Positions 1-64,000 of a stretch of DNA of 64,000 nucleotides are shown in pieces (within the stretch, counting starts at the first letter, position 1; each line of letters opens with the position of its first letter). Source of the DNA: Terriglobia bacterium (lineage in GTDB: Bacteria; Acidobacteriota; Terriglobia; Bryobacterales; Bryobacteraceae). The position numbers and the translations under genes were made by a program. The notes below the pieces were generated by a model, which was not told where the DNA came from, searched no databases, and worked only from the letters and a program-made list of their open reading frames with translations. The stretch lies in contig JAJPIT010000017.1 in NCBI GenBank assembly GCA_021324615.1, forward strand, positions 19,021-83,020, written 5' to 3'.

Positions 1-461
1 GCGATCCGCGCCGCCTTTTCCACCGCCGGCGTGTCGTGGCCGTCGATATGCAACATGCGCGCGCCGGCGATCTTTTCGGGCGTGATGCTCGCGGCTTCGA
101 GTCTCAGGCAGTCGGGCCGCGACCAAAAAACCGTCCGCTCGCCCGTCGACCGGTCGATGATGATGTACGCCGTCTGGTTCGGACAATTGGCGCGAATCTC
201 CACATCGTCCAGATTGATGCCGGTCTCGCGCAGGCTGGCAAGCTGCACCCGCCCGCGTTCATCGTCGCCCACCGTGCCGATATATTTCACCCGCAGGCCG
301 AGCCGGGCCGCGGTCGCCATCGCGCTCGCCACCTGCCCGCCCGGACTGATAATTTCCTGCTGGATCAGCTCCTTGCCGGCATACGCGGGAAAATGCGCAA
401 CCAAAATCAACGTATCGGTGGCGTTCAGGCCGACGCCAACCAGGTCGAATGGGGGGTTCAC
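1..461 (-). CDS. PfkB/ribokinase-family carbohydrate kinase, N-terminal part only (gene runs off the left edge)
   Basis: Absent from the ORF track because it is truncated. My minus-strand translation from GTG at 461 reads VNPPFDLVGVGLNATDTLILVAHFPAYAGKELIQQEIISPGGQVASAMATAARLGLRVKYIGTVGDDERG, a typical PfkB N-terminus. The GTG overlaps the stop of the upstream gene (GTGA, 458-461). Confidence 0.65.
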   Translation of the reverse strand, partial: MNPPFDLVGVGLNATDTLILVAHFPAYAGKELIQQEIISPGGQVASAMATAARLGLRVKYIGTVGDDERGRVQLASLRETGINLDDVEIRANCPNQTAYIIIDRSTGERTVFWSRPDCLRLEAASITPEKIAGARMLHIDGHDTPAVEKAARI

Positions 462-2038
462 TGGATGAAATCGAGTATCGCACGCGCCGCCGCGTCGCCG
501 GGCCGGGCCAGATCCCGAATCTGGGACCAATGATCTTCGCGCTCCACATAAACCAACCGCGCCGGGACGAACTTCTCCCGCAGCGCCGCGGCGAACCGGC
601 GCGCCTGCTCCGGCAGCCCGAACGCATCCCATTGGCAGTAGGTCAACAAAAAGGGCGGCGCGCCGCGATGGATATGATCGATCGGCGACGGATCGTCGTC
701 GGCGTTCTGAAACTCGGCGAGACTGCCGACGTCGTACAAACCGCTGATCGAAATCACGCCCCGCACCGCGCCGCGCTCCAACCCATACTTCGGATCGAGA
801 GCGACCAGCGATGCCAGATGCCCGCCCGAGGAATGCCCGGCGAGATAAACTCGCGCCGGATCGCCGCCATATTCGGCAATGTGGCGCCGCACCCAGCGGA
901 ACACCGCCGCCGCGTCTTCGGGCTGCGCCGGATACGGATCTTCAGGCATGAGGCGGAAATCCGGGATCGCCACGCCGATGCCCGCCTGGGCGAACCGGAC
1001 GCCGAGCGGCGTATATTGCGAGCGATCCCCGCTTCGCCACGCTCCTCCGTGCAGGAAAACCATCACCGGAAAATTTTTTTTCCCCGTCGGCAGATAGAGA
1101 TCGAGCTTCCGCCGATCGTCCGCGGCGGCGTACGCCAGGCCCCGGCGAATCTCCACCTCCTCCGGAACCGGCCCCACGGGAACGCTCTTCAGCGCGCGGG
1201 CTTGGAGGTGAATCGGCATCGTGTTCAGCCACTCGAACGTTTCGCCGTCCAGCGTCAGCCAGGCGCGCATCCGGTAATCGCCGGGCTCCTTCACCGGATA
1301 GCTCAAGCGCCGCGCCGCCGTTTCCTCCACCACCGACCCATTCCGTTCCAGCGCGATCTTGGCCGGAATCGGCAGATTCACCAGCAGCCGCGTGCCCGCG
1401 CCGAGCGGCGCGGCGTCGCCGATGTCGTACACGCCGGCCTCCGTTTCGGCGACGAAAAAAAATCCCGCCGGATCGCACAGCCAGTCCGCTGCCTGGTAAA
1501 ACCGCCCCCGGGTGATGGATGCGGTGATGGCCTCCGCCGTGAGTTCTCGCGCCAGGACGTGCGTGCTGAAGCTGCGAAATTGCAGTTCCGGGTGCGAGCC
1601 GAGCGCGGCGCCCGCCAGCGCGAACACTTCTTCGGGAAATTGTTTGAACGCGGAGTTCAGATGCTTCGCTTGGGCCGCTCCCGGACGCGCGGGCGCGGGC
1701 AGACCCGCGGGAGCCTTCATCACCAGCACGCCGCGCCGCATCGCCGCGCCGTCTTGCGCAGTGAACAAGACATCGACGCCCGCGGCCTGCGCGGCGTCCG
1801 CCTGCCCGGCGTCGCCCGCGGCCCCGCGGAAATCGCGGTACACCCCGGGCAGCGGCGCCGCGATCCGCTCCTTCATCCACTGCACGCGCTGCTGGTGGAT
1901 GGCCTCCAGGTGAGATTCAAAGGACCCGGCAAACAGCGCAAGCGCCGCGCCGGTAAAGGCGGGGACAAGGCCTCCCGCCGCCCTACTCCTTCGCCGCCGG
2001 AATTTCGTACAGGTAGATGACGTGGCTGTTGGCGCCAT
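458..2038 (-). CDS. alpha/beta hydrolase (esterase/lipase-like) with an uncharacterised N-terminal domain of about 250 aa
   Basis: ORF-track protein has an oxyanion-hole motif (VFLHGGAWRSGDRS) and a nucleophile elbow (GHSSGGHLA). The N-terminus looks like a signal or anchor (LVPAFTGAALALFAG). The start is uncertain because the longest ORF overlaps the upstream gene by 56 nt. Confidence 0.75.
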   Translation of the reverse strand: MAPTATSSTCTKFRRRRSRAAGGLVPAFTGAALALFAGSFESHLEAIHQQRVQWMKERIAAPLPGVYRDFRGAAGDAGQADAAQAAGVDVLFTAQDGAAMRRGVLVMKAPAGLPAPARPGAAQAKHLNSAFKQFPEEVFALAGAALGSHPELQFRSFSTHVLARELTAEAITASITRGRFYQAADWLCDPAGFFFVAETEAGVYDIGDAAPLGAGTRLLVNLPIPAKIALERNGSVVEETAARRLSYPVKEPGDYRMRAWLTLDGETFEWLNTMPIHLQARALKSVPVGPVPEEVEIRRGLAYAAADDRRKLDLYLPTGKKNFPVMVFLHGGAWRSGDRSQYTPLGVRFAQAGIGVAIPDFRLMPEDPYPAQPEDAAAVFRWVRRHIAEYGGDPARVYLAGHSSGGHLASLVALDPKYGLERGAVRGVISISGLYDVGSLAEFQNADDDPSPIDHIHRGAPPFLLTYCQWDAFGLPEQARRFAAALREKFVPARLVYVEREDHWSQIRDLARPGDAAARAILDFIQ

Positions 2039-2582
2039 CGGTCCGGTCGACCTTGGCCGCCTTCCATCCCGGAATCGGATAATCGTGCGAAACCACGCGC
2101 GCGCCCGGCTTCAGATACTGCTCCAGATGCGGCCGCAGCCGGGAGTTCAACTGGGTCGAAAGATAAATGGCCACCACGTCGGCGCCGCTGAAATCCACAT
2201 TCAGCAGATCCCCGGCAATCACGCGCGCCTGCGATTGTAATCCGGCTCGCGCAATCGCGTTCTGCGCCTTGGCCGCCAGCTTCGGCGAGATCTCCACGCC
2301 CACCGCCTTCACCTGATAGCGTTTCACCGCCGCCAGCAGGATGCGCCCGTCGCCGCAGCCTAAATCATAAAGCGTCTCTCCCGGCTTGATCTGCGCCAGG
2401 TCAAGCATCCGGTCCACCACGCGGACCGGGGAGGAGACATAGGGCGCGAGTTTGTTGGTGAACAGGGGGTCCTGCGCCAGTGCGGGTAAAGCCGCGACCG
2501 CGAAAATCACGCCCGCTGCGGCCTTGTTCAGCAAGAGCCTGGCCAGCGGCTTCCGGACGGCGCCATCAGAACGCATAACCAT
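1983..2582 (-). CDS. class I SAM-dependent methyltransferase with an N-terminal signal/anchor sequence
   Basis: SAM-binding motif I is present (LYDLGCGDGRILLAAV). I chose the internal Met (MVMRSDGAVRKPLARLLLNKAAAGVIFAVAALPALAQDP) at 2582 because the longest ORF (to 2690) would overlap the upstream gene ending at 2594. Confidence 0.7.
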   Translation of the reverse strand: MVMRSDGAVRKPLARLLLNKAAAGVIFAVAALPALAQDPLFTNKLAPYVSSPVRVVDRMLDLAQIKPGETLYDLGCGDGRILLAAVKRYQVKAVGVEISPKLAAKAQNAIARAGLQSQARVIAGDLLNVDFSGADVVAIYLSTQLNSRLRPHLEQYLKPGARVVSHDYPIPGWKAAKVDRTDGANSHVIYLYEIPAAKE

Positions 2583-2593
2583 CGCCAAAGCGT

Positions 2594-3823
2594 CTACCTC
2601 GAACCACCACCCTGCGGAACCCCGGGCTTGAACTGCCCGGACTGCTTCGATTTTACTATACGCGCCACCATCTCGGATACGGCAAACCACAGGTCGCGCG
2701 GCCGGCTGATGGTGTACTCGGTTCCCTTAAACACCTTAATCGCCCGGCTGATCGAGTCGCGCCACGGGATCGATTGCGGGTTCAAGGCGTAGTTCATATA
2801 GAACACAGGATAATCGACGTCCGCCAGGGGCTTTAAAGTTTCCTCCGGAACCGCTTCGTCGAGCATCACCTTGGGGCCGGCAAACACCACCGCGTCCGGA
2901 TGATCGTCCGTTTTCATCTCTTTCAGAATCAGATTGCTCAAAAACTCCGTTTCGCTGTGCTTCTGGGCCAGTTTTTTCAGATCGACCGTGCCCAGCTTGA
3001 TCGAACGAATCGCCTCCCCAAGCGCCGGAAAATCGATCTTATCTTCGCTTTTTTGCCGGTAAACGATGCGCTGCTCCTGCATGTTGAAGGCGACGATGGA
3101 AAAGCTGGAAAACCGCGGCTCCCGCGAAATCTGCCGCAGAATCGACACCAGGGCGATCGTATCGATGGGCCGGAACGCCGCCGCGTCCCAATGCTGCGGT
3201 GCGAAGTTCACCAGCAATTTCAGCCTCAGCCCGCCCGCGGGCCGCTCCACCGGCGGCTCATCCCGGAACTGCTCGGCGTCGGTGGCCTGCACCGCGGCCG
3301 CGGGGATGGTCAAGGCGATCTGCTTGTCCTTGGGCGCCAGAGCGGCCTGCTCGTCCCAGTAAAACGAGCAAACGCGCTCGGCCCGGTCCCGCATCAGCCA
3401 GTCGATATGGTAGCTGCCCTCGCCGATGTCGAAAACCCCGCTCAGGGTCGCGTCCCCGCGCGCGTCGTCGTCGATGGCGGGCACCCGGAAATGTTGGACG
3501 AAATAGGTCGGCCGGTCTTTTTGGCCCTCCGGCGTCACCCGGAACAAAACCGTGAGCTGGTTTTCTTCTCCGCTTAACTCCTTCAGTGGGACGTTGACTT
3601 CATAACCGGCGTGGAAACGCAGATCGAAGCCGAGCTCCGGTTTTTCCGGCGTAACGCTACACGGCAGGTCCTTGCGTACCTCCTGCTCTTCCAGCACCGC
3701 CATATCGGTCGCCTGGATCCGCACCGGCCCGCCGGAAGCAAACAACAGCGTCTGCGCGTGCGCAACTCCGGCGAGCCAAAGCAACCCCGCCCCCTCGCCG
3801 AGCCGTAAGTTCATGCCTCGCAT
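2594..3823 (-). CDS. secreted hypothetical protein (409 aa); no domain I can name with certainty
   Basis: Long ORF in the same direction as its neighbours, with a signal peptide (MRGMNLRLGEGAGLLWLAGVAHAQ). The C-terminal half is vaguely alpha/beta (VWA-like) but I see no MIDAS motif. Confidence 0.6.
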   Translation of the reverse strand: MRGMNLRLGEGAGLLWLAGVAHAQTLLFASGGPVRIQATDMAVLEEQEVRKDLPCSVTPEKPELGFDLRFHAGYEVNVPLKELSGEENQLTVLFRVTPEGQKDRPTYFVQHFRVPAIDDDARGDATLSGVFDIGEGSYHIDWLMRDRAERVCSFYWDEQAALAPKDKQIALTIPAAAVQATDAEQFRDEPPVERPAGGLRLKLLVNFAPQHWDAAAFRPIDTIALVSILRQISREPRFSSFSIVAFNMQEQRIVYRQKSEDKIDFPALGEAIRSIKLGTVDLKKLAQKHSETEFLSNLILKEMKTDDHPDAVVFAGPKVMLDEAVPEETLKPLADVDYPVFYMNYALNPQSIPWRDSISRAIKVFKGTEYTISRPRDLWFAVSEMVARIVKSKQSGQFKPGVPQGGGSR

Positions 3824-3936
3824 CTCGTATTATGGCCGAAATCGCAAAATCTTCAACCCAAAATAGCGCGCAACCGGCCCGCCCGCAGGCCCGGGTCAGG
3901 AGCCGCGGGCGCTAAGTGGTGTGATGAACAAGACCT

Positions 3937-3942
3937 TATAAT
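3937..3942 (+). promoter_or_regulatory. candidate -10 box (TATAAT) 9 nt upstream of the murB ATG, implying a near-leaderless transcript
   Basis: A perfect TATAAT lies at 3937-3942 and the ATG at 3952. No Shine-Dalgarno sequence fits in between. Confidence 0.3.
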
Positions 3943-3951
3943 CGTTCTCAG

Positions 3952-4911
3952 ATGCTGTTTCGCCTTTTGGCGATTCCCAACCTGCGCGTCTTCGTCAATG
4001 CGCCGCTTGCCCGTTACAACCGATTCGAGATCGGCGGGCCGGCTCGCGCCCTGCTGGACGCCGCCGATGAAACGGCGCTGGCGCAGGCCTGGCGCACTTT
4101 GCGCGATTACGGCTGGCCGCACCAGGTGATCGGCGGGGGCACCAACCTTATCGTCGACGACGCCGGCTTCCCCGGGGCGGTTCTGCGCTACACGGAGAAC
4201 TCCATCCGTTTCGAGGGAACCACTGTCGAGGCCGGCGCGGGGGCGGTTCTTCAAGACCTGGTCGATGCGACGATCGACCGCGGATTGCGGGGGCTGGAGA
4301 CGATGACCGGCATTCCCGGCTGGGTCGGCGGCGCGGTCTATGGCAACGCCGGAGCCTACGGCCATTCCATCGAGGAACGCGTCGCGCGCGTGCGCTTTTT
4401 CGACGGCGAGTCGGTTCGCGAGTTCGGCCGCGTCCAATGCCGGTTCGCCTATCGCGACAGCGCTTTTAAACACTGCAAAAACTGGATTATTCTTTCCGTG
4501 ACGCTGCAAATGGAGGCCGCTGATCCCGCCGCCCTCAGGTCGCTCGCCAACGGCATTCTGAAGATCCGCAACGAAAAATATCCTCCCTCGATGCGCTGCG
4601 CGGGAAGCATTTTCAAAAACCTTCTGCTCGCGGAGCTGCCGGAAAGCGCGCGCGCCCGGATTCCCGCGCAGGTGATCCGCGAAGGCAAGGTTCCGGCGGC
4701 GTTCTTCCTGGAGCAGGTCGGCGCGAAAGGACGCTCCAACGGCGCGATCCGCGTCGCCGATTATCACGCCAATCTGATTTACAACAGCGGCGGCGGCTCG
4801 GCGCGGGAGCTGAAAAACCTGATTTTCGAGCTGAAGGCGCGCGTCCGGGAGCAGTTCGGCCTGGAGCTTGAGGAAGAAGTCCAGTACATTCCCGCCGCGC
4901 CGCAACGTTAG
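3952..4911 (+). CDS. murB: UDP-N-acetylenolpyruvoylglucosamine reductase (MurB)
   Basis: FAD-binding N-terminus (FEIGGPARALLDA, GGGTNLIVDD), WVGGAVYGNAGAYG and the C-terminal AGSIFKN motif. The length of 319 aa fits. Confidence 0.9.
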   Translation: MLFRLLAIPNLRVFVNAPLARYNRFEIGGPARALLDAADETALAQAWRTLRDYGWPHQVIGGGTNLIVDDAGFPGAVLRYTENSIRFEGTTVEAGAGAVLQDLVDATIDRGLRGLETMTGIPGWVGGAVYGNAGAYGHSIEERVARVRFFDGESVREFGRVQCRFAYRDSAFKHCKNWIILSVTLQMEAADPAALRSLANGILKIRNEKYPPSMRCAGSIFKNLLLAELPESARARIPAQVIREGKVPAAFFLEQVGAKGRSNGAIRVADYHANLIYNSGGGSARELKNLIFELKARVREQFGLELEEEVQYIPAAPQR

Positions 4912-5110
4912 CCTCCCTGTTTTACCCGTAAAATCTACCGTCCTGACTGTATGAATCTCTATAGATTTATCTAACTTATTCAAGGAAATTCTCAGGCGTA
5001 TGCCCAGCGATCCTACGGGAAAATCATCTCATTTTTGGTTAAAAATGAAACCGCTATTGCCCCCGCGGTGTCTTGAAAAGTAGAAAGACATTGTGGAGGT
5101 GAAAACCAAA

Positions 5111-5662
5111 ATGGCGGATGATGCAATGCGTGATCCTTCCGCGTATCCTGCGGGGGCGCGAATGGGAGAACGCTTCAATCTGGAAAGGGCATGCTGGGGA
5201 GCGATCTGGGCTGGCAGCATGGTCACCATGGGCGTGGAGCTTCTGTTTCTTTCCTTTGGCGTGTTTATCGATGGCCTGCTCGGCGGATCGGCTGCCTGGA
5301 CGATGGCCTGGTATCTGGTGACGATGGCGATCTCCTTCTATGCCGGCGCGGCGGCCGCGGCTCGCCTCGCCGATGCGCCGGCGCGGGATATCTGCCTGAT
5401 GAACGGCCTGGCGGCCTGGGGCGTGGCGACCCTCGCGACGGCCATCCTCGGCGCCGCCGGCGCGGTGGCGTTGCTTAAGACCGCCCTGCCGGCCAGCCAG
5501 ATGCTGCACTGGAGCGGCGCCGAACAGTGGGGCGGCGTGATCTGGGGCGGCGTTCTGCTGAGCCTGATCACGGCCTATCTCGGCAGCGGAAGCACCCTGC
5601 GCGGCCCGGTCTCCGCCACGCACCACGAAACCCCGGCGTCGGCGATGCGGCGGGCGAGCTGA
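5111..5662 (+). CDS. hypothetical integral membrane protein (about 4 TM segments)
   Basis: Hydrophobic segments include WAGSMVTMGVELLFLSFGVFIDGLL, WYLVTMAISFYAGAAAAA, LAAWGVATLATAILGAAGAVALL and VIWGGVLLSLITAYLG. GGAGG at 5096-5100 precedes the ATG at 5111. The ORF track starts at GTG 5093. Confidence 0.55.
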   Translation: MADDAMRDPSAYPAGARMGERFNLERACWGAIWAGSMVTMGVELLFLSFGVFIDGLLGGSAAWTMAWYLVTMAISFYAGAAAAARLADAPARDICLMNGLAAWGVATLATAILGAAGAVALLKTALPASQMLHWSGAEQWGGVIWGGVLLSLITAYLGSGSTLRGPVSATHHETPASAMRRAS

Positions 5663-5731
5663 CGTCCTCCCTCGCTCGTTCGCTGCCGCGCTGCCGGGAT
5701 CGCTGGATTCAGAGCCACGCGGAGCGGCAAC

Positions 5732-5791
5732 AAGCGCGGCGCACGGCCACCTCCTCGGTGACTGCGCGCCGCGCTTCCCTTTCCTCGTTTT
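5732..5791 (+). terminator. possible intrinsic terminator between convergent genes
   Basis: The inverted repeat AAGCGCGGCG / CGCCGCGCTT has a large loop and is followed by CCCTTTCCTCGTTTT. Confidence 0.3.
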
Positions 5792-5805
5792 CCAACCCTT
5801 GAAGA

Positions 5806-8800
5806 TTACGCGGGCGTGGGCGCGGGCTGTTCGGCCGGCTTGGCGGACTTCCTGCGCCCGGCCAGCCACGCCTGCATCCGCGCCATGTAGGTGTAAAAGA
5901 CCGGCGTCAGATACAGCGTCACCAGTTGCGAGAACATCAACCCGCCGACCACCACCAGCCCCAGCGACTGCCGCGCTTCCCCGCCGGCCCCCCAGCCCAC
6001 CGCGATCGGCACCGCGCCGAGCAGCGCCGCCATCGTCGTCATCATGATCGGCCGGAAACGGATCAGGCAGCCTTGATAGATCGCCTGTTCCGGCGCCATG
6101 CCCTGGTTCCGCTCGGCGTCCAGCGCGAAATCGATCTGCATAATCGCGTTCTTCTTCACAATGCCAATCAGCATGATCAGGCCCACGAACGCATAGATGT
6201 TCAGGTCGAGATGGAAAATATACAGCGTCAGCAGCGCGCCGAAGCCCGCCGAGGGCAGCCCGGAAAGAATCGTGATCGGGTGGATATAACTCTCATACAA
6301 AATCCCCAGCACGATGTAGACGACCACGATCGCGATCATCAGCAACACCCACAAATTGCCGAGCGAGCTCTCAAAGGCCTTCGCCGCGCCCTGGAAGCTG
6401 GTGCTGATCGTGTTCGGCAGCGTCGCCGCCGCAATCTGCCGGATCTTTTCCGTCACCGGACCGAGCGCCACCCCCGGCTGCAAGTCGAAGGAGATGGTCA
6501 CGGCGGTGAGCTGGCCGTTGTGGTTGATGGCCTGCGGGCCCACGTCGGTCTTAAGCGTCGCCAGCGTGTCCAGCGGCACCATCTGATTGTTGCTCCCCTT
6601 GAGGTACAGCATCGAAAGCACGTCCGGATTGGACTGAAACTGCGGCTTCAGCTCCAGCAAAACCTCGTATTCGTTGATCGCCGCGTAAATGGTCGACACC
6701 CAGTGCGGCCCGTAGGCGTCGTAGAACGCGCTTTCAATGGTGTTGGCGCTGATCTGGAGCGCGCCGGCCTTGTCGCGGTCGATCTGCACCTCCACCTGCG
6801 GGCTGGCGATCGCCAGATCGCTGGTCACGTCGCGCACGCCGGGAATCTTGGCGATCTCCTCCTGCATCTTTTGCGAGTAGGAGAACAGCTCCGGCTTGTT
6901 GGGCGACTGCGTCGAGAACTGATACAGGCTCTTGCTCACCTGGCCGCCGATGCGGATCGTCGGCGGATTCTGCAAGTAGACCTTCATGCCCGGCACCTCC
7001 GCCAGCTTCGGCTGCAACCGGCGGATAATCTCATTCACCCCTTCCTTGCGCTGCGCGCGCGGCTTCAGGCGGACCAGCATCTGCCCGAAGTTCGGACCGC
7101 CCACGGTTTGCGCCGCGGTTCCGCCCACGGTCGACATCAGCGCTTCCACGTTCGGATCCTGCCGGATCAGGTCCGCCACCTGCTGCTGGTACTGCACCAT
7201 CTGGTAGTAGGAAGTACCTTGCAGCGCCTCCGTGGTCACCGCGATCTGATCGGTGTCCTGGTCGGGAATGAAGCCCTTGGGGATGTCCACGAACATCCAC
7301 CCGGTGGCCACCAGCACGATCACGAAGGTGGCCATGGTGAAGACGCGATGCCGCAGGCAAACCTTGAGTGTGGCGTCGTAGGCCCGCAGCATCCCGTCGA
7401 AGAATTTTTCCGTGGCGTGATAGAGCCAGCCATGGCGCTGGTGCTCGGGCGCGCGCAGAAACCGGCTGCACAGCATCGGCGTCAGCGTCACCGAGACCAC
7501 GCCCGAAATCAAAATGGCCACGCAGATGGTCACCGAAAACTCGCGGAACAGCCGTCCCAGAATGCCGCCCAGAAACAGCACCGGAATGAACACCGCCGCC
7601 AGCGACAGCGTCATCGAAACGATGGTGAATCCGATTTCCTTGGATCCCACCAGCGAGGCGGCCAGCGGCTTCTTGCCCATCTCCATGTGGCGGAAGATGT
7701 TTTCCAGCATCACAATGGCGTCGTCCACCACGAAGCCCACCGAAAGGATCAGCGCCATCATCGACAGGTTGTCCAGACTGTACTTGAGCAGGTACATCAC
7801 GCTGAACGTCCCGATGATGGAGAACGGCAGCGCCAGACTGGGGATGATCGTCGCCGATACGTTGCGCAGGAAAAGGAAGATCACCGCGATCACCAGCCCC
7901 AGCGTCAGCAGCATCGTGAACTGAACGTCCTTGTACGATTCGCGGATGGTGTCGGAGCGGTCGTACAGAATGTCCATGTGCACGGTCGGCGGCAGTTCCT
8001 GCTTGAAGATCGGCAGCAGCTTCTTGATGTTGTCGGCCACCTCGATGGTGTTGGTGCCGGGCTGCCGCTGGATCCCCAGCACGATCGCGCGCTGCTCGTC
8101 GTCGTGGGTGTAGAACCACGACGCCGTATAGCGGTCCTGCACCCCGTCCACCACGTCGCCCAGATCCTCCAGACGCACCGGAGCGCCGTTGCGGTAGGCC
8201 ACCACCATGCGCTTGTACTGCGCCGCGTTCATCAACTGCCCGCTCGCCTGAAGCGTGAAAGCCCGCTGCGGCCCGGTGATCTGCCCGGTCGGCAGGTTCA
8301 CGTTCCAGGTCTTCAGCGCGTTTTCCACGTCGTTGATCCCGATCTGATGGGAGGCCAGCGCATGCGGATCCATCTGCACGTGCACCGCGTACTTCTGCTG
8401 GCCCAGCACCTGCACCTGCGCCACCCCGCTCGACATCGAGATCCGCTGCGCCACCCGCGTCTCGGCGTATTCGTCCAGCGTCCACAGCGGGACCTGCTTC
8501 GAGGTCAGCACCAGATAAATGATGGGCTGATCGGCCGGATTGACTTTGGTGAACGTCGGCGGCGTGGGCATGCCCTGCGGCAGAAGCCTCGCCGCCTGAG
8601 TGATGGCGGCCTGCACGTCCACCGCCGCCCCATCCATGCTGCGCGTCAGCGCGAACTCCAGCGTGATCTGCGTCGATCCCAGCGAGTTCACCGAGGTCAT
8701 CTGCTCCAGGCCGGCGATCGTCGAAAACTGGTTTTCCAGCGGAGTCGCCACCGCCGAGGACATCGTCTCCGGGCTCGCCCCCGGCAGGCTCGCCGTAATG

Positions 8801-8937
8801 AGCAGCGTCGGAAAATCGACGTTCGGCAGATCGCTCACCGGCAGCGCCCGGTAGGCCACCACGCCGAACAGCGCGATGGCCGCCATCAAAAGGCTGGTCG
8901 CGATCGGGCGGCGGATAAAGGTTTCGGAAAAATTCAT
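5806..8937 (-). CDS. RND efflux permease (AcrB/MdtC-like, HAE1 family)
   Basis: 1043 aa. The N-terminus MNFSETFIRRPIATSLLMAAIALFG is canonical for AcrB-family pumps, with 12-TM architecture and two large periplasmic loops. Confidence 0.9.
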   Translation of the reverse strand: MNFSETFIRRPIATSLLMAAIALFGVVAYRALPVSDLPNVDFPTLLITASLPGASPETMSSAVATPLENQFSTIAGLEQMTSVNSLGSTQITLEFALTRSMDGAAVDVQAAITQAARLLPQGMPTPPTFTKVNPADQPIIYLVLTSKQVPLWTLDEYAETRVAQRISMSSGVAQVQVLGQQKYAVHVQMDPHALASHQIGINDVENALKTWNVNLPTGQITGPQRAFTLQASGQLMNAAQYKRMVVAYRNGAPVRLEDLGDVVDGVQDRYTASWFYTHDDEQRAIVLGIQRQPGTNTIEVADNIKKLLPIFKQELPPTVHMDILYDRSDTIRESYKDVQFTMLLTLGLVIAVIFLFLRNVSATIIPSLALPFSIIGTFSVMYLLKYSLDNLSMMALILSVGFVVDDAIVMLENIFRHMEMGKKPLAASLVGSKEIGFTIVSMTLSLAAVFIPVLFLGGILGRLFREFSVTICVAILISGVVSVTLTPMLCSRFLRAPEHQRHGWLYHATEKFFDGMLRAYDATLKVCLRHRVFTMATFVIVLVATGWMFVDIPKGFIPDQDTDQIAVTTEALQGTSYYQMVQYQQQVADLIRQDPNVEALMSTVGGTAAQTVGGPNFGQMLVRLKPRAQRKEGVNEIIRRLQPKLAEVPGMKVYLQNPPTIRIGGQVSKSLYQFSTQSPNKPELFSYSQKMQEEIAKIPGVRDVTSDLAIASPQVEVQIDRDKAGALQISANTIESAFYDAYGPHWVSTIYAAINEYEVLLELKPQFQSNPDVLSMLYLKGSNNQMVPLDTLATLKTDVGPQAINHNGQLTAVTISFDLQPGVALGPVTEKIRQIAAATLPNTISTSFQGAAKAFESSLGNLWVLLMIAIVVVYIVLGILYESYIHPITILSGLPSAGFGALLTLYIFHLDLNIYAFVGLIMLIGIVKKNAIMQIDFALDAERNQGMAPEQAIYQGCLIRFRPIMMTTMAALLGAVPIAVGWGAGGEARQSLGLVVVGGLMFSQLVTLYLTPVFYTYMARMQAWLAGRRKSAKPAEQPAPTPA

Positions 8938-8979
8938 CGTATCGCTTCGCTTAAAAACACAGGCCTGGCCGGCTCCGCG

Positions 8980-11900
8980 TCAATCTCCATAGGCCGGCTC
9001 CGCCTCGATCGTCTCCGGATGCCGCTTTCTCCACCACTCGAGCAGCGCCGACATATACGTGTAAACCACCGGAGTCAAATACAACGTCACCATCTGCGAG
9101 ATCAGCAGGCCCCCGCAGACCGCCAGCCCCAGCGGACGCCGCGCTTCCCCTCCCGAGCCGTAGCCCAGCGCCATCGGCACCGCGCCCAGCAGCGCCGCCC
9201 AGGTCGTCATCATGATCGGGCGGAAGCGGATCAGGCAGCCTTCATAAATCGCCTCGGCCGGCGTTTTGTTCCCCTTGCGCTCGGCTTCCAGCGCAAAGTC
9301 AATCTGCATGATCGCGTTCTTCTTCACCAGGCCGACCAGCAGCACCAGCCCGACGAAGGAATAAATGTTCAGATCCACGTGGAAAACGATCAGCGTCGCC
9401 AGCGCGCCCAGGCACGCCGACGGAAGCCCCGAAAGAATCGTGAACGGATGAATGTAGCTTTCATACAGCACGCCAAGCACGATGTACACCACCCCGATGG
9501 CCACAATCAGCAGCACCGTCAGGTTCTTGAGCGAGGCCTGAAACACCTGCGCCGTGCCGGTGAACATCACCTGCATGGTGTCGGGAAGCGTGCGCGCCGC
9601 CACCGCGCTCAGCCGGTCCACCGCTTCGCCCAGCGAAACCCCGTCCTTCAAGTTGAAGGAGATGGTTACCGAGGGCAGCACCGAGGTGTGGTTGATCGTC
9701 TGCGGCATCGCATCGTCCTTGATCTTCACCACTTCCTTCAGCGGAATCAGCGCGCCATTGGAGGCATGGAAATAAATCTTGGACAGGTAATCCGAATAGG
9801 CCTGATATTTCTGCTGGATCTCCATCAGGACCTCGTACTGGTTGGTGGGCGAATAGATGGTCGAGCTCCACTTGGGGCCGTAGCCGGCGTACAGCGCGTT
9901 CTCGATCTGCGTCACGTCCAGGCCCAGCGAGGCCGCCCGGTCCCGGTCCACAATCACGTTCACCCGCGGGCTCTTGATCTGCAAATCGGTGTTCACGTCG
10001 ACCACGTAATCGGTCTCCTTCTGCACCGCCTCCAGCAGCCGGTTTGACTCCCGCGCCAGCGCCTCCGTGTCCGGGCTCAACACCGTCAGCTCATAGGCCG
10101 CCCGCGAGCCGCGCGTGCCGATATTGATCGTCGGCGGAACGCGCATGAACGTCTGGAATCCCGGAAAGCGGCCGATCTTGGGCCGCAGCTCGTCCATCAC
10201 CTGCGCCATGGTCAGGCGGCGCTGGTTGGCCGGCTTGAGGATAATGTTCATGCTGGCTTCGTTGCCGCCGTGCCCGCCGAACCCCCCGCCCACGCTGGAC
10301 ATGAACGTATCGACGTTGGGATCGTTGGCCACAATGTCCGCCACAGCCTGCTGGTACTTCAGCATTTCGTAAAACGAAGTGCCTTGCGCCGCCACCATCT
10401 GCAAATTGATCTGGTCGATGTCCTGATCCGGAATGAATCCCTTGGGAACCTTGGCGAACAGATACAGCGTCGCGCCGATCACCACGAAGAACATCACCGC
10501 CATCACCGGCCGGTATCTCAAAACCCGCTTCAGGCTCCATTCATAAAGCTGGAACTGGCGGTTGAAGAACCACTCGGTGGCCCGGTAAATCACGTTGTGG
10601 CGCTGGTGGGGATCGTGCGCCTTCAGAAAACGGCTGCACAGCATCGGCGTCAAGGTGATCGAAACCAGGCCCGAAATCAGAATCGCCACCGTGATCGTCA
10701 CCGCAAACTCCCGGAACAGGCGCCCCAGAATTCCGCCCATGAACAGAATCGGGATGAACACCGCCGCCAGCGAGACGGTCATGGATACGATGGTGAAGCC
10801 GATCTCTTTGGAACCCTTCAGCGCCGCCTCAAACGGCGGCTCGCCCAGCTCGATGTGCCGCACGATGTTTTCCAGCATCACGATCGCGTCGTCCACGATG
10901 AAGCCGATCGCCAGAATCAGCGCCATCATCGACATGTTGTCCAGGCTGAAATCCAGCGTCGCCATCAGCGCCAGCGTGCCCAGCACCGTGAACGGCAGCG
11001 CCAGCGAGGGAATCGTGGTGGCCGAGACGTTCCTCAGGAAAAAGAAGATCACGCCCACCACCAGCACCAGCGTGATCAGCATGGTGATCTCGATGTCGTC
11101 GAACGCCCGCCGGATGCTCACCGAACGGTCGCCCCGGACCATCAGCGTCAGCGCCGGCGGAAGCTGCTGCCGGAACAGCGGAATCAGCGCCCGCACCCGG
11201 TCGGTCACCTCCACCGTGTTGGTCCCCGGCTGCCGCATCACCATCAGCGTCACCGCGCGGTTGGCGTGCAGCTTGTTCGTCTTCTCGTCGCGCGTGTAAA
11301 CCCAGGCAGCCTGCTTGTCATCCTGCACGCTGTCGATCACGCGGGCCACGTCCTCCAGATGAACCGGGCGCCCGTTCTGATACGCAATGGTCAGCTTGCG
11401 GAACTGCGCCGCGTTGTAAAGCTGGCCGTTGGCGTAGATGTTGTACTCCATCTTGGGCCCGTACAGCGTCCCCAGCGGGCTGTTGACGTTCCACTGATTG
11501 AGCTGGTTGTCGATGTCGTTCAGCCCGATGTGCAGCGCCGCCAGCGCGTCCGGATCCAGTTGCACCCGCACCGCGTATTTCTGCTGCCCCATCACCTGCA
11601 CCTGGGAAACCCCGTTGATCATGGCGATGCGCGGCGCCACCTGCGTCTCGGCGAACTCGTCGATGGTCGACATCGGCAGCGTGTCCGAATACAGGCTCAG
11701 GAAAATGATGGGCTGGTCCGACGGATTCTGCTTGTGGAACGACGGCGGAGCCGGCAGGCCCGCCGGCAGCAGCGGGGTTACCGCCGCGATCGCGCTCTGC
11801 ACATCCGTCGCCGCACCCTCGATGTCCCGGTCCAGGCTGAATTGCAGGCTCACGTTGGTGCTGCCGGTGGAGCTGCGCGAGGTCATCGAATCCAGCCCCG

Positions 11901-12123
11901 CAATTCCGGTAAACTGCCGCTCCAGCACCGACGCCACGGCCGAAGACATGGTGCTCGGATCCGCCCCCGGCAGGCTGGCGTTGACGTTGATCGTCGGGTA
12001 GTCCACCGTCGGCAGATCGCTCACCGGCATCGCCCGGTAGCCGATCACTCCGAACAACGCGATCCCCGCCATCAGCAGGCTGGTGGCAATGGGACGCCGG
12101 ATAAATACTTCGGAGAAATTCAC
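8980..12123 (-). CDS. RND efflux permease (AcrB/MdtB-like, HAE1 family), tandem paralogue of the downstream pump
   Basis: 1047 aa. The N-terminus MNFSEVFIRRPIATSLLMAGIALFG and overall collinearity match 5806-8937. Confidence 0.9.
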   Translation of the reverse strand: MNFSEVFIRRPIATSLLMAGIALFGVIGYRAMPVSDLPTVDYPTINVNASLPGADPSTMSSAVASVLERQFTGIAGLDSMTSRSSTGSTNVSLQFSLDRDIEGAATDVQSAIAAVTPLLPAGLPAPPSFHKQNPSDQPIIFLSLYSDTLPMSTIDEFAETQVAPRIAMINGVSQVQVMGQQKYAVRVQLDPDALAALHIGLNDIDNQLNQWNVNSPLGTLYGPKMEYNIYANGQLYNAAQFRKLTIAYQNGRPVHLEDVARVIDSVQDDKQAAWVYTRDEKTNKLHANRAVTLMVMRQPGTNTVEVTDRVRALIPLFRQQLPPALTLMVRGDRSVSIRRAFDDIEITMLITLVLVVGVIFFFLRNVSATTIPSLALPFTVLGTLALMATLDFSLDNMSMMALILAIGFIVDDAIVMLENIVRHIELGEPPFEAALKGSKEIGFTIVSMTVSLAAVFIPILFMGGILGRLFREFAVTITVAILISGLVSITLTPMLCSRFLKAHDPHQRHNVIYRATEWFFNRQFQLYEWSLKRVLRYRPVMAVMFFVVIGATLYLFAKVPKGFIPDQDIDQINLQMVAAQGTSFYEMLKYQQAVADIVANDPNVDTFMSSVGGGFGGHGGNEASMNIILKPANQRRLTMAQVMDELRPKIGRFPGFQTFMRVPPTINIGTRGSRAAYELTVLSPDTEALARESNRLLEAVQKETDYVVDVNTDLQIKSPRVNVIVDRDRAASLGLDVTQIENALYAGYGPKWSSTIYSPTNQYEVLMEIQQKYQAYSDYLSKIYFHASNGALIPLKEVVKIKDDAMPQTINHTSVLPSVTISFNLKDGVSLGEAVDRLSAVAARTLPDTMQVMFTGTAQVFQASLKNLTVLLIVAIGVVYIVLGVLYESYIHPFTILSGLPSACLGALATLIVFHVDLNIYSFVGLVLLVGLVKKNAIMQIDFALEAERKGNKTPAEAIYEGCLIRFRPIMMTTWAALLGAVPMALGYGSGGEARRPLGLAVCGGLLISQMVTLYLTPVVYTYMSALLEWWRKRHPETIEAEPAYGD

Positions 12124-12142
12124 GGAAACGCCTCTTCAGGCC

Positions 12143-13480
12143 TTAAGTGGACTTGCCCCGGCCCCGGCCGCCGCGCCCTCCGCCCGGCCCGCCCGGCGGG
12201 CTGTCGTCGCCGCTCCCGTTCCGGATCTGCACCCGCGAGCCCGGAGCCAGCCGCAACTGGCCCTCCGTCACCACCGTGTCCCCCTCTTCCAGGCCCTTTT
12301 CAATCACCAGATCCTGATCGACGCGCGGTCCGGTCACCACCGGGCGCGCCTCCACCGTCTTGTCGTCCTTCACCACATAAACGAACGTCCCGTCCTGACC
12401 GCTCTGCACTGCCTGGTTGGGGACCACCAGCGCATGCGGCCGCACCGTCAACTGCAAGGTCACGTTCACATACTGGCCCGGCCACAGCTTGTGATCAGCG
12501 TTGGGAAACGTGCCCTTCAGCTTGATCGTTCCCGTGGTGGGATCCACGCTGTTATCGACAAAGGTCAGCTCGCCGTGCTCCACCGCGTCGCCGTCCTGGG
12601 TCCGCGCCGTCACCGGCAGCTTGCGGACCGCCATGTAGCGCTTGATGTCGGGCAGATTCGCCTCCGGCACGGCGAACGTCACGTAAATCGGCTCCAGTTG
12701 CGTAATCGTATCCAGCACTGTCGAATTCGCCGTCACCACGTTGCCCAGCTTCACCGTCATGTTCCCGGTCTTGCCGTCGATGGGCGAAAGAATGGTGCTG
12801 TAGCTGAGCTGGATCTTGGCGTTCTCAATCGTCGCTTCGTCAGCCTGGGCCTGCGCCTTGGAGCTTTCGATCGCCGCCCGGTCGGCCGCCACCGACTGCG
12901 CGATGGTGTCGGCGTTGGTCAGATACTGGTCGCCCTGCTCCTTGGAAACGATGCCTTCATCAAACAGCTTGGCGTAACGCTGCGCCTCGGCCCGCGCATA
13001 CTTCTCCGACGCCATGTCCCGCGCCAGATTCGCCTGCGCCTGCGCCAGCAAAGCCCGGTCCCGCGCCAGATTGGCGATGTTCTGTTGAAGCTGCGCCTCC
13101 AGCGGCCGCGGATCGATCATGAACAGCTTCTGGCCTTTTTTGACGATGTCGCCTTCGGTGAAAAACACCTGGGTGAGCTGCCCGCTCACCTGCGGCACCA
13201 CGTTGATCGTCGAGTACGCTTCCACGTTCCCCACCACCGAGACGCTGATCGGGACGTCCTTTTCCGTTACCTTGGCCACCACCACCGGCGCCGGGCCGCC
13301 GCCGTCAAAGCTGCGGCGCCCGCCCTTTCCCTTGCTGCTTTTCTTGTCACCGCCGCCGGAAGGATCCGCCGTGTCCGCCGTCGTCGAGCCCACGCAGCCG
13401 TGCAGCAGCAGGACCGCGAGCAAACATACGAAAATGGCCCCGGTTTTCGTACGCGTCGAAGGATGGAAGAGTGCTTTCAC
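12143..13480 (-). CDS. RND efflux periplasmic adaptor (membrane fusion protein, MdtA/AcrA-like), lipoprotein
   Basis: Lipobox LLLHGC. Coiled-coil hairpin (LEAQLQQNIANLARDRALLAQAQANLARD) and a beta-barrel region (LSYSTILSPIDGKTG). It lies immediately upstream of the two RND genes. Confidence 0.88.
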   Translation of the reverse strand: MKALFHPSTRTKTGAIFVCLLAVLLLHGCVGSTTADTADPSGGGDKKSSKGKGGRRSFDGGGPAPVVVAKVTEKDVPISVSVVGNVEAYSTINVVPQVSGQLTQVFFTEGDIVKKGQKLFMIDPRPLEAQLQQNIANLARDRALLAQAQANLARDMASEKYARAEAQRYAKLFDEGIVSKEQGDQYLTNADTIAQSVAADRAAIESSKAQAQADEATIENAKIQLSYSTILSPIDGKTGNMTVKLGNVVTANSTVLDTITQLEPIYVTFAVPEANLPDIKRYMAVRKLPVTARTQDGDAVEHGELTFVDNSVDPTTGTIKLKGTFPNADHKLWPGQYVNVTLQLTVRPHALVVPNQAVQSGQDGTFVYVVKDDKTVEARPVVTGPRVDQDLVIEKGLEEGDTVVTEGQLRLAPGSRVQIRNGSGDDSPPGGPGGGRGGRGRGKST

Positions 13481-13655
13481 AAGATCGTCTTAAGTATACT
13501 TCGGCCGGGAGAAGTTCGCTTATCCCCGCCGTCTCAATTCATTGGGCGTCCGCGGCACAGTCGAGGTTACTGATTCTCCGGGATTTATCGATCAAATTTC
13601 TATGCCTTTCGGCAGGGCGGAAAATCGGCCTTCCGGCGGTGAGGCCTGCCCCGGC

Positions 13656-13949
13656 TCAGGCCTTGTACATGTATTTAATGTTCGATTTGAATACCAGCAA
13701 ATTGGGTTCCCCTTCCCGGTTCACCTTCAGGCAACCCTTGTCGTACCACTCGATTACCCCTTTGAGCGTCTCTCCGTCCTTGAGCACGATGGTCATCGGC
13801 GTTTTCGACTGCATCTGCTTGAGATAATAAAAATTTTCGGCGTTGGTCTGCTCCGGGGGGGTGGATTTTTTCGGGCCGTCCTTGCGGCTCCTCTGATCCT
13901 TGATCTCGTTGAGAGAAGGGCGGATTAACTTACGATTTGCCGGCTCCAC
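13656..13949 (-). CDS. hfq: Hfq-like Sm-fold RNA chaperone with a basic N-terminal extension
   Basis: The core NFYYLKQMQSKTPMTIVLKDGETLKGVIEWYDKGCLKVNREGEPNLLVFKSNIKYMYK is collinear with the Hfq helix plus Sm1/Sm2 strands. AAGGAG (13956-13961) plus 6 nt precedes the GTG at 13949. The longest ORF extends to a TTG at 14021. Confidence 0.65.
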   Translation of the reverse strand: MEPANRKLIRPSLNEIKDQRSRKDGPKKSTPPEQTNAENFYYLKQMQSKTPMTIVLKDGETLKGVIEWYDKGCLKVNREGEPNLLVFKSNIKYMYKA

Positions 13950-14032
13950 TACACGCTCCTTCGCAGGTTTCAAAGGTGGCTGGAAATACCTATCTACGCT
14001 CCTTGATAACACGACGGCCAACGGCAGCGCAA

Positions 14033-15067
14033 TCAGCGGCCCGGCGCCGCCGCCAGCGCATCCAGCGCGACCGACTTCTGAATGTTCCGACGCACCAGCT
14101 CCATCAGCTCATCGATCCGGACCACCGCCGCGCGCAGCCACTCAAAGGACACATGCCGCGCAATCGCCTCCAGCTCGCCCCGTAAATCGTCGTTGCGAAT
14201 CGCCGCCACGCCATGGGCCAGGCGCAAGACGTCCTCCACCAGCAGATACAAAACGTCCAGATACGAATCCAGCTTCTCGGCGCGGCGCATCGCGATCGAT
14301 TCGGAGTGCTTCAGCCAGCTTCCGAACGGCTCCAGCCCGCCCGCCACCTTAAGCAGCGCCAGCATCGCCGCGCGGCGCCACTCATAAGACTCCAGGTCCA
14401 GCGAAACGGCGAAACCCGGTGATCCTGCGGCCAGTTTCCGCCGCTTTTCCGGCTCATTTAGGCCCCGAAATGCGACAAATTCGCGCATTTCCGCATCGGA
14501 AAGCGGCGCAAGACGAAACATCACCGCGCGCGAGCGGATGGTCGGCAGCAAATCGTAGGGATTGCGCGCCGTCAGGATCAAAATCAGGTGCGGCGGAGGC
14601 TCTTCGAGCGTCTTGAGCAGCGAATTCGCCGCCTGCTCATTGGCCCGGTCGATCTGATCGATCAGAAATACCCGCCAGTTGCCCTTCAGCGGCTTGAGCG
14701 GCGCGCGATCCTTTAACAACCGCATCTGCGCAATGGTGATCTGGCGCAGCGGCCCATCCGGAGCGAAGGTCACGAAATCGGGATGGGAGGCGAACATCAG
14801 CGGATCGTCGTTGCGTTTTTCGGCCGGCCACTTCTCGCGCCCGGCGATGAGCTCGATGTTCGATTCCAGGCTTAAATCGTCCTGCTCGATGCGCTGCGCG
14901 TCTCCCAATAACAGCGCCGCGAACCGGCGGGCGAGCGTGGCTTTTCCCACGCCTTCGGGTCCGGCAAAAAGAAGAGTCTGGGGGATCCGGCCGCCGGAGG
15001 CCATCTCTTCCAGCGCCGCGGCAGCCGGGCGATTGCCGAAAAAATTTTCCAAACCACAACTTAGCAC
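14033..15067 (-). CDS. holB: DNA polymerase III subunit delta' (HolB)
   Basis: Walker-A-like GPEGVGKATLARRFA, plus FLIDQIDRANEQAANSLLKTLEEPP and LILTARNPYDLLPTIRSR, all typical of clamp-loader delta'. Confidence 0.85.
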   Translation of the reverse strand: MLSCGLENFFGNRPAAAALEEMASGGRIPQTLLFAGPEGVGKATLARRFAALLLGDAQRIEQDDLSLESNIELIAGREKWPAEKRNDDPLMFASHPDFVTFAPDGPLRQITIAQMRLLKDRAPLKPLKGNWRVFLIDQIDRANEQAANSLLKTLEEPPPHLILILTARNPYDLLPTIRSRAVMFRLAPLSDAEMREFVAFRGLNEPEKRRKLAAGSPGFAVSLDLESYEWRRAAMLALLKVAGGLEPFGSWLKHSESIAMRRAEKLDSYLDVLYLLVEDVLRLAHGVAAIRNDDLRGELEAIARHVSFEWLRAAVVRIDELMELVRRNIQKSVALDALAAAPGR

Positions 15068-15079
15068 GCCCGGCCGGGG

Positions 15080-15502
15080 TCAACCGGTGCAGCTTACCGG
15101 CTCATAAGATAGATCCGCCGGCGCGTTGGCCGCGCACGCGGCCGCCCACCCCTGTTCGAGTGTCCTCAGCAGCCCCTCGACTTCCGCCAGCGGGGCGTCG
15201 ATCTGCCTGGAATTGGCCTCCAGCAGACGATTCTGCATGTAAACGTAGAGATCCCGCAGCGAGCGTCCGATCTCGCCGCCGCGCTCCTCATCGAGGCTCC
15301 GCCGCAGTTCATTGACGATCTCCCAGGCCTTGATCACCTTGCGCGAGCGCTGGCGAATCTCGCCCGCGGCCAGGTGCCGGCGGGCGGCCTCCACCGCTTC
15401 AATCGCCGCGCGATACAAAAGATTCACCAGCTTCATCGGATCCGCCGATAAGACTTCGCTTTCCAGGTACCGAGCGCTATACGTCATTGCCAACCAGCCC
15501 AT
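15080..15502 (-). CDS. fliS: flagellar export chaperone FliS
   Basis: 140 aa. The four-helix-bundle pattern LVNLLYRAAIEAVEAARRHL...IKAWEIVNELRRSLDEERGGEIGRSLRDLYVYMQNRLLEAN matches the FliS family. The start could be the Met at 15487. Confidence 0.8.
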   Translation of the reverse strand: MGWLAMTYSARYLESEVLSADPMKLVNLLYRAAIEAVEAARRHLAAGEIRQRSRKVIKAWEIVNELRRSLDEERGGEIGRSLRDLYVYMQNRLLEANSRQIDAPLAEVEGLLRTLEQGWAAACAANAPADLSYEPVSCTG

Positions 15503-15559
15503 CCTCCGTTGATCTTTTCGGCCGGAGGCGGGAGATCTTTGGCGGAACCGGCGGGCTTT

Positions 15560-16108
15560 CTAAGCCAGATTCAACACCTTGGCCAGGACTTTTTTATCCT
15601 TCTCGATCTTTTTTTGCAGCAGCATGATGCCGTAGATCAACTGCTCCGGACGCGGCGGGCAGCCGGGAACGTAGACGTCCACCGGGATTACCTGATTCAC
15701 CGGCACCAGCGCGTAATTGGAGAAGACGCCGGTCGAGGTGGCGCAGGCGCCCATTGAGATCACCCATTTCGGCTCCGGCATCTGTTCATAAAGCCTGCGA
15801 ATGACGGGCGCCATTTTGTTGGAAACGCGGCCGGCGATGATCATCAGGTCGGATTGCCGCGGCGAGCCTCGCATCACCTCCGCGCCGAAGCGCGAAATGT
15901 CATAGCGGGAGGCGATCATGGACATCATTTCGATGGCGCAGCAGGCCAGGCCGAAGCTCATCGGCCAGATGGAGTTTTTGCGCGCCCAGTTGATCGCCTT
16001 ATCGACCGTGGTGGTGAGGATGGATTCATCATACTCCTCCGGCAGCGGTTCGGCGTCCACGCGGGCAAACAACTCCGGCGGCTGGCTGAGCTGAAATTTG
16101 GGGTCCAC
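15560..16108 (-). CDS. nuoB: NADH-quinone oxidoreductase subunit B homologue (NuoB/Nqo6), not adjacent to any other nuo gene
   Basis: [24 protein letters not shown] and [12 protein letters not shown] provide the four Cys of the N2 Fe-S cluster site. 182 aa. Confidence 0.85.
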
Positions 16109-16130
16109 GGCTTCATTTTACACTGGTTCC

Positions 16131-18176
16131 TTGGACCGCCGTACTCTGCTCGCCTTTGGGATTGAACCGGAATACACCGATATCTGGGGACGTTCGCATC
16201 ACACCAGCGAAGCCGCCGCGCGGGCGATCCTTCAGTCGCTTGGCGTGGCCGATGCGGACGCGGAGCGCGCCCGTTTCAAGGAATGGTCGAGCCCGCTCGA
16301 CCCGGCGGTGGTGGTGCGCCAGGATGCCGCGTCGCTGGCGCTGCGGATTCCGGCGGAACGCTCCGGGGAATCGATCAAGCTGGAGATCGTCTGGGAGTCC
16401 GGCGAAAAACAGCACCATCCTTACTTTCTGCCCGAACTGGCCACGGCCGGCACGGCGGATGTGACCGATGAACACGGCGCCGGCCGCCGCTTCCTCGCCA
16501 AACGGGTGCCGCTGCCCCGGCTGCGGCTAGGCTATCACGATCTGCGGATCTATTCGGTCAAGCCGCCCGGGCTGGAGGTTCTGGCTCAGGCCCGCCTGAT
16601 CGTCTGCCCGGCCCGCGCGCAGGCGCCGCCCCCGGAGCGGATCGCCGGACTCGCGCTGAGCCTGTACGGCGTGCGCAGCGCGCGCAACTGGGGTTGCGGC
16701 GATTTCACCGATCTGTTCGCGATCATCGACGCCTTCGCGCCGGCCGGCGCCGCCTTCCTCGCGCTGAATCCGCTGCACGCGATCGCCAACCGCCAGCCTT
16801 ACAACACCAGCCCCTATCTGCCGCAGTGCTCGCTGTATCGCAATCTGATCTATCTGGATGTGGAAAGAGCCGGCGGCGCGCCGGCCGACGCCGCCAGGAT
16901 CCAGGCCCTGCGCGCCAGCGAGCTGGTGGAGTACGAAGGCGCGGCGCGGCTGAAGCTGAGCGCTCTGGCCGAAGTTTTTTCAAAGTTCCGCGGCGACGCC
17001 GAATTCGACCGCTATGTGGAGCAGGAAGGCGCGCCTCTGGAAAGTTTCGCCGTCTATTGCGCGCTCGAGGCGGAGATGCGCCGCCGCGATCCCCATCTGT
17101 GGCTGTGGACGGACTGGCCGGAGCCCTACCGCGACCCGGCCTCGCCGGAAGTGGCCCGCTTTTCGCGGGAACATTCCCGCGAAGTCCTGTTTTATAAATT
17201 CATCCAGTGGCAGATCGACCGCCAGCTCGCCGAGGCCCAGGCCTACGCGCGCGAAAAAGGAATGAAGATCGGCCTGTATCACGATCTGGCGCTGGCCACC
17301 GACCGCTTCGGAGCGGATCTGTGGGCTCACCGGGGCTTTTACGCCAATGGCTGCCGGGTCGGCGCTCCTCCCGACGATTTTTCCCCCCTGGGCCAGGACT
17401 GGGCGTTTCCGCCGCCGAACCGCCAGGCGCACCGCCGCGACGGGTACCGGCTGTTTGCGCGGTCCATCCGCAATAACGCGCGGCACGGGGGCGCGCTGCG
17501 CATCGATCACGTGATGCGCTTCTTCCGCCTGTGGTGGATTCCCGACGGGATGGAGGCGGCCGACGGCGCCTACGTCCGCGACTATGCCGAGGACCTGCTC
17601 GGCGTGGTGGCGCTGGAAAGCGCGCGCGGAAATTTTATCGTCGTCGGCGAGGATCTGGGAACGGTCACCGGCGAAGTGCGCCAGGCGCTGGCCGCCGCCG
17701 GCCTGCTCGGCTATCGCGTGTTGTGGTTCGAGCGCAACCCCGACGGATCGTTTCGCAAGCCCGAGGACTATCCCGCGCAGGCCGCCGCCTCCAGCACCAC
17801 GCATGATCTGCCGACCCTCGCCGGATTTTTCGCCGCGCGCGATATCGAGGCGCGCCGCGCCGCGGGACTGATCGACGATCATGAAGCGCAGCGGCAATTC
17901 GATTCCCGCCGCCAGGACATCGCGCAACTGGAGCAGGCGCTGCGCGAGGCCGGATTCGACAACGATCCGATCGGGTTTCTTCTCTCGACTCCCTGCGCGC
18001 TGGCCATCGTCAATCAGGAGGATTTGACCGGCGAAACCGAGCAGCAAAACCTGCCCGGCAGCACCTGGCAGCATCCCAACTGGCGCAGGAAAATGAAGGT
18101 GGCCGTGGAGGATCTGGCTCCGCTGGCCCGCCGTTTCCGGTCGGCTGTGGAGCGCTCGGGCAGATATCCGGGTTGA
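16131..18176 (+). CDS. malQ: 4-alpha-glucanotransferase (amylomaltase MalQ, GH77) with an N-terminal domain
   Basis: GH77 motifs are present: WGCGDFTDL, LRIDHVMRFFRLWWIP, VGEDLGTV and THDLPT. The ORF track starts at TTG 16098, overlapping the nuoB start. I prefer the in-frame TTG at 16131, which lies 6 nt after TACACT. Confidence 0.85.
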   Translation: MDRRTLLAFGIEPEYTDIWGRSHHTSEAAARAILQSLGVADADAERARFKEWSSPLDPAVVVRQDAASLALRIPAERSGESIKLEIVWESGEKQHHPYFLPELATAGTADVTDEHGAGRRFLAKRVPLPRLRLGYHDLRIYSVKPPGLEVLAQARLIVCPARAQAPPPERIAGLALSLYGVRSARNWGCGDFTDLFAIIDAFAPAGAAFLALNPLHAIANRQPYNTSPYLPQCSLYRNLIYLDVERAGGAPADAARIQALRASELVEYEGAARLKLSALAEVFSKFRGDAEFDRYVEQEGAPLESFAVYCALEAEMRRRDPHLWLWTDWPEPYRDPASPEVARFSREHSREVLFYKFIQWQIDRQLAEAQAYAREKGMKIGLYHDLALATDRFGADLWAHRGFYANGCRVGAPPDDFSPLGQDWAFPPPNRQAHRRDGYRLFARSIRNNARHGGALRIDHVMRFFRLWWIPDGMEAADGAYVRDYAEDLLGVVALESARGNFIVVGEDLGTVTGEVRQALAAAGLLGYRVLWFERNPDGSFRKPEDYPAQAAASSTTHDLPTLAGFFAARDIEARRAAGLIDDHEAQRQFDSRRQDIAQLEQALREAGFDNDPIGFLLSTPCALAIVNQEDLTGETEQQNLPGSTWQHPNWRRKMKVAVEDLAPLARRFRSAVERSGRYPG

Positions 18177-18208
18177 GGGAAGGCCGTGCCAAGCCGCCGC
18201 GGGCAGGC

Positions 18209-18286
18209 TGGGGCGGCTGGTGGGATTCGAACCCACGACATCCAGAACCACAATCTGGCGCTACTACCAACTGAGCTACAGCCGCC
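18209..18286 (-). tRNA. tRNA-His (anticodon GTG) with genomically encoded G-1 and 3' CCA
   Basis: The reverse complement reads GGCGGCTGTAGCTCAGTTGGTAGTAGCGCCAGATTGTGGTTCTGGATGTCGTGGGTTCGAATCCCACCAGCCGCCCCA. The anticodon stem is CCAGA/TCTGG with loop TTGTGGT, and the T-arm is GTGGG-TTCGAAT-CCCAC. An extra 5' G pairs with the discriminator C. Confidence 0.93.
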
Positions 18287-18302
18287 GCGTGCTTTCAGTT
18301 TA

Positions 18303-19742
18303 TCATTTCAGTCCGGCCCGCTTCCAAAGCTCATCGACGCGCCGCCGCACGTCTTCGCTCATCCGGATCACGCCGGGCCACGGCCGGCTAAATCCTTCCC
18401 CGGGCCACTTCCTGGTGGCGTCGACGCCCATTTTCGAGCCGAAATTCGGCAGGCGGCTCGAATGATCGAGAGAATCGACCGGCCCCAGCACAAACTGGAT
18501 ATCCCGCTCCGGGTCGATGTTGTTCAGCGCTTTCCAGGCCACTTCGCTCACATTCTGCACGTCCACGTCTTCATCCACCACCACGATGCACTTTGAAAAC
18601 ATCGCTTGTCCCAGACCCCAGATGGCGTGCATGACCTTGCGCGCCTGGCCCGGATAGGATTTGCGGATCGAAACCAGAATCAAGTTGTGAAAAATTCCTT
18701 CGGCCGGCATGCAGATATCGCGGATTTCCGGCAGTTGCAGGCGCATCAGCGGCAGAAAGATGCGCTCGATCGCCTTGCCCATGTAGAAATCCTCCATGGG
18801 CGGGGGACCCACGATGGTTGTCGCGTAGATCGGCTTTTTGCGATGCGTCACGCAGGTCAGATGAAACACCGGATAGTCGTCTTCGAGCGAATAAAATCCG
18901 GTGTGATCGCCGAAGGGACCCTCGCGGCGCAGCTCGCCCGCTTCGACATATCCTTCGAGCACGATCTCGGCCTGCGCCGGGACCTCCAGATCGACGGTTT
19001 CGCATTTGACCATCTCCACCGGCTGGCGGCGGAGGAAGCCGGCGATCATCATCTCGTCCAGATCGGGCGGCAGGGGCAGGATCGCCGAGTACATGGTGGC
19101 CGGATCAGCGCCGATCGCCACGGCGACGTCCATGCGTTTCTGCGGCGAGCGGCGGTAGTGCTCGGCGCCCTGTTTGTGGGTCTGCCAGTGCATGCCGGTG
19201 GTGCGGGCGTCGTAAACCTGCATGCGATAGCAGCCGCAATTTCTCTTTCCGGTATCCGGATTTTTGGAAAAAACCATCGGCAGGGTGATGAACCGCCCGC
19301 CGTCCTCGGGCCAGCACTTGAGAACCGGAAATTCGTCCAGCGAAAAATCCTCGCGCCGGATCACCTCCTTGCAGGGGCCGCCGGAAACCATTTTCGGAAA
19401 GAACGCGCCCATTTCGGCGAGCTTCGGCAGCATCTTCAATTTGCCGATCAGGCCCTCGGGCATCCGCATCTCAAGAAACTCCGATATGCGGCGCGCGATC
19501 TCGTCCACGGATTCGACTTCCAGCGCGAGCTCCATTCGCCTCATGCTGGCGAAGGCGTTGATCAGAACCGGGACGCTCGATCCTTTTGGCTTTTCGAACA
19601 GCAGCGCCGGGCCGCCCGATTTGACGCTGCGGTCAGCGAACTCGGCGATTTCCAGTTCCGGATCGACCTCAAACGAGATTCGCTTCAGCTCTTTTGCTTT
19701 TTCGAGCGCGTGAACGAACTCGCGCAGGTCCTCGTAAGCCAT
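18303..19742 (-). CDS. UbiD-family (prenyl-FMN dependent) decarboxylase
   Basis: From the internal Met, MAYEDLREFVHALEKAKELKRISFEVDPELEIAEF is a classic UbiD N-terminus and gives 479 aa. The longer ORF to 20180 would run antisense through fabG. Confidence 0.85.
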   Translation of the reverse strand: MAYEDLREFVHALEKAKELKRISFEVDPELEIAEFADRSVKSGGPALLFEKPKGSSVPVLINAFASMRRMELALEVESVDEIARRISEFLEMRMPEGLIGKLKMLPKLAEMGAFFPKMVSGGPCKEVIRREDFSLDEFPVLKCWPEDGGRFITLPMVFSKNPDTGKRNCGCYRMQVYDARTTGMHWQTHKQGAEHYRRSPQKRMDVAVAIGADPATMYSAILPLPPDLDEMMIAGFLRRQPVEMVKCETVDLEVPAQAEIVLEGYVEAGELRREGPFGDHTGFYSLEDDYPVFHLTCVTHRKKPIYATTIVGPPPMEDFYMGKAIERIFLPLMRLQLPEIRDICMPAEGIFHNLILVSIRKSYPGQARKVMHAIWGLGQAMFSKCIVVVDEDVDVQNVSEVAWKALNNIDPERDIQFVLGPVDSLDHSSRLPNFGSKMGVDATRKWPGEGFSRPWPGVIRMSEDVRRRVDELWKRAGLK

Positions 19743-19752
19743 AATTTCTACT

Positions 19753-20463
19753 ATGACAAACAGGACCGCATTGGTTACGGGCGCAAGCCGCGGCATCGGG
19801 TTGGCGTGTGCGCAGGCGCTGGCCGCATCCGGCGCCAAAGTCGTGCTGGCGGCGCGGGATTGCGCCAAACTTGAAGCCGCGGCGGCGGGGATTCCCGGCG
19901 CGAGCTGGGTGGAGTTGGATCTCGCCTCGCCCGAATCGATCAGGGCCGCGTTCGCCAAAGCCGGACGCGTCGATATTCTGGTCAACAACGCCGCCATCAC
20001 CAAAGACGGCCTGGCGCTGCGAATGAAAAAAGAGGACTGGGACGGCGTCATCGCCACCAATCTCACCGGAGCTTTTCTCGCCATCCAGCAAGTGCTGCCG
20101 GGCATGATGAAGGAGCGCTGGGGACGCATCATCAACATTTCTTCGGTCGTCGGCCAGGCGGGAAACGCGGGGCAGGCCAACTACGCCGCCTCCAAAGCGG
20201 GCTTGATCGGGATCACCAAATCGCTCGCTCAGGAGATGGGGAGCCGCAACATTACCGTGAACGCTGTCGCGCCGGGATTTATCGAGACCGATATGACCGC
20301 CGCGCTGTCCGATGAGTTGAAATCGGCGATGCTCGCCCGGGTTCCCTTGAAGAGATTCGGCGCGGCCGGCGAGGTGGCCGCGGCGGTGCGCTTTCTGGCG
20401 AGCGAAGAGGCGGGTTATATCACGGGCCACGTGTTGAATGTCAATGGCGGGATGTACATGTAG
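19753..20463 (+). CDS. fabG: 3-oxoacyl-[ACP] reductase FabG (SDR)
   Basis: Contains TGASRGIG, NNAAIT, the catalytic YAASKAG and the C-terminal GHVLNVNGGMYM. Confidence 0.88.
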   Translation: MTNRTALVTGASRGIGLACAQALAASGAKVVLAARDCAKLEAAAAGIPGASWVELDLASPESIRAAFAKAGRVDILVNNAAITKDGLALRMKKEDWDGVIATNLTGAFLAIQQVLPGMMKERWGRIINISSVVGQAGNAGQANYAASKAGLIGITKSLAQEMGSRNITVNAVAPGFIETDMTAALSDELKSAMLARVPLKRFGAAGEVAAAVRFLASEEAGYITGHVLNVNGGMYM

Positions 20464-20486
20464 GCGCCGCGCGGGACTCGGTTAGA

Positions 20487-21881
20487 ATGAAGCCGATGCG
20501 TCGATCCATTTTTGGCCTTTTTGCCGCGGCGGTCCTGGCGCATGCGGCCAATCCCACGGCGGACCTGCTGGTGGAGCTGATTCGCGTCGACACCAGCAAT
20601 CCGCCGGGCAACGAGAACAAACTGGATGAGCTGCTGGCGGCGAAGCTGCGGCCGCTGGGCTTCGACGTCGAAATTTTTCCCACGCCCCAGCCCGGCAAAA
20701 CGCACATGATCGCGCGCCTCAAAGGCGACGGCAGCGCGAAGCCGGTGCTGATCGCCGCGCATGCCGATGTGGTCGGCGTGGAGCGCGACAAGTGGACCGT
20801 CGATCCTTTCGCCGGCGTGATCAAGGACGGCTATGTCTACGGCCGCGGCGCGATTGATTTCAAGGGCGGCGTCGCGGTCTTCGCCGAAGCCGTGATGCGT
20901 CTGGCGCGCAACAAAATTCCGCTCAAGCGGGATGTGATTTTTATGGTCGAGGCCGACGAGGAAGGCATGCCGCTCAACACTTCGTGGCTGGCGCAATCGC
21001 ACTGGGACAAGATGGACTGCGAGTTCGCCCTCAACGAAGGCGGCTGGATCATGAAGCGTCCCGACGGCAGGGTGCGCTACGTCAGCATTTCGACCGCGGA
21101 CAAATCCTCGATATCGCTGGTGATGACGGCGCACGGGACTTCGACTCATTCCTCGATGCCGCGCCCGGATCAGGCGATTTTCCGGTTATCCAAGGCGCTG
21201 GCGCGGCTGGCCGACTATGAAACCAAGCCCGAACTGATCCCCAGCACGCGGCAGTTCTTTGCGACCCTGGCCGAAACCAGCGAGCCGCCGATGTCCCGCT
21301 ATTTCGACGATCTGGTCCACAGCAAGGATCCGGCGGCGGTGGCGCGCGCGGACCGCGAAATCAGCAAGGACCCGCTGCTGCACGCGATCATGCGCAACAC
21401 CATCGCGCCGGTGCTGCTGAATGCGGGTTTCCGCAGCAACGTGATTCCCGGCTCGGCCGAGGCGACCATCAATATTCGCGCGATCCCCGGCACCACCGCC
21501 GCGGATTTGGCCGCCGAGTTGAAGAAAGTGATCGCGGATCCGAACGTGGATATCGCGCTGCCGCGCGCCGGCGCCCGCGGCGTGTTGATGGAGCGCTCCG
21601 CCCGCGAATCGGGCACGGATACGGCGCTTTATCGATCCCTGGTTGACAGCGCCGGCAAGGTCTGGCCGGGCGTGCCGGTGACGCCTTATTTATTTCAAGC
21701 CGGCACGGACGCGTCAGCATGGCGAAATCGCGGCGTGCCGGTATACGGCATTTATCCGTATCCGATCAGCGACGACGATCTGAGCCGCATGCACGGCAAC
21801 GACGAGCGCGTGGCGGTCGACTCGCTGGATCAGGGAACCAATTTCGTTTACGACACACTGTTGCGAGTCGCCGCCAAATGA
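20487..21881 (+). CDS. secreted M20-family metallopeptidase
   Basis: Signal peptide MKPMRRSIFGLFAAAVLAHA. M20 motifs LIAAHADVV, GRGAIDFKGG and EADEEG are present. Confidence 0.8.
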   Translation: MKPMRRSIFGLFAAAVLAHAANPTADLLVELIRVDTSNPPGNENKLDELLAAKLRPLGFDVEIFPTPQPGKTHMIARLKGDGSAKPVLIAAHADVVGVERDKWTVDPFAGVIKDGYVYGRGAIDFKGGVAVFAEAVMRLARNKIPLKRDVIFMVEADEEGMPLNTSWLAQSHWDKMDCEFALNEGGWIMKRPDGRVRYVSISTADKSSISLVMTAHGTSTHSSMPRPDQAIFRLSKALARLADYETKPELIPSTRQFFATLAETSEPPMSRYFDDLVHSKDPAAVARADREISKDPLLHAIMRNTIAPVLLNAGFRSNVIPGSAEATINIRAIPGTTAADLAAELKKVIADPNVDIALPRAGARGVLMERSARESGTDTALYRSLVDSAGKVWPGVPVTPYLFQAGTDASAWRNRGVPVYGIYPYPISDDDLSRMHGNDERVAVDSLDQGTNFVYDTLLRVAAK

Positions 21882-21904
21882 GTTTTTGGAGGGGGGCGCC
21901 CCGC

Positions 21905-22969
21905 TCAGCGCATCGCGATGGAGGCCACGATCAACCCGCGCTCGCGCCCGTCGGAGGCGTCGGGAGGCAAACTCTTATCGAGCGAAAACTTTAAAATCGC
22001 GGCCCCCCGCGGCAAGGACCGGGTCAGGGTGTGCATTCCTTCGCGATCGAAGAAGGCCGGCTCCAGCGCGCCGGATTCGGTCGCCATCGCCATGGTCACC
22101 GGACCGGCGCGCTCCAGCAGCTCCGGCGGAATATAAATCTCCATGGCGATGCTTTGGCCGGCGGGCCGCAGGGCGAACACCCGTTCGGTCCACCGCCATC
22201 CGCCGGGCTCCGGCTGGTGCCATCCCGAAACCAGTTCCACCTCGGCCAGGCCGTACCGGCTGCGCAGCAGGCAGAAGCGGCGCTCATCGCGGTCCAGGCT
22301 GGTGGCGTCGGAATCGGCCGTATCGCCCAGACTGAACTCGCTCACCACGCGCCATCCGCTCCGCTCGACCACGCGACTCAATCCGGCTTCGGAAAAGATC
22401 CAGAAATTCGAATTGTCGTGATTCAGCTCATCGGCGTCCAGCAGATAGGCGCAGGCGGCATCTGCCGGAACGCGCCCGATTTTCGGGAATTTACGCGCGA
22501 TTCTGGTGCTGAGGATGCAATAATGGGCTGCCGCGGCGGCGTTTTCCAGCACGTAGAAGGGATTTTTCAGATGGTAAAGCACGCCGAGCAGCAGGCACAC
22601 TCCGAAGCGCCGCTCGAATTTGGGAAAATGCGCGTCGAGGTCGGCCTCCCGCAAATCGATCTGAGAACCGAGCAGGCGCCGCAGCAGCCGGACGCCGCGC
22701 ATCCCGTTGTGATTGGGCCCGGGATGATCGACCGCGGTCACCGCGTAGCCGAGCGACTCGAAGTAGAACGACAGATCGCCGTCGCCGCAGCCCAGATCGA
22801 GCACGCCGTGCTGGCGCGCCGCGGCCTGGACTTGTTCGCTCCAGAATGCGTCGATATGCGCCAGATTGCTGAGGGAATCGTAGCGATACCATTCAAAGCC
22901 GGCGCCGGATCCGGCTTTGGCGCGGCGAAGCCGCTCCCGGAACTCCATTGGGGGCTGCGCCGCCTTCAT
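21905..22969 (-). CDS. class I SAM-dependent methyltransferase with an uncharacterised C-terminal domain of about 170 aa
   Basis: Motif I is VLDLGCGDGDLSFYFESLGYAVTAVD. The start is taken at MKAAQPPMEF (ATG 22969), which forms an ATGA overlap with the pxpA stop. The longest ORF goes to 23098. Confidence 0.72.
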   Translation of the reverse strand: MKAAQPPMEFRERLRRAKAGSGAGFEWYRYDSLSNLAHIDAFWSEQVQAAARQHGVLDLGCGDGDLSFYFESLGYAVTAVDHPGPNHNGMRGVRLLRRLLGSQIDLREADLDAHFPKFERRFGVCLLLGVLYHLKNPFYVLENAAAAAHYCILSTRIARKFPKIGRVPADAACAYLLDADELNHDNSNFWIFSEAGLSRVVERSGWRVVSEFSLGDTADSDATSLDRDERRFCLLRSRYGLAEVELVSGWHQPEPGGWRWTERVFALRPAGQSIAMEIYIPPELLERAGPVTMAMATESGALEPAFFDREGMHTLTRSLPRGAAILKFSLDKSLPPDASDGRERGLIVASIAMR

Positions 22970-23757
22970 GGGATCCTGGAGCCCGCCGGGGTCCGGCCGC
23001 CGCCCGCCAGCGGGCGCAGCAGGACGCCGTTTTGCCGAAGCTTGCGGGCCACCGCCGCGGCGATTCCGGGAGCCCCCGGTGTGTCGCCGTGAATGCAAAT
23101 CGTGTCCGCGCGAAGCTCCAGCTTCGATCCGGAGACGGCGGTGGCGCCTTCCCCGCGGGCGATCCGCAGCGCCTGTTCGGCGGCCTGCTCCGGATCGCGG
23201 ATGAGCGCGTCGTCGAAGTTGCGGGACCGCAGCGTGCCGTCGGCCTCATAGCGCCGGTCGGCGAAGGACTCCGCCGCGGCGCGAAAACCGGCGTCCCGGA
23301 AGGCCTCCAGCATCGGCGAGCCGGCCAGCCCCACCAGCACCAGATCCCGGCTAAACCGCGCCACCCCGCGGGCGATGGCGCGCGCCAGTTCCGGCCGGTT
23401 CACCGCGTCGTTGTACAGCATCCCATGCGGCTTGACGTGAACCAACTCCGCTGCCGATGACGACGCCGCCTGAGCCAGCGCGCGCACCTGCTCGAACACC
23501 GTGCGCTCGATCTCCTCCAGCGGCAGATTCAGGCTCCGGCGTCCGAAGTTCTCGCGGTCCGGATATCCGGGATGCGCGCCGATTGCCAGGTTCCAGCGCC
23601 GCGCCTGCTCGATGGTGGCCTTCATCGTATTCTCGTCCCCGGCATGGCCGCCGCAGGCGATATTCACGCTGGTGATCGAAGGCATCAGCGACTCCTGCGT
23701 GCCGTCGGCGATCTGCTCCGGTATTTCGCCCATATCGCAATTCAAGTCGATGTGCAT
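22966..23757 (-). CDS. pxpA: LamB/YcsF-family protein (5-oxoprolinase subunit A homologue, PxpA) with no adjacent pxpB/pxpC
   Basis: MHIDLNCDMGE at the N-terminus, plus NIACGGHAGD and GAHPGYPD motifs. 263 aa. Confidence 0.82.
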   Translation of the reverse strand: MHIDLNCDMGEIPEQIADGTQESLMPSITSVNIACGGHAGDENTMKATIEQARRWNLAIGAHPGYPDRENFGRRSLNLPLEEIERTVFEQVRALAQAASSSAAELVHVKPHGMLYNDAVNRPELARAIARGVARFSRDLVLVGLAGSPMLEAFRDAGFRAAAESFADRRYEADGTLRSRNFDDALIRDPEQAAEQALRIARGEGATAVSGSKLELRADTICIHGDTPGAPGIAAAVARKLRQNGVLLRPLAGGGRTPAGSRIP

Positions 23758-23795
23758 AGCTGTATTGTCCCGCGCCGGCCGCCGGGTCTGCCGCG

Positions 23796-25988
23796 CTAGG
23801 GGCGGGTTGCCAACAGCTCCCTGCGGTCGACGTGTTCGCCTTTGAAGAACACCGCGGAGATCCGTTCGGTGGAGGAAATATCTTTCAGCGGATTGCCGTC
23901 CACCAGCAGCAGGCTCGCCTCGTATCCTTGGCGGATCAGCCCGATTCGATGGGCGGCGCCGAGCAACTTCGCGTTGTTGTACGTCGCCGCCTGGAGTGCC
24001 ATCGCCGGCGGCACTCCCGCCTCCACCCAGAGCTGCAGCTCGCGATGAATTCCCGGCCCGTGGATCACCTGCGGATTGCCCGCGTCCGTGCCCGCCGCCA
24101 GCATCACGCCGGCTCTCATCGCCGCCGCCAGATTCTGCTTGGCCAGATCGAGCGAAAACACCCAGCCGCGGAACCGGTCCTGCGAATTTCCCTCCGCGAC
24201 GATCTTTTTGGTATCCGCCAGCAGCTTCGGCGGAGCCACCTGCTGCACGAGTGAACGCTCCAGGGGATCGGTCTTGTGCCGCACGTAATCGCTGTAAGCC
24301 TCCACCACCGTCAGGGTCGGATCGTAGGCCGTGCCGTTCTGCTTCATCCGCTCGAACAGCGCTGGCGGAATCGCGTCGCGCATGGACCCGTGCTCTATGC
24401 CGTCCACGCCGGCATCGACCGCATCGGCGACGTCTTTTGAGTCCCCGGTGTGGCAGACGACCGGCAGCTTGTCGGCGCGCGCCTCCGCCGCAATCGCGCG
24501 CAGCAGCGCGGGATCGAGCCGCGGGATGCGGCCGTCCGGCCCGCCCTCCAGAATCGCCTTGATCCCGTCCACGCCGAGTTTCTTCAACTCATCCACCTGC
24601 GCCCGGGCCTCTTCCGGCGTCTTCGGCAGCCGCACTGTCTGCGCCTGGAACTGCGCCTGAAGCTCCTTCGGCAGATACTGCGCGTATTCGGTGCCGTGCC
24701 CGCCCGGTGCGGTGAACATGGGACCGACGGCGAACAGCTCCGCGCCTTCCTTTTCGCCCGAGGCCAGCGCCGCCCGGTCCTTCAACATCAGGTCGGTCTC
24801 GTCTCCCACGCTTTTCACCGCCGTCACGCCGCTGTAAAGATACGCCGCCAGCTCGCGAAAAATGTAGTCGCCCTGCGAGGTCCAGTCCTTGGCATCCGCG
24901 TAGAATCCGCCGGGCGAGCCCAGGTGCACGTGCACGTCGATCAGGCCCGGAAGCAGCGTTTTCCCCGCCCCGTCGATCGATTCGGCGTTCAGGCTTTTCG
25001 CATCGGGCGCGGCGCCCGTGAAAATTTCCGCGATTTTCCCGTGCCGGATCAGCACCGAGCCTTGTTCGATCACCGTGCCGTCGCCGGTGAACAGCCGCGC
25101 GTCGTGGATCAGATAGCTGCGGTCGCGCTCGATCTGGCGTTCGAGAATCTGGCCCTTGACCACGTTGTTCTTGGCGTGAAGCTGCCAGGCGCCCATCACG
25201 AAGAACGGCGCAAGCACCGCCGCCAGCCACAGCTTCGAGGAGGCGCGCATCTTTTCTTCCTTCTCCCAGCGGAATAACTTCACCGCCAGAAACGTTCCGA
25301 GAAGGGCGGTGACTGCCAGAATTGCGGCCGCTTCGAGATTGGCTGTAAAATCCTCGTGATTTTCCAGCATTCCCGTCAACCCGGTGGTGAGGTATGTGGT
25401 GGGGATGAACTGCGCGACTTGCTGAAGCCAGTCCGGCATGGTGCCCAACGGAAAGGTGGCGCCGCCCAGAAACAGCATCGGGAAATAGAGGATCTGCACG
25501 AGAATCTGGCTCTCCTGCATGGAGTTCGCGATCGCGCCCACGATTCCTCCAATCGCCCGGAACGCCAGCAGGCCCAGCAGCACGAACGCCAGCAGCGACC
25601 AGGGATGATCGAGCGGCGGCATGTGATACATCACCCGCGCAAGCAGCAAAACCAGAAACGTCACCGGCACGTAGTGCACCAGTCCGGTCACCAGTTGGCC
25701 CACCAGAATCGGGGCCGGCGAGATCGGGGCGACCTTGAATCGCCGCAATATACTCTGCTCGCGGTCCTGCACGCTCCGCATCCCCGCGCCAAACAGCCCT
25801 GACGCCAAAATTCCGAGCGAAAGCACCATGTTCACCACGGTAACGATCACGCCGCCGCGCTCGGCGTGCAGCAGCGTTCCGAAGATGAAAAAGAAGATCA
25901 GCGGGAAGATGTAGTTGAAGAACAGCACGGTGCGGTCGCGCATGGTCAGGCGCAGGTTGGCTTGAATCATCGCCAGATAGGGTTTCAT
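23796..25988 (-). CDS. fusion protein: ABC-2-type transporter permease (N-terminal about 260 aa) plus metal-dependent amidohydrolase (C-terminal about 440 aa)
   Basis: The N-terminus MKPYLAMIQANLRLTMRDRTVLFFNYIFPLIFFFIFG and six hydrophobic segments indicate an ABC-2 permease. One further TM follows (LWLAAVLAPFFVMGAWQL). The rest carries amidohydrolase motifs: LLPGLIDVHVHLG, GIEHGS and AAGTDAGNP. Confidence 0.8.
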   Translation of the reverse strand: MKPYLAMIQANLRLTMRDRTVLFFNYIFPLIFFFIFGTLLHAERGGVIVTVVNMVLSLGILASGLFGAGMRSVQDREQSILRRFKVAPISPAPILVGQLVTGLVHYVPVTFLVLLLARVMYHMPPLDHPWSLLAFVLLGLLAFRAIGGIVGAIANSMQESQILVQILYFPMLFLGGATFPLGTMPDWLQQVAQFIPTTYLTTGLTGMLENHEDFTANLEAAAILAVTALLGTFLAVKLFRWEKEEKMRASSKLWLAAVLAPFFVMGAWQLHAKNNVVKGQILERQIERDRSYLIHDARLFTGDGTVIEQGSVLIRHGKIAEIFTGAAPDAKSLNAESIDGAGKTLLPGLIDVHVHLGSPGGFYADAKDWTSQGDYIFRELAAYLYSGVTAVKSVGDETDLMLKDRAALASGEKEGAELFAVGPMFTAPGGHGTEYAQYLPKELQAQFQAQTVRLPKTPEEARAQVDELKKLGVDGIKAILEGGPDGRIPRLDPALLRAIAAEARADKLPVVCHTGDSKDVADAVDAGVDGIEHGSMRDAIPPALFERMKQNGTAYDPTLTVVEAYSDYVRHKTDPLERSLVQQVAPPKLLADTKKIVAEGNSQDRFRGWVFSLDLAKQNLAAAMRAGVMLAAGTDAGNPQVIHGPGIHRELQLWVEAGVPPAMALQAATYNNAKLLGAAHRIGLIRQGYEASLLLVDGNPLKDISSTERISAVFFKGEHVDRRELLATRP

Positions 25989-25991
25989 GGG

Positions 25992-26954
25992 CTACTCCCT
26001 CAACCGTTTTCCGGTCAGTTCGATGAAGACATCCTCCAGCGTCGGACGCTTCAGGTGAATATCTTCGAGATCAAGGCCGTTCTGATCGATCCACTTGACC
26101 AGCTCCGGCAGGGTTCGAGCCGGGCGCGTGGAGTACACGGTAAGGGTCCGAGCTCCGCCGCCGAGCACGCTCCGGTCGGCGGCCTCAAACCTTGGCACCT
26201 CGGCCGGCATCGGCTGCGCGGTGGCGATTTCGATCCGCGATGTTCCGAGCGTGCGCGATTGAATTTCGCGCGGCGACCCCAGCGCGATGATCTTTCCCTG
26301 ATCGATGATGGCCACGCGGTCGCATAACCGCTCGGCTTCCTCGATGTAGTGGGTGGTGAGCAGGATGGTCCGCCGGGCGTCGCGCAGCTCCGCGATCAGG
26401 CTGTGAATTTCCAGGCGCACCTGCGGATCGAGACCTGTGGTCGGCTCATCCAGAAACAGCAGCGAAGGGTCGTTCACCAGGGCCAGCGCCAGAGCCACGC
26501 GCTGCTTCTGGCCTCCGGATAATTTCGAGTAGTACTCGTTGCGCTTTTCGGTCAATTGCAGGCGCGCCAGGAGCTTGCCGGGGTCCGCCGCGCGCGAATA
26601 AAACGAGGAAAATAATGCCAGCGCTTCGCGGACCGTGATTTTATCGGGCAGGTTGGTGGATTGCAGGCAGACCCCGATGCGGTCCTTGACCGCGCGCGAA
26701 TCGGTTGCCGGATCGTAACCGAGCACGCGCACTTCTCCGCCGCTGCGCGGGCGCAGACCTTCGAGAATTTCCACTGTGGTCGTTTTTCCCGCTCCGTTGG
26801 GTCCCAGCAGCCCGAAGACTTCGCCTGTATTGACCTCGAAGTCGATGCCGCGAACGGCCTGAAAATCGCCGTACGATTTTTGCAACCCCGCCACGCGAAT
26901 CGCGCATTCCATGGCTTTCATTTTAGCCGCGGGCCCTGGCGCAATCTGCGCCAA
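25992..26954 (-). CDS. ABC transporter ATP-binding protein (ABC-2/DrrA-like)
   Basis: Walker A GPNGAGKTTT, signature LSGGQKQRVALA and Walker B LLFLDEPTTGLD. It ends 3 nt before the permease start. The true start may be ATG 26921 or 26912. Confidence 0.9.
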   Translation of the reverse strand: MAQIAPGPAAKMKAMECAIRVAGLQKSYGDFQAVRGIDFEVNTGEVFGLLGPNGAGKTTTVEILEGLRPRSGGEVRVLGYDPATDSRAVKDRIGVCLQSTNLPDKITVREALALFSSFYSRAADPGKLLARLQLTEKRNEYYSKLSGGQKQRVALALALVNDPSLLFLDEPTTGLDPQVRLEIHSLIAELRDARRTILLTTHYIEEAERLCDRVAIIDQGKIIALGSPREIQSRTLGTSRIEIATAQPMPAEVPRFEAADRSVLGGGARTLTVYSTRPARTLPELVKWIDQNGLDLEDIHLKRPTLEDVFIELTGKRLRE

Positions 26955-27022
26955 ACCGGCAAGTTGCGGAAGGAGACGGACGAACGGCCGAAGCGGAGCG
27001 TAAATGCGTGTTTCGGCTCGCG

Positions 27023-27091
27023 ATGCGCTGTCCGGAATGTCACAGTGTTTCCCGCGTTGAGACGCCGTACTGCCCAGTCTGCTTGTATTGA
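27023..27091 (+). CDS. candidate 22-aa zinc-ribbon micro-protein (MRCPECHSVSRVETPYCPVCLY)
   Basis: Read directly from the 287-bp spacer. Two CPxC knuckles are separated by 11 residues. An in-frame GTG at 27008 lies 9 nt after GGAG. It is too short for the ORF track. Confidence 0.3.
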   Translation: MRCPECHSVSRVETPYCPVCLY

Positions 27092-27241
27092 TTCAGGGTT
27101 GAGGATCACGCGCGGTGGAATTTTGAAAGGCGCCGGTGGAAATACCGAGCCGGCGCGGCCGCCGTCGGGCTGTCGGTAGCGATTCTGCATTACGCGCTCC
27201 GCGGTGGTGAAACAGTCCGCGGTTGGGCGCGTCCAGCTTAT

Positions 27242-28351
27242 GTGAAAATCGCGCAGGTCGCGCCGCTGTGGGAACGGGTGCCTCCCCGGCTTTACGGCGG
27301 GACGGAGCGGGTGGTCGCCTATCTGACCGACGCGCTGGTCGAAGCGGGACATGACGTTACGCTATTCGCCAGCGGGGACTCTCTCACCAAGGCCCGGCTG
27401 GTCGGCGTGGGCGATTGCGCCCTGCGCCTGGACCCCCGCCCGCGCGATCCGCTATTGAGCCATCTGATGCTGATCGAGACCGTTCTCCGCCGGGCGGACG
27501 ACTTCGATCTTATCCATTTTCATATCGATCACATCCATCTGCCGGTCACAGCCCGCACCGGCGCGGTCCACGTAACGACACTGCACGGCCGGCTGGACGT
27601 TCCGGAACTGGATCGGATGTGCCGGTTATTTCCGAGGGCCCCGGTGATTTCGATCTCCCACGCGCAGCGGCGGCCGCTTCCGTGGCTGAATTGGGTGGCC
27701 ACGGTTTATCACGGGCTTCCTCCCGATCTGCTGCGCCCGCAATTGGCTCCCGGAAAATATCTGGCGTTTCTCGGCCGCATCTCACCTGAGAAGCGCCCGG
27801 ACCGCGCCATCGAGCTGGCCAAGCGGCTCGGCATCCCGCTGCGGATCGCCGCCAAAGTTGACAAGGCCGATCAGACCTATTTTGAAGCCAAGATTAAACC
27901 GCTGCTCGACTGCCCGCTGGTCGAGTACGTGGGCGAGATCGGGGAAGAAGAAAAATCGGAGTTTCTGGGCAACGCCTGCGCGCTGGCCTTTCTCATCGAC
28001 TGGCCGGAACCGTTCGGGCTGGCCATGATCGAAGCGATGGCCTGCGGCACGCCCACCATCGCCTTCGCCTGCGGATCGGTGCCGGAGGTGATCGAACACG
28101 GCCGCAGCGGATTCGTGGTCCATTCGATGGAGGAGGCCGTGGAAGCGGCGAAAAACATCGGCGCCATCGACCGCGCGGCGTGCCGGAGAATCTTCGAGCA
28201 GCGCTTTTCGGCGTCGACAATGGCCGAAGGCTACGCCGCCGCCTATGAAAAGTTGACCGGCGCGCAGGGCGCGTCCAGGAAGAAAACCGGCAGCCGCGCC
28301 GGCCCTCCGCCGGTGCTGCTCGAGGAGCCGCATCTCGGTCCAAGCCGTTAG
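27242..28351 (+). CDS. GT4-family glycosyltransferase
   Basis: The N-terminus MKIAQVAPLWERVPPRLYGGTERVVAYLTDALVEAGHDVTLFASGDS and the C-terminal EPFGLAMIEAMACGTPTIA (E-x7-E region) are typical of GT4/GT-B enzymes. Confidence 0.85.
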   Translation: MKIAQVAPLWERVPPRLYGGTERVVAYLTDALVEAGHDVTLFASGDSLTKARLVGVGDCALRLDPRPRDPLLSHLMLIETVLRRADDFDLIHFHIDHIHLPVTARTGAVHVTTLHGRLDVPELDRMCRLFPRAPVISISHAQRRPLPWLNWVATVYHGLPPDLLRPQLAPGKYLAFLGRISPEKRPDRAIELAKRLGIPLRIAAKVDKADQTYFEAKIKPLLDCPLVEYVGEIGEEEKSEFLGNACALAFLIDWPEPFGLAMIEAMACGTPTIAFACGSVPEVIEHGRSGFVVHSMEEAVEAAKNIGAIDRAACRRIFEQRFSASTMAEGYAAAYEKLTGAQGASRKKTGSRAGPPPVLLEEPHLGPSR

Positions 28352-29139
28352 TCTTTGTGCCGCGCGTTCAGGTCGCGGGAAAGCATCAGCTTGAGCGTCA
28401 GCCGGTCCGCCCCGGCGGTCACGCCCACGCCGACGCCCGCTTCGATGTTCACCCACCGGGTGTTGTGATCCATCACCGCCCAGACCTCCTGAAACTGATC
28501 GTGCGCGGGAAGGAACTGCCGGAGCGGGCCGAAATCGGCGTACTCCTCAGCGGCGACCGCCCACTTGTCGTTGAAATTATAGGCGACGCGCGTGGCCGGC
28601 ACGAATTCCAGATTGCCGAAGCCGCCGGTGAAGTTGGTGTCGACGATCGGATTGAAAATAATATCGACCGGATGAAGATGCACGCCCACGATCGGCCGCA
28701 CCTCGGAGGTGATCCGGCGCGACTCCCAATAGTTCGCGTTCACGCTGAACTCGTAATTGACGCCCCAAAAAATCTTGTGCTCGGCGGCGTGCGGGCGCAC
28801 GAACAGCTCGCGAATTTTGAACCCGTTGATGGTCGCGCCGCGGCCCTGCGAGTAGAAGCTGTAGACCGGCAGGTACAGGCCCTGCTCGAACCAGTCGGTC
28901 ACGCCGTAGTCCCATTCGGATGCGCCGTTGACCGAGTCGTTGGGGATGATCGCGCCGGGGTAATCCGGCGTTTTCCGCCCGATCGGCGTGAAATTGGTGT
29001 GAATCATCAGGTTGAAGACGCCTTTTTCAGCGATTTCGGCGTCGTAAACCTGAATCTCATCAGTCTGGGCGCGGAGCGCGGCGGGCGAGCAGAGCAACAG
29101 AAGCCACAGAAAATGCCGATGTTTTCCGAAGAGGGTCAT
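28348..29139 (-). CDS. putative outer-membrane beta-barrel protein (MetA/phenol-degradation-like transporter family)
   Basis: From the internal Met, the signal peptide is MTLFGKHRHFLWLLLLCSPAALRAQ. An alternating aromatic/hydrophilic beta-strand pattern runs to the C-terminus. The family assignment is tentative. The stop overlaps the GT4 stop (TTAG). Confidence 0.55.
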   Translation of the reverse strand: MTLFGKHRHFLWLLLLCSPAALRAQTDEIQVYDAEIAEKGVFNLMIHTNFTPIGRKTPDYPGAIIPNDSVNGASEWDYGVTDWFEQGLYLPVYSFYSQGRGATINGFKIRELFVRPHAAEHKIFWGVNYEFSVNANYWESRRITSEVRPIVGVHLHPVDIIFNPIVDTNFTGGFGNLEFVPATRVAYNFNDKWAVAAEEYADFGPLRQFLPAHDQFQEVWAVMDHNTRWVNIEAGVGVGVTAGADRLTLKLMLSRDLNARHKD

Positions 29140-29243
29140 GATCAGAGCGCCGGCCGGCGATCTTTCACTATATTCAAGCCGCTGATTGGCCGCAAGATGC
29201 GCGTCGCCGGATGAGGCGGAAGCGGGAGGCGGAAAATTCCGGG

Positions 29244-29271
29244 TCAACAAATGCCATCCGCCGGACGATAA
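29244..29271 (+). promoter_or_regulatory. candidate sigma28 (FliA)-type promoter for fliD
   Basis: TCAA-N16-GACGATAA compared with the consensus TAAA-N15-GCCGATAA. The -10-like element ends 7 nt before the GTG at 29279. Confidence 0.3.
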
Positions 29272-29278
29272 GACCAGC

Positions 29279-30943
29279 GTGAGCACTAGCCCGTCCCTGT
29301 TAACGTCATCCAACGGCATCCCCTTTACCGGCGTAAGCCAGTACGCCAGCACGTTCCAGTCGCTTCTGAACGCGTCGGTGCAAACGGCGGAGATTCCGAT
29401 CACGCAGCTTCAGAACGAGGATTCGACGGTTCTCTCGCGGGAAGCCTCGCTCGGCAGCCTTCAGTCGTCGGCCGCGAACCTGACCAGCAGCTTGAACGCG
29501 CTGGCCGCGTTGGCGGGAGGGCAGGCTCTCAGCGCGTCCAGCTCGGACCCGAGCGTGGTCACGGCGACTGCCACCGGGGCGACGTTGCCGGCTTCGTATA
29601 CGATCAACTCGGTGACATCGCTCGCCTCGGCGGCATCGGAGGTGAGCGTCAACAGCTACGCCAGCGGCACGGCGACGCCGGTCTCCAACGGGACGATGAC
29701 GCTGGTGGCCGGGGGCCAGTCCTACACTTTGAATCTGGCGGCGAACAATTTAAACGCGCTGGTGTCGGCGATCAACGGCGCCGGAGCGGGCGTGACCGCG
29801 TCGGTGATTCCGAATGGATCGGGCAGCCAGCTTTCCATCCGCTCCAACGGCGGGCCCGAGTCGATTCAGTTGTACGACGGCGTCTCGGCCAGCGGAACGG
29901 ACTTGATCACCAACACCGGATCGGGCGTGGAGACCAGCACGGCGACCTACGCCGATCCGGCCTCGACGCAGGTTTCCAAGGGCGTGATGACGCTGGTGGC
30001 CGGCTCGCGCCAGTACACGTTTGCGCTCAGCGGAAATAATCTGGTGGCGCTCGCGCAGGCGATCAATTCGCAGAATGCCGGCGTCACGGCCTCGATCCTG
30101 ACCACCTCCTCCGGCGATTATCTTTCGGTTTCGGCCAATCAAAACGGCGCGACGACGCTGGCGCTTTACGATGGCGCCACGGCCGGCGGAACGGATCTGC
30201 TCACGCAGAATCATCAGGGCAGCGACGCGCAGTTCCAGCTCGATGGAATCAGCATATCGGAGCCCGGCAATACCATCAACGACGTGATTCCGGGACTAAC
30301 CTTCACGCTCACCGGCACCAGCTCCTCGCCGGCCACAATTTCGCTGGCGAGCGATCCGTCACAGCTTTCCTCCGCGCTTCAGAATTTCGTCACCAGCTAC
30401 AACTCGCTTCAGACCGCGGTTCAGGCGCAGGAGGGGCCAAACGCCGGGCCGCTGGCCGGCGACAGCGTCGTGGGGCAGCTTCAGACAATGCTGAACCAGA
30501 TCGCCGCCTATACCAACATCGGCGGCGGCATTCAAAGCCTCTCAGATCTCGGCGTGGATTTCAACAGCGATACCGGACAGCTCTCCTTCGATCAAACGGC
30601 CTTCGACGCCCTCAGCCAGAGCCAGATCCAGCAGGCCTTCCAGTTCCTGGGATCAAGCACCGCCGGATTCGGCGCCTTTGCCACGCAAATGAGCGGCTTC
30701 AGCGATCCGGTGACCGGCCTGATTCAAGCCGAGATCACCGGAGACAAGAAAACGGATTCCGATCTTCAGAACCAGATCGCCAATCTCCAGGACCAGGTCC
30801 ACCAGATGCAGATCAGCCTCACGCAGCAGTTCGAGAACGCCGACGCGCTTCAGCAGGAGCTGGAAAATCAGCAATCGGCTCTATCGGCGAGTTTGAACGG
30901 GCTGAACCTGGTGCTCTACGGGCGGAACACGACGTCGTTCTAG
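29279..30943 (+). CDS. fliD: flagellar filament capping protein FliD (hook-associated protein 2)
   Basis: N-terminal heptad region (YASTFQSLLNASVQTAEIPITQLQNEDSTVLSREASLGSLQSS), central repeats and a C-terminal coiled coil (LQNQIANLQDQVHQMQISLTQQFENADALQQELENQQSAL). The start is taken at GTG 29279 (VSTSPSLLTSSNGIPFTG). The ORF track starts at 29186. Confidence 0.82.
   Translation: MSTSPSLLTSSNGIPFTGVSQYASTFQSLLNASVQTAEIPITQLQNEDSTVLSREASLGSLQSSAANLTSSLNALAALAGGQALSASSSDPSVVTATATGATLPASYTINSVTSLASAASEVSVNSYASGTATPVSNGTMTLVAGGQSYTLNLAANNLNALVSAINGAGAGVTASVIPNGSGSQLSIRSNGGPESIQLYDGVSASGTDLITNTGSGVETSTATYADPASTQVSKGVMTLVAGSRQYTFALSGNNLVALAQAINSQNAGVTASILTTSSGDYLSVSANQNGATTLALYDGATAGGTDLLTQNHQGSDAQFQLDGISISEPGNTINDVIPGLTFTLTGTSSSPATISLASDPSQLSSALQNFVTSYNSLQTAVQAQEGPNAGPLAGDSVVGQLQTMLNQIAAYTNIGGGIQSLSDLGVDFNSDTGQLSFDQTAFDALSQSQIQQAFQFLGSSTAGFGAFATQMSGFSDPVTGLIQAEITGDKKTDSDLQNQIANLQDQVHQMQISLTQQFENADALQQELENQQSALSASLNGLNLVLYGRNTTSF
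29681..30214 (+). repeat. intragenic tandem duplication inside fliD (two units of about 80 aa, offset 291 nt)
   Basis: Unit 1 is VSNGTMTLVAGGQSYTLNLAANNLNALVSAINGAGAGVTASV...LYDGVSASGTDLITN. Unit 2 is VSKGVMTLVAGSRQYTFALSGNNLVALAQAINSQNAGVTASI...LYDGATAGGTDLLTQ. From memory, this resembles the flagellin/hook 'IN' repeat motif. Confidence 0.75.
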
Positions 30944-31012
30944 GACCGGGCCGCTGCACAGACGGCAAGGCTCGAGCCCGCCCGATGAGATTCCGCGCCG
31001 CCAAGAGCCGGG

Positions 31013-31945
31013 CTACGCCTTTGCGGCGACGCCAAGTTTTTCCCAGTCCGATGCTTCACCGAATTTTTGCGCGGTCACTGAGCCGTCGATATTTCGAACC
31101 AGTCCCGTCAGAACGCTTCCGGCGCCGACTTCGATAAAACGAGACGCGCCTCTTTCGATCAGCAGCCGGATGGTTTCCGTCCAGCGCACCGGATTCGGAA
31201 CCTGGTGGTAAAGCCCTTCACGCGCCTCCGCGCCGCACCGGACTTCCCGGGCCTGCCAGTTGTTGATCAGCGGAATCGACAAATCGCGAAACGGGGTGGC
31301 CTCCAGATCCGGCTTCAATCGTTCCTGCGCGGGTTTCATCAGCGGGCAATGGAACGGAGCGCTGACTTGCAGCAAGACGGCGCGGCGCGCCCCGGCGGCC
31401 TTGGCGAGCTCCACGGCCCGGTTTACCGCGCCCGCGTGTCCGGCGATCACCACCTGCTCCGGCGTATTGAAATTCGCGGCCGCGACCACTTCGCCTTGGG
31501 AGGCCTGCTCCAGCACGCCGGCCAGCTTTTCCTCGGGTAATTTGAGCAGGGCGGCCATGGCTCCCATGCCCTCCGGCACGGCTTCCTGCATGTACCGGCC
31601 GCGCTTGCGCACCAGGCGGATCGCGTCGGCGAAGTCGATCGCGCCGGCCGCCACCAGAGCCGAATATTCGCCCAGGCTGTGCCCGGCAACGTAATCGGCC
31701 GCCAGTCCTTTGGCCCGCAAGACCGTCCAGGCGGCCACGGAAACCGCCAGCAGCGCCGGCTGCGTATTTTCGGTCAGCCGGAGTTGATCCTCCGGTCCCT
31801 CAAAGCACAGCTTCGAGATAGGGAATCCGAGCGCGCGGTCGGCCTCCTCAAAGACGCGGGCGGCTTCCGGGTAAGCATCGGCGAGGGATCGGCCCATTCC
31901 CGCGAATTGAGCGCCCTGGCCGGGAAAAAGGAAAACGGTGGACAT
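31013..31945 (-). CDS. fabD: malonyl CoA-ACP transacylase FabD
   Basis: From the internal Met: MSTVFLFPGQGAQFAGMG, the active-site GHSLGEYSA and 310 aa in total. The Arg-rich N-terminal extension of the longest ORF (to 32242) overlaps the upstream gene and is rejected. Confidence 0.9.
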   Translation of the reverse strand: MSTVFLFPGQGAQFAGMGRSLADAYPEAARVFEEADRALGFPISKLCFEGPEDQLRLTENTQPALLAVSVAAWTVLRAKGLAADYVAGHSLGEYSALVAAGAIDFADAIRLVRKRGRYMQEAVPEGMGAMAALLKLPEEKLAGVLEQASQGEVVAAANFNTPEQVVIAGHAGAVNRAVELAKAAGARRAVLLQVSAPFHCPLMKPAQERLKPDLEATPFRDLSIPLINNWQAREVRCGAEAREGLYHQVPNPVRWTETIRLLIERGASRFIEVGAGSVLTGLVRNIDGSVTAQKFGEASDWEKLGVAAKA

Positions 31946-31946
31946 G

Positions 31947-31990
31947 GAAGAAACAGGTCCGGGACCGCCTCGGCGTTCCCGGCTTTCTTC
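31947..31990 (-). terminator. long GC-rich hairpin abutting the fabD start codon (terminator of the HDOD gene and/or fabD leader structure)
   Basis: The minus-strand RNA reads GAAGAAAG-CCGGGAACGCC-GA-GGCGGTCCCGG-ACCUG-UUUCUUC-C-AUG. The inner stem has about 10 bp with one mismatch. The outer stem is the 7-bp pair GAAGAAA/UUUCUUC. Confidence 0.4.
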
Positions 31991-32019
31991 TATGTATACC
32001 TCAGCTATGTATACGTCAG
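31990..32019. repeat. tandem direct repeat, 2 x 15 bp (CTATGTATACCTCAG / CTATGTATACGTCAG)
   Basis: The two units match at 14 of 15 positions and each contains the palindrome GTATAC. Unit 2 encodes the last codons and stop of the HDOD gene. Unit 1 is intergenic, 44 nt upstream of the fabD ATG. Confidence 0.85.
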
Positions 32020-33012
32020 CGCCTGGATGCTGCGGTCCTGCTGGGGGACCAGCCGCGCCAGATCGGACTCTTTGAGTTGCGCGCGCTCGAGCGCAAGTCG
32101 CAGGCGCGCGGCCGAGGGAACGTCCTCTCCGGCGTCGCTCCAATGTTCGACCAGGAACAGGATCGCGGCCAGACGGTCGCCGGTTTTTTCCGGCTGATGA
32201 TGAAACTCGACGGCGGTCACCAGCGGCTCGGGGAAGCGCCACCCTTTGAGGGCGCGCGCTCCGGCCTGCGCGTGGCTGAAGCCGGATAGCATGCGCTCGG
32301 CCAGAAAGGGCTCGCAGCCGGCCCGCGTCAGATACTCAAAGCGGGACTGGAAGGCGGCGGGCAGCATCATCATCGCCAGCCTGCCGATGTCGTGAATCAG
32401 CCCGGCGAGAAAGGCCTCGTCGGGATCCGCCGCCCGGCTGGATTCCGCCAGGGTGCGGGCCGCCTGCGCGGCCGCCAGCGAATGCATCCACAAGGGGCGC
32501 AGCGGAGCGCTGGAGTACAACGGCCGGAGCGAGGCCGCGTAAAGAATGCGCGCCGCCCGCGCGGCCCCGATATAGCTGATTGCGTGAGCGATGGTGGAGA
32601 TGCTCCGGCGCGCGCCGCTGGGGCCGGAGTTCGCCGCGCCGATGAGCTCGGCGGCGATCTTCTGGTCGCTGGAGGCGACGGCCTCCAGCTCCACCCCCGA
32701 CCAATCGCTGCTCATCAGCATCTGCAAGGCGCGCTGCGCCACCGCCGGAAAAACCGGCAGGCGCGCGATGGCCAGATCCAAATCTTGCAAAGTCGCGGCG
32801 CGGAGACACTCCAGCCCGGCGGCGGCGATCGGATCGGGCGGCGTTTCCGCTCCCCCGGAGAAGGGCTCCCAGGCGAAGTGATGATTCACCGCCTCGGCGA
32901 TCTCCAGAACCTCCTGCGTTGCGCCGCCGCGCGCGCTCTGTTCAATGGCCAGTGACAGGGCGGCGATCCGCCGGTAGTAAGCTTCCGTTGCCGGATCGGG
33001 TTGCCCGGACAT
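32005..33012 (-). CDS. HDOD-domain signalling protein
   Basis: The HD-like motif LIHDIGRLAMMML sits within a helical HDOD-type region (LPVFPAVAQRALQMLMSSD...). The start is taken at ATG 33012 (MSGQPDP), which lies 8 nt after a sigma28-type -10 box. The longest ORF starts at TTG 33033. Confidence 0.7.
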   Translation of the reverse strand: MSGQPDPATEAYYRRIAALSLAIEQSARGGATQEVLEIAEAVNHHFAWEPFSGGAETPPDPIAAAGLECLRAATLQDLDLAIARLPVFPAVAQRALQMLMSSDWSGVELEAVASSDQKIAAELIGAANSGPSGARRSISTIAHAISYIGAARAARILYAASLRPLYSSAPLRPLWMHSLAAAQAARTLAESSRAADPDEAFLAGLIHDIGRLAMMMLPAAFQSRFEYLTRAGCEPFLAERMLSGFSHAQAGARALKGWRFPEPLVTAVEFHHQPEKTGDRLAAILFLVEHWSDAGEDVPSAARLRLALERAQLKESDLARLVPQQDRSIQALTYT

Positions 33013-33020
33013 CAATTTTC

Positions 33021-33047
33021 TTATCGGCCGCAAGGCGCCCGTCTATA
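33021..33047 (-). promoter_or_regulatory. candidate sigma28 (FliA)-dependent promoter of the HDOD gene
   Basis: The minus strand reads TTTTTTATAGACGGGCGCCTTGCGGCCGATAAGAAAATTGATG. That gives TATA-N15-GCCGATAA with a perfect 8-mer -10 element, ending 8 nt before the ATG. Confidence 0.45.
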
Positions 33048-33136
33048 AAAAATAGGCGATAGAAAAGGTGATTCTTTTCGCCGCCCGCGCGCGTCTTTAA
33101 TCGGTGAACGCGAGTTCTGTTCTCAGGAGGAGTCAC

Positions 33137-33331
33137 GTGAACAAACCGCAGGCCAAGACTGAAACGGGCAAGGTTTATTGCCCCATCTGCACCCATACTG
33201 TGGACGCGCAGGTTCACCGCATTCGCGGCCGCTACGCCCGTCGGCTCGCCGTAAAACCGGGGCAGCGCTGCCCGCACTGCGCCGCGCCCCTGGATGCGGG
33301 CTATATTTTCCGGTCCGGCCGTGCGGCCTGA
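33137..33331 (+). CDS. small zinc-ribbon protein (64 aa, CPIC...CPHC)
   Basis: AGGAGG lies 6 nt before the GTG at 33137. Sequence: VNKPQAKTETGKVYCPICTHTVDAQV...GQRCPHCAAPLD. The ORF track starts at 33104. Confidence 0.55.
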   Translation: MNKPQAKTETGKVYCPICTHTVDAQVHRIRGRYARRLAVKPGQRCPHCAAPLDAGYIFRSGRAA

Positions 33332-33382
33332 TCCGCGAGAACCGGCTCAACCCATTCGAGCCTTGCCTGTTATAGTGGAGTT

Positions 33383-33619
33383 GTGAGACGAAAGCGCACG
33401 CCCGAATCCGAACCGGTTCCGGAAGCGATTGTGACGGAGGCGATCATCGAACAGGCGCGCCGCGCCATTGAAGCGGATCGCGTCCGGAAACCCGCCTCTT
33501 GCACGGTCTGCGGCGGCGAGTGCGCTCCCAACTCCACCGAAGGCTTGTGCTGGGTCTGCCGACGCCTCAAGCTCAGCGCCTGGCGCGACGCCGATTCGCA
33601 GATGTCGGCGCAGGAATAA
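33383..33619 (+). CDS. small Cys4 (CxxC-x10-CxxC) protein, 78 aa
   Basis: ORF-track protein contains CTVCGGECAPNSTEGLCWVCRR. A GGAG lies just upstream of the GTG. Confidence 0.4.
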   Translation: MRRKRTPESEPVPEAIVTEAIIEQARRAIEADRVRKPASCTVCGGECAPNSTEGLCWVCRRLKLSAWRDADSQMSAQE

Positions 33620-33669
33620 CCTGTCCGAACTTTTCCGCTCCCGATTCCGTATCCCTGCCAGGACCAAAT

Positions 33670-33870
33670 ATGCTCACGTTCCTGCTGTGGTGCATCCTGC
33701 TGGTGCTCTGCTGGCCGCTGGCGCTGCTTGCGCTGTTCCTTTATCCGATCGTGTGGCTTTTCCTGCTGCCCTTCCGCATTGCCGGCATCGCCGTTGGAGG
33801 CGCGCTTGGCCTGGTCTGGGCCGTGGTGACGCTGCCGTTCTTGCTGGCGCGGCGTCTGGCGCGGATTTAA
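33670..33870 (+). CDS. small hydrophobic membrane protein (66 aa, 2 TM)
   Basis: The in-frame ATG at 33670 gives MLTFLLWCILLVLCWPLALLALFLYPIVWLFLLPFRIAGIAVGGALGLVWAVVTLPFLLARRLARI. Confidence 0.4.
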   Translation: MLTFLLWCILLVLCWPLALLALFLYPIVWLFLLPFRIAGIAVGGALGLVWAVVTLPFLLARRLARI

Positions 33871-33888
33871 TTCCGAATCGGGGCGGCG

Positions 33889-34164
33889 TTAGGGATGCTC
33901 GGTGGTGGGATCGATCATCTTGCGAATTTCCGTAATCTTTGTTGCCGGAAAGCCGCTGAGGCGGGCATGCTCGCGGATGATCTCTTCGTCCTTGGCCAGG
34001 TACACGCAAAACGTTTTGTCGCCGGCGACGAACGATTCCACCCATTGAATATCCGGTCCCAAAGCCCTGAGGGCGCTGTTTGATTTTTTGGCCGCCTCGC
34101 GAAGCTGCTCACGCTCTAAAGTTCCCACTCCGGGAATCTCCCGTTCGATGACAAAACGCTTCAC
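33889..34164 (-). CDS. DUF4242-like small protein (91 aa)
   Basis: AAGGAGG lies 5 nt before the GTG start. The pattern MKRFVIEREIPGVGTL...WVESFVAGDKTFCVYLAKDEEIIREHARLSGFPATKITEI matches my memory of DUF4242 family members. Confidence 0.5.
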   Translation of the reverse strand: MKRFVIEREIPGVGTLEREQLREAAKKSNSALRALGPDIQWVESFVAGDKTFCVYLAKDEEIIREHARLSGFPATKITEIRKMIDPTTEHP

Positions 34165-34205
34165 TCGTCCCTCCTTATGATTGCTCAGGCTACACTATTG
34201 TAGCG

Positions 34206-34991
34206 ATGCGGAGCGCCATCATTGCGGTTCCGGTTCGAAGAATGGGCGGCCCCGAGGATTCCATCGAGCAGGACCTGCTGGCGGTGGAAGAGCCGCTGGA
34301 AATCCGCGTGAATGGCCGCAACGTCGCCATCACCATGCGGACCCCCGGCAACGACGAGGAACTGGCTGCCGGCTTTCTGTTCACCGAAGGGGTTTTGAGC
34401 GGCGCGTCGCAGATCCGGTCCATCACGGCGGAGAAGAATATCGCCGCCGTTTCTCTCACCGCAAGCGCCGATCTGTCGCGGCTGGAGCGCCGCTTTTACC
34501 GGAGTTCGAGCTGCGGGGTGTGCGGCAAGGCTTCCATCGACGCCATCGAACTGGCCGACGGTGCGGAGCCCGTCCGCGGCGGCCCGCTTGTCGCCCGCGA
34601 AACGCTCGGCCGCCTTCCCGAAAAACTTCGCGCCCGCCAGCCGGTTTTCGCGCGTACCGGCGGCTTGCACGGGGCGGCGCTGTTTGACGCCGCGGGCGAA
34701 CTGCTGGAGGTCCGCGAGGACGTGGGGCGGCATAATGCGCTCGATAAGTTGATCGGCGCGGCGTATTTGCGCGGCGCGCTGCCGCTGGCCGACCGGATTT
34801 TATTGCTGAGCGGGCGCGCCAGTTTCGAGCTGCTGCATAAGGCGGTGATGGCCGGGATCGCCGTGGTGGCCGCCGTCGGGGCGCCATCCAGCCTGGCGGT
34901 GGAGGTGGCGTTGCGCTTCGGCGTGACGCTGTGCGGCTTCCTCCGCCCGGACCGGTTCAACGTTTACTCCGCCCCGTCCCGCTTGCTGTGA
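34206..34991 (+). CDS. fdhD: formate dehydrogenase accessory sulfurtransferase FdhD
   Basis: Contains SSCGVCGKASID (catalytic Cys loop), GGLHGAALF and VGRHNALDKLIG. 261 aa. Confidence 0.85.
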   Translation: MRSAIIAVPVRRMGGPEDSIEQDLLAVEEPLEIRVNGRNVAITMRTPGNDEELAAGFLFTEGVLSGASQIRSITAEKNIAAVSLTASADLSRLERRFYRSSSCGVCGKASIDAIELADGAEPVRGGPLVARETLGRLPEKLRARQPVFARTGGLHGAALFDAAGELLEVREDVGRHNALDKLIGAAYLRGALPLADRILLLSGRASFELLHKAVMAGIAVVAAVGAPSSLAVEVALRFGVTLCGFLRPDRFNVYSAPSRLL

Positions 34992-35022
34992 CGAGCCTAA
35001 GCCGCCCGGCCGCCAGCGGCGG

Positions 35023-35907
35023 TCAGCGCACAACGGCGAGCGCGCCGCCAAAGGGGAACTGCGTGCCCGGATCGGAAAACGGCACGCGCACGTAGGCCAT
35101 GGCGGCGACTTTTCCGAGCGCCGGAGAAAACGCCGCGCTCATGATTTCGGCCTGCTCGGTCTTGGCGCCCGGCGGCGGAGGTTCCTGGGTATCGATTTCC
35201 AGGCGCCGCAGCAGGCGATGAATCTTGGCCTGGCTGCGCACGCGTTCGACAATCTCCTGGCCCAGATAGCAGCCCTTCTGGAAATGCACGCCGCGCAGTT
35301 GGCCGGTTTCCTGCACCAGAAAACGCTCGCTGATCTCCTCGCCGTAGCGCGGGCGGCCGTTTTCGATGCGCACGATGCGCGCTTCCTCCGGCGTTGCGGC
35401 GTCCAGCTCCAGCGGCAGGCCGCCGGAATGAAAGATAAAAAATCCGCCGGCGCCGGTCGAATCGATGCGGGCGACGATACGGTCGCCCCACTTGAGCCAG
35501 GAGTAGGGCGCCTCAGGCAGCGGCGCGCCCGCCCGCGCCAGCGCCTGCGCCGCCCCCGGACCTTCCACCGCGGTGGTGAACAGATGTTCGGTGATGTCTT
35601 CGAGCAGAACGTCGTCGGCGATGATGTATCGCTCCAGATGCTCGAACAGTTTCCGGCGCGTTTCCGGTTCGGTGTCGATCACCAGGTGATCGTCGAAACA
35701 CAAAATATTCGCGTCGGCCAGGATGCGGCCCTGCGCGTTCAGGAAGAACGCATAGCAGCCCTGGCCGGGGCGAAGATGCTCAATATCGTTGGTGCACATG
35801 GCGTGCAGCAGGCGCGCACGATCCTCGCCGGTGGCGCGGAATTTGCCGCGCGCGGCGAGATCGATCCGCGCCGCCGTTTCGCGAAGCGCGCGGTAGCCGT
35901 TGGTCAT
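35023..35907 (-). CDS. folate-binding YgfZ/GcvT-like protein
   Basis: From the internal Met MTNGYRALRE, with the YgfZ signature KGCYLGQEIVERV near the C-terminus. An ATGA overlap links it to the upstream membrane protein gene. Confidence 0.72.
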   Translation of the reverse strand: MTNGYRALRETAARIDLAARGKFRATGEDRARLLHAMCTNDIEHLRPGQGCYAFFLNAQGRILADANILCFDDHLVIDTEPETRRKLFEHLERYIIADDVLLEDITEHLFTTAVEGPGAAQALARAGAPLPEAPYSWLKWGDRIVARIDSTGAGGFFIFHSGGLPLELDAATPEEARIVRIENGRPRYGEEISERFLVQETGQLRGVHFQKGCYLGQEIVERVRSQAKIHRLLRRLEIDTQEPPPPGAKTEQAEIMSAAFSPALGKVAAMAYVRVPFSDPGTQFPFGGALAVVR

Positions 35908-36269
35908 CGGAAATTGAGGGAAATCGCCCGCAAATATGCCGAAATCGCCACAATGGCCGCGCCGGAAATGACCACTCCGGTCAACGCTCGCGGTTTTTCC
36001 TTTCGATAGAGAATCACCGCGGCGAAAACGTGCAGCGCAAGAAGAACCTTGATTCCAAACCACAACTGATAGTGCGGCGGATAAGCCGGTTTGCTCAAGA
36101 AATTGTACAAACCGGAGGCAAGGATTCCACCGATGGCGATATAGGCCATCGGTCTAAAGCGGGCCGCAAGCTCGCCCGCGAAGAAGCGCGCGTAAAAAAC
36201 GCCGCCCAGCAGCACGATCACCGAAAAAATGTGCAGCCAGCGCGCGAAGATCGGCAAAGCCGAATCCAT
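35904..36269 (-). CDS. hypothetical 4-TM membrane protein (CopD/DUF2214-like)
   Basis: Sequence includes MDSALPIFARWLHIFSVIVLLGGVFYARFF, IAIGGILASGLYNFL and WFGIKVLLALHVFAAVILY. The ORF track starts 15 nt upstream, at 36284. Confidence 0.55.
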   Translation of the reverse strand: MDSALPIFARWLHIFSVIVLLGGVFYARFFAGELAARFRPMAYIAIGGILASGLYNFLSKPAYPPHYQLWFGIKVLLALHVFAAVILYRKEKPRALTGVVISGAAIVAISAYLRAISLNFR

Positions 36270-36291
36270 ACCCCGAGTATACAATCGAGGT

Positions 36292-36918
36292 GTGATTCAC
36301 GAGATCCTGCCAGTGGGGATGCTGCAATGCAACTGCTCGATTTTCGGAGACGAAGCCTCGGGCGAGGCGATTGTGATCGATCCGGGCGATGAGACCGGAG
36401 AAATCCTCAAAATTCTGGAGCGGCATCGGCTGCGCGTGAAGGCGGTTATCATCACTCATGCTCACATCGACCACATCGGGGGAGCGGCGAAGCTGAAGGC
36501 GGCGACGGGCGCGCCGGTTTGGATGAATGAAAACGATCAGGATCTGTACGATCAACTGGACGCGCAGGCGGCTTGGCTCGGCATGGCGCCGCCGGAGCGG
36601 ACCTCGATCGACGCGGCGGCGCGCGAAGGCGACGCGGTGAAGCTCGCCGCGGCGGAGTTTTACGTGATCGAGACTCCGGGCCACACGCAGGGGAGCATTT
36701 CGCTGTGGATTCCCGCGGAAAGGAAGCTGATCGCGGGCGACACGCTGTTCCGCGACTCGATCGGCCGCACCGATCTGCCCGGCGGCGACAGCCGGCAGAT
36801 TTTGAAGTCGATTCACCAGAAACTGCTCACGCTTCCGGAAGAGGCGGTGGTGATCCCCGGACATGGCCCGCTGACCACGATCGGGCGAGAAAAGGAACGC
36901 AATCCGTTCCTGGCCTGA
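36292..36918 (+). CDS. MBL-fold metallo-hydrolase (glyoxalase II-like)
   Basis: VIHEILPVGMLQCNCSIFGD at the N-terminus, the ITHAHIDHIGG zinc motif and TPGHTQGS. The GTG at 36292 is preferred. The ORF track starts at 36229. Confidence 0.82.
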   Translation: MIHEILPVGMLQCNCSIFGDEASGEAIVIDPGDETGEILKILERHRLRVKAVIITHAHIDHIGGAAKLKAATGAPVWMNENDQDLYDQLDAQAAWLGMAPPERTSIDAAAREGDAVKLAAAEFYVIETPGHTQGSISLWIPAERKLIAGDTLFRDSIGRTDLPGGDSRQILKSIHQKLLTLPEEAVVIPGHGPLTTIGREKERNPFLA

Positions 36919-36931
36919 GCGCCGCCAGGAT

Positions 36932-37135
36932 TTACTGCTTCTCTTCCGGATGCGCGGAGGTCTGCGCGGGCGCGGGGGCCTCGGGAGCATCCGCCGCGCT
37001 CTTCAGGGCGTCCTTGAATCCGCGGATCCCTTCGCCCAGCCCCTTGCCGAGCTCGGGAATTTTCTTTGGCCCGAACAGCAACACGCCGACCAGCAGAATG
37101 ACCAGCAGATGCATCGGTTGGAACAAGCCTTCCAT
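36932..37135 (-). CDS. tatA: twin-arginine translocase subunit TatA/E
   Basis: 67 aa: [44 protein letters not shown]. This gives a TM helix, the FG hinge and an amphipathic helix. Confidence 0.88.
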
Positions 37136-37197
37136 AGTGAACCCTACTCAAGTATGACATATGCCGCGCCCGGCGGATTTACCGGGGCAAGACGCCG

Positions 37198-38193
37198 TCA
37201 CAGATCGCTTAGAGCATAGACCAGGGCGCCTTTGGCCGTAGCGTGCAAGGGATTCTGCGCCATCCGGATCTCGGAAATGTCGGCAGGGAAGCCCTCCTCC
37301 AGCAGAATTTTTTCGAACCGGTCGCGGAAACCGGGCGGCAGCGCCGTTCCGCCGCTCAGCACCACCGGCAGCGGGCGGTGAAACTTGGGCAGATCCCGGG
37401 CGCGGGCGAAGGCTTCCTTGAGCGCGGCCACCAGCGAGCGGATCATATCGTCGTAGTAGACGCCGATCACCTGATGAATCTTGTCGGCGAAAAACCCGTT
37501 GAAATGAAACGAGTCTTCCTTGGTGAGCCGGATGCGGTTGGCGCGCTCGCCGGTCATCTGCGCCGCGCTTTGATCGATAAAATCCCCGGCCTTGGCGACG
37601 CTGAAGCTCATCACCGGCACCGAGAGATACGCCAGGCAGACGTTGCAGAGCCCGCCGCCCAGGCTGATGCCGATGCCGGTGTAGTTGGAGGATTCCAGCT
37701 CGGAATAGATCACCGCGAGGCCTTCATTGATGCTGGCCGCCTGGTAGCCAAGTTCGCCCAAAATCTGTTTCAGGGTCGCTTCGTGATAGGTCAGGCTCTC
37801 CTGCGCGCCGAGCGGAGCAGCCGGAACCGTAAAGCACAGCTTCTGCCGCTCCCCGCTGCGGGCGCCGATCATCAGCGAGATCATCTCCCGGATCATGCGC
37901 AGCCCGTCCGGCTCCCGCGGGTCGAGCACGCCTCCGGACATCGGACGGCGGATCTCGGCGTTCAAAATGCCGGCGAACTTCTCGCTCTCATTTCCATGCA
38001 CCACGATCCCGCCGGCCACCGCCGTGTGCGGGATCTTTTCCCGCTCCAGCACGTTTTCAGTGATTCTCGAACGCGGAATGCAAACGAAGGCGTTCAACTG
38101 CGACGCGAACTCGTAGTCCTCGCCCGGTTTTCGCGCCACCACGATGCGGCTGGTGCCGACGTCCAGGCCAATCGCATCCGAGTGCTTCGACAT
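37198..38193 (-). CDS. actin-like ATPase of the ASKHA superfamily (MreB/MamK-like), orphan
   Basis: Phosphate-1 is AIGLDVGTSRIVV. An MreB-like segment reads IRRPMSGGVLDPREPDGLRMIREMI. Phosphate-2 is IGISLGGGLCNV and the adenosine motif is VVLSGGTALPPGF. AAGGAGG is embedded in the last codons of the upstream gene, 10 nt before the ATG. Confidence 0.7.
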   Translation of the reverse strand: MSKHSDAIGLDVGTSRIVVARKPGEDYEFASQLNAFVCIPRSRITENVLEREKIPHTAVAGGIVVHGNESEKFAGILNAEIRRPMSGGVLDPREPDGLRMIREMISLMIGARSGERQKLCFTVPAAPLGAQESLTYHEATLKQILGELGYQAASINEGLAVIYSELESSNYTGIGISLGGGLCNVCLAYLSVPVMSFSVAKAGDFIDQSAAQMTGERANRIRLTKEDSFHFNGFFADKIHQVIGVYYDDMIRSLVAALKEAFARARDLPKFHRPLPVVLSGGTALPPGFRDRFEKILLEEGFPADISEIRMAQNPLHATAKGALVYALSDL

Positions 38194-38196
38194 GAT

Positions 38197-39354
38197 TCAA
38201 TTCCCTCCTTCGTTCTGTTTCAGCTCTGCTTCGATGTCTCTATAGCGATGCCGCAGCATCGCCCGATACTGAGCCGCCGGAGTATTTTGCGCCGCGGCCT
38301 GTCTTTCGATCTGGGCCCGCGCCAGAGCCACGCCGCCGAAATTCATGCCCAAGGCGCGCTCGTAGGCCGGATCGGCTTCGAAGCCGAAGGCGTAGATGCT
38401 GGGCAGCGGGATGGAGTAGTTGTCCGGCAGCCCCAGTTTGGCGAACGGAAAGTCCCCGGCCCAATCGGTGTGCGCGCCGACCTTCATGTTGAGCGGATTC
38501 ACCGAGACCTGCGCGTGCGTCACACAGTTCTCTGCCGGGATGCGGTAGCGGAAGCGCAGCGCTTCGGTCAGCACTTTCGCCGCCTGAATCTGCGCCGGCG
38601 TCACCGCCTCCGCCGCCCCGGTCTGCGCCTCCAGAGCCACTCCCAAAAAACTGTCGTTCAAATTGACGTAAATCTCCTCGCCGTCGGCCCAGATCGAATT
38701 TCCGGCGTGATTGGCCGCGTCCGTTTCGGCCACCACCGCGTAGACGCGCCCGAACCGGTCGATCACAAAATGATAGGCGCGCTCGGAGCGGACGACTTCC
38801 AGCAGATTCCGCCCCAGCCGCTGCAGCCTGCGATTCTGATCTTCTTCAAACGGCGGCACCAGGCTCTCGGTGGTGTGATAGACGATTCCCACCGGCGCAC
38901 CGCCATATCTCCAGGGAACCGGAGAGCCGGCAAGCGAGTAGACCGGGAAGCGGGCGCGCGGGCGGTTCGCGGTCAGAAACGTCCGGTCCACGCGCAAGCC
39001 GTTGCTGTAAACTTCCTCGGCTTCGGTCTTCTCGATGAGCCAGACCTGCGGCGGCATCGAGGGAGCTGCGCCGGCCGCGCGCGGAACGGCGAGCCCGCGC
39101 TCCCGCTCCATCGTCTCGGCCGATCCGCTCGGCAACCGCGCGGCGGCAACCGCGATCATTAACGGCACGGCGATAAGTCCCCAGCCGTGGAAACCGCGGC
39201 GCTTGGTTTGAAGCATGCGCCGCCGCAGATAGCGGAGCCGCTTTACCGGATCGGCGATGCGCCCGGCCCGCCACTCGATCCGCACCGCTTCGCCGAAGCT
39301 GGGGAAATCCGCCAATCGACTCCACCGCCCCGGGAAATTAGTGGCGTTCCGCAC
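38197..39354 (-). CDS. N-acetylmuramoyl-L-alanine amidase (Amidase_2/PGRP fold) with a twin-arginine-like signal or signal-anchor
   Basis: Amidase_2 motifs are IVYHTTES, AYHFVIDRFGRVYAVV, ANHAGNS and CVTHAQVS. The N-terminus has TKRRGFHGWGLIAVPLMIAVAAARLPSGSA. GGAGAG lies 6 nt before the GTG at 39354. An alternative ATG at 39216 would start at MLQTKRRGF. Confidence 0.78.
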   Translation of the reverse strand: MRNATNFPGRWSRLADFPSFGEAVRIEWRAGRIADPVKRLRYLRRRMLQTKRRGFHGWGLIAVPLMIAVAAARLPSGSAETMERERGLAVPRAAGAAPSMPPQVWLIEKTEAEEVYSNGLRVDRTFLTANRPRARFPVYSLAGSPVPWRYGGAPVGIVYHTTESLVPPFEEDQNRRLQRLGRNLLEVVRSERAYHFVIDRFGRVYAVVAETDAANHAGNSIWADGEEIYVNLNDSFLGVALEAQTGAAEAVTPAQIQAAKVLTEALRFRYRIPAENCVTHAQVSVNPLNMKVGAHTDWAGDFPFAKLGLPDNYSIPLPSIYAFGFEADPAYERALGMNFGGVALARAQIERQAAAQNTPAAQYRAMLRHRYRDIEAELKQNEGGN

Positions 39355-39506
39355 CGAAATCTCTCCACAGGAAGGGATCGGCCAGGACAGGGAAAAACCT
39401 TAGGCCTGCGTAGTCCGGCAGGGACTGAAATACATCGTTGAACGGAGACAAAAGACGGTGGATTCACGCAAGCCGCAGTACGCTGCTCACGATTTGCGCC
39501 AAAACC

Positions 39507-39514
39507 GCCGATAA
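39507..39514 (+). promoter_or_regulatory. isolated perfect sigma28-type -10 octamer (GCCGATAA)
   Basis: It lies 9 nt before the GTG at 39524. There is no TAAA-like -35 at the expected N15 spacing (CACG is found instead). Confidence 0.2.
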
Positions 39515-39523
39515 ATAAATGGC

Positions 39524-40036
39524 GTGATGACGTCCATCAGCTTCGAGGTGGGAGCGGTCTTTCTGCTGGCTGCCATGCTGCTTTATGGGTCACTCAGCGG
39601 CTTTCTTCCCCGGGCGTTGCACGCCGGAAAGGCGGCGCCGATAGGCATCGGCTGCTGTTTACTCGCCTACGCTTTGTACCGGACCGTTCCCGAGCTGCCA
39701 AACCTGTGGCGAGACGCCGACAGCAGGCCGGCTCCGCAAATTTCCAGCCCGGGGCCGGCAATCCCGCCCGCCGCCGGCCCGAAACGAGGCCGGGCGGCGG
39801 CTCCAACAACCCCACGCCAGCAGTCCTGGAAAACGACCACGGTCGGCGATTCGATTCCGCCCCCGCAGCCGGCTGCGGAACCCGCCGATCCGTCCGCCGA
39901 TCCGTCCCCGGTTCCGCCGGCGCCCTCCTCCAGCGAGCCTGCCTCGCCGGACGATCCCTACGACAGCGGCATAAAACGCGGGATCAAGCGCGTCGGCCGG
40001 TTTCTGCACATCGGCGGCAAGAACAACCGCCCCTAG
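39524..40036 (+). CDS. hypothetical membrane protein with a Pro-rich C-terminal tail
   Basis: Two TM segments (VGAVFLLAAMLLYGSLSGFL, IGIGCCLLAYALY) are followed by low-complexity P/A/S-rich sequence. Confidence 0.45.
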   Translation: MMTSISFEVGAVFLLAAMLLYGSLSGFLPRALHAGKAAPIGIGCCLLAYALYRTVPELPNLWRDADSRPAPQISSPGPAIPPAAGPKRGRAAAPTTPRQQSWKTTTVGDSIPPPQPAAEPADPSADPSPVPPAPSSSEPASPDDPYDSGIKRGIKRVGRFLHIGGKNNRP

Positions 40037-40046
40037 AGGGCTCGCG

Positions 40047-40667
40047 TCAGTACTTCCGCAAAACCGCCAGCACCTTCCCCTGAATGCGGACGGATTGTTT
40101 GGGAACAAAAATCGGCTGCATGGCGGAGTTGGCCGGCTGCAAGCGCACGCGATCGCCTTCTTCGTTGTAGAAGCGCTTGAGGGTGGTCTCAACACCGTCC
40201 ACCAGCGCCACCACGATATCCCCATCGCGGGCCTCGCCGGATTTTTGCACCAGCACGTAATCCCCGTCGCAGATGTGATCCTCGATCATCGATTCACCGC
40301 GGACCTGCAACGCGTAGGTGCCTGGGTCGCCCGCAAAATCGGCGAAACTGAGCGTGTCCTGCCCGGCGATGGCCTCCACCGGCGAACCGGCCGCGATTCG
40401 CCCCAGCAGCGGAACCTCCGCCGCGGGCGGCCGGTGCTGGCGCATCTCCTCGTAATACTTCGGCGCCAATTCAAGCGACCGGCTCTGATTGAACCCTCGC
40501 TTGAGATAATGTTTTCCCTCCAGCGCCAGAATGTGCTTGTGCACGGTTGCGAGCGAAGCCAGATTGAGCCCTTCGGCGATTTCCTCATAGCTCGGGCTGT
40601 AGCCGTGCTTTTCAAGAAAGCCGGCCAGAAACTCCAGAAACTCCTTTTGCCGTTTCGTGAGTGCCAT
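40047..40667 (-). CDS. lexA: LexA repressor
   Basis: N-terminal wHTH (LTKRQKEFLEFLAGFLEKHGYSPSYEEIAEGL). The cleavage-site region is PLLGRIAAGSPVEA. The S24 peptidase domain carries VRGESMI and VALVDGVETTLKRF. Confidence 0.9.
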   Translation of the reverse strand: MALTKRQKEFLEFLAGFLEKHGYSPSYEEIAEGLNLASLATVHKHILALEGKHYLKRGFNQSRSLELAPKYYEEMRQHRPPAAEVPLLGRIAAGSPVEAIAGQDTLSFADFAGDPGTYALQVRGESMIEDHICDGDYVLVQKSGEARDGDIVVALVDGVETTLKRFYNEEGDRVRLQPANSAMQPIFVPKQSVRIQGKVLAVLRKY

Positions 40668-40744
40668 GAAGATATTTTAGGCGAAGAAAAGGGGAATTTC
40701 AAGGGATGACCCATCCTCCGCTCAAGGCGCGCCCGCCGCAGGAA

Positions 40745-41074
40745 TTACCTGCCGCCGGCCGGATGCGGAGCGGGTTCAGGCAAGCGCAGCGGATCGTTGG
40801 GCATGATGATCCAGGCAACGATGTAGGCGATCGCGCCGAGCCCGCCCGAGCAGATCGCGAGAACCACCCAGATCAACCGGATTAGCGTCACGTCGACGCC
40901 GAGGTAACGCGCAAAGCCCGCGCACACGCCGCCGATCTTGCGGTCCTCGCGCGGCCGGCTCAGTTTGGGATAGGCCACTGGCGGGGGATAGGCGTTGGCG
41001 CCGACCGGCGCGCCGCATTGTGAGCAGAATTTCGCGGCATCGTCGTGGGAGACGCCGCAGCGGGTGCAAAACAT
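40745..41074 (-). CDS. PspC-domain membrane protein with an N-terminal zinc ribbon
   Basis: From the internal Met: MFCTRCGVSHDDAAKFCSQCGAPV (CxxC-x11-CxxC). The PspC motif follows: RPREDRKIGGVCAGFARYLGVDVTLIRLIWVVL. Confidence 0.72.
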   Translation of the reverse strand: MFCTRCGVSHDDAAKFCSQCGAPVGANAYPPPVAYPKLSRPREDRKIGGVCAGFARYLGVDVTLIRLIWVVLAICSGGLGAIAYIVAWIIMPNDPLRLPEPAPHPAGGR

Positions 41075-41186
41075 GAACGACCTCTCATGGTTGCTTACGT
41101 CTGGCGGACGGCTTTGGTTCCCGAATGCAAAGCGGAAACATTGCCGGCCATGGCGGATCAAACTCGGCAGGGCCTATTCTAGTAAC

Positions 41187-43016
41187 GTGAGATTGGGACG
41201 GGACGCGGCGCTTGTTTTCACGTTTTTGGCGATGGCTCCCGCCGCTCCCTCGCCGGTTACGCCGCAAGCGATCCTGGCGCATCTGGAGCGCGTCATTGCT
41301 TGGTATCGCGAAATCAGCGCGGTTTCGCCGCCTGCTGTCGACGTGCTGATCAGCGACGGCCTGCGGGAGGTGTCGTACAAGGCCGTGCAGCTTGCCTTCC
41401 GCTTCGGGCGCGCGGAGGCGGCGCTTTTGGGTGGCGATACCAACTCGCCGAAGGGCGCCGGCACGTTGCAGCAGGCCGCGCAGAGAGCCGCCGAGCGGGT
41501 GGCCGCCGTGCAGGCGCGGATCGCGCAGATCGACGCCGATCTGCCCAGGGCCGTGGGCAAGCGGCGCCAGACGCTGGAGGCCCAGAAGAACGAGGCCGGC
41601 GCCGAACTGGCGCTGGCCAGAGAGATTCAGACGACGGTTCAGAATCTGGTGAACTTCACCGGCTCGCTCGGCTCCGATAGCGGTGCGCTGGCCGGTCAGA
41701 TCAGCGAGCTGGAGCGGTCCGTTCCCGAGGTTCAGAGCGGCAAGGCGCCGCCGGCCCCGGCCGGCAACAGACCCGCTTCGCAAGTCAACGCCTTTTCTCC
41801 GGAGTCGGCCGGCGTGGTTGGGCTGGCCAGCGAACTCCTGAGCAACCACAGCAACCGGGCTCATCTGGTGTCGCTGCGCAACGACACGCGGGAGCTGGCG
41901 GCGGGCATCGACCGGCTGAAAGAGCCGCTGATCAGCCAGGCGCGCGAAGCCACCCAGCGCAGCGATCAGATCGCGAGCCGGAGCAGCACCGGAGACGCCG
42001 CCGAGCTGGCGGCGGCGCAGAAGGAGCTGAGCAGTCTGGCCGGGCAATTCAAGCAGCTTTCCACCGCCATCGTCCCGCTGGGAGAGGAAGGCATCGCCGT
42101 GGGCACGGCGGAAAGCTATCTGGACGAATCGATCGCGCGGATCGATCAGGAATCCTCGCGCACCGGCCGGTATCTGCTGATGAAGGCTGTGACGCTGGCG
42201 GTGGTGATCGCCGTGGTGCTGTTCATCAGCGAGATGTGGCGCCGCGCCACCTTCCGCTACGTGCGCGACGCGCGGCGGCGGCGGCAATTTCTGCTGCTGC
42301 GGCGGGTGGCGGTCTCAGTGGCGGTGATGCTGGCGGTGGTGTTCTGGTTCGTCAGCGAACTCGGCTCCCTTGCCACCTACGCGGGCTTTGTCACCGCCGG
42401 CGTCGCCGTAGCGCTGCAAAGCCCCATCCTGTCGGTGGTCGCCTATTTTTTCCTGATCGGCCGCTATGGAATCCGCGTCGGCGACCGGGTGACCATTTCC
42501 GGCGTAACCGGCGAGGTGATCGAGATCGGCCTGGTCCGGATCTACCTGGCGGAGCTGGCGGGCGCCGGACCCGATCTTCATCCGACCGGGCGCGTGGTGG
42601 TGTTTTCCAACTCGGTGATTTTCCAGCCGACCTCGGCGTTATACAAACAGATGCCCGGCATCGATTACGTCTGGCACACCGCGGCGCTGATTCTCAGCCC
42701 GGACAGCGATTTCCAGCTCGCCGAAAAAACCCTGAACGCGGCCGTCGATGGCTTCTTCGCGCAATACCGCGACGCCATCGAGCGGCAGTATCGCAGCCTG
42801 GAGCAGTCCGTGGATATGCACATCGCCCCGCCCAAGCCGGAGAGCCGTCTGCGTTTCACCGACGCCGGCCTGCAATACACAGTTCGCTATCCCGCCGAGC
42901 TTTCCCGCGCGGTGGAGATGGACACCGAGCTGCTGCGGACGCTTCACCACGCGGTGATGAAGGAGCCCAAGCTCAAATTCGCGCCGGAAGGCGTCCCCAA
43001 ATTGGAGGCGGCCTGA
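41187..43016 (+). CDS. MscS-family mechanosensitive channel with a long N-terminal coiled-coil/periplasmic region
   Basis: The C-terminal region GVAVALQSPILSVVAYFFLIGRYGIRVGDRVTISGVTGEVIEIGLVRIYLAE is the MscS TM3 plus beta-domain signature. The start is uncertain: GTG 41187 or ATG 41232. The ORF-track start at 40995 overlaps the PspC gene. Confidence 0.75.
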   Translation: MRLGRDAALVFTFLAMAPAAPSPVTPQAILAHLERVIAWYREISAVSPPAVDVLISDGLREVSYKAVQLAFRFGRAEAALLGGDTNSPKGAGTLQQAAQRAAERVAAVQARIAQIDADLPRAVGKRRQTLEAQKNEAGAELALAREIQTTVQNLVNFTGSLGSDSGALAGQISELERSVPEVQSGKAPPAPAGNRPASQVNAFSPESAGVVGLASELLSNHSNRAHLVSLRNDTRELAAGIDRLKEPLISQAREATQRSDQIASRSSTGDAAELAAAQKELSSLAGQFKQLSTAIVPLGEEGIAVGTAESYLDESIARIDQESSRTGRYLLMKAVTLAVVIAVVLFISEMWRRATFRYVRDARRRRQFLLLRRVAVSVAVMLAVVFWFVSELGSLATYAGFVTAGVAVALQSPILSVVAYFFLIGRYGIRVGDRVTISGVTGEVIEIGLVRIYLAELAGAGPDLHPTGRVVVFSNSVIFQPTSALYKQMPGIDYVWHTAALILSPDSDFQLAEKTLNAAVDGFFAQYRDAIERQYRSLEQSVDMHIAPPKPESRLRFTDAGLQYTVRYPAELSRAVEMDTELLRTLHHAVMKEPKLKFAPEGVPKLEAA

Positions 43017-43019
43017 GCG

Positions 43020-43799
43020 TCAGGACAACGCCGAATCCGCGGTGAAGATCAGGCTGGAGCAGGTGACCCCGGCTTCGGCTTTCTGCAACTCGGAGAGATC
43101 GAGAGCAATGACCTCGAATCCCGCCTTTTCGAGCATCCGGCGCGTTTTCGGAAACGACGCCGGCAGGATAATTTTTCCGCCGGCTTCGAGCACGTTTGCC
43201 GCGCTTGGCTCGTCTTCGGCCACATCGAACAACTCCAGCCTGGCGAAGGGCTGCATGTCGATGAGCTTGCGATTGACGAGGACGGCGTCCCCGCCCAGCG
43301 GGCAGATGGCGGATTTCAGGTGCAAGCATCCGCCAACGGCGGCTGGAACCACGCGGTAGCCGAACCGTTCCGTGGCTTGCGCCAGTTGCCGCGCCCCTTC
43401 CGGATTGGTGCGCCGGGAAATTCCGCAATACAGGGTCTTGCCGATGCGCATCACGTCGCCGCCTTCGATGGTGGCCGGTTCGCGGATCCACTCCAGGGGG
43501 CGATACGCCGCCAGCGCCGCCGCGATCGACTCCGCCTCGCCGCGGCGCGATACGGCGCCCATCCGGCATATCACGGCGATCTCGTCGAGCACCACCGCCG
43601 GGTCCTCGACGAACAAACCGTCGGGGAAGGCGGGATCGGGGGCAAGCGAGATGACGCTGAATCCCAACCGCCGCAGGCATTCCTCGTAGGCCAGGTGCTG
43701 CGCGGCGGCCCGGGCCGCGTCGATCGGAGTTCTCGCCAGAAACTCCAGCTCGCAGCGGGTGATGGAATCGCTCACCCGGCGCGTGATCGCGGTCCACAT
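43020..43799 (-). CDS. dimethylarginine dimethylaminohydrolase-like amidinotransferase-fold enzyme
   Basis: 259 aa. The N-terminus MWTAITRRVSDSITRCELEF and FPDGLFVEDPAVV are present. The C-terminal GVTCSSLIF carries the catalytic Cys typical of the DDAH/ADI superfamily. Confidence 0.7.
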   Translation of the reverse strand: MWTAITRRVSDSITRCELEFLARTPIDAARAAAQHLAYEECLRRLGFSVISLAPDPAFPDGLFVEDPAVVLDEIAVICRMGAVSRRGEAESIAAALAAYRPLEWIREPATIEGGDVMRIGKTLYCGISRRTNPEGARQLAQATERFGYRVVPAAVGGCLHLKSAICPLGGDAVLVNRKLIDMQPFARLELFDVAEDEPSAANVLEAGGKIILPASFPKTRRMLEKAGFEVIALDLSELQKAEAGVTCSSLIFTADSALS

Positions 43800-43808
43800 A
43801 ACAGTGTT

Positions 43809-43824
43809 TTGTTATATATTACAG
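43809..43824. promoter_or_regulatory. AT-rich 16-bp near-palindrome (TTGT-TATATATT-ACAG) filling the 33-bp divergent spacer
   Basis: It lies between the DDAH-like ATG (43799, minus) and the response-regulator GTG (43833, plus). It also contains TATATT/TATAAC -10-like hexamers for both directions. Confidence 0.35.
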
Positions 43825-43832
43825 ACTGCTTT

Positions 43833-44522
43833 GTGAGAATTTTGATTATTGACGACGATACCGAGTTGTGTGCGCTGCTCGATGAGTTTCTGAGCCGCGA
43901 GGGGTTTGAGACCAATGTGGCCCACGATGGCGCGCGCGGGCTGGAACGGGCCCGGACGGAAGCCTTCGACCTGGTCGTGCTGGATCTGATGCTGCCGCAG
44001 ATGGACGGATTGGCGCTGCTGCGCCAGCTTCGCGAGGTGAGCCGCGTGCCGGTGATCATCCTGACCGCGCGCGGCGAAGGCGAGGATCGCATCGCCGGGC
44101 TGGATTCGGGCGCCGACGACTATCTTGGCAAACCGTTCAATCCGCGCGAGCTGGTGGCGCGCATCCGGGCCGTTCTGCGGCGGGCGGCGCAGCGGCGCGG
44201 GCCCGTCGATGTGAACGGCGTCAGGCTCGATCCGGGAACGCGCGAGGTCTACTGCGACGGCCGCCGCGTCGAACTGACCACGCTCGAATTCGACATTCTG
44301 TAGCAACTGATGCGCTCGGCCGGCCAGGTGGTTTCGCGCGACGCGCTGATGAGCAGCATGTACAACCGCAAGGCCTCGCCCTTTGACCGCTCCATTGACA
44401 TGCACGTCAGCCATCTGCGCCGCAAGCTGGAAGCTCCGCGCGTGCTGATCAAGACCATTCGCGGCAGCGGCTATCAGTTCTGCAAATCCTCGGACGATTC
44501 GGCCGAGCGCGCCGCGACGTGA
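43833..44522 (+). pseudogene. OmpR/CpxR-family response regulator interrupted by an in-frame TAG (44301-44303)
   Basis: The receiver domain (VRILIIDDDTELCALL...DLVVLDLMLPQMDG...) and the winged-helix domain (QLMRSAGQVVSRDALMSSMYNRKASPFDRSIDMHVSHLRRKLE...IRGSGYQF) are in the same reading frame. They are separated only by TAG: ...TTLEFDIL*QLMRSAG.... Confidence 0.6.
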
Positions 44523-45808
44523 CGCTCTTCGCCAAAATTTTGGCCTGGTTCGTCATCGCGGTGCTGGCGACCGTGGCGGCGGCGGCGGCAACTTCCGTGC
44601 TGAGCTATAACCCGGCCTCGCCGCTGAGCGCGCCGTTCACCGTGTTGATGAAGATGGAGGCGGCCGAGGCGCGCCAGGCCTGGGAGGGCGGCGGGCGCGA
44701 TGCCCTGCGCCGCGCGCTCGATCGTTTTCTCCAGGTCACGCATTATCACGCGGTGGTCTTCGCCGACGCGCAGGGAACCGATCTGGCCACGGGCCAGCCG
44801 CGGCCCGATCTGCTGGAGATGGCGCGCCGCCATCCGGTGTTTCCGTTCTGGCGCAGCGGCGGGCTGGTATTCGCGGCGTTTTCACCGGACGGCAAATACT
44901 GTCTGCTGCTGATCACCCGGCCGCTGCGCCTGATTTACTCCAATCTTCAGCCGCTGCACCTGCTGGTGCTGGCGCCCGTTCTGGCGCTGTGCTACGCGCT
45001 CGCCTACTACCTCACCTCGCCGCTGCGGCCGCTGCAGCGGGCGGTGGAAAAGTTCGGGCGCGGCGACCTGTCGGCGCGCGCCCCCGCCGGCCGCAACGAC
45101 GCGTTCGGGGAGGTGGCCCGCACCTTCAATCAAATGGCGGAGCGCATGCAGAGCCTGCTGAGCGCCCAGCAGCGGCTGCTTCTGGATATCTCGCACGAGC
45201 TGCGCAGCCCCCTGGCGCGGCTGAGCGTGGCCATCGAACTGGCGCGAACCGGCGGCGCTTCTCTGGATCGGATACAGAAGGAAGCCGACCGTCTGAATGA
45301 ATTGATCGCGGAGATGCTCGAGGTCGCACGCATGGAGAACGATCCGGCAAGCCGCAAGGCCGAAGCGGTGCGGCTCGACGAGCTGGTCGGCGTATTGATT
45401 CACGATTGCCGCATCGAAGCCCAGGCGCGGGGATGCTCGCTCGAGCTGGATCCCGGCGGCGGCGTGTGGGTGGAAGGCGACCGCGAGCTGCTGCGGCGGG
45501 CCATTGAAAACGTCATGCGCAATGCGATCCGCTACGCGCCGGCGGATACGCGGGTTGAAGTGGCGCTCGAACACGCCGAGGGCCGGGCCTGCGTGCGGGT
45601 CCGCGATTACGGCCCCGGCGTTCCCGACGCCGCGCTGGCGCGCATCTTCGATCCGTTTTACCGCGTCGAGGCGGACCGCAATCGGACCCACGGCGGCTAC
45701 GGCCTGGGTCTTTCCATCGCCCGGCGCGCGGTCGAGCTGCATGGCGGCAAGCTGCGTGCGTCAAACGCCTTGCCCGGATTGCTGGTCGAAATCGAGCTGC
45801 CCGCCTAA
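44519..45808 (+). CDS. sensor histidine kinase (CpxA/EnvZ-like: 2 TM, HAMP, HisKA, HATPase_c)
   Basis: H-box is ISHELRSPLARL, the N-box is NVMRNAIRYAP, and G-boxes are RDYGPGVP and GYGLGLSIA. The GTG start overlaps the regulator stop (GTGA). Confidence 0.88.
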   Translation: MTLFAKILAWFVIAVLATVAAAAATSVLSYNPASPLSAPFTVLMKMEAAEARQAWEGGGRDALRRALDRFLQVTHYHAVVFADAQGTDLATGQPRPDLLEMARRHPVFPFWRSGGLVFAAFSPDGKYCLLLITRPLRLIYSNLQPLHLLVLAPVLALCYALAYYLTSPLRPLQRAVEKFGRGDLSARAPAGRNDAFGEVARTFNQMAERMQSLLSAQQRLLLDISHELRSPLARLSVAIELARTGGASLDRIQKEADRLNELIAEMLEVARMENDPASRKAEAVRLDELVGVLIHDCRIEAQARGCSLELDPGGGVWVEGDRELLRRAIENVMRNAIRYAPADTRVEVALEHAEGRACVRVRDYGPGVPDAALARIFDPFYRVEADRNRTHGGYGLGLSIARRAVELHGGKLRASNALPGLLVEIELPA

Positions 45809-45830
45809 CTCCCGCCGGAGCGGCGTCCGA

Positions 45831-45864
45831 GTCCCCGCGCCCTTCCGGCGCGGGACGGATTTTA
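45831..45864 (+). terminator. intrinsic terminator after the histidine kinase gene
   Basis: The stem GTCCCCGCGCC / GGCGCGGGAC has a 1-nt bulge and a 5-nt loop, and is followed by GGATTTTA. Confidence 0.5.
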
Positions 45865-45917
45865 CGGCAATGCCCAGATGGTTGGAACGGCCGGCCTCCG
45901 GGCGGCGTCTTCCGGAT

Positions 45918-46328
45918 ATGCGTCTGATCCGAAGTTTCGCCGCGTTTCTTGCCGCTTCATGGCTGTGTGCGACCGCCAGCGCGCAGACGGCCGCGCCGAC
46001 ACCGCCCTCCGATCCCAACACGCAGTTCATCGATCAGGTCTTACGGACCGCAACCGCGGTTCAGGCGCTGGTGAAGTCGATGAATCTGGACAAGGCGCTG
46101 GCCGCCCAGAATGTTTATCCTCCGGGCGATCCGCGATCCCTTCAGCGGACAGCGGAATTCATCGGCGTGGGCGCGGGCGTCGGCATGGCGCTGGGCGAAA
46201 TGGCGCACAGCCAGAAGGGTGCCTTGATCGGAGCCGCGGCGGGGGGCGCCGGCGGCTTGATCGCCGATCAGATCCTTCGGCGTCAAGCGGCGCGGATGCA
46301 AAAAGATCCGGCCGATCCGATCCGTTAG
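45918..46328 (+). CDS. small secreted protein with a C-terminal glycine-zipper segment
   Basis: Signal peptide MRLIRSFAAFLAASWLCATASAQ. The glycine-zipper segment is GVGAGVGMALGEMAHSQKGALIGAAAGGAGGLIADQ. Confidence 0.5.
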   Translation: MRLIRSFAAFLAASWLCATASAQTAAPTPPSDPNTQFIDQVLRTATAVQALVKSMNLDKALAAQNVYPPGDPRSLQRTAEFIGVGAGVGMALGEMAHSQKGALIGAAAGGAGGLIADQILRRQAARMQKDPADPIR

Positions 46329-46873
46329 CGCTGGCTCGCCGGGCCGGCCTGAACTCGCTGATTGAACTCCGCGGAGCGATTCCGCGGCACGCTCAACGTC
46401 TGCCACTTGTCGTGCGCGAAGTGTTTGGCCAGCAGCACGATCTGGCCGATGTGACTGGCGTAATGGGCGAGCGCGCGATTGATCGCCTGCAGGACCGAAT
46501 GCGCCTCCCCGCGGATGGTCACGGTGCGCGCCAGGTCCGCTTCGGCCAGCGGCTCCAGAGCGGCGAAGACCAACCGCCAACCCTCCTCCCAGCGTTTCAT
46601 CAGATCCTCGCGGGTGGGCGGCGGCTCAACGAACTCGCTGTCCCGGTTGCGGTCCGGCTTTTCGCCGTCGGTGGTGAGAAAATCGGTCCAGCGGGACCGC
46701 ATGTTGCCGGTCATGTGCTTGACGATGATGGCAATGGAGTTCATCTCGCGGTCGAGCGTTTGATAGAGCTGTTCGTCGGTGACCTGGGCCATCGCTTGCT
46801 CGGCCATTTTTTTGTACTGCCGCAGAACGGCGAGCGAATCTTCCAGGTAGGATGTGGTGAATTTCAGGGGCAT
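46325..46873 (-). CDS. DinB-superfamily protein (DUF1572-like)
   Basis: 182 aa helical protein with the spaced His pattern (VKHMTGNMRSRW ... HYASHIGQIVLLAKHF) seen in DinB/YfiT-fold proteins. Confidence 0.6.
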   Translation of the reverse strand: MPLKFTTSYLEDSLAVLRQYKKMAEQAMAQVTDEQLYQTLDREMNSIAIIVKHMTGNMRSRWTDFLTTDGEKPDRNRDSEFVEPPPTREDLMKRWEEGWRLVFAALEPLAEADLARTVTIRGEAHSVLQAINRALAHYASHIGQIVLLAKHFAHDKWQTLSVPRNRSAEFNQRVQAGPASQR

Positions 46874-46947
46874 GCTTCCATGTTGCGATAAAATCGGCGC
46901 CGCAGGAGTACCGCAACACCGCGCGGGCAGAGGGAGCCAGCCGGGCG

Positions 46948-47577
46948 TTAGTCGATCAGGCCGGCGCGCAGCGCAAAGCGCACCAGCTCGCCGGTGGAGT
47001 GGAGATTCAACTTTTCCATGATCCGGCCGCGGTGCGCCTCCACGGTATAGACGCTGAGGTTGAGCGCGGTGGCGATCTCCTTGTTGGTCTTCCCTTCCGC
47101 GATCATTTGCAGAACTTCGCGCTCGCGGCTGGTCAGCAGATCCAGAGGATCGGTGACGTGGCGGCGATAATCGGTGAGCACGGCGTCGGATACGGCGGGA
47201 CTGAGCCAGGCTTCGCCTTTGGCGATGCTGCGCACGGCGGCGATCAGATCGGAGTCGGCCGAATCTTTTAGCAGATAGCCGCGCGCGCCGGCGCGCAGAA
47301 TTTCGCGGACGTAGACCGCGTCCTTGTGCATGCTCAAGGCCAGCACGCGGGCCCGCGGCGCCACGTCGGCGAGGCGGCGCGTGGCTTCGATGCCGTTCAG
47401 CTCCGGCATGGTGACGTCCATAATGACCACGTCCGGCTGAAGCTTTTCGGCCAGCTCAAGAACCTCGCGGCCGTTGCCCGCTTCGCCCACGATCTGCAAG
47501 TCGGGTTGGGCGGACAGAATCATCTTGAAGCCCTGGCGCACCAGGACGTGATCGTCGGCTAACAGAATTTTCGTCAC
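46948..47577 (-). CDS. NarL/FixJ-family response regulator (REC + LuxR-type HTH)
   Basis: The receiver carries MTKILLADDHVLVRQG and DVVIMDVTMPELNG. The C-terminal HTH reads LTSREREVLQMIAEGKTNKEIATALNLSVYTVEAHR. Confidence 0.9.
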   Translation of the reverse strand: MTKILLADDHVLVRQGFKMILSAQPDLQIVGEAGNGREVLELAEKLQPDVVIMDVTMPELNGIEATRRLADVAPRARVLALSMHKDAVYVREILRAGARGYLLKDSADSDLIAAVRSIAKGEAWLSPAVSDAVLTDYRRHVTDPLDLLTSREREVLQMIAEGKTNKEIATALNLSVYTVEAHRGRIMEKLNLHSTGELVRFALRAGLID

Positions 47578-48851
47578 GGCTCTTTCCCCGCCGGCTTGCC
47601 TCGCGGCGCCGAGACTTCTATAGTGACACCGGCGCCGGGATGGGATTTGATGGTAAGCTCCCCGCCGGCGCTGCGGGCTCGGGCGCGCATGCCGATCAGG
47701 CCCATGCCGCCCCCGTTTCTGGACGGCTGCAAACCCCGGCCGTTGTCGTGAATGGTCAGATGAACGGTGTCCGGCCCGGCCCGGAGATGAATGGTGGCTT
47801 GCGTGGCGCCGGAGTGGCGGGCGATATTGGTGAGCGCTTCCTGCACGATGCGGAACAGATGCGTCTCGGTCTCATCGGCCAGCCGGCCGGTGAATTCGCT
47901 GCGGTAGTCGGTTTCGATCCCGGTGCGCTCACGGAAGCGGTCGGCCAGCCAGCGGATGCCGGCATCGAGCCCGAAATCATCGAGGATGGTGGGGCGCAGA
48001 AGCTGCGAAAGCTCGCGCACGTTGGAAATCGCCCCCTCTACCAGCTTGAGGGAGTCCTCCACGCGCTGCCGGTCGGCGCCGGAGGCGGCCAGCGCGGCCA
48101 GATTGGTCTTGATCGCAGTCAGCGCGCCGCCCAGTTCGTCGTGCAGTTCATGCGAGAACCGCCGCGCGACGGACTCCTGCGTTTCGAGCATGCGGAAGGA
48201 AACGCGGCTTAGCTCGCTGGTCTGCGCCTCCATCTGCCGGAAAACGCCGGCGGCGATGCGCACCGTAGTGCCGGCGGAGATGAGCGCCACCAGCAGGCAT
48301 CCTCCGAACAGCAGCAGCGCGTCCTGAACAAAGCGCCGCGCCTGGCGGTCCATGGCCTCGTTGATCTCCACCGCGCGGGCGTAGCTGGAATCGACCAGGC
48401 GCGCCACGTCGGCGGAAACACGCTGGTGCAGGGTGAACAAATCGCGCGAGGAGTGCACCGGAATTTTGGCGTGGGACAAAAGCTGGCGCGCCTCGGCGGA
48501 AAAGTCCTGAACCGCGCGCTCCAGCGCGTTCCAGGCGTCCTCGTCCGGCCCTCCGCGGGCGGCCGCCACCATGCGGTGAATTTCGCGGTCGGTTTGATCG
48601 AGGTCGGCCAGGACGCGGTCCCGGTCCACCTGATCGGGAGCGCGGGAAAGCTGATAGAAGGCCGCGTTGAGGACCTGCTGTTCGCGGTCCACTTCGTCCT
48701 GAAGCCGGGTAATGACCAGCTCGCTGCTCATCAGGCTGCGGGCGCTGGCGCGGATGGCATCGGCGTCGTCCACCCCGATGATCGCGGCGGCGATCAGCAT
48801 GGTGATGACAAGCGCGAATCCGATCAGCAGGACGCGAAGCAGAGCGCGCAT
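47574..48851 (-). CDS. sensor histidine kinase, HisKA_3 (NarX/DegS-like) class
   Basis: The H-box is SHELHDELGGALTAIK and the ATPase domain carries HDNGRGL and GMGLIGMRARA. One N-terminal TM segment is present. A 4-nt overlap links it to the downstream regulator. Confidence 0.88.
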   Translation of the reverse strand: MRALLRVLLIGFALVITMLIAAAIIGVDDADAIRASARSLMSSELVITRLQDEVDREQQVLNAAFYQLSRAPDQVDRDRVLADLDQTDREIHRMVAAARGGPDEDAWNALERAVQDFSAEARQLLSHAKIPVHSSRDLFTLHQRVSADVARLVDSSYARAVEINEAMDRQARRFVQDALLLFGGCLLVALISAGTTVRIAAGVFRQMEAQTSELSRVSFRMLETQESVARRFSHELHDELGGALTAIKTNLAALAASGADRQRVEDSLKLVEGAISNVRELSQLLRPTILDDFGLDAGIRWLADRFRERTGIETDYRSEFTGRLADETETHLFRIVQEALTNIARHSGATQATIHLRAGPDTVHLTIHDNGRGLQPSRNGGGMGLIGMRARARSAGGELTIKSHPGAGVTIEVSAPRGKPAGKEP

Positions 48852-49017
48852 TCTGAATCTACTTTCAGATTAATGTCGTTCATTAAAATTTGCTCGGCCC
48901 CAATCGCTCAACAAGGCCGGGCGGCGTAGCTTTTCGAGGTGATCGCGCACCGGCCGCGCCGGGCGCAACATGGAGGCGTGGGTGGAAACAAGCACCCCGA
49001 TCAAAGGAGAAAAGAGA

Positions 49018-49212
49018 ATGAGACGCCTGGTTTTGACATCGTTATTCGCCGCGGCCGCGGTTTTTGCGCAATCGGGGGCAGCGCCCGCCACGCAGAGCAC
49101 GCCCGCCAAGGCGCCGGCCCAGAAATCGGCCGCGAAATCGGTGAAGAAGCATAAAAAGAGCGGCAAGAAGGCTACGCCACCCGCGGCCGCCAAGACCGCG
49201 CAGTCCAAGTAG
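49018..49212 (+). CDS. small secreted Lys/Ala/Pro-rich basic protein (64 aa)
   Basis: AAAGGAG lies upstream of the ATG at 49018. The signal peptide MRRLVLTSLFAAAAVFAQ is followed by SGAAPATQSTPAKAPAQKSAAKSVKKHKKSGKKATPPAAAKTAQSK. A terminator hairpin follows. Confidence 0.5.
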   Translation: MRRLVLTSLFAAAAVFAQSGAAPATQSTPAKAPAQKSAAKSVKKHKKSGKKATPPAAAKTAQSK

Positions 49213-49219
49213 TCTGTTA

Positions 49220-49264
49220 GGGGGCGGGAGGATCGGCGCGCGGCCGGTTATCCCGCCCCATTTT
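49220..49264 (+). terminator. intrinsic terminator; its right arm overlaps the 3' end of the convergent wecB
   Basis: GGGGGCGGGA ... TCCCGCCCC (a 9-bp stem with a structured loop of about 21 nt) is followed by ATTTT. Confidence 0.45.
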
Positions 49265-50429
49265 CACGAAGGATGCGCTCAATATACTCGCTTGCGCGGC
49301 CGTCGCCATACGGATTATGAAGCCGCGACATCCGTTCGAATTCGCGGGGGTCCTCCAGAAGCCGCGTGGTTTCCGAAACAATTTTCGACACCTCCGTGCC
49401 GACCAGTTTCACCGTGCCGGCCTCCACCGCCTCCGGCCGCTCGGTTTTTTCGCGCAGAACCAGAATCGGCTTGCCCAGCGACGGACCTTCCTCCTGAATC
49501 CCGCCCGAGTCGGTCAGGATCAGATAGGCGCGGCGCATCAGATCGACAAAACGAACATAGTCGAGCGGCTCGGCCAGCGTGATATTGGGGTGCCCGCGCA
49601 GCCAGCGGTCCGCGGCGCGGCGGACGTTGGGATTGGGATGAACCGGATAGATCACGCGCACGTCCGGCCGGCCGGCGATTTGCGACACCGCCTGGCAGAT
49701 GCGGTCGAATCCCTCGCCAAAGCTTTCCCGGCGATGCGCGGTGACCAGGATGAGTTTCTTTTCCGGGCTGGGCCATTCGGCGGAGGGCAGTTCGCCGCGG
49801 TCCAGGCGGTCGCGGATATACAGCACGGCATCGATGCCGGTGTTGCCGGTGACGTGGACTCCGGTGGTGATGCCCTCCCGGGCCAGATTCGCCGCGGCAG
49901 CCGCCGTCGGCGCGAAGTGCAGCGCCGCGATGCGGGCGGCCAGCGCGCGATTGGCTTCCTCCGGGAAGGGCTGCGCGAGATCGCCGGTGCGCAGGCCGGC
50001 TTCGACGTGCGCCACCGGAACGCGCGCGTAGAACGCCGCCAGCGCGCCGCAGAACGTCGTCGTCGTATCGCCCTGCACCATGGCCAGATCGGGCTTGCAA
50101 TCGCCAAGCACGCGCTCCAGGCCGGCGACGATGCGCGAGGTGGACTCAAACAGCGTCTGGCCGGGGGTCATCAGATCGAGATCGTAGTCCGGCCGGATGC
50201 CGAAGGCGCTCAGAACCTGGTCCAGCATCGCGCGATGCTGCGCGGTGACGCAGACTCGTACGCGATAGCGCTCGGGAAAGCGGCCGAGATACCGGATCAG
50301 AGCCGCGAGCTTGATCGCTTCCGGCCGGGTGCCGAAGATGAACAGGATGGTCCGCTGCAACTTTTCATAGTAGACCGGAACGCGCGCCGGGCTTGCTTCC
50401 CTGCCCCGCCCGGGCTCGCCGGCGGGCAT
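49248..50429 (-). CDS. wecB: UDP-N-acetylglucosamine 2-epimerase (non-hydrolysing), WecB/MnaA
   Basis: Contains ILFIFGTRPEAIKLA, VQGDTTT, HVEAGLRT and LILTDSGGIQEE. The true start may be the in-frame TTG at 50360 (MQRTILFIFGTRPE). Confidence 0.88.
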   Translation of the reverse strand: MPAGEPGRGREASPARVPVYYEKLQRTILFIFGTRPEAIKLAALIRYLGRFPERYRVRVCVTAQHRAMLDQVLSAFGIRPDYDLDLMTPGQTLFESTSRIVAGLERVLGDCKPDLAMVQGDTTTTFCGALAAFYARVPVAHVEAGLRTGDLAQPFPEEANRALAARIAALHFAPTAAAAANLAREGITTGVHVTGNTGIDAVLYIRDRLDRGELPSAEWPSPEKKLILVTAHRRESFGEGFDRICQAVSQIAGRPDVRVIYPVHPNPNVRRAADRWLRGHPNITLAEPLDYVRFVDLMRRAYLILTDSGGIQEEGPSLGKPILVLREKTERPEAVEAGTVKLVGTEVSKIVSETTRLLEDPREFERMSRLHNPYGDGRASEYIERILRENGAG

Positions 50430-50449
50430 AACCGTTAAACTGTAAGCGT

Positions 50450-51139
50450 ATGCGCATCCTCGTCGTGGAAGACGAAAAACGGATCGCCGACTTCCTGTCG
50501 CGTGGGCTGGAAAGCGCCGGTTACGCTGTCGATGTGGCCGGCGACGGCCGCCGCGCCGTCGACATGGTTCACGCCACCGAATATGATCTCATCATTCTGG
50601 ACCTGGGCCTGCCCGACATCGACGGCCTGGCGGTTCTGCAAAAAATCCGCAACCGCAAATCCAGCCCGCCGGTGCTGATCCTCAGCGCCCGCGATCAGGT
50701 GGACGACCGCGTCAAGGGCCTGGAGGGCGGCGCCGACGACTATCTGGTAAAGCCGTTCGCCTTCGTCGAGCTTCTGGCCCGCGTCCGCGTGCTGCTGCGG
50801 CGCGGCCAGCCCACGCCGGAAAAACTGCAAGTGGGCGAGCTTTCGCTGGACTGCATCCGGCGCAAAGTCACCCGCGCCGGCGAAAATATCGAGCTGGCGC
50901 CGAAGGAGTTCAGCATCCTCGAATATTTAATGCGCAACCGCGGCCGCCCGCTCAGCCGCACCATGATCGTCGAGCACGTCTGGGACATGGATTACGACGG
51001 GCTTACCAACATCGTGGACGTCTATATCCGCCATCTGCGCTCGAAAATCGACGACAAGTGGCCGGTGAAGATGATCCAGACCGTGCGCGGCATCGGCTAC
51101 ATGCTCGATGAGCCGGAGCGCGCCGAAAAATCCTCCTGA
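50450..51139 (+). CDS. OmpR-family response regulator (CusR/CopR-like)
   Basis: The receiver carries MRILVVEDEKRIADFLSRGLESAGYAVD and DLIILDLGLPDIDG. The wHTH carries LAPKEFSILEYLMRNRGRPLSR and VRGIGYML. Confidence 0.9.
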   Translation: MRILVVEDEKRIADFLSRGLESAGYAVDVAGDGRRAVDMVHATEYDLIILDLGLPDIDGLAVLQKIRNRKSSPPVLILSARDQVDDRVKGLEGGADDYLVKPFAFVELLARVRVLLRRGQPTPEKLQVGELSLDCIRRKVTRAGENIELAPKEFSILEYLMRNRGRPLSRTMIVEHVWDMDYDGLTNIVDVYIRHLRSKIDDKWPVKMIQTVRGIGYMLDEPERAEKSS

Positions 51140-52635
51140 TGGCCCGCTTCACCCGAGTCTTCGCCGTTCCCAAGCCGCGCGTCGATTTCCTGCGCGGGAT
51201 GCGATTCCGGCTGATGGTGAGCTTCGTGATCTTCTTCACCATCCTGCTGGTGGTGGTCGGCCTGGTGTTCCACAAGACCTTGCAACTGGAAACCGAGCGC
51301 GACGTGCGCGACGCGCTCGATGAAGAGTGGTTTGAAGCCAAGGGATATTTGAAGATCGAAAAACAGCGGCCGGTGTGGGTGGCCGATGAAAGCGATCCCG
51401 AGGACAACTTCATCGTGAGCCGGCTCAAGCACGTTTATCTGATCACCGACGCCAACGGCAACGCGCTTCAGTACGACGACACTTACGAATCGATCGGCCT
51501 CGATTCGCTCGACGAGATCCGGCGCGTTCTGGCGCTGCCAGGCCCGGAAACGCGCGTCCGCTGGTCCCGGGACGGGACGCCTTACCTGGTCAAGGCGGGA
51601 AAGATTCTCGATGAGGACAGCCGCCAGCCGTACTTCCTGGCCATCGGCCGCTCGCTGGCGCCGGCGCGCAAGACGGTGAGCGACTTCACCCGCAATTATT
51701 TTTACATGCTGCCGGCGATGATCGCCTTCAGCGGCCTGCTCGGATGGGTGCTGGCCGGGCGCGCCATTCAGCCGGTCAACTCCGTCGCGCAAGCCGCGCA
51801 AACCATCACCGGATCGAACCTTTCGCTGCAAATTCCGCTGCGCGGCGCCGGCGACGAGCTGGACCGCCTCATCGAAAGCTTCAACAAGATGACGGCGCGG
51901 CTCAATCAATCCTTCGAGCAGATCCGCCGTTTCTCCACCGATGTTTCGCACGAGCTGCGCACCCCGCTCACCGCCATCCGCGGCCAGCTCGAAGTGGCGC
52001 TGTTCACCGCCCAAACGCCGGATCAGTACCGCGAGGCGATGCTCAACGCTCTGGAAGACGTCGAAAAGCTATCGAGCATCGTGCGCGCGCTGCTGCTTCT
52101 TTCGCAGGCCGAATCCGGGCAGCTCGCGCTGCAAAAATCCCCCCTCGATCTCGCCGTTCTGGCGCGCGACGTCGTCGATCAGTTTCAGATCCCGGCCGAA
52201 GAAAAAGACGTCCGGCTCACCGCCGAGCTGGAGGCGCCCGCGGTGGTCTCCGCCGACCACACCCAGATCGAGCGGCTGCTCTCGAATCTGCTTTCCAACG
52301 CGGTCAAGTACACCCCGCGCGGCGGATCGGTGCGCGTGCGCGTCGGTCCCGGTGAGGGGCCGGGTTGGGCGCAGATCGTGGTCGAGGACACCGGCGTGGG
52401 AATTCCCGCCGAGAATCTGCCGCACATTTTCGACCGCTTTTACCGGGTCCGCAACGCGCAGACCGAATCCGTGGCCGGCCTCGGCCTGGGCTTGAGCTTC
52501 GTCGCCTGGATCGTCGAGGTTCATGGCGGCCGCATCGAGGTCGCCAGCACCGAGGGCGAAGGCACGCGCTTCACCGTTCTGCTTCCCGCCGAACCGTCCC
52601 CGGTCCCCGCGCCGGAAACCGAGGCGGTCGCCTAG
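51139..52635 (+). CDS. sensor histidine kinase (heavy-metal-sensor CusS-like architecture: TM, periplasmic domain, TM, HAMP, HisKA, HATPase_c)
   Basis: The H-box is FSTDVSHELRTPLTAIRGQLEVAL. Other motifs are LLSNAVKYTP, DTGVGIP and GLGLGLSFV. Its start overlaps the regulator stop. Confidence 0.85.
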   Translation: MARFTRVFAVPKPRVDFLRGMRFRLMVSFVIFFTILLVVVGLVFHKTLQLETERDVRDALDEEWFEAKGYLKIEKQRPVWVADESDPEDNFIVSRLKHVYLITDANGNALQYDDTYESIGLDSLDEIRRVLALPGPETRVRWSRDGTPYLVKAGKILDEDSRQPYFLAIGRSLAPARKTVSDFTRNYFYMLPAMIAFSGLLGWVLAGRAIQPVNSVAQAAQTITGSNLSLQIPLRGAGDELDRLIESFNKMTARLNQSFEQIRRFSTDVSHELRTPLTAIRGQLEVALFTAQTPDQYREAMLNALEDVEKLSSIVRALLLLSQAESGQLALQKSPLDLAVLARDVVDQFQIPAEEKDVRLTAELEAPAVVSADHTQIERLLSNLLSNAVKYTPRGGSVRVRVGPGEGPGWAQIVVEDTGVGIPAENLPHIFDRFYRVRNAQTESVAGLGLGLSFVAWIVEVHGGRIEVASTEGEGTRFTVLLPAEPSPVPAPETEAVA

Positions 52636-52678
52636 CGCCCGTCTCCAGCACCCGCCCGGGCGCGGCGCCGCCGTGGCG

Positions 52679-53206
52679 CTAGGGCGTTTCGATCCACTTC
52701 GCCGTGCCGGAGTTGAGCGCTTCGGTGAACTGCACTCCCTTGATCGTGATGGTGTGGCGGGCGCTGTCGCTGCGCGTCAAATAACCGCACTCCTTCAAGT
52801 ACCACAGGCTGAACTCCAGCTCCCTCCGCGGGACGTTCAGCAGCAGTTCCAGATCGCGAAGGCCCAGGCTCGGCTGATCGGGGCTGGCGAAGCGGCGGCG
52901 GTAGAGCAGGCGCAAAATCTCTTCGCGGCGCTGCATCTCATTGGCGAGCGGCGGCGAAGGCGGAGGCTCCGCCACGCCGACCGCTTCGCGTTTCCGCTGC
53001 TGCCGGTACTGGCGGTCGTAGGCTTCGCGCCGCTTTGCATCGCTCAAGACTTCATAGGCGAGCGACACCTTTTTGAAAATCTCGGCATCGCCCGTTTCGA
53101 GATTATCGGGGTGAAACCGGCGCGCCTGAAGGCGGTATACGCGGCGGATCGTTTCCGCGTCGGCGTTGGGGCTGACTTGCAGAATCTCGTAATGATCGAC
53201 GAACAT
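52679..53206 (-). CDS. J-domain (DnaJ-like) protein with a C-terminal winged-helix-like region
   Basis: The sequence HYEILQVSPNADAETIRRVYRLQARRFHPDN contains the HPD tripeptide. Confidence 0.8.
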   Translation of the reverse strand: MFVDHYEILQVSPNADAETIRRVYRLQARRFHPDNLETGDAEIFKKVSLAYEVLSDAKRREAYDRQYRQQRKREAVGVAEPPPSPPLANEMQRREEILRLLYRRRFASPDQPSLGLRDLELLLNVPRRELEFSLWYLKECGYLTRSDSARHTITIKGVQFTEALNSGTAKWIETP

Positions 53207-53253
53207 CGCGCTTCTGGGATGATCGGCAGATCCAGGCGCAACTTGAGACCGCC

Positions 53254-55737
53254 CTAGGAAAGCACCGGCAGCGAGCGATAGCCATTGGGAACGAACAGGC
53301 TTCCCTGCGTGGCGCCCTGCGGCGCGGCCTGGGCCAGCTCCGCCGCGATTTTCCGCAAATCGGCTTCGCCGCCGAGCGCCTGCTCGAAACTCCGCGCGAC
53401 GCGCCGCGCTTGTTCGCCCGATTCATGCGCGAATTCGATGCGAAAATCGCGGATTCCCGCGCTCAGCCAGACGCGAAGATACGCCGTAGCCTCCTGGGCC
53501 TCGGCTCCGAACACGGTATTGCGGCAGCCCACGTCGGCCATCACCGGATGAGCGCGGCCGGTTTGATCTTTCAGCTCCACGCGATGTTTTTCGCAGGGCC
53601 GCCCGCAGTCGCGGTAGCTCGTGCCGGTCGAAAGGAACCGGCAAAACACGCAATGTTCGGTGTGGAACACCGGCAGATGCTGATACACGATCGCCTCAAT
53701 CCGATCCGGACCGGCGCAGCGCGCGAGCTCGGTAATCTGCGCGGCGTTCAAATCGTGCCCCGGCGTAAGCCGCGTCAGGCCGAGATTCAGATACGTCTCC
53801 GCCGCCAGCGAATTTGCCGCGTTCAGGCTGAAATCGCCGATCAATTCCCTGCCGGCAAGCGCCTGGATCATCGCGGGCGAACGAACCAAAATGGCGCATT
53901 CCAGGCTCCGCAGGAAATTCAGGATGCGCCGCTCTGCCGGTTTCAGCAGGCGCGGGCTGGCGACGCGCGCGGCCAGTCCGGCGGATTTCACGCGCTCCAC
54001 CGATGGCCGCAGCCCGTAAAGATCCAGATAATCCAGCGTCACGCTCGCCGGGCGAAGCTCGATCGCCGCGTCGAGCTGTTCCGGCGTGCGGACCAGCAGA
54101 TGAATCCGCGGCTCCCCGGGCGGCGGCGCGGGACGTTCGCCAATTCGCGGAATTTCAAAAGCTCGGACGCCGGCCGGCGCGACCTCGGTTTGTAATTTTT
54201 CCAAAGCCTCCACCGCTTCGCGCCGCATCTGATTCAAAGCCGATACGGAAACAAAAAGGTTTTCGTTTGTTTTATATTCGATCGCCGACAACTGATACGG
54301 CGTATTGCCCAACCGCCCGAACTGCTCGCGCAGCATCTCGGCCGTTAACGCGCGATTCCGCGCCCTCCCCAGCGGCGCCGGGGATTTCACGGCGACGCGG
54401 ATCTCCGGCCGTTTTTCGAGCGACCATTCCGCCTCCAGCGGGCCGCCTTCCTGCCCGGTAACCACCACGCGAACCGGCTGCCGCGCCACCGGCGCCGGGG
54501 GATCGAGGAACCGCTTCGCCGCGCGTTCCGTATCCGGATCATGCGTCCGCCACACGCGATCGCCCGCGCGAATGCGATCGAAGCGGATCGCGTCCTTGGC
54601 AAAGCGCAGCGCGACGCGCTTGCCGCTCTCCGCCGCTTCATAAACGCGGCCCCCCTCTTCCGGCTCCTCCGGACTCCGCCAGTCCGCCGCGTCGAACACG
54701 ATCCCGTCGCCGGCCTTGAGCGGCGCCATGCGCTGCGCCTCGCCCGTTTCCACCCAAACCGCGCCCGCCTCGATTTTCGCAACCCGGCCCATCAGCACGC
54801 CGCGATGCCGCGGAGCCCGGCCCTCCACCACGGCCTGATGATTGGTCCCGGTCATAAAGAACGGCCCCAAGCCGCGCGAATAAATCTGTTCGAGTTGCAG
54901 CTTCTGCTCCGGCGCGGCGCCGGCGAACTCTCCGTTCCATGCTTGATCCACCGCGCTGCGATAAGCCTGCGTGGCCAGCGCGACGTATTCGGCGTCCTTG
55001 TACCGGCCTTCGATTTTGAGCGCCGCCACGCCGGCTTCGATAATCCGCGGGATCTGCTCCAGCGCGTAGAGATCGCCGGGCGAAAGCAAATAGCGCGCAT
55101 CTCCCAGCGGCTCCTTGCGGCCGTCGACGATCATTTCGTAAGGAAGCCTGCACGCCTGCGCGCACTGCCCGCGATTGGCGCTGCGCCCGCCCCAGGCTTC
55201 CGAGGAAAAACATTGCCCGGAATAGGCGACGCACAGCGCGCCGTGAACGAAAATCTCCAGATCGCAGCCGGTTTCCTCCGCGATCGAGCGCACTTCCTCA
55301 AGCGACAGCTCGCGCGCCAGCGTCACCCGCCGCAATCCGAAGCTTTGCGCCAAACGCACGCCGTCCGCGTTGGTAATGCTCATCTGAGTGCTGGCGTGCA
55401 GCTCCATCTGGGGAGCGATGTGGCGGGCCATCCGCACCGCCGCGTAATCCTGCACGATCATCGCGTCGGCTCCGGCCTCGGCGATCGCGGCGATGGTCCG
55501 GGCCGCCTGTTCCAGCTCGTGCTCGAAGATCAGGGTGTTGAAGGTGACGTAGCCGCGAACCCCGCGCCGGTGCAAAGCGCGCATCACGTCCGGCAGCTCG
55601 CTTAAAGGAAAACCGACCTTGGCGCGCGCCGAAAAGTGCTTCAGCCCGAAATAAACCGCATCCGCGCCGGCCTCGATCGCGGCGTTCAACTGCGGCCAGT
55701 ATCCGGCCGGGCTCATGATTTCAGGCTTGCGTCGCAC
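53254..55737 (-). CDS. U32-family peptidase-like protein (long form, 827 aa)
   Basis: The N-terminus PEIMSPAGYWPQLNAAIEAGADAVYFG and the GALCVAYSGQCFSSE Cys-rich motif are typical of U32/RlhA-like proteins. Confidence 0.78.
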   Translation of the reverse strand: MRRKPEIMSPAGYWPQLNAAIEAGADAVYFGLKHFSARAKVGFPLSELPDVMRALHRRGVRGYVTFNTLIFEHELEQAARTIAAIAEAGADAMIVQDYAAVRMARHIAPQMELHASTQMSITNADGVRLAQSFGLRRVTLARELSLEEVRSIAEETGCDLEIFVHGALCVAYSGQCFSSEAWGGRSANRGQCAQACRLPYEMIVDGRKEPLGDARYLLSPGDLYALEQIPRIIEAGVAALKIEGRYKDAEYVALATQAYRSAVDQAWNGEFAGAAPEQKLQLEQIYSRGLGPFFMTGTNHQAVVEGRAPRHRGVLMGRVAKIEAGAVWVETGEAQRMAPLKAGDGIVFDAADWRSPEEPEEGGRVYEAAESGKRVALRFAKDAIRFDRIRAGDRVWRTHDPDTERAAKRFLDPPAPVARQPVRVVVTGQEGGPLEAEWSLEKRPEIRVAVKSPAPLGRARNRALTAEMLREQFGRLGNTPYQLSAIEYKTNENLFVSVSALNQMRREAVEALEKLQTEVAPAGVRAFEIPRIGERPAPPPGEPRIHLLVRTPEQLDAAIELRPASVTLDYLDLYGLRPSVERVKSAGLAARVASPRLLKPAERRILNFLRSLECAILVRSPAMIQALAGRELIGDFSLNAANSLAAETYLNLGLTRLTPGHDLNAAQITELARCAGPDRIEAIVYQHLPVFHTEHCVFCRFLSTGTSYRDCGRPCEKHRVELKDQTGRAHPVMADVGCRNTVFGAEAQEATAYLRVWLSAGIRDFRIEFAHESGEQARRVARSFEQALGGEADLRKIAAELAQAAPQGATQGSLFVPNGYRSLPVLS

Positions 55738-55745
55738 GCTTGCTT

Positions 55746-56225
55746 TCAGCGTAACTTCTCGCGCGCGATCGCGCCGGGCCTGGCGCGGACCGCGCGAATA
55801 TAATCCGCCGGAGAGAGGAGAATCTGCGTGCCCCGCACGCCGGCGGAAACGGAGATGACGTCGAACCGTTCGGCCGTCTCGTCGATGTAAACCGGAAATT
55901 CGCGGCGGGCCGCGAGCGCCGTCACCCCTCCGCGGATGTATCCGGTCAGCGGCTGCACGTCCTTGAGCGGGACCATCTCCACCCGCCGGTCGCCTGTCAG
56001 CTTCGCCAGCGCCTTCTCATCGACCTCGGCGTTGCCCGGAACCACGGCGAAGCACACCCCGTTGCGATCCCCGCGCAGCACCAGCGTCTTGAATACTTGC
56101 GCCGCCGGCAACCCGATCTTCGCCGCCACCGATTCCGCCGCCAGATCGTCCGGATCCACGGCGTACGCGCGCAACTGGTAAGCGATGCCCAGCGCATCCA
56201 GCGCGCGGGCCGCGTTGGTCTTCAT
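55746..56225 (-). CDS. ybaK: Cys-tRNA(Pro)/Cys-tRNA(Cys) deacylase YbaK
   Basis: From the internal Met: MKTNAARALDALGIAYQLRAYAVD..., FKTLVL, GYIRGGVTAL and ISVSAGVRG. An ATGA overlap links it to the upstream small ORF. Confidence 0.8.
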   Translation of the reverse strand: MKTNAARALDALGIAYQLRAYAVDPDDLAAESVAAKIGLPAAQVFKTLVLRGDRNGVCFAVVPGNAEVDEKALAKLTGDRRVEMVPLKDVQPLTGYIRGGVTALAARREFPVYIDETAERFDVISVSAGVRGTQILLSPADYIRAVRARPGAIAREKLR

Positions 56226-56473
56226 TGCGGAGCTTTTTTCTTGAGCGCCGCGTCGTTTTCCTGAATAAAAGCGCGAATTTCGTCCGCCATTCCCAGCAGT
56301 TTCTCCCATTGCTCGCGATACAGCGTCACGGGAAACCGGCCCAGGCCGTATACCGACAGCGCACCCTTTTCACTGACCTTCAACGCCATCTGCCCGCGCG
56401 ACGGTCTCTTTAATTTCTCGTTTTCCGCCCGCAGGCGCTCGATTTCCGCTTGCAATTCCGCTTCAGAAGGCAT
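56222..56473 (-). CDS. hypothetical 83-aa protein (N-terminal coiled coil plus a conserved-looking beta-rich core)
   Basis: MPSEAELQAEIERLRAENEKLKRP is followed by MALKVSEKGALSVYGLGRFPVTLYREQWEKLL. It overlaps dinB (11 nt) and ybaK (4 nt), which supports translation. Confidence 0.5.
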   Translation of the reverse strand: MPSEAELQAEIERLRAENEKLKRPSRGQMALKVSEKGALSVYGLGRFPVTLYREQWEKLLGMADEIRAFIQENDAALKKKAPQ

Positions 56474-57734
56474 ACGGTTTCAGGAATAGCATAAATCGCG
56501 GCGGCCTATCTCTTCGGCGGGCCTTTCCCGGCAAATTCTCCGGATTCTCGTGCACCCTGGCGCGGAAGCCCGCCTTCAGCCCCGCCGCCAGCGAAACCGT
56601 GGAATCCCCGTATCTATCGCGTAGCCGATCCACTGCTTTCAGGGTTTTCCGCCAGCGCTCCGTTTTTTCTTCCTCAAGAAGGCTGGTCTGGCCTTCGTCC
56701 GGTTCGAGCTGCTGCGCATAAACTCCCAGCAGCCGGATCGCCTTGCCCGACCACGCCTTGTGAAACAGTTCCCGCGCCGCTTCGGCGAGTTCCGTATCGA
56801 TCTGCGTGGCGTGCGGCAGCGTGCGCGACCGCGTGAACGTCGCAAAATCCGAATAGCGAAGCTTGATCTGCACTGTTCGCGCATACAGCCGGTGATCCCG
56901 CAGCCGCCGCGCCACCATCTCCGACAGCCGCACCAGCATGGCATCCAGAGCCGCCCGGTCCGCCGTATCTACTGCAAACGTGTTCTCATGGCTGATCGAC
57001 TTCACACCGCTTTCGCCGATTTCGTGATCGAACCAGCCGCCGGCGTCCTCGCCGCGCGATTTTCCGGCGAGCGCCAGGCCCCACTTGCCGAATCGTTCTT
57101 CCAAAAATTCGTCCTCGAGGCCCGCCAGATCCCCGATCTTGCGAATCCCCCAGGCGTGCAGGTTCTTTTCGGTCACCTTGCCGACGCCCGGAATTTTTCG
57201 CACGTCGAGCGGCGCGAGAAAATCCGCCTCTTTTCCCGGAACGATCCATAAGATTCCATTCGGCTTGGCCTGATCCGAAGCGATTTTGGCCACCAGCCGG
57301 GACGCCGCCACACCGACCGAACAATTCAAACCGGTCTCGCGCTTCACCGCCTCGTGCAGCTTGGAGGCCGCCTCCAGCGGCGGGCCGTGCAGCCGCCCGG
57401 TTCCCGTCAAATCCAGATACGCCTCATCGATCGAGGCCATTTCGACGCGCGGCGAGAATTTTCCGAGCACCTCGAACACGCGCCGCGAATATTCGAGATA
57501 ACGGTCGCGATGGCCTTCGATGAAGATCGCCTGCGGGCAAAGTTTATAAGCGGTTCGCAGCGGCATCGCCGAATGAACGCCGAATTTGCGCGCCGCGTAA
57601 GACGCCGCCGAGACGACGCCGCGGTCGTTCGCGCGGCCGCCCACCACCACCGGCCGGCCCTTGAGCGAAGGATCGAACAGTTCTTCCACCGACACGAAGA
57701 AGGCGTCCATATCGACGTGAAAAAACGTCCGCAC
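56463..57734 (-). CDS. dinB: DNA polymerase IV (DinB, Y-family)
   Basis: FFHVDMDAFFVSVEE, SIDEAYLD and the C-terminal little-finger region are present. The start is taken at GTG 57734 (VRTFFHVDMD). The longest ORF (to 57866) runs antisense into bcp. Confidence 0.88.
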   Translation of the reverse strand: MRTFFHVDMDAFFVSVEELFDPSLKGRPVVVGGRANDRGVVSAASYAARKFGVHSAMPLRTAYKLCPQAIFIEGHRDRYLEYSRRVFEVLGKFSPRVEMASIDEAYLDLTGTGRLHGPPLEAASKLHEAVKRETGLNCSVGVAASRLVAKIASDQAKPNGILWIVPGKEADFLAPLDVRKIPGVGKVTEKNLHAWGIRKIGDLAGLEDEFLEERFGKWGLALAGKSRGEDAGGWFDHEIGESGVKSISHENTFAVDTADRAALDAMLVRLSEMVARRLRDHRLYARTVQIKLRYSDFATFTRSRTLPHATQIDTELAEAARELFHKAWSGKAIRLLGVYAQQLEPDEGQTSLLEEEKTERWRKTLKAVDRLRDRYGDSTVSLAAGLKAGFRARVHENPENLPGKARRRDRPPRFMLFLKPYAF

Positions 57735-57747
57735 TACACTAAATAGT

Positions 57748-58290
57748 ATGAAAATCGCGATCCTGATCGCCGTGCTTCTGCTGGCCGGAGCGGCCGCGCT
57801 GGCCGCCTGGAGCCGCGCCGGCAGGGGAACGCCTCCGCGGGTCGGCGAAATGGCGCCGGATTTCACCGCGCCCTCGCAAGACGGCTCTCCGGTGTCGCTC
57901 CACGACTTCCGCGGGCGCTGGGTGGTCCTGTATTTTTACCCCAAGGACGGCACCGCCGGCTGCACCATTGAGGCGCACAACTTCCAGCGCGATCTCGCCA
58001 GATACGAGGCGGCCAACGCCGTGATCCTCGGCGTGAGCGTCGATTCCACCCGCAGCCATCAGCAGTTCTGCGCCGAGCAGAGCTTGACCTTCAAGCTGAT
58101 CGCCGATACGGAAAAGACCATTTCGCGGCAATACGGATCGCTAATGAACCTGGTCGTCACCAAAATCGCGGCGCGCAACACATTCTTAATCGATCCGCAA
58201 GGCAAAATCGCAAAGGAATGGATCGGCGTCCACCCCGGCGGCCACAGCGCGGAGGTTCTGGCGGCGCTGGCCTCGCTGTCACGGACCTGA
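57748..58290 (+). CDS. bcp: peroxiredoxin (Bcp/AhpC-TSA family) with a signal peptide
   Basis: Signal peptide MKIAILIAVLLLAGAAALAAWS. The motif VVLYFYPKDGTAGCTIEAHNF contains the peroxidatic Cys. Confidence 0.82.
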   Translation: MKIAILIAVLLLAGAAALAAWSRAGRGTPPRVGEMAPDFTAPSQDGSPVSLHDFRGRWVVLYFYPKDGTAGCTIEAHNFQRDLARYEAANAVILGVSVDSTRSHQQFCAEQSLTFKLIADTEKTISRQYGSLMNLVVTKIAARNTFLIDPQGKIAKEWIGVHPGGHSAEVLAALASLSRT

Positions 58291-58468
58291 GAACCCCGCC
58301 ACCGCGTATCCTGCAAGGAGGCATGCGGGCCTGGGAGGTGTTGCGGCGGATCGCGGCTTCGGAACCGGTGGCCGCGGTCCCCGCGTTGATGCGCGGAGAA
58401 CGCTCGGGCCGGGTGCAGCGTTAATCCTGCACCGGCGGGCTCGCCAACCCGCGGCGGGCCCGGCCCCG

Positions 58469-60880
58469 CTAATTCGCCTTGCCCAGCCAGCGAATCCGCA
58501 CTACGAAGTGCCGCCCTTCGCTCCCCAGAAATACGGGAGGCATGCCCGGGATGGTCTGCACCACCGTCGGATTGACGTGATTGGTCAGATTATTCAAGCC
58601 GCCGCGCAGCGCCCAGCGGCGGCCGAAGGCGGTGAATTTCCACTCCGGATGAAGATTCAAGGTGAGATACCTGGGATAGCGTGCGGAGTTTACCGGCCCC
58701 ACGATGGCGCCGTCGCCGTTCACCACCGAATACGGGAAGCCGCTGCGCGCCTCCATCGAAAACGCCACCGCCCAGTTCCGCCACTTCGTCGGAAGGTAGG
58801 CCCAGGCGACCAAGCGGTTCGGCGTATCCCAACTCAGCCGGCCGGCGTTATCGGCGACCATCAATGGCTGATCGACATTCAAGTCGAGCACCTCGTTGGA
58901 CCACCCGCGCGAACGGGTGTAGCTCACCATCCACTGATAGCCTGCCCCGAAGTGCTGCCGGACCGCGACTTCGCCGGCGTCGTAGGCGGTGCGCTGCGCG
59001 TTGGCCAGATCGAACAGACCCGCTGTCGCGCCCGGCACATAGACCAATCCGTCCCTGCCGCGCTTGTGGGTCCCGTTCAGATTCACTTCGATTTTTCCCG
59101 GCAGATGCTGCTCGACGCCGGCCGTCCAGCTCTGAAATTCGGGGAAGTTCAGCCGGTGATTGGGAAGTTCGAAACGGTCGATCACCGCCGGCATCGCCGG
59201 ATTGAAGAAGTAATTGATCGAATATTGATCCTCCGGACGGACGAACAGGGCCAGCGACGTGGCGTCGCGCAGGATGGCGTAGCCGGCGGTGAACTTGGTA
59301 TTCCTTGAGGCGAACGGCGCCCAGGCCGCGGATACGCGCGGCGAAAAGGCCGCCCGGTGCAGCAGCTCGTCCCAATCCTGCCGCACGCCGTACTCCACCA
59401 TCACGTTTTCACGCGCTTTCCAGTCGTCCATCACGTACCAGGAGGCTTCCGCGCTCGGCCGAGACGCCGTTCCGTTTCCTTCGAAAATGGTCTGCCGCAC
59501 CAGCGCTCCGGTCTGATCATAAATATTGATTCCGGTGCGCATGAACTGCTGCCAGTAGTTCAGCCGGTCCAGGTCCACTCCGGTTTTCCATTGGTGATGC
59601 CCGGCGCGCTCAAGCGAGGGCAGAAATAAATTCGCCAGAAACTGAGTGCGGCTGGCCTTCTGCGTCGAATCCGCGTAGTAGTTGCCGCTCTTTCCGAAGG
59701 GGGAGATGTCATAAAACGCGTCGCCCTGCGGGATCACCCGGAGAAAATTGCGGTCCTCGGCGAGGCCGAATTCCAGCAGCATCCCGCGCTTTAGGTAAAT
59801 CTGGTCCTTGGCGCTGAAGAACCAGGTGCGCGCGCGCTGATCGGTGGTGGTGGAAACCGGATCGAGCACATCCAGGCCGGTTTCCGGCGCAAAACGGTAG
59901 TTCACTAAAAAATCCGCGAACAAGATCTGGGACGGCGTCAGGTCCACCTGCGCGCGGGCCAGATTGCTCGCCTGAAAAAACTGGGTGTGATTTTGACCGT
60001 TCGGCAGGCCGGGAACAAACGGCTGGCTGTAGTCGAAATCGGCGTGCTCGGAAAACCAGGCGTGATTCTTCCGGATCGGGCCGGTGAGATTGAAGCGCGG
60101 CGCGTACGTCCCCAGGCGGAAACCGCCCTGCGTATTGAAGCCGGGCACGAAGTTGGTGGCCGAATAGCGCCACGGATCGTCGCCCATATCGGTGCGGACA
60201 TCCAGCGCGCCGCCGGAGCCTTTGCCGAATTCGGGAGAGTAACGCCCGCTGATCCAATCCAGCGTTCTCACCGCCTCCACGCTCACGATGGCGTCCAGCT
60301 TGCCCGTGAGCGGATCGCCGAAGTTGAATCCGTCCAGAAGATAAAGCGTCTGATTTTCCGCGCCGCCGTCGAAATGGAGCTGGCCGGCCGAATCCTGGAG
60401 CACGCCGGGGATCAGCGGCAGAGCCGCGCGCAGATCGCGCGTGGGCGTGTACGGAATGTCGATGATCTGCGCCGCCGTGAGCTGCTTTTCGGCCGCGGTC
60501 TTGTCCAGGTCGATCCCGCCCGAGGACGCCGGAACATCCACCGACTGAAACACTTCCCGCAGATGATTCAGCGTGAGGCGGACTTCCCGCGTATCCTCGG
60601 AGATTTCCACCGGAAAATCCTTCAACGGGAAGTAGCCATCGTGCTCGACGCGCGCCCGGTACGAGCCTGGGGGCAACTCGAGCGTGAAGGCGCCGGTGGG
60701 GTCCGAAGTGGTGCTGCGCGTTTCGCCGCCGGCGGATTCAAACGTAATCCGGGCCGCGGCCACCCCGGCGTGATCCTCGTCCACGACGCGTCCGGAGACG
60801 GTGACGTCCGCCCCGGCCCGCCAACTCAACATCAAGACCCCGGTCACGAGGCTGAGCCATCGGGACACTCGGAAACACAC
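58469..60880 (-). CDS. TonB-dependent receptor with an N-terminal carboxypeptidase-regulatory-like domain
   Basis: VTVSGRVVDEDHAGVAAARITFES...GSYRARVEHDGY matches a CarboxypepD_reg domain. A plug-like region (PGVLQDSAGQLHFDGG) and a long beta-barrel follow. Confidence 0.8.
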   Translation of the reverse strand: MCFRVSRWLSLVTGVLMLSWRAGADVTVSGRVVDEDHAGVAAARITFESAGGETRSTTSDPTGAFTLELPPGSYRARVEHDGYFPLKDFPVEISEDTREVRLTLNHLREVFQSVDVPASSGGIDLDKTAAEKQLTAAQIIDIPYTPTRDLRAALPLIPGVLQDSAGQLHFDGGAENQTLYLLDGFNFGDPLTGKLDAIVSVEAVRTLDWISGRYSPEFGKGSGGALDVRTDMGDDPWRYSATNFVPGFNTQGGFRLGTYAPRFNLTGPIRKNHAWFSEHADFDYSQPFVPGLPNGQNHTQFFQASNLARAQVDLTPSQILFADFLVNYRFAPETGLDVLDPVSTTTDQRARTWFFSAKDQIYLKRGMLLEFGLAEDRNFLRVIPQGDAFYDISPFGKSGNYYADSTQKASRTQFLANLFLPSLERAGHHQWKTGVDLDRLNYWQQFMRTGINIYDQTGALVRQTIFEGNGTASRPSAEASWYVMDDWKARENVMVEYGVRQDWDELLHRAAFSPRVSAAWAPFASRNTKFTAGYAILRDATSLALFVRPEDQYSINYFFNPAMPAVIDRFELPNHRLNFPEFQSWTAGVEQHLPGKIEVNLNGTHKRGRDGLVYVPGATAGLFDLANAQRTAYDAGEVAVRQHFGAGYQWMVSYTRSRGWSNEVLDLNVDQPLMVADNAGRLSWDTPNRLVAWAYLPTKWRNWAVAFSMEARSGFPYSVVNGDGAIVGPVNSARYPRYLTLNLHPEWKFTAFGRRWALRGGLNNLTNHVNPTVVQTIPGMPPVFLGSEGRHFVVRIRWLGKAN

Positions 60881-60934
60881 CTGGGTTTCATTATAAGTCC
60901 GGCGGCTGGATCGGGCAGTCTAAGATAAAAAATA

Positions 60935-62473
<1,539 letters not shown>

Positions 62474-62547
62474 CGCCGGTATTTCGGCGAGTGCCGGCAT
62501 TTCGGCGGCCATGAGCGCTTTCGCGCTGCAAATAAAACCACTTAGTT

Positions 62548-62568
62548 CGGTTAGGGACGTGCATTCCC
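62548..62568 (+). promoter_or_regulatory. weak candidate sigma54 (-24/-12) promoter upstream of the STAS/TolC genes
   Basis: cGGttagggacgtGCa has GG-N10-GC at the canonical spacing and TGCA at -12, but the flanks match poorly. It lies about 20 nt upstream of the ATG at 62584. Confidence 0.2.
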
Positions 62569-62583
62569 ACTACCGCGCTTCTT

Positions 62584-62844
62584 ATGATGCTCGCTCGTCT
62601 GGCCCAGATCGATGGACGAACGGTGTTGCAGGTCAGCGGGCGCCTGGCGGCGGAGTGGGTGCGCGAACTGGAGCGCTGTTGGCGGGCCCAGCGGGATAAG
62701 AACATTTTGGTGGATCTTCGAGGCGTTACGTTCATCGATGAATCTGGTGAGAAGCTATTGCGCAGGATGCATCGCGGGGGAGCGGCATTTTTGACCGGAG
62801 GGCTGCTCGTGCGCGAAGTGGTGGAACGGATCACAGGCGGGTGA
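62584..62844 (+). CDS. STAS-domain protein (anti-sigma-antagonist-like)
   Basis: 86 aa. GRTVLQVSGRLAAEWVRELERCW...ILVDLRGVTFIDESGEKLL matches the STAS/SpoIIAA beta-alpha pattern. Confidence 0.6.
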   Translation: MMLARLAQIDGRTVLQVSGRLAAEWVRELERCWRAQRDKNILVDLRGVTFIDESGEKLLRRMHRGGAAFLTGGLLVREVVERITGG

Positions 62845-62846
62845 AA

Positions 62847-64000
62847 ATGAACATTTTGGCGTTTGTGTTTGCCGCGCTGGTGGTGTCTGCGCGGCTGGGG
62901 TACGCGCAAGGTCCGGCGATGCCGCCCGCGCCGGCGACGGCTCCGGCCAACCTGCCGCAGGGAGGGCTGATGCTGCCGCAGCCGGGCGGAAATTTTCAGG
63001 GCAGCGTGGCGGCGGCGCCCGCCCCGCCGCTGCGCTTATCGCTGGAGGATGCGCTCGAACGCGGGCTCCGGACCAATCTGGGTCTGCTGGTGACGCAGAC
63101 CGGATCGCGGATCGCTTCGATAGAAAGACGGCGGGCGCTGGCGGCGCTTCTGCCCACCGTCGGCGGGCAGGTGCTTGAAACGGAGCAGCAGCTCGATCTG
63201 GCGTCGTTCGGCTTTCACTTCCCGGGTGTGCCGCCGGTGATCGGGCCGTTCCATTATTTCAGCGCTCAGGCTTCGCTTTCGCAGAAGATTTTCGACTGGA
63301 CCTCGATCAAAAACCGGCGGGCGGCGCTGCAAAATGAGCGGGCAGCGGAACTTTCCGTCAAGGACGCGCGCGATCTGGTGGTGCAGGCAGTCGCGTCGGC
63401 GTACCTGGCGATTATCGCCGACGGCGCGAGAGTGAGCGCGGCGCAAGCCGAGGTCGATACAGCGCAGGCGCTCTATGACCGGGCGCGCGATCAGCACCGG
63501 GCGGGAGTTTCGCCGGCCATCGACGAGCTGCGCGCGCAGGTGGAGCTCAAGACGAGGCAGCAGCAGTTGCTGGCGGCGGCCAATCAACGGGACAAAGACA
63601 AACTGGCGCTGGGGCGGGTGATCGGCCTGCCGGACGGGCAGTCCTTCGAGCTGGCCGACGCGGCGCCGTACGTTCCGCTGGAGGCGATCACGGCGCAGCA
63701 GGCCATCGAGCGGGCGCGCAAGAACCGCGCCGATTATCAGAGCGCGGTGCTGCAAGTGCGGGCGGCGGAAACGGCGCGGGAGGCGGCCGCCGCCCAACGC
63801 TATCCGGCGGCGCAGGTGGACGCCGATTACGGCGCCATCGGCGTCGCTCCCAACAGTTCGCACGGCGTGTTCACGGTCACCGGAGGCGTCCGTTTCAATC
63901 TTTTCGACGCGGGCCGGATCCGCGCCGATATCGAGCAGGCCGACGCGGTGATCCGGCAGCGCAAGGACGAGCTGGCCAATCTGGAGGCGCAGATCGCCTA
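62847..64000 (+). CDS. TolC-family outer membrane efflux protein, truncated at the right edge
   Basis: Absent from the ORF track because it has no stop in the window. My translation gives MNILAFVFAALVVSARLGYAQ (signal), then LSLEDALERGLRTNLGLLV, QALYDRARDQHRAGVSPAIDELRAQVELKTRQQQLLAA and AAQVDADYG, which are typical OEP repeats. Confidence 0.8.
   Translation, partial: MNILAFVFAALVVSARLGYAQGPAMPPAPATAPANLPQGGLMLPQPGGNFQGSVAAAPAPPLRLSLEDALERGLRTNLGLLVTQTGSRIASIERRRALAALLPTVGGQVLETEQQLDLASFGFHFPGVPPVIGPFHYFSAQASLSQKIFDWTSIKNRRAALQNERAAELSVKDARDLVVQAVASAYLAIIADGARVSAAQAEVDTAQALYDRARDQHRAGVSPAIDELRAQVELKTRQQQLLAAANQRDKDKLALGRVIGLPDGQSFELADAAPYVPLEAITAQQAIERARKNRADYQSAVLQVRAAETAREAAAAQRYPAAQVDADYGAIGVAPNSSHGVFTVTGGVRFNLFDAGRIRADIEQADAVIRQRKDELANLEAQIA

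Follow-up and report, generated by a model that had tools for sequence, protein, structure and literature searches.

Export-linked hydrolysis has precedents in other folds. YbbAP-TesA is a type VII ABC transporter coupled to a periplasmic hydrolase (PMC12646458), and the ClbP-like prodrug-activating peptidases ZmaM, EdeA and PamJ are fused to an ABC half-transporter (PMC9889268). The characterised enzymes nearest to the amidohydrolase described here are the Xaa-hydrophobic dipeptidase 2qs8, the Arg/Lys carboxypeptidases Cc2672 and 3be7, N-acyl-Pro prolidases, long-chain N-acyl-amino-acid acylases and ochratoxinases, all of which release a C-terminal amino acid. M38 enzymes are mostly octamers or dodecamers.

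Bacteria of the acidobacterial class Terriglobia are among the most abundant in soil and are poorly understood. In a 64-kb stretch of a Terriglobia genome (contig JAJPIT010000017.1; hereafter the window, at its full length), the first-pass annotation had described an ABC-2 permease, an extra transmembrane helix and a complete metal amidohydrolase in one 730-aa chain. Pfam, hydropathy and an AF2 model all agree with that description. The gene is a single ORF without interruption, its two halves differ in GC content (about 0.60 and 0.66), and the model of the whole fusion, predicted with alignment A3, has a mean pLDDT of 84.1 and a pTM of 0.82. The features are the following:

23796..25988 (-): whole fusion gene, 730 aa plus stop; type V ABC-2 permease, TM7 and M38/cog1228 amidohydrolase
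25992..26954 (-): ABC ATPase (nucleotide-binding subunit), DrrA/NodI-like, with a DrrA1-3_C C-terminal domain (Pfam)
25254..25988 (-): six-helix ABC-2 (type V) transmembrane domain, residues 1-245 (Pfam PF01061/PF12698)
25725..25751 (-): conserved cytoplasmic TM2-TM3 loop motif ILRRFKVAP, candidate coupling helix
25251..25280 (-): cytoplasmic TM6-TM7 loop KLFRWEKEEK, basic signature motif of the fusion family
25173..25244 (-): seventh transmembrane helix, residues 249-272, cytoplasm to periplasm (hydropathy peak, AF2)
25125..25169 (-): periplasmic linker helix from TM7 to the hydrolase, residues 274-288 (AF2 secondary structure)
23808..25118 (-): periplasm-facing amidohydrolase, residues 291-727, predicted subtype I binuclear metal centre (Pfam, alignment)
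24924..24932 (-): HxH (H353/H355, LIDVHVHLG), metal ligands
24696..24704 (-): GGH motif, aligned with TGGH of 2qs8 and ADH3
24558..24560 (-): K477, bridging metal ligand
24450..24452 (-): H513, metal ligand
24390..24392 (-): H533 (GIEHGS), metal ligand
24084..24086 (-): D635 (GTDAGNP), metal ligand

The ATPase ORF matches ABC_tran (1.8e-30) and DrrA1-3_C (2e-5) in Pfam and contains the Walker A (GPNGAGKT), signature (LSGGQK) and Walker B (LLFLDE) motifs. Its TAG stop is followed by CCC and then by the ATG of the permease, exactly the 3-nt gap that had been annotated. The true start is probably M12 (26921) or M15 (26912), since the homologues have 306-310 aa. A scan of 22800..27400 returned no promoters, and terminators occurred at chance level. 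Membership in the daunorubicin-type DrrAB exporters was rejected, since both subunits score below the NCBIfam trusted cutoffs (272.9 bits vs 312.45 for the ATPase with TIGR01188 drrA, and 59.6 vs 223.05 for the permease with TIGR01247 drrB); the pair is DrrAB-like.

The permease matches ABC2_membrane (PF01061) over residues 5-206, with 89.4 bits for a cutoff of 26.9, and ABC2_membrane_3 (PF12698) over residues 49-236 (80 for a cutoff of 31.6). Its core has six helices, a cytoplasmic N-terminus and the type V fold, according to hydropathy, charges, AF2 and Foldseek, and it can be placed by its sequence in the ABC-2 (type V) exporter permease class, ATP-dependent export itself being a putative property. 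A profile search matched the transmembrane domain (TMD) of ABCH-9C (E 4e-11). Foldseek with the TMD model found ABCH-9C (E 1.6e-4), KpsM (TMt 0.67-0.71) and Wzm (0.64-0.66), and also TarG, ABCG5/8 and NosY (TMt 0.53-0.60), NosY being a weaker match than ABCH-9C, KpsM and Wzm. The cargo of the closest folds is lipidic or lipid-linked (ABCH-9C/ceramide, KpsM, Wzm, TarG, ABCG5/8), and the modelled membrane half resembles lipid and glycolipid exporters. The motif ILRRFKVAP was assigned as the coupling helix by position only. Type VII membership, as in YbbAP-TesA, FtsEX and MacB, was discarded, the protein having no match to PF02687 or PF12704 and a type V fold.

The loop between TM6 and TM7 (RWEKEEKMRASSK) has five K/R residues, and K237-K243 are invariant in alignments A1 and A2. 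FRWE is invariant among the aligned fused forms, and the basic motif is also retained in other arrangements of the family described below. The TM7 region contains the segment LWLAAVLAPFFVMGAWQL that the first-pass annotation had pointed out; K252, W254, P261 and G266 are invariant in the homologue alignment, and R284 and R288 of the linker are conserved. Cleavage by signal peptidase after TM7, freeing the hydrolase, seems unlikely, as the site VMGAW|Q is at odds with the AXA rule when inspected by eye.

The hydrolase matches Amidohydro_1 (PF01979) over residues 344-719 (96.1 bits, cutoff 25; 3.3e-27). The motifs LIDVHVHLG, GIEHGS and GTDAGNP were all found where they had been reported, and they correspond to H353/H355, H533 and D635; the domain also has K477 (bridging) and H513, absent from the earlier motif list. 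The six metal ligands are invariant across 42 homologues and align with those of 2qs8 and ADH3, and the histidine of GGH is taken to be the oxyanion-hole histidine. Sequence matches in the PDB are 2qs8, ADH3 (8ihq), Cc2672 (3mtw), 3be7, 3feq and 4c5y, with E-values of 1e-17 to 1e-33 against cog1228/M38 enzymes. By Foldseek, the domain is a (beta/alpha)8 barrel plus beta-sandwich like the solved members (2qs8, 9kov, 3mtw, 8ihq, 3be7 and 3feq; E 1e-22 to 7e-26, TMt 0.78-0.87). Judged from the sequence, it is a member of the cog1228/MEROPS M38 clade with a predicted subtype I binuclear centre. Identity to the solved enzymes is 24-28%, and the score against NF051886 (Caulobacter Xaa-Pro dipeptidase) is 176.9 bits, far under the cutoff of 500, which led us to reject orthology to any characterised member of the clade. 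An amide or a lactam had been proposed as substrate; because the relatives are cog1228/M38 enzymes, we keep the amide, probably one to a C-terminal amino acid, and regard a lactam as less likely.

The same architecture of about 730 aa was found in 120/120 best protein matches. Species-representative genomes yielded 583 confirmed relatives (Acidobacteriota, class Terriglobia), and the full-length fusion is encoded at 80/80 retained genome loci drawn from them. At 50% identity, the full-length fusions form 25 clusters, going down to 29-32% identity. The architecture is widespread in Acidobacteriota, not rare: it occurs in hundreds of species of the class, is near-ubiquitous across two orders of Terriglobia, where the fused gene rather than two separate genes is the rule, and is auto-annotated in JGI and NCBI. 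Literature and family searches returned neither a described family nor a known substrate, and word searches, including the Pfam name pair, found no paper on ABC-2 and amidohydrolase fusions. None of the chains matched in two PDB fold searches spanned both the permease and the hydrolase domain.

An ATPase gene lies upstream of the fusion at 83/83 loci examined, and tblastn plus all-vs-all clustering of these loci found no other conserved neighbour. The PxpA, methyltransferase and GT4 genes beside the window gene each occur at 1/83 loci, and DJ-1/PfpI at 17. A 5-oxoprolinase link was rejected on the PxpA count, and substrate inference from gene neighbourhood was given up with the ATPase alone conserved. 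No NRPS, PKS or RiPP genes were found in the 64-kb window, nor any Nos genes at the window locus.

Other arrangements of the same parts were also found. In two independent assemblies (L084 and L092), the orthologue is split into an ATPase, a 7-TM permease that stops three residues past TM7 and keeps LFRW, and a hydrolase with its own signal anchor. The histidine kinase and the LytTR regulator at these split loci have orthologues (54% and 61% identity) at the locus of a fused form (P0149). The P0149 hydrolase shares 58% identity with that of the split form but only 37-40% with that of the window, so fusion or fission occurred more than once (identities and neighbour-joining tree). In P0189, the ATPase, permease and hydrolase form a natural triple fusion in one chain. 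P0259 has the 7-TM permease with a CIA30-like domain and without hydrolase, from which the permease appears able to work with other periplasmic modules; the basic TM6-TM7 motif persists in both the CIA30 forms and the triple fusion. The histidine kinase/LytTR linkage is real in the CIA30 subclade (L084, L086, L088 and L092) and absent at the window and all 83 Terriglobia loci, for which it was discarded for the window gene. Related secreted hydrolases adjoin other ABC-2 transporters (L085, L087 and L089), one of them (L089) being a stand-alone enzyme near a YcaO gene and ABC-2 permeases. Another relative (L088) adjoins a TonB-type outer-membrane protein and has no ABC gene in its vicinity.

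The claim that an odd seventh helix makes the hydrolase face the periplasm is supported by four independent lines of evidence. Hydropathy and AF2 give six helices plus TM7 at residues 249-272, and the charge distribution follows the positive-inside pattern, which leaves the hydrolase outside. In 15/17 complete stand-alone relatives, a signal peptide, anchor or lipobox was found. The signal anchor of the split orthologue and the triple fusion point to the same side.

Architecture, recurrence, intact active site and outward orientation are thus the observed properties of this family. As the first-pass annotation had proposed, the best reading is that hydrolysis of an amide in the periplasm is coupled to export or to extraction from the membrane, which we consider slightly more likely than not; the hydrolase clade is found beside ABC-2 transporters in three different gene arrangements. 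The DrrA-like ATPase of this two-gene ABC machine would power the type V (ABC-2) permease, whose C-terminus would recross the membrane through TM7 and become a periplasmic binuclear-metal amidohydrolase predicted to be catalytically competent. Type V exporters work as homodimers, and since the permease is most likely one as well, each complex would have two hydrolase domains. The permease would take an amphipathic amide compound out of the inner membrane, by flipping, export or extraction, and hand it to the tethered hydrolase, which may cut the amide to a C-terminal amino acid in an N-acyl-amino-acid, lipoamino-acid or peptide-like substrate, with transport and hydrolysis physically coupled as 'export-and-cleave' or 'extract-and-cleave'. 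The cargo could be endogenous, either a metabolite or a component of the envelope, or else a xenobiotic for detoxification. We favour a housekeeping or defence module that stands alone over one that serves a biosynthetic pathway, because there is no conserved neighbour and the module is present in hundreds of Terriglobia species. Surface or envelope-lipid remodelling is possible, and nothing at the locus speaks for a part in natural-product formation.

Some observations go against coupled export and hydrolysis. The neighbourhoods offer no pathway clue, the match to NosY, which reportedly energises a periplasmic partner and exports no substrate, leaves room for a complex that does not transport, the octamers or dodecamers typical of M38 are out of reach for a dimer tethered in the membrane, and in P0259 the permease has a CIA30-like domain with the hydrolase missing.

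It is possible, if unlikely, that the complex transmits mechanical force instead of transporting, the hydrolase acting on a periplasmic or envelope substrate that never goes through the permease, like NosDFY or FtsEX. Cryo-EM work reportedly points to NosDFY acting on its periplasmic partner and not exporting a solute, and NosY is among the structural matches of the TMD. The covalent tether, conserved TM7 and linker and invariant KLFRWEK loop would suit force transmission, the type VII systems set a precedent, and P0259 joins the same 7-TM permease to a different periplasmic module. However, the better TMD matches (ABCH-9C, KpsM and Wzm) are genuine exporters or flippases, the ATPase is DrrA/NodI-like, and the amidohydrolases of this clade are constitutively active, soluble and have no known energy need.

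We find it harder to believe that the hydrolase is an ordinary periplasmic nutrient-scavenging carboxypeptidase using the permease as an anchor, the two having unrelated substrates. Many cog1228 enzymes are degradative and secreted, and the relative beside the TonB-type protein has no ABC genes around it, but a lone signal-anchor helix would be enough to hold the enzyme at the membrane, as it already does in related enzymes. That fusion or fission recurred with one permease family, that a triple fusion exists and that such hydrolases adjoin other ABC-2 systems all speak for functional coupling. Improbable, too, is prodrug-type maturation, in which an amide-capped inactive precursor would be exported and its cap removed by the hydrolase, as for ClbP, XcnG, ZmaM and CaeD/ColD (auxiliary leucine). 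Extracytoplasmic peptidases are indeed fused to ABC half-transporters in ZmaM, EdeA and PamJ, CaeD and ColD, both cog1228 enzymes, remove a C-terminal Leu in bipyridine antibiotic biosynthesis, and one stand-alone hydrolase lies near YcaO and ABC-2 genes; yet the window has no NRPS, PKS or RiPP gene, the 83 loci share no biosynthetic neighbour, and near-ubiquity in two orders is unlike the patchy distribution of biosynthetic clusters. That a missed stop, frameshift or chimeric assembly joined two separate genes can be dismissed: split orthologues exist in another acidobacterial class and the halves differ in GC, but frame and length are the same in all 120 best protein matches and at all 80 retained loci, which stem from independent projects and include closed long-read MAG contigs. 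Residues at the junction are also conserved, and the GC gap is as a hydrophobic membrane domain would give.

Returning to coupled export and hydrolysis, we tentatively suggest a sharper version, which may well prove wrong: a Terriglobia-wide covalent export-and-cleave machine would flip or extract a lipidic N-acyl-amino-acid-type molecule and feed it straight into the tethered periplasmic active site, and TM7 would be the ancestral docking element. The cargo might be a lipoamino acid of the envelope, or else an antibiotic or toxin of lipopeptide or N-acyl-amino-acid type that enters from outside. If true, this would be a mode of substrate channelling not yet shown for any ABC-2 transporter. 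Conserved in hundreds of Terriglobia species yet unstudied, the two-gene module may reflect a function in the envelope or in defence that has so far gone unrecognised. For structural work on substrate hand-off, the natural 1:1 tether and the single-chain ATPase-permease-hydrolase variant would be well suited, and relatives of the hydrolase, such as ochratoxin-detoxifying enzymes and N-acyl-amino-acid acylases, are of biotechnological interest.

The described systems share different parts of this design. With the DrrAB/NodIJ-type exporters and the structurally solved type V exporters (KpsMT, Wzm-Wzt, TarGH and ABCG/ABCH), the window family has in common a separate ATPase with a DrrA-type C-terminal domain and a six-helix, N-in ABC-2 permease of type V fold; to these it adds TM7, the KLFRWEK loop and a 440-residue periplasmic enzyme. 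NosDFY, which takes part in N2O-reductase maturation by serving a periplasmic partner, likewise combines an ABC-2 permease with a periplasmic protein module, and NosY matches in fold, but NosD is a separate beta-helix protein and not a permease-fused enzyme. The characterised cog1228/M38 enzymes (2qs8, Cc2672 3mtw, Sgx9260b/c, the ADH3 and A. niger ochratoxinases, PmAcy and CaeD) share the fold, the HxH/Kcx/H/H/D centre and the GGH histidine, whereas they are soluble or secreted stand-alone proteins, usually octamers, none of them fused to a transporter. ZmaM, EdeA and PamJ also covalently join an ABC exporter to an extracytoplasmic amide-bond hydrolase for export-coupled cleavage. They differ in having an N-terminal S12 serine peptidase (PF00144), three TM helices and a C-terminal ABC half-transporter domain, while the window ATPase is a separate gene, and their genes are inside NRPS/PKS clusters, mostly of Firmicutes. 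Membership in this ClbP/ZmaM type was rejected, the hydrolase matching PF01979 and not PF00144, with no NRPS/PKS in the window or conserved in the 83 loci. YbbAP-TesA is alike in the physical coupling of its ABC ATPase/permease with a hydrolase of the periplasm, in the proposed extraction of a hydrophobic compound from the inner membrane and its presentation for hydrolysis, and in being a stand-alone module with no obvious pathway neighbours. Its permease, however, has the type VII FtsX/MacB fold with 10 TM helices and periplasmic domains, in place of a type V ABC-2 domain, and TesA is an SGNH esterase/thioesterase, not a binuclear-metal amidase, bound non-covalently in a proteobacterial host and not fused. 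The demonstration that an ABC transporter can be coupled to a periplasmic hydrolase is recent and confined to type VII systems (YbbAP-TesA), and to our knowledge the ClbP-like prodrug enzymes are the only fused exporter-peptidases. A type V exporter with a metallo-amidase would extend the coupling principle to a third, unrelated fold combination.

On the minus strand of the window, two tightly packed genes follow each other, an ABC ATPase and then the fusion gene.

Features of the two-gene locus and domains of the fusion protein
25992..26954, minus strand: ABC ATPase (Pfam ABC_tran 1.8e-30, DrrA1-3_C 2e-5)
23796..25988, minus strand: fusion gene, 730 aa (ORF and Pfam domains)
Fusion residues 5-206: ABC2_membrane (Pfam, 89.4 bits)
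Fusion residues 49-236: ABC2_membrane_3 (Pfam)
Fusion residues 344-719: Amidohydro_1 (Pfam, 96.1 bits)

The ATPase has Walker A (GPNGAGKT), signature (LSGGQK) and Walker B (LLFLDE) motifs, and its best NCBIfam match is drrA, with 272.9 bits, below the cutoff of 312. Homologue lengths of 306-310 aa suggest that its true start is M12 (26921) or M15 (26912) and not the TTG at 26954. At the junction, the ATPase stop codon TAG is followed by CCC and the ATG of the fusion gene, and a Shine-Dalgarno-like GAGGGAG is located within the end of the ATPase gene. Hydropathy reveals six core helices in the fusion protein and a seventh at ~249-272 (ASSKLWLAAVLAPFFVMGAWQLHA). The first-pass annotation had described an ABC-2 permease continued by TM7 and an amidohydrolase, with the ATPase 3 nt upstream, and Pfam, hydropathy and the junction sequence bear this out throughout.

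The same four Pfam domains were found in all of the 120 best protein matches (60-100% identity, ~730 aa), which come from NCBI, ENA, JGI and Logan assemblies. A one-genome-per-species scan confirmed at least 583 relatives, with full length seen for the 80 retained; some of the other 503 could be split forms, since the scan patterns sit in the permease half. All 80 retained loci align to query residues 1 to ~726, and their hosts are Bryobacterales, Terriglobales/Acidobacteriaceae and 'Ca. Acidiferrales', all from the Acidobacteriota class Terriglobia. The nearest relative among the genome matches listed is a Terriglobia MAG (93% identity), and several of the fusion loci come from long-read contigs that are closed or of megabase size. 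When 1.84 billion cluster representatives were searched exhaustively, 25 full-length fusion clusters appeared among the best 150 matches, down to 29-32% identity. The alignment of homologues has invariant residues at the junction (K252, W254, P261, G266, R284, L293). The fusion is a real gene: the misassembly considered at first is answered by these full-length proteins and loci and by the conserved junction, and an artefact is excluded. A literature search returned no paper describing the ABC-2 permease-amidohydrolase architecture, and in databases the fusion carries no label beyond 'amidohydrolase family protein' or the two COG names. This family is widespread and entirely uncharacterised.

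For the membrane half, a PDB profile search with the N-terminal 290 residues matched only the ABCH-9C transmembrane domain (E 4e-11). Residues 1-292, modelled separately with AF2 (pLDDT 78.6), resemble type V exporters: ABCH-9C (ceramide), KpsM (TMt 0.67-0.71), Wzm, TarG, ABCG5/G8 and NosY. The whole fusion was modelled with a mean pLDDT of 84.1 and pTM of 0.82, and none of the chains matched in two PDB fold searches spans both the permease and a hydrolase domain.

In the hydrolase half, the ligands of a subtype I binuclear centre (H353, H355, the carboxylatable K477, H513, H533 and D635) are invariant in 42 homologues. The histidine of GGH431 is likewise conserved, and we assign it as the putative oxyanion-hole residue because it aligns with the TGGH of 2qs8 and ADH3. 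Among solved proteins, those nearest in sequence and in fold all belong to the cog1228/M38 clade of amidohydrolases (TMt 0.78-0.87): the Xaa-hydrophobic dipeptidase 2qs8, ADH3 and related bacterial ochratoxin amidohydrolases, the Arg/Lys carboxypeptidases Cc2672 and 3be7, the N-acyl-Pro prolidases 3feq/3n2c and 3mkv, and the A. niger ochratoxinase. According to published work, this clade cuts amide bonds that hold a C-terminal amino acid; its substrates include long-chain N-acyl amino acids and, in caerulomycin biosynthesis, an auxiliary leucine that is removed. The window protein scores 176.9 against the sole NCBIfam equivalog of the clade, far below the cutoff of 500; it is a clade member and not an orthologue of a characterised enzyme.

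Charges along the window protein obey the positive-inside rule. Four K/R are found at the N-terminus, four in QDREQSILRRFK of the TM2-TM3 loop (residues 74-85, overlapping the invariant ILRRFKVAP motif at 80-88) and five in the TM6-TM7 loop RWEKEEKMRASSK, and the TM5-TM6 loop has no K/R and 5 D/E. A signal peptide, signal anchor or lipobox is present at the start of 15 of the 17 complete stand-alone relatives (~33-40% identity). A split orthologue, found at one locus (L084) and independently at another (L092), has the order ATPase, 271-aa ABC-2 permease, 660-aa hydrolase. The split permease retains the LFRW loop and TM7 and stops three residues after (…AALWQAQ*), and in L084 the hydrolase follows after a 32-nt gap with its own N-terminal anchor MISVKSKLYVTIFIALSLLTAVAW. 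The charge pattern and three independent observations, the secreted stand-alone relatives and the separately anchored split orthologue included, place the hydrolase at the predicted periplasmic side, in agreement with the first-pass annotation. Since the split permease already has TM7, the seven-helix permease appears to be older than the fusion, and the fusion event would amount to the loss of one stop codon and one signal anchor.

The fused relative P0149 (905 aa), which has an additional CIA30 domain at its C-terminus, shares 58% identity over 632 residues with the split-form hydrolase P0188 and only 37-40% with the window protein. Its locus and the split loci have in common a histidine kinase and a LytTR regulator that are orthologous (54% and 61% identity). 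In a neighbor-joining tree, 21 of 25 fused hydrolase domains are in one clade and 4 group with stand-alone enzymes, which means that fusion or fission took place more than once. Other relatives (L085, L087, L089) directly adjoin different ABC-2 systems, and this hydrolase clade is recurrently associated with ABC-2 transporters. P0189 (1053 aa) is a natural single chain of ABC_tran, ABC2_membrane and Amidohydro_1, an attractive target for structural work; its amino-acid composition is high-GC-like. The 488-aa P0259 joins the 7-TM ABC-2 permease of this family to an Ala/Ser-rich linker and a CIA30-like domain, with no amidohydrolase, which suggests the permease as a possible general platform displaying periplasmic modules.

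A C-terminal CIA30 domain (PF08547) is present on some fused and some stand-alone hydrolases (P0149, L086:6001-8718; P0171; P0188, L084:1645-3630; P0192), and the L089 cluster also encodes a separate TPR+CIA30 protein. From its fold, we take the domain to be possibly carbohydrate-binding, a hint that the substrate or the location involves glycans in these lineages. Genes for a LytS-type histidine kinase (PF06580) and a LytTR response regulator, orthologous between loci, come after the system in its split and CIA30-fused versions.

Kinase/LytTR loci of the relatives
L084:3608-6850
L086:8842-12965
L088:2-1368
L092:3624-6882

Upstream of its hydrolase, L088 carries a kinase fragment together with a related LytTR regulator (37-41% identity). 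As the pair is present in those lineages and absent from the window and the 83 Terriglobia fusion loci, expression may be inducible in the former. At L089:1-7407, the stand-alone P0182 is downstream of a YcaO gene, an unknown gene, the TPR/CIA30 protein and two ABC2_membrane_2 permeases, a single observation of a context that could be RiPP-like. A gamma-glutamyl transpeptidase gene (L085:10107-11819, L087:11365-13077) is on the opposite strand, three genes from a hydrolase-CIA30/ABC_tran/ABC2_membrane_2 trio; it could hint at glutathione-conjugate processing, and the two loci are syntenic and so count as one observation.

The ATPase is the sole conserved neighbor of the fusion (83/83 loci), and the PxpA, methyltransferase and glycosyltransferase genes flanking the window gene occur in 1/83 loci each. 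PxpA (LamB/YcsF, 5-oxoprolinase subunit A; 22966..23757, minus strand) starts 38 nt past the stop of the fusion gene, and its own flanking genes, the fusion gene upstream and the methyltransferase downstream, are neither PxpB nor PxpC. Because of this single adjacency, PxpA was rejected as a component of the system.

Elsewhere in the window, an MdtABC-like arrangement (5806..13480, minus strand) consists of an HlyD-type membrane-fusion protein gene followed by two AcrB-family RND pump genes in tandem (1043 and 1047 aa). A 351-aa ORF (28348..29403, minus strand) has no Pfam match at E <= 1e-5; its hydrophobic stretch LWLLLLCSPAALRAQT, ~110 residues from the called start, would act as a signal peptide should translation begin further in. 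This ORF and the long, mechanically called ORF of a gene for the flagellar cap protein FliD (29186..30943, plus strand) overlap, and the real start of the FliD gene is probably further downstream. The UbiD-family ORF (18303..20180, minus strand) is over-extended at its 5' end, with the Pfam match from residue 157, and its overlap with a FabG-like reductase gene (19753..20463, plus strand) was rejected as an artefact of mechanical ORF calling.

We propose export or extraction coupled to hydrolysis. By analogy with type V exporters in general, the ATPase dimer would power a permease homodimer, which would deliver an amphipathic amide to the periplasmic side of the membrane, where the tethered metallo-amidase would cut the bond to the C-terminal amino acid. 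Because the closest permease folds carry lipids or glycolipids and the closest enzymes act on N-acyl amino acids and ochratoxin, the most plausible substrate class would be a lipoamino-acid, lipopeptide or xenobiotic amide. A rival explanation is mechanotransmission, as in NosDFY or FtsEX. The permease could also merely anchor the hydrolase, but a single helix would suffice for this and related enzymes already have one. Prodrug maturation is a further rival, against which no biosynthetic cluster was found in the 64-kb window or across loci.

Coupling of a transporter to a hydrolase already has two precedents as a concept, in unrelated folds. [quoted passage not shown] Both resemble the present family in concept, but each differs from it in permease fold, enzyme, domain order and genomic context, the features of the present family being a type V permease and a binuclear-metal M38 enzyme.

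Follow-up and report, generated by a model that had tools for sequence, protein, structure and literature searches.

A conserved gene pair encoding an Amidase_2 protein and a Volactin-family actin-like ATPase in Acidobacteriota

The spatial control of peptidoglycan hydrolases is far less understood than that of the synthases. Few solutions for controlling the hydrolases are known, namely FtsEX-EnvC, FtsN/SPOR, bactofilin-LmdC and MreBH-LytE. In the bactofilin system, BacA recruits the bitopic M23 peptidase LmdC via a conserved N-terminal cytoplasmic tail (PMC10945521). In Bacillus subtilis, MreB isologues control the autolysins LytE and CwlO (PMC3817527). SPOR domains bind amidase-processed glycans (PMC7822825).

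Volactin is a family named for a shape-related actin of Haloferax volcanii. This protein, VolA (HVO_2015), forms dynamic filaments whose tips reach the membrane, and it influences cell shape (PMC10869688). The family comprises thousands of sequences, nearly all of them annotated as 'hypothetical' or mis-named FtsA, and in the literature we found studies of the archaeal prototype only and none of a bacterial member. Here we describe a bacterial Volactin-family gene and its amidase neighbour in Acidobacteriota, a phylum that dominates in soil and whose cell biology is almost unstudied.

The locus and its gene junctions

The window is the whole stretch of DNA analysed, 64,000 nucleotides from a Terriglobia bacterium of the family Bryobacteraceae. 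A sequence-only reading of this DNA had proposed a cell-wall module made of three co-directional genes, for an amidase, an actin-like ATPase and TatA. All three ORFs are present on the minus strand (Table 1). The peptides on which it relied are found in the translations, both those of the amidase (IVYHTTES, YHFVIDRFGRVY, ANHAGNS, CVTHAQVS, TKRRGFHG and ARLPSGSA) and those of the ATPase (GLDVGTS, GISLGGG, LSGGTA and RRPMSGGVL), and Pfam agrees with the amidase and TatA identities.

Table 1. Features of the amidase-volactin locus, in window coordinates
Feature	Position	Strand	Description
Amidase gene	38197..39354	-	385 aa from GTG; predicted single-pass membrane Amidase_2 protein; ORF and Pfam
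Volactin gene	37198..38193	-	331 aa, ATG start; Volactin-family actin-like ATPase
tatA	36932..37135	-	67 aa; TatA_B_E, 67 bits; judged outside the module
Shine-Dalgarno AAGGAGG of the volactin gene	38204..38210	-	Within the last amidase codons (E-G-G)
Conserved cytoplasmic tail motif of the amidase	39220..39279	-	Residues 26-45, IEWRAGRIADPVKRLRYLRR; proposed volactin docking site
Hydrophobic signal-anchor/transmembrane segment of the amidase	39133..39192	-	Residues 55-74, FHGWGLIAVPLMIAVAAARL; Kyte-Doolittle
Amidase_2 catalytic domain	38443..38895	-	Residues 154-304; predicted periplasmic; Pfam residues 154-283

The junction between the first two genes reads ...cgAAGGAGGGaatTGAatcATG, with 3 nt between the amidase stop and the volactin ATG, and a gap of 62 nt separates the volactin gene from tatA. 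Both distances, and the ribosome-binding motif embedded in the amidase codons, are as the sequence-only reading had described them. Most amidase homologues begin about 13 residues downstream of the window start, and TTG 39315, which would give a protein of 372 aa, is a plausible alternative on this sequence comparison. The conserved tail of the amidase is retained with either the GTG or the TTG.

Flanking genes encode HDOD, FdhD, GcvT-like, MBL, LexA, PspC and MscS-like proteins. The surroundings of the pair contain no mreC/mreD, par, mam or pil genes, which bears out the earlier description. Promoter and terminator scans of positions 36700-39800 gave nothing useful, the sole minus-strand terminator-like site falling inside tatA, and an Rfam search of positions 30000-46000 returned zero RNA families. 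An ORF of 639 aa on the plus strand (37243-39162) was rejected as a gene: it is a high-GC shadow of the amidase and volactin genes, and its counterparts cluster only through overlap with conserved genes. SOS control was also considered, lexA lying upstream on the same strand, and rejected. The region from lexA to the amidase gene is free of GTTCN7GTTC boxes, and the number of such boxes across the window is that of chance (43 observed versus 47 expected).

Conservation of the gene pair

The genes for the amidase and the actin-like ATPase are a genuine pair, conserved and tightly coupled. A search of GTDB species genomes gave at least 579 matching stretches, and the best 80 served as related loci. 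All 80 belong to Bryobacterales/Terriglobia, with volactins of 63-91% identity to that of the window and housekeeping genes in the flanks. In 79 of these 80 distinct loci, the gene immediately upstream of volactin encoded an amidase homologue, and in the single exception the contig ends 150 nt upstream of the volactin gene. Any other neighbouring gene was common to at most 20 of 81 loci; lexA adjoins the pair only in locus L004 of the 80, and the MBL gene only in the closest relative. The junction is similarly conserved: the gap was 10 nt or less in 77 of the 79 Bryobacterales loci, the two genes overlapped in 56, and a Shine-Dalgarno-like motif preceded the volactin start in 63.

Roughly 140 amidase-volactin gene pairs were collected altogether. 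The two genes are also linked in other lineages, so that the conservation on which the sequence-only reading had staked its proposal was found both within and beyond Bryobacterales. In L084, whose ATPase is 55% identical, the two genes overlap by 4 nt. In a Blastocatellia-like set of about 55 contigs (Blastocatellia/Pyrinomonadaceae, approximately 44% identical), the order SPOR-Amidase_2-Volactin was observed in essentially all contigs that extend far enough upstream. Spacing in this set ranges from 40 to 570 nt, and tight coupling is thus not universal. The SPOR protein encoded upstream of the Blastocatellia amidase is FtsN-like, with Zn-ribbon, transmembrane and SPOR parts. L087 has the order Volactin-Volactin-Amidase_2. 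In L089, a relative with 40% identity, the order is Response_reg-Volactin-Peptidase_M23-Bactofilin, the M23 protein being a different bitopic wall hydrolase.

A fusion of amidase and volactin was rejected as a clustering artefact: the two families were merged in ORF clustering, yet no ORF matches both. We found no account of an amidase-volactin pairing in the literature, and the author of the sequence-only reading had likewise known of no such system.

The ATPase and the amidase

The ATPase was initially taken for an orphan MreB/MamK-like protein. Its profile matches identify it instead as a full-length member of the Volactin family (PF25216), with 270 bits against a cut-off of 35 and residues 7-327 aligned to profile positions 2-321 of 321. 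It stays below the cut-off of MreB_Mbl (16.8 bits versus 27), TIGR00904 (21 versus 366), NCBIfam MamK (40 versus 400), Salactin (19-23 versus 27 and 400) and BeeR (17 versus 530), and below threshold with the FtsA models. The placement is clean and the protein is no orphan, yet the family is not one with an unrelated role, because its sole studied member is itself a cell-shape cytoskeletal protein. PF25216 was carried by all 120 homologues among the matches listed, and haloarchaeal homologues are 38% identical to the ATPase over 97-98% of its length.

The actin fold deduced earlier from nucleotide-binding motifs is upheld by modelling. The AlphaFold2 model (pLDDT 91, pTM 0.90) is predicted with confidence to have the actin/ASKHA fold, and its best PDB matches in Foldseek are the filament-forming MamK, MreB and BeeR (TM 0.66-0.73). 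The fold covers residues 7-328 of 331, and the protein has no amphipathic or membrane-binding extension of its own. Residues D11, G13, G173, G179, G281 and G282 are invariant in 27 diverse volactin members, and those of the phosphate-1, phosphate-2 and adenosine motifs are conserved throughout the family. Residues specific to the amidase-linked volactins (R16, L33, S42, N68, L134, R222 and L254) are scattered along the sequence; they are sequence positions only and define no binding patch. Elsewhere in the family, volactins are fused to HU, ParB-HTH or Wzz/BY-kinase domains, some are found in gas-vesicle and exopolysaccharide loci, and the long relatives have either additional domains or a further volactin stretch.

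The amidase belongs to a large group, with homologues in more than 3,300 clusters and lengths of approximately 325-441 aa among the matches listed. It matches Pfam Amidase_2 with 62 bits (cut-off 26). For its N-terminus, the sequence-only reading had offered a twin-arginine signal or, as a second option, a signal anchor with a cytoplasmic tail, and the composition of the region favours the latter. Hydrophobicity reaches a Kyte-Doolittle maximum of 1.67 in a 19-residue window from residue 54. In orthologues, this segment is flanked by 3.7 K/R on the N-terminal side versus 2.0 on the C-terminal side, and this excess indicates an N-in topology. The protein therefore reads as an N-in single-pass membrane protein with a predicted cytoplasmic tail of about 55 aa.

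The tail is as conserved as the catalytic domain. Identity to the window amidase is 0.66 in the tail motif and 0.66 in the catalytic domain, versus 0.20 in the linker and transmembrane segment. Its consensus is IExRAxRIxDPxxRLRFL, and P36 (131/132), R39 (126/132), L40 (131/132) and L43 (129/132) are kept across two Acidobacteriota classes; L084, L086 and L087 carry the motif as well. AlphaFold2 predicts helices at residues 22-31 and 36-52 with pLDDT near 80, within an otherwise poor model.

The whole-amidase model is indeed poor (pLDDT 50), and the active site was judged from alignments. The Amidase_2 domain aligns with AmiD, AmpD and AmpDh3 through H280, with weak but consistent PDB matches. 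Residues H160, Y194, H216, E242, H280, H295 and D297 are invariant in all 132 sequences, and H160, E242, H280, H295 and D297 are the catalytic candidates. Two putative His zinc ligands (H160 and H280) and the putative catalytic Glu (E242) of Amidase_2 are present: H160 lies within HTTES, E242 aligns with the Glu of AmpD IGIELEG, and H280 aligns with the His of AmpD/AmiD. Alignments to known amidases end at H280 or leave the following loop ambiguous, and neither phmmer with a 40-residue loop segment nor hhalign against the AmpD segment placed the third zinc ligand. Comparison of HTDWAGDFPF with AmpD KTDPGPSFDW, assuming a 7-residue loop insertion, makes D297 look like a candidate for this ligand. 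H295-x-D297-W...FPF is here likened to K-x-D-P-G..F[DP]W, and His295 would take the place of the usual catalytic Lys.

Proposed role, alternatives and relation to known systems

We propose, with a probability of roughly 60%, that the pair is a two-gene morphogenetic module in which a cytoplasmic volactin polymer binds the amidase tail and thereby positions or gates a periplasmic peptidoglycan amidase. The amidase would be an inner-membrane protein whose N-terminal portion, about 55 residues long, stays in the cytoplasm. This portion would include the conserved P-x-x-R-L-R-F/Y-L helix, followed by one transmembrane segment, and the Zn-dependent Amidase_2 domain would face the periplasm. Volactin, made from the downstream and usually translationally coupled gene, would assemble into a cytoplasmic polymer that attaches to the amidase tail. 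This polymer would set the site at which the amidase removes stem peptides from peptidoglycan, or determine if it does so at all, and the process served may be the separation of daughter cells or the local remodelling of cell shape. Given that SPOR domains bind processed glycans (PMC7822825), the SPOR partner found in Blastocatellia points to real amidase activity. The association of the L089 volactin with an M23 peptidase points to wall hydrolysis as a shared theme. The tail helix is basic and amphipathic, and it could instead rest on the surface of the membrane or interact with a different partner.

It is also conceivable, albeit unlikely in our estimate, that the protein with the amidase domain serves chiefly as an anchor. 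Volactin filaments would then be tied to the membrane by its tail, its periplasmic domain would hold on to peptidoglycan and cleave it little or not at all, and the filament's real job would lie elsewhere, for instance in DNA or organelle positioning or in cytoplasmic organization. A need for such an anchor would fit a volactin that lacks a membrane-binding extension, the varied cargo that the fusions and loci of the family point to, and the membrane contact of H. volcanii filaments by their tips (PMC10869688). The non-canonical third zinc ligand and catalytic Lys would fit a domain that cleaves little or not at all. However, the invariance of H160, E242, H280, H295 and D297 goes beyond expectation for binding alone, the Blastocatellia SPOR partner fits real glycan denudation, and the independent association with an M23 peptidase in L089 points to wall hydrolysis as the common theme.

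The three-gene version first proposed, with a Tat-exported amidase, a dedicated TatA and an MreB/MamK-like filament, is very improbable. AmiA and AmiC of Escherichia coli are Tat substrates, and uncleaved N-terminal anchors, such as those of Rieske proteins, can be inserted by Tat. The window amidase has TKRRGF followed by a hydrophobic stretch, which resembles a twin-arginine motif, and tatA is close downstream on the same strand. Nevertheless, tatA adjoins the pair in only one of the 80 related loci (L004, whose ATPase is 91% identical), and by synteny the three-gene version is already largely refuted. The RRx-phi-phi motif was detected in 10 of 69 Bryobacterales and 6 of 51 Blastocatellia-like amidase orthologues, the strict [ST]RRxF[LIVM] consensus in none of the 120, and in an alignment of 18 sequences several orthologues are without any RR at the TKRRGF position. 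Moreover, the conserved 20-residue motif ahead of the hydrophobic segment is unlike a Tat n-region. Membership of tatA and Tat export were rejected on this synteny and these motif counts, and the presence of tatA beside the pair is a coincidence.

A mobile, phage-derived or defence cassette, combining a ParM-like segregation actin with an endolysin or acting as an abortive-infection lysis switch, is scarcely credible: the amidase domain weakly matches PHROG endolysin/amidase families (1e-8 to 1e-3), and distant volactins occur in two uncultured jumbo-phage records (approximately 30% identity) and in 13 IMG/VR contigs, but the PHROG matches cover only a generic endolysin domain, PADLOC returned zero matches, no homologue was found on bacterial plasmids (plasmid matches being restricted to haloarchaeal megaplasmids), the distant viral and plasmid relatives are hydrolase-free, with no amidase, M23, SPOR or bactofilin neighbour at any viral locus, and the best 80 of at least 579 stretches all lie among housekeeping genes of Bryobacterales/Terriglobia.

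The conserved pairing suggests that soil Acidobacteriota may guide the remodelling of their cell wall by an internal filament in a new way. If the two-gene module is correct, it would be a compact two-protein case of an actin-like polymer wired straight to an amidase. It would also provide the first functional handle on bacterial Volactin members and connect a shape-determining actin of archaea with wall remodelling in bacteria, and the tail motif is a precise, mutable candidate interface. More tentatively, and at somewhat less than even odds, the pair may represent a third actin-based wall system in Acidobacteriota beside the MreB elongasome and the FtsA divisome, in which the volactin polymer holds a hydrolase by its tail rather than synthases, bacterial volactins being modular 'cargo-specific' actins. 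If so, different volactin branches would be wired to amidases, to LmdC-like M23 peptidases with bactofilin, to exopolysaccharide machinery or to gas-vesicle clusters.

Among known systems, the MreB isologues of B. subtilis are similar in that peptidoglycan hydrolases depend on an actin homologue for their activity or placement (PMC3817527). Unlike the amidase, LytE and CwlO are secreted NlpC/P60 endopeptidases under indirect control (CwlO through FtsEX), which are not encoded beside mreB genes and have no cytoplasmic tail, and the window ATPase fails the MreB models. VolA belongs to the same Pfam family over its full length, a likeness established through the family model and the haloarchaeal homologues. 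Archaea, however, lack both peptidoglycan and an amidase partner, with no amidase at the one Halogeometricum locus inspected, whereas the bacterial clade differs in its envelope and has a membrane partner dedicated to it.

FtsA-FtsN offers a precedent for the binding of an actin-fold protein to a bitopic protein through the N-terminal cytoplasmic peptide of the latter, and the structure of FtsA with FtsN residues 1-29 (PDB 7q6i) is among the fold matches of the ATPase. In the E. coli-type divisome, amidase activity is coupled to SPOR recognition of denuded glycans (PMC7822825), and the Blastocatellia version likewise has its FtsN-like SPOR protein upstream of the amidase; the window has no SPOR gene. 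Unlike FtsA, the ATPase has neither a 1C domain nor a C-terminal membrane helix. Here, the amidase itself bears the tail, and it is of the Amidase_2 type rather than the Amidase_3 type of AmiA/B/C.

BacA-LmdC of Hyphomonas neptunium and Rhodospirillum rubrum (PMC10945521) differs in its components. BacA is a nucleotide-independent beta-helical bactofilin, whereas the putative polymer here has a nucleotide-binding actin fold; LmdC is an M23 endopeptidase, whereas stem-peptide removal by an Amidase_2 domain is predicted here; and the LmdC tail is a beta-hairpin, whereas the amidase tail is predicted to be helical. The arrangement is nonetheless alike. In both systems, a cytoskeletal gene is conserved beside the gene of a bitopic peptidoglycan hydrolase, in which (here by prediction) a short conserved N-terminal cytoplasmic tail is followed by a single transmembrane helix and a catalytic domain in the periplasm. 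LmdC binds its polymer through the tail, and by analogy we propose the same function for the tail of the amidase. The L089 volactin gene even lies immediately beside an LmdC-like M23 gene and a bactofilin gene.

Gene arrangement and family of the ATPase

The sequence-only reading had proposed three co-directional genes here, and ORF calls agreed: all lie on the same strand at the coordinates tabulated below, and every peptide motif that it quoted was found in the translations. The amidase/volactin junction reads cgAAGGAGGGaatTGAatcATG, so the volactin Shine-Dalgarno sequence is embedded in the final amidase codons, as described earlier; the spacings, 3 nt from amidase stop to volactin start and 62 nt from volactin to tatA, were likewise correct. 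In many orthologues the amidase ends in E-G-G-(N/I), and because the E-G-G codons also supply GGAGG, the ribosome-binding site for volactin, it is probably the RNA signal that imposes their conservation at the protein level. Most amidase homologues align with starts about 13 residues downstream of the window GTG, which makes TTG 39315 a plausible alternative start; the other results are unaffected.

Features of the window around the amidase-volactin pair
Feature	Positions	Strand	Remarks
tatA, 67 aa	36932-37135	-	Pfam TatA_B_E
Volactin-family ATPase gene, 331 aa	37198-38193	-	Pfam PF25216 over the entire model, 270 bits
Amidase C-terminus, E-G-G codons	38200-38210	-	
Amidase gene, 385 aa	38197-39354	-	GTG start; Pfam Amidase_2, 62 bits, residues 154-283
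ORF, 170 aa	39524-40036	+	Divergent from amidase; hydrophobic N-terminus, proline-rich C-terminus; no Pfam match; not conserved beside the pair in other genomes
Zn-ribbon/PspC-domain membrane protein	40745-41161	-	Beyond lexA

The ATPase had been taken for an orphan MreB/MamK-like protein. This identity is ruled out by the full-length Volactin match and by the failure of all related models: MreB_Mbl (17 bits, cut-off 27), NCBIfam MamK (40 bits, cut-off 400), Salactin (19-23 bits, cut-offs 27 and 400) and BeeR (17 bits, cut-off 530). An AlphaFold2 model, with 27 diverse relatives as input alignment, was confident (pLDDT 91, pTM 0.90); the fold takes up residues 7-328 of 331, leaving no membrane-binding extension. 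Among PDB entries, the filament-forming MamK, MreB and BeeR match it best (TM ~0.7, identity 18-20%), with eukaryotic actin, EutJ and FtsA ranking below them. Haloarchaeal homologues are 38% identical to the window ATPase across 97-98% of its length. The family namesake, Haloferax volcanii VolA, forms dynamic filaments whose tips touch the membrane, and it promotes the change of cell shape from rod to disk (PMC10869688). We found no published work on bacterial members; the names given in databases are 'hypothetical protein', 'actin-like ATPase involved in cell morphogenesis' or 'cell division protein FtsA'. The ATPase does belong to a named family, but to one whose single studied member is a shape cytoskeleton and whose bacterial branch is unstudied. 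Among the scored candidates, the family comprises ~3,660 clusters at 90% identity; at 50% identity, 1,212 representatives have E < 1e-3 and 340 have E < 1e-30.

Architecture and candidate active site of the amidase

Alignments divide the amidase into a variable N-terminus of ~25 residues, the strongly conserved motif IExRAxRIxDPxxRLR(F/Y)L (residues 26-45), a variable stretch with a basic linker and a hydrophobic segment (residues ~55-74), and a conserved C-terminal portion, predicted to be periplasmic, that contains Amidase_2. Within Bryobacterales, identity to the window protein is 0.66 in both the tail motif and the catalytic domain, 0.20 in the linker plus transmembrane segment and 0.10 in the first 25 residues. 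Across 132 sequences (76 Bryobacterales and 56 Blastocatellia-like), the tail retains P36 (131/132), R39 (126/132), L40 (131/132) and L43 (129/132). Lysine and arginine are more frequent just before the hydrophobic segment (3.7) than just after it (2.0), which favours an N-in topology. The AlphaFold2 model is poor overall (pLDDT 50); helices 22-31 and 36-52 are predicted with pLDDT near 80. The TKRRGF stretch gives the window protein a twin-arginine look, previously read as either a Tat signal or a signal anchor. No orthologue has the strict consensus, and RRx-phi-phi occurs in 10/69 and 6/51 of them; a Tat signal peptide was rejected. The expected export or anchor signal is present, and we conclude that the N-terminus is a predicted signal anchor whose tail would be functional in the cytoplasm.

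H160, Y194, H216, E242, H280, H295 and D297 are invariant in all 132 sequences. In alignments with AmpD and AmiD, E242 falls on the catalytic Glu and H280 on the second zinc His. Sequence alignment tools did not place the third zinc ligand. In our reading, HTD297WAGDFPF would correspond to KTDPGPSFDW of AmpD, given a 7-residue insertion in the loop, and His295 would replace the usual Lys of the candidate active site. It is less likely, though conceivable, that the protein serves as an anchor only. The SPOR partner encoded upstream in Blastocatellia fits a genuine amidase activity, since SPOR domains are reported to bind amidase-processed peptidoglycan (PMC7822825).

Conservation and variants of the pair

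With each GTDB species represented by a single genome, a scan returned at least 579 stretches with an ATPase relative, and the best 80 were all from Bryobacterales/Terriglobia MAGs. In 79 of these 80, a homologue of the window amidase lies directly upstream of volactin on the same strand, upholding the linkage first noticed in the window; the sole exception is a contig ending 150 nt upstream. Of these 79 pairs, 77 have at most 10 nt between amidase stop and volactin start, and 56 overlap. By comparison, tatA, lexA and MBL hydrolase neighbours occur only in L004, the closest relative (ATPase 91% identical), and no other flanking family is common to more than 20 of 81 loci. The module therefore consists of two genes, amidase and volactin, with tatA next to it by chance. 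We consider it unlikely that the pair is of mobile, phage or defence origin: PADLOC gave no match, no homologue was found on bacterial plasmids, viral relatives are limited to 13 distant IMG/VR and two jumbo-phage records (none with a hydrolase neighbour), and housekeeping genes flank the window pair. As for a Tat-centred model of three genes, it is essentially refuted. The interpretation given in the sequence-only reading is thus upheld in part: its amidase-actin module is real, whereas its tatA/Tat component falls away. A record titled 'MAG: Bordetella parapertussis' (CALQCC020000014.1) carries a Bryobacterales-type pair (66% and 47% identity); its taxonomic label is probably wrong.

More distant volactins retain the linkage in changed forms. 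At locus L084 (ATPase 55% identical to that of the window), Amidase_2 overlaps Volactin by 4 nt, while L087 (46%) has the order Volactin-Volactin-Amidase_2, with two tandem paralogues ahead of a tail-motif amidase (L087:3041-6598), which hints at a volactin heteropolymer in that lineage. Essentially all contigs from Blastocatellia/Pyrinomonadaceae (by source names; ~44%) with sufficient upstream DNA show SPOR protein-Amidase_2-Volactin, with intergenic gaps of 40-570 nt. The upstream product (L090-L169, e.g. L086:1208-2305) has a weak Zn-ribbon at its N-terminus and a SPOR domain at its C-terminus, plus a transmembrane segment, an FtsN-like layout; separately, one Volactin family member, P0250, is a Zn_ribbon_4-Volactin fusion. 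At L089 (40%), the partner is a different wall hydrolase, in the order Response-regulator/coiled-coil-Volactin-LmdC-like Peptidase_M23-Bactofilin; the single, bitopic hydrolase gene is flanked by the actin-like and bactofilin genes (L089:2631-6597).

Because other Volactin branches lack a hydrolase partner, the amidase link is a property of particular Acidobacteriota branches of this modular family. Those without one occur in gas-vesicle or exosortase/EPS loci or as fusions with HU, receiver, Zn-ribbon, ParB-HTH or Wzz/BY-kinase domains, and separate branches appear to be wired to separate cargo. Fusions to HU, a receiver domain, ParB-HTH or a Wzz/GNVR/BY-kinase module were seen in P0242, P0247, P0298, P0305 and L172, and one such bacterial volactin lies between exosortase (EpsH) and TPR genes. 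In a MAG labelled Minisyncoccales (GCA_049642725.1; L171:1-11044), volactin P0261, 39% identical to the window ATPase, is encoded inside a gas-vesicle cluster with three GvpL/F genes, GvpG, GvpO, GvpH, AAA_5, CDC48-like AAA ATPase genes and an ArsA-like ATPase, a hint that gas vesicles there have an actin-like protein of their own. On haloarchaeal megaplasmids (Halogeometricum borinquense pHBOR01, 240431-241618; Haloarcula/Natrinema), homologues with 38% identity to the bacterial protein go under 'cell division protein FtsA' or are called hypothetical; in Halogeometricum the copy is extended by ~70 aa at its C-terminus and has an archaea-specific SMC-related gene close by. A full-length relative of ~30% identity is also encoded in each of two 'uncultured phage' records that lack annotation, LR756511.1 (595 kb; 548798-549796) and LR745208.1 (485 kb; 337426-338400).

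Proposed mechanism and parallels

The volactin gene is usually translationally coupled to that for a membrane protein in which an invariant short helix would be the sole cytoplasmic feature. In the simplest model, a volactin polymer would bind the amidase tail and thereby position or gate the predicted periplasmic amidase; equivalently, the amidase may tether volactin filament ends to the envelope. The pair would belong to a kind of module already known, a cytoskeletal polymer with a bitopic wall hydrolase. The closest documented precedent is the bactofilin BacA, whose polymer is bound by the conserved N-terminal cytoplasmic tail of the bitopic M23 peptidase LmdC, and whose gene adjoins lmdC in many species (PMC10945521). 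Looser parallels are the binding of the FtsN tail by FtsA (PDB 7q6i, among the fold matches of the ATPase) and the control of LytE and CwlO by MreB isologues (PMC3817527).

What the first reader, a model, noticed from the sequence alone, without database searches (positions are those of the whole stretch)
44301..44303. In-frame amber codon splits a CpxR/OmpR-type response regulator at the start of its DNA-binding domain
Receiver and winged-helix halves are in one frame (43833-44522) and read ...VELTTLEFDIL-TAG-QLMRSAGQVVSRDAL.... By my recollection of the OmpR/CpxR alignment (LT..EF.LL..L), the TAG replaces a single residue in the first helix of the effector domain. A one-base change from TAC/TAT, CAG, GAG, AAG, TTG, TCG or TGG would create it.

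Everything else looks intact:
- an ATG lies 6 nt downstream;
- the cognate kinase is still translationally coupled to the regulator's 3' end (GTGA);
- a terminator follows.

The possibilities are a very recent inactivation, a sequencing error, a receiver-only product, or stop-codon read-through.
Basis: seen in the sequence. Interest (0 to 1): 0.6.

Follow-up and report, generated by a model that had tools for sequence, protein, structure and literature searches.

The report
Stop codon from doubtful base call
The stop codon that splits this ordinary two-component regulator gene comes from one base found only in this draft genome, and it belongs to a genome-wide set of one-strand "T" calls that look like a consensus artefact, not biology.

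Summary
TAG at 44301-44303 lies in frame in an OmpR/PhoB-type (CpxR-like) response regulator (GTG 43833 to TGA 44522), early in the winged-helix domain.

The stop is private to this assembly. Seven other assemblies of the same Centralia coal-fire-soil Bryobacteraceae population have GAG (Glu157) there. Two of them match the window over 20.7 kb apart from that base. Glu or Asp fills this position in 120 of 120 homologues.

At least three more conserved genes elsewhere in the genome carry private stops: two TGG->TAG and one AAA->TAA.

Across about 96 kb compared on four contigs I found 14 private differences:
- 12 are T on the contig + strand and none is A; all 14 go to a later letter of the alphabet.
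- 92 natural strain differences show no such bias (Fisher p = 4e-8).
- The private changes sit in codons as random hits would.

A bias tied to the arbitrary contig strand cannot be biological. It points to tie-breaking or ambiguity handling in a consensus step.

TAG ends about 30% of gene-like frames. No tRNA-CUA or PylS was found.

Best reading: an ordinary intact regulator with an unreliable base call (about 0.6). Main rival: a real private or minor nonsense allele (about 0.3). Interest is low.

The parts
43833..44522 (+). OmpR/PhoB-family (CpxR-like) response regulator gene, 229 codons, interrupted at codon 157
   Evidence: Pfam Response_reg 3-112 and Trans_reg_C 143-216. Nearest solved relative is MtrA, 2gwr (E 5.6e-46). 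Intact 229-aa copies identical apart from residue 157 (and the letter written for the GTG start) exist in other assemblies (P0002, P0003).
44301..44303 (+). In-frame TAG. The T at 44301 is private to this assembly; all other assemblies have G (GAG, Glu157).
   Evidence: Residue 157 is Glu in 116 and Asp in 4 of 120 homologues.
44310..44522 (+). 70-codon ORF from the ATG 6 nt after the TAG; it would be a possible restart product only if the stop were real. No Shine-Dalgarno-like motif lies upstream.
   Evidence: A gene call of exactly this 70-aa product, and of the 156-aa N-terminal piece, exists on the NCBI-sourced 85,563-bp contig of this genome.
44519..45808 (+). Cognate histidine kinase (HAMP, HisKA, HATPase_c). 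Its GTG start overlaps the regulator's TGA (GTGA).
   Evidence: The protein is identical in other assemblies.
43793..43820 (+). Sigma-70-like promoter match (TCCACA-16-TATATT) ending 12 nt before the regulator's GTG
   Evidence: one site found; 0.3 expected in shuffles. This is a consensus match only.
45835..45863 (+). GC-rich hairpin (7-bp stem) plus T4 run after the kinase gene; a weak terminator candidate
   Evidence: Not called by the terminator scan.
21194..21194 (+). The only other private difference found in window 13796-64000: G here and A elsewhere (AAG/AAA, Lys, synonymous) in an M28/M20 peptidase gene

Best explanation
The gene is an ordinary, intact CpxR-like (OmpR/PhoB-family) response regulator of a two-component operon. 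The T at 44301 is not a trustworthy base call.

It is one of a few hundred positions, by extrapolation, at which this draft genome differs from every other assembly of the same population. At those positions the base written on the contig + strand is almost always T, and it is always later in the alphabet than the population base. That is what a consensus or polishing step produces in two situations:
- it breaks ties in favour of the last-indexed base (A<C<G<T);
- it writes ambiguous or unknown positions as T.

Where such a call falls on GAG in a + strand gene it creates TAG. On TGG in a - strand gene it also creates TAG. On AAA in a + strand gene it creates TAA.

**Shown:**
- the stops are private to this assembly;
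- the bias is tied to the + strand;
- the private changes sit in codons as unselected hits would;
- there is no suppression machinery.

**Inferred:** the exact software cause, and that the organism's real codon is GAG.
For: 1. **Private stop.** Seven contigs from seven samples or assemblies (JGI, ENA, Logan) have G at 44301. Most show no other difference from the window (two of them over 20.7 kb); a short ENA contig has one more and a short Logan contig four more, all third-position.
2. **More private stops (screen).**
   - AMP ligase, C66:35971, TGG->TAG.
   - HemW-like radical SAM gene, C48:18685, TGG->TAG.
   - DUF480, C65:47142, AAA->TAA.
   - A TAA in an IstB gene (C80:15845) was not checked against other assemblies.
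3. **Bias towards T.** I found 14 private differences in about 96 kb on four contigs.
   - On the + strand 12 are T (from C x6, G x4, A x2) and none is A; the other two are A->G and A->C.
   - The control was 92 natural strain differences: T in 11 of 92, and 47 'up' against 45 'down' the alphabet.
   - Fisher p = 4e-8 for the T share and 2.6e-4 for direction.
4. **No sign of selection.**
   - Setting aside the four stops I went looking for, the private changes are 3 synonymous and 6 non-synonymous.
   - 5 of the 10 sites are at codon position 2, against 10 of 92 natural differences.
   - Natural variants inside this very gene (L007) are 4 of 4 third-position and silent.
5. **Stop direction fits.** In + strand genes the new base is T at codon position 1. 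In - strand genes it is A at position 2.
6. **Mix of stop types fits random hits.** Codon usage predicts TAG 54-57%, TAA 24-28% and TGA 17-22%.
7. **Conserved residue.** Position 157 is Glu or Asp in 120 of 120 homologues.
Against: - The artefact is inferred from a pattern, not seen.
- Gene calls on the NCBI-sourced contig already contain the 156-aa and 70-aa fragments. The T is probably in the deposited sequence, so the faulty step would lie in the submitter's pipeline, which I cannot identify.
- A Logan contig of run SRR24677575 ends exactly one base before the private site in the AMP-ligase gene. That looks like an assembly-graph bubble, meaning both alleles may be present in real reads at that site.
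- The sample is 14 sites, 4 of them ascertained.
- An attempt at independent replication failed.
Confidence: 0.62

Rival explanations
1. The T is a real allele. A very recent G->T nonsense mutation (Glu157->amber) is either fixed in the sampled strain or segregating as a minor variant that the consensus step happened to pick.

The cell would then make a 156-residue receiver-plus-linker fragment without a working DNA-binding domain. That is a loss of function, or at most a phosphate sink. Expression of the translationally coupled kinase would fall unless ribosomes restart at ATG 44310.
For: - The T is present in the sequence, and fragment gene calls exist on the NCBI-sourced contig.
- The rest of the operon is intact and identical to other assemblies, as expected for a very young lesion.
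- Eight of the 14 private changes, including this G->T, run from G or C to A or T (four more run A to T, G or C). That is also the usual direction of fresh spontaneous mutations.
- A Logan contig ends next to another private site, which hints at true read-level polymorphism there.
Against: - No other assembly carries the allele.
- The run of 12 T against 0 A on the arbitrary + strand of four contigs has no biological cause.
- At least four conserved genes would have to be knocked out at once in a genome rated 99.3% complete.
- Natural variants in the same gene are all silent.
Confidence: 0.3
2. The stop is real and is read through, either by a suppressor tRNA or by leaky termination at UAG-C. 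A full-length regulator would still be made. An ochre-type suppressor would cover both the TAG and the TAA cases.
For: - All five in-frame stops found outside selenocysteine-like positions are TAG or TAA; none is TGA.
- tRNA-Tyr and a few other tRNAs are missing from the assembly, so a mutated copy cannot be formally excluded.
- The base after the TAG is C. From my own recollection, not tested here, that is a weak termination context in E. coli.
Against: - None of the 43 tRNAs has a CUA or UUA anticodon.
- The only match to the PylS catalytic family is PheS.
- TAG ends 1299 of 4400 coding-like frames, so it is an ordinary stop.
- The absence of TGA among five stops is expected by chance about one time in three (0.8^5, shares).
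- The sites are private to one assembly and share the T artefact pattern.
Confidence: 0.03

Closest known systems
OmpR/PhoB-family response regulators paired with a HAMP-HisKA-HATPase_c kinase. JGI labels the relatives 'CpxR'; the nearest solved structure is M. tuberculosis MtrA, PDB 2gwr.
   Same: - Receiver plus winged-helix architecture.
- Acid pocket D7-D9, phospho-acceptor D51, T78 and K100.
- Translationally coupled kinase gene.
- Sequence match to MtrA at E 5.6e-46.
   Different: Nothing apart from the single T at codon 157 in this assembly. Orthology to E. coli CpxR itself was not tested; the 'CpxR' name comes from source annotation only.
Consensus or polishing artefacts in draft genomes and MAGs, such as ties or ambiguous positions resolved by a fixed rule
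   Same: - The changes are private to one assembly.
- They are spread over several contigs.
- The base is biased relative to the arbitrary contig strand.
- Codon placement shows no trace of selection.
   Different: I could not identify the software step or see the reads. The specific rule ('last letter wins' or 'unknown written as T') is my inference.
Young nonsense pseudogenes, and natural amber or ochre suppression (suppressor tRNAs, pyrrolysine decoding)
   Same: A single in-frame TAG in an otherwise intact, conserved gene, with an intact operon around it.
   Different: - The lesion is not shared by any relative.
- There is no suppressor tRNA and no PylS.
- TAG is not depleted at gene ends.

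Membership tests
OmpR/PhoB-family response regulator | N-terminal receiver domain (PF00072) with acid pocket, phospho-acceptor Asp, and conserved Thr/Ser and Lys | tested here: met
   Response_reg at residues 3-112, E 5.7e-31. D7-D9, D51, T78 and K100 are readable in the translation.
OmpR/PhoB-family response regulator | C-terminal winged-helix Trans_reg_C domain (PF00486), uninterrupted | tested here: inconclusive
   The domain is present at 143-216 (E 2.1e-22). In this assembly it is cut by TAG at codon 157. It is uninterrupted in all other assemblies.
OmpR/PhoB-family response regulator | Adjacent cognate histidine kinase | tested here: met
   HAMP, HisKA and HATPase_c kinase at 44519-45808, with a GTGA overlap.
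E. coli CpxR orthologue (envelope stress) | Orthology to CpxR, a CpxA-type sensor and CpxP-type partners | not tested
   Only source names ('CpxR') on homologues. No phylogeny or check of the sensor domain was done.
Amber suppression / pyrrolysine decoding | A tRNA with CUA anticodon | tested here: not met
   ARAGORN finds 43 tRNAs in the whole genome, none with CUA or UUA. The assembly lacks a few tRNAs, for example Tyr.
Amber suppression / pyrrolysine decoding | PylS-type synthetase | tested here: not met
   PF01409 matches only PheS, as two pieces at contig ends.
Amber suppression / pyrrolysine decoding | TAG rare or avoided as a terminator | tested here: not met
   TAG ends 1299 of 4400 coding-like frames.
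Real nonsense pseudogene | Stop supported by a clear majority of reads on both orientations | not testable with these tools
Real nonsense pseudogene | Lesion shared by other members of the lineage, or accompanied by further decay | tested here: not met
   All other assemblies have GAG. Over the 20.7 kb compared, two of them differ from the window at no other position.
Consensus / base-calling artefact | Private to one assembly, with a base bias tied to the arbitrary contig strand and codon placement free of selection | tested here: met
   12 of 14 private alleles are T and none is A; all 14 go 'upward' in the alphabet. Natural differences give 11 of 92 T and 47:45. p = 4e-8 and 2.6e-4.

The most novel reading that the evidence does not exclude
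The stops are real. This soil Acidobacteriota strain would tolerate several fresh UAG and UAA nonsense alleles in conserved genes because it carries an ochre-type suppressor tRNA, for example a mutated copy of the tRNA-Tyr that is missing from the assembly, or because its termination is unusually leaky. That would be a natural suppressor strain in an uncultured lineage.
Probability: 0.02. Interest if true: 0.65.

Novelty: not a real feature. Interest (0 to 1): 0.1.

Why it matters
For the biology it hardly matters: the locus is a standard two-component operon.

It matters as a data-quality warning. This genome is a species representative rated 99.3% complete. It probably carries a few hundred positions, by extrapolation, where the written base (mostly T on the + strand) is not the organism's base. 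That makes false pseudogenes (at least four genes) and false amino-acid changes.

Any other finding in this genome that rests on a single base, especially a T on the + strand or an A in a - strand gene, should be checked against other assemblies.

The same simple test (are private stop-making bases always T on the contig + strand?) could be run on other genomes of this scan that show several 'young nonsense mutations'.

Tried and rejected
**Closed or exhausted**

**Looking for the TAG allele elsewhere**
- An exact look-up of the 156-aa fragment in other assemblies found nothing.
- DNA pattern scans of metagenome contigs and genome contigs returned 0. The metagenome scan's zero includes the G allele, which does stand in JGI contigs, so these zeros are uninformative. 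The tool notes that records of the window's own genome, or of one very near it, may be left out.
- Look-ups through the kinase gene and the DDAH-like neighbour found no contig that ends at 44300 or 44302. There is therefore no graph-bubble evidence at this site.

**Looking for more comparison sequence**
- The genome search on the metagenome loci: records not held.
- Independent replication of the T bias failed.
  - A look-up of an unbiased gene on C13 found nothing.
  - The listing of cluster members flagged RpoB, SecA and one other protein as NCBI-only.
  - The RpoB homology search returned only representatives at 94% identity or less, so the population variant could not be recovered.
  - 'NCBI-only' status may simply reflect different start-codon calls.

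**Screens with limits**
- The Pfam junction screen of 358 same-frame ORF pairs has low sensitivity.
  - It missed the AMP-ligase stop (at a domain boundary) and the HemW-like stop.
  - It recovered the regulator, DUF480, IstB and three Sec-type TGAs.
- The paralogue BLAST screen was noisy because of shadow frames in this 64% GC genome.

**Ideas considered and rejected**
- Genome-wide reassignment of TAG.
- A pyrrolysine system.
- A mutation planted in the window only; the same pattern occurs on three other contigs.

Full report
**1. The observation**

- The window has TAG at 44301-44303, in the frame that opens at GTG 43833 and closes at TGA 44520-44522.
- Read through, the frame gives a 229-residue protein.
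- Pfam finds a receiver domain at residues 3-112 (E 5.7e-31) and a Trans_reg_C winged-helix domain at 143-216 (E 2.1e-22).
- The stop is codon 157, in the first helix of the effector domain (...VELTTLEFDIL*QLMRSAGQVVSRDAL...).
- An ATG follows 6 nt later.
- The next gene (44519-45808; HAMP, HisKA, HATPase_c) starts at a GTG that overlaps the regulator's TGA.
- The 'terminator' after the kinase is only a modest candidate.
  - It is a 7-bp GC hairpin with a T4 run.
  - The scan did not call it.
  - It folds no better than shuffled sequence.
- A promoter-like site ends 12 nt before the regulator's GTG.

**2. What other assemblies show**

- A homology search returned two intact 229-aa proteins. 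They match the read-through product except at residue 157, where they have Glu, and in the letter written for the GTG start.
- I fetched the DNA that encodes them from seven contigs of seven samples or assemblies:
  - JGI 3300005607, 3300005531 and 3300027773;
  - ENA ERZ27279669 and ERZ27279673;
  - Logan SRR5579875 and SRR5579884.
- All seven have G at 44301, giving GAG.
- Two of them match the window over 20,690 bp apart from that base.
- Over window 13796-64000, and on to the contig end, there is only one other private difference: a silent AAG/AAA at 21194.
- Residue 157 is Glu in 116 and Asp in 4 of 120 homologues.
- The samples are soils over the Centralia, Pennsylvania, coal-seam fire (PMC11237453).
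- Source names place the relatives in Bryobacteraceae.

**3. Is TAG decoded differently here? No.**

- The whole genome is 3.94 Mb in 127 contigs, 63.6% GC, rated 99.31% complete and 0.81% contaminated.
- It has 43 tRNA genes. None has a CUA or UUA anticodon.
- The PylS catalytic family matches only PheS.
- TAG ends 1299 of 4400 coding-like frames.

**4. Other broken genes**

I screened the genome for stops flanked on both sides by coding-like sequence in the same frame. The 358 candidates were tested by paralogue BLAST, by reading them and by Pfam scans across the junction.

- Most candidates are ordinary neighbouring genes.
- True in-frame stops in otherwise intact genes were:
  - the regulator;
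  - an AMP-dependent ligase (C66, TAG);
  - a HemW-like radical-SAM gene (C48, TAG);
  - a DUF480/YceH gene (C65, TAA);
  - an IstB gene (C80, TAA).
- Three TGAs sit at Cys positions, in FdhA, a peroxiredoxin and a DsbA-like protein. Together with two tRNA-Sec genes and a SelB-like gene, these look like selenocysteine.
- Other assemblies have sense codons at the three sites I could check:
  - TGG in the AMP ligase;
  - TGG in the HemW-like gene;
  - AAA in DUF480.
- Codon usage predicts that random nonsense hits are TAG 54-57%, TAA 24-28% and TGA 17-22%. Three TAG plus two TAA is therefore unremarkable.

**5. The decisive pattern**

I compared about 96 kb on four contigs and found 14 positions at which this genome differs from all other assemblies.

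- On the contig + strand the base here is T at 12 of them (replacing C six times, G four times and A twice). It is never A.
- The other two differences are A->G and A->C.
- All 14 changes therefore go to a later letter of the alphabet.

As a control I took 92 differences between this genome and contigs of visibly divergent strains.

- This genome's base at those sites is C 31, G 28, A 22 and T 11.
- The changes go 'up' 47 times and 'down' 45 times.
- Most sit at third codon positions.
- The two sets differ at p = 4e-8 for the share of T and p = 2.6e-4 for direction.

The private changes also ignore selection.

- Without the four stops I went looking for, they are 3 silent and 6 amino-acid-changing.
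- Half lie at second codon positions.
- By contrast, the four natural variants inside this very regulator gene, in the SRR5579884 contig, are all silent third-position changes.
- The stops follow the same rule. In + strand genes the new base is T at codon position 1. In - strand genes it is A at position 2, which is T on the + strand.

**6. Interpretation**

Contig orientation is arbitrary, so no mutation process or DNA-damage process can prefer T over A on the + strand of four separate contigs. A software rule can. Two candidates:
- a consensus step that resolves ties in favour of the last-indexed base (A<C<G<T), which explains all 14 sites;
- ambiguous or unknown positions written as T, which explains 12 sites and leaves two ordinary silent-type SNPs.

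This is inference; I could not see the reads or the pipeline.

- Gene calls of the 156-aa and 70-aa regulator pieces, and of the two DUF480 pieces, exist on NCBI-sourced contigs of exactly this genome's contig lengths. The T is therefore probably in the deposited sequence and was not introduced by this scan.
- One Logan contig of run SRR24677575 ends exactly one base before the private site in the AMP-ligase gene. That suggests a real graph bubble there.
- At some sites, then, the T may be one of two alleles in the reads. This fits tie-breaking, and it also leaves room for real minor alleles.

**7. Consequence if the stop were real (inference only)**

- The product would be a 156-residue receiver-plus-linker fragment lacking helices 2 and 3 and the wing, and so unable to bind DNA.
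- Premature termination 216 nt before the coupled kinase start would lower kinase translation, unless ribosomes restart at ATG 44310. That ATG has no Shine-Dalgarno-like motif.

**8. Verdict**

- The best reading is an ordinary intact regulator with an unreliable base call (0.62).
- The main rival is a real private or minor nonsense allele (0.30).
- Read-through or suppression is very unlikely (0.03).
- Interest is low. The useful by-product is a warning about single-base features in this genome.

Noticed in passing
genome contigs C66:35970-35972 (-), C48:18684-18686 (-), C65:47142-47144 (+); outside the window: Three more conserved genes carry a stop private to this genome: an AMP-dependent ligase (TGG->TAG), a HemW-like radical-SAM gene (TGG->TAG) and a DUF480/YceH gene (AAA->TAA). 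Other assemblies have sense codons.
   Followed up: yes
genome contig C80:15845 (+): In-frame TAA inside an IstB (IS21 helper ATPase) gene, just before the Walker A motif. I did not check whether it is private; it fits the + strand T pattern.
   Followed up: partly
genome contigs C87:34927 (+), C50:25640 (+), C113:112232 (-); tRNA-Sec at C54:1445-1543 and C91:56256-56350: In-frame TGA at Cys positions of formate dehydrogenase alpha (ENQARI-U-HSS), an AhpC/TSA peroxiredoxin (FTAG-U-TREL) and a DsbA-like thioredoxin (FSDFQ-U-PYC). There is also a SelB-like GTPase gene starting just after C100:7205 and two tRNA-Sec genes. This is a likely selenoprotein set; having two tRNA-Sec genes is a little unusual.
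   Followed up: partly
genome contig C17:61600-65100 (+): Tandem units of about 92 codons, 58-91% identical to each other, each with an in-frame TGA aligned to Cys or Trp of a sister unit. The coding score is weak and the sequence is Ser/Thr/Arg/Pro-rich, so this is probably a shadow frame of a repeat protein. Not resolved.
   Followed up: no
L017 (Logan SRR24677575_38739), end of contig = C66:35970: A contig from the Centralia Cen21 2015 run stops exactly one base before a private site of this genome. That is the signature of an unresolved SNP bubble, so both alleles may be present in that run.
   Followed up: partly
C48:27197, 27198, 27204: Three private T calls fall within 8 bp (CCG->CTT Pro->Leu, and CGC->CGT). 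This suggests a locally low-confidence or two-haplotype patch.
   Followed up: no
whole genome: Although rated 99.3% complete, the assembly lacks tRNA-Tyr, tRNA-Ile and a few others. PheS is split across two contig ends (C5, C62).
   Followed up: no
It would be worth testing whether the stop-making base there is also always T on the contig + strand.
   Followed up: no
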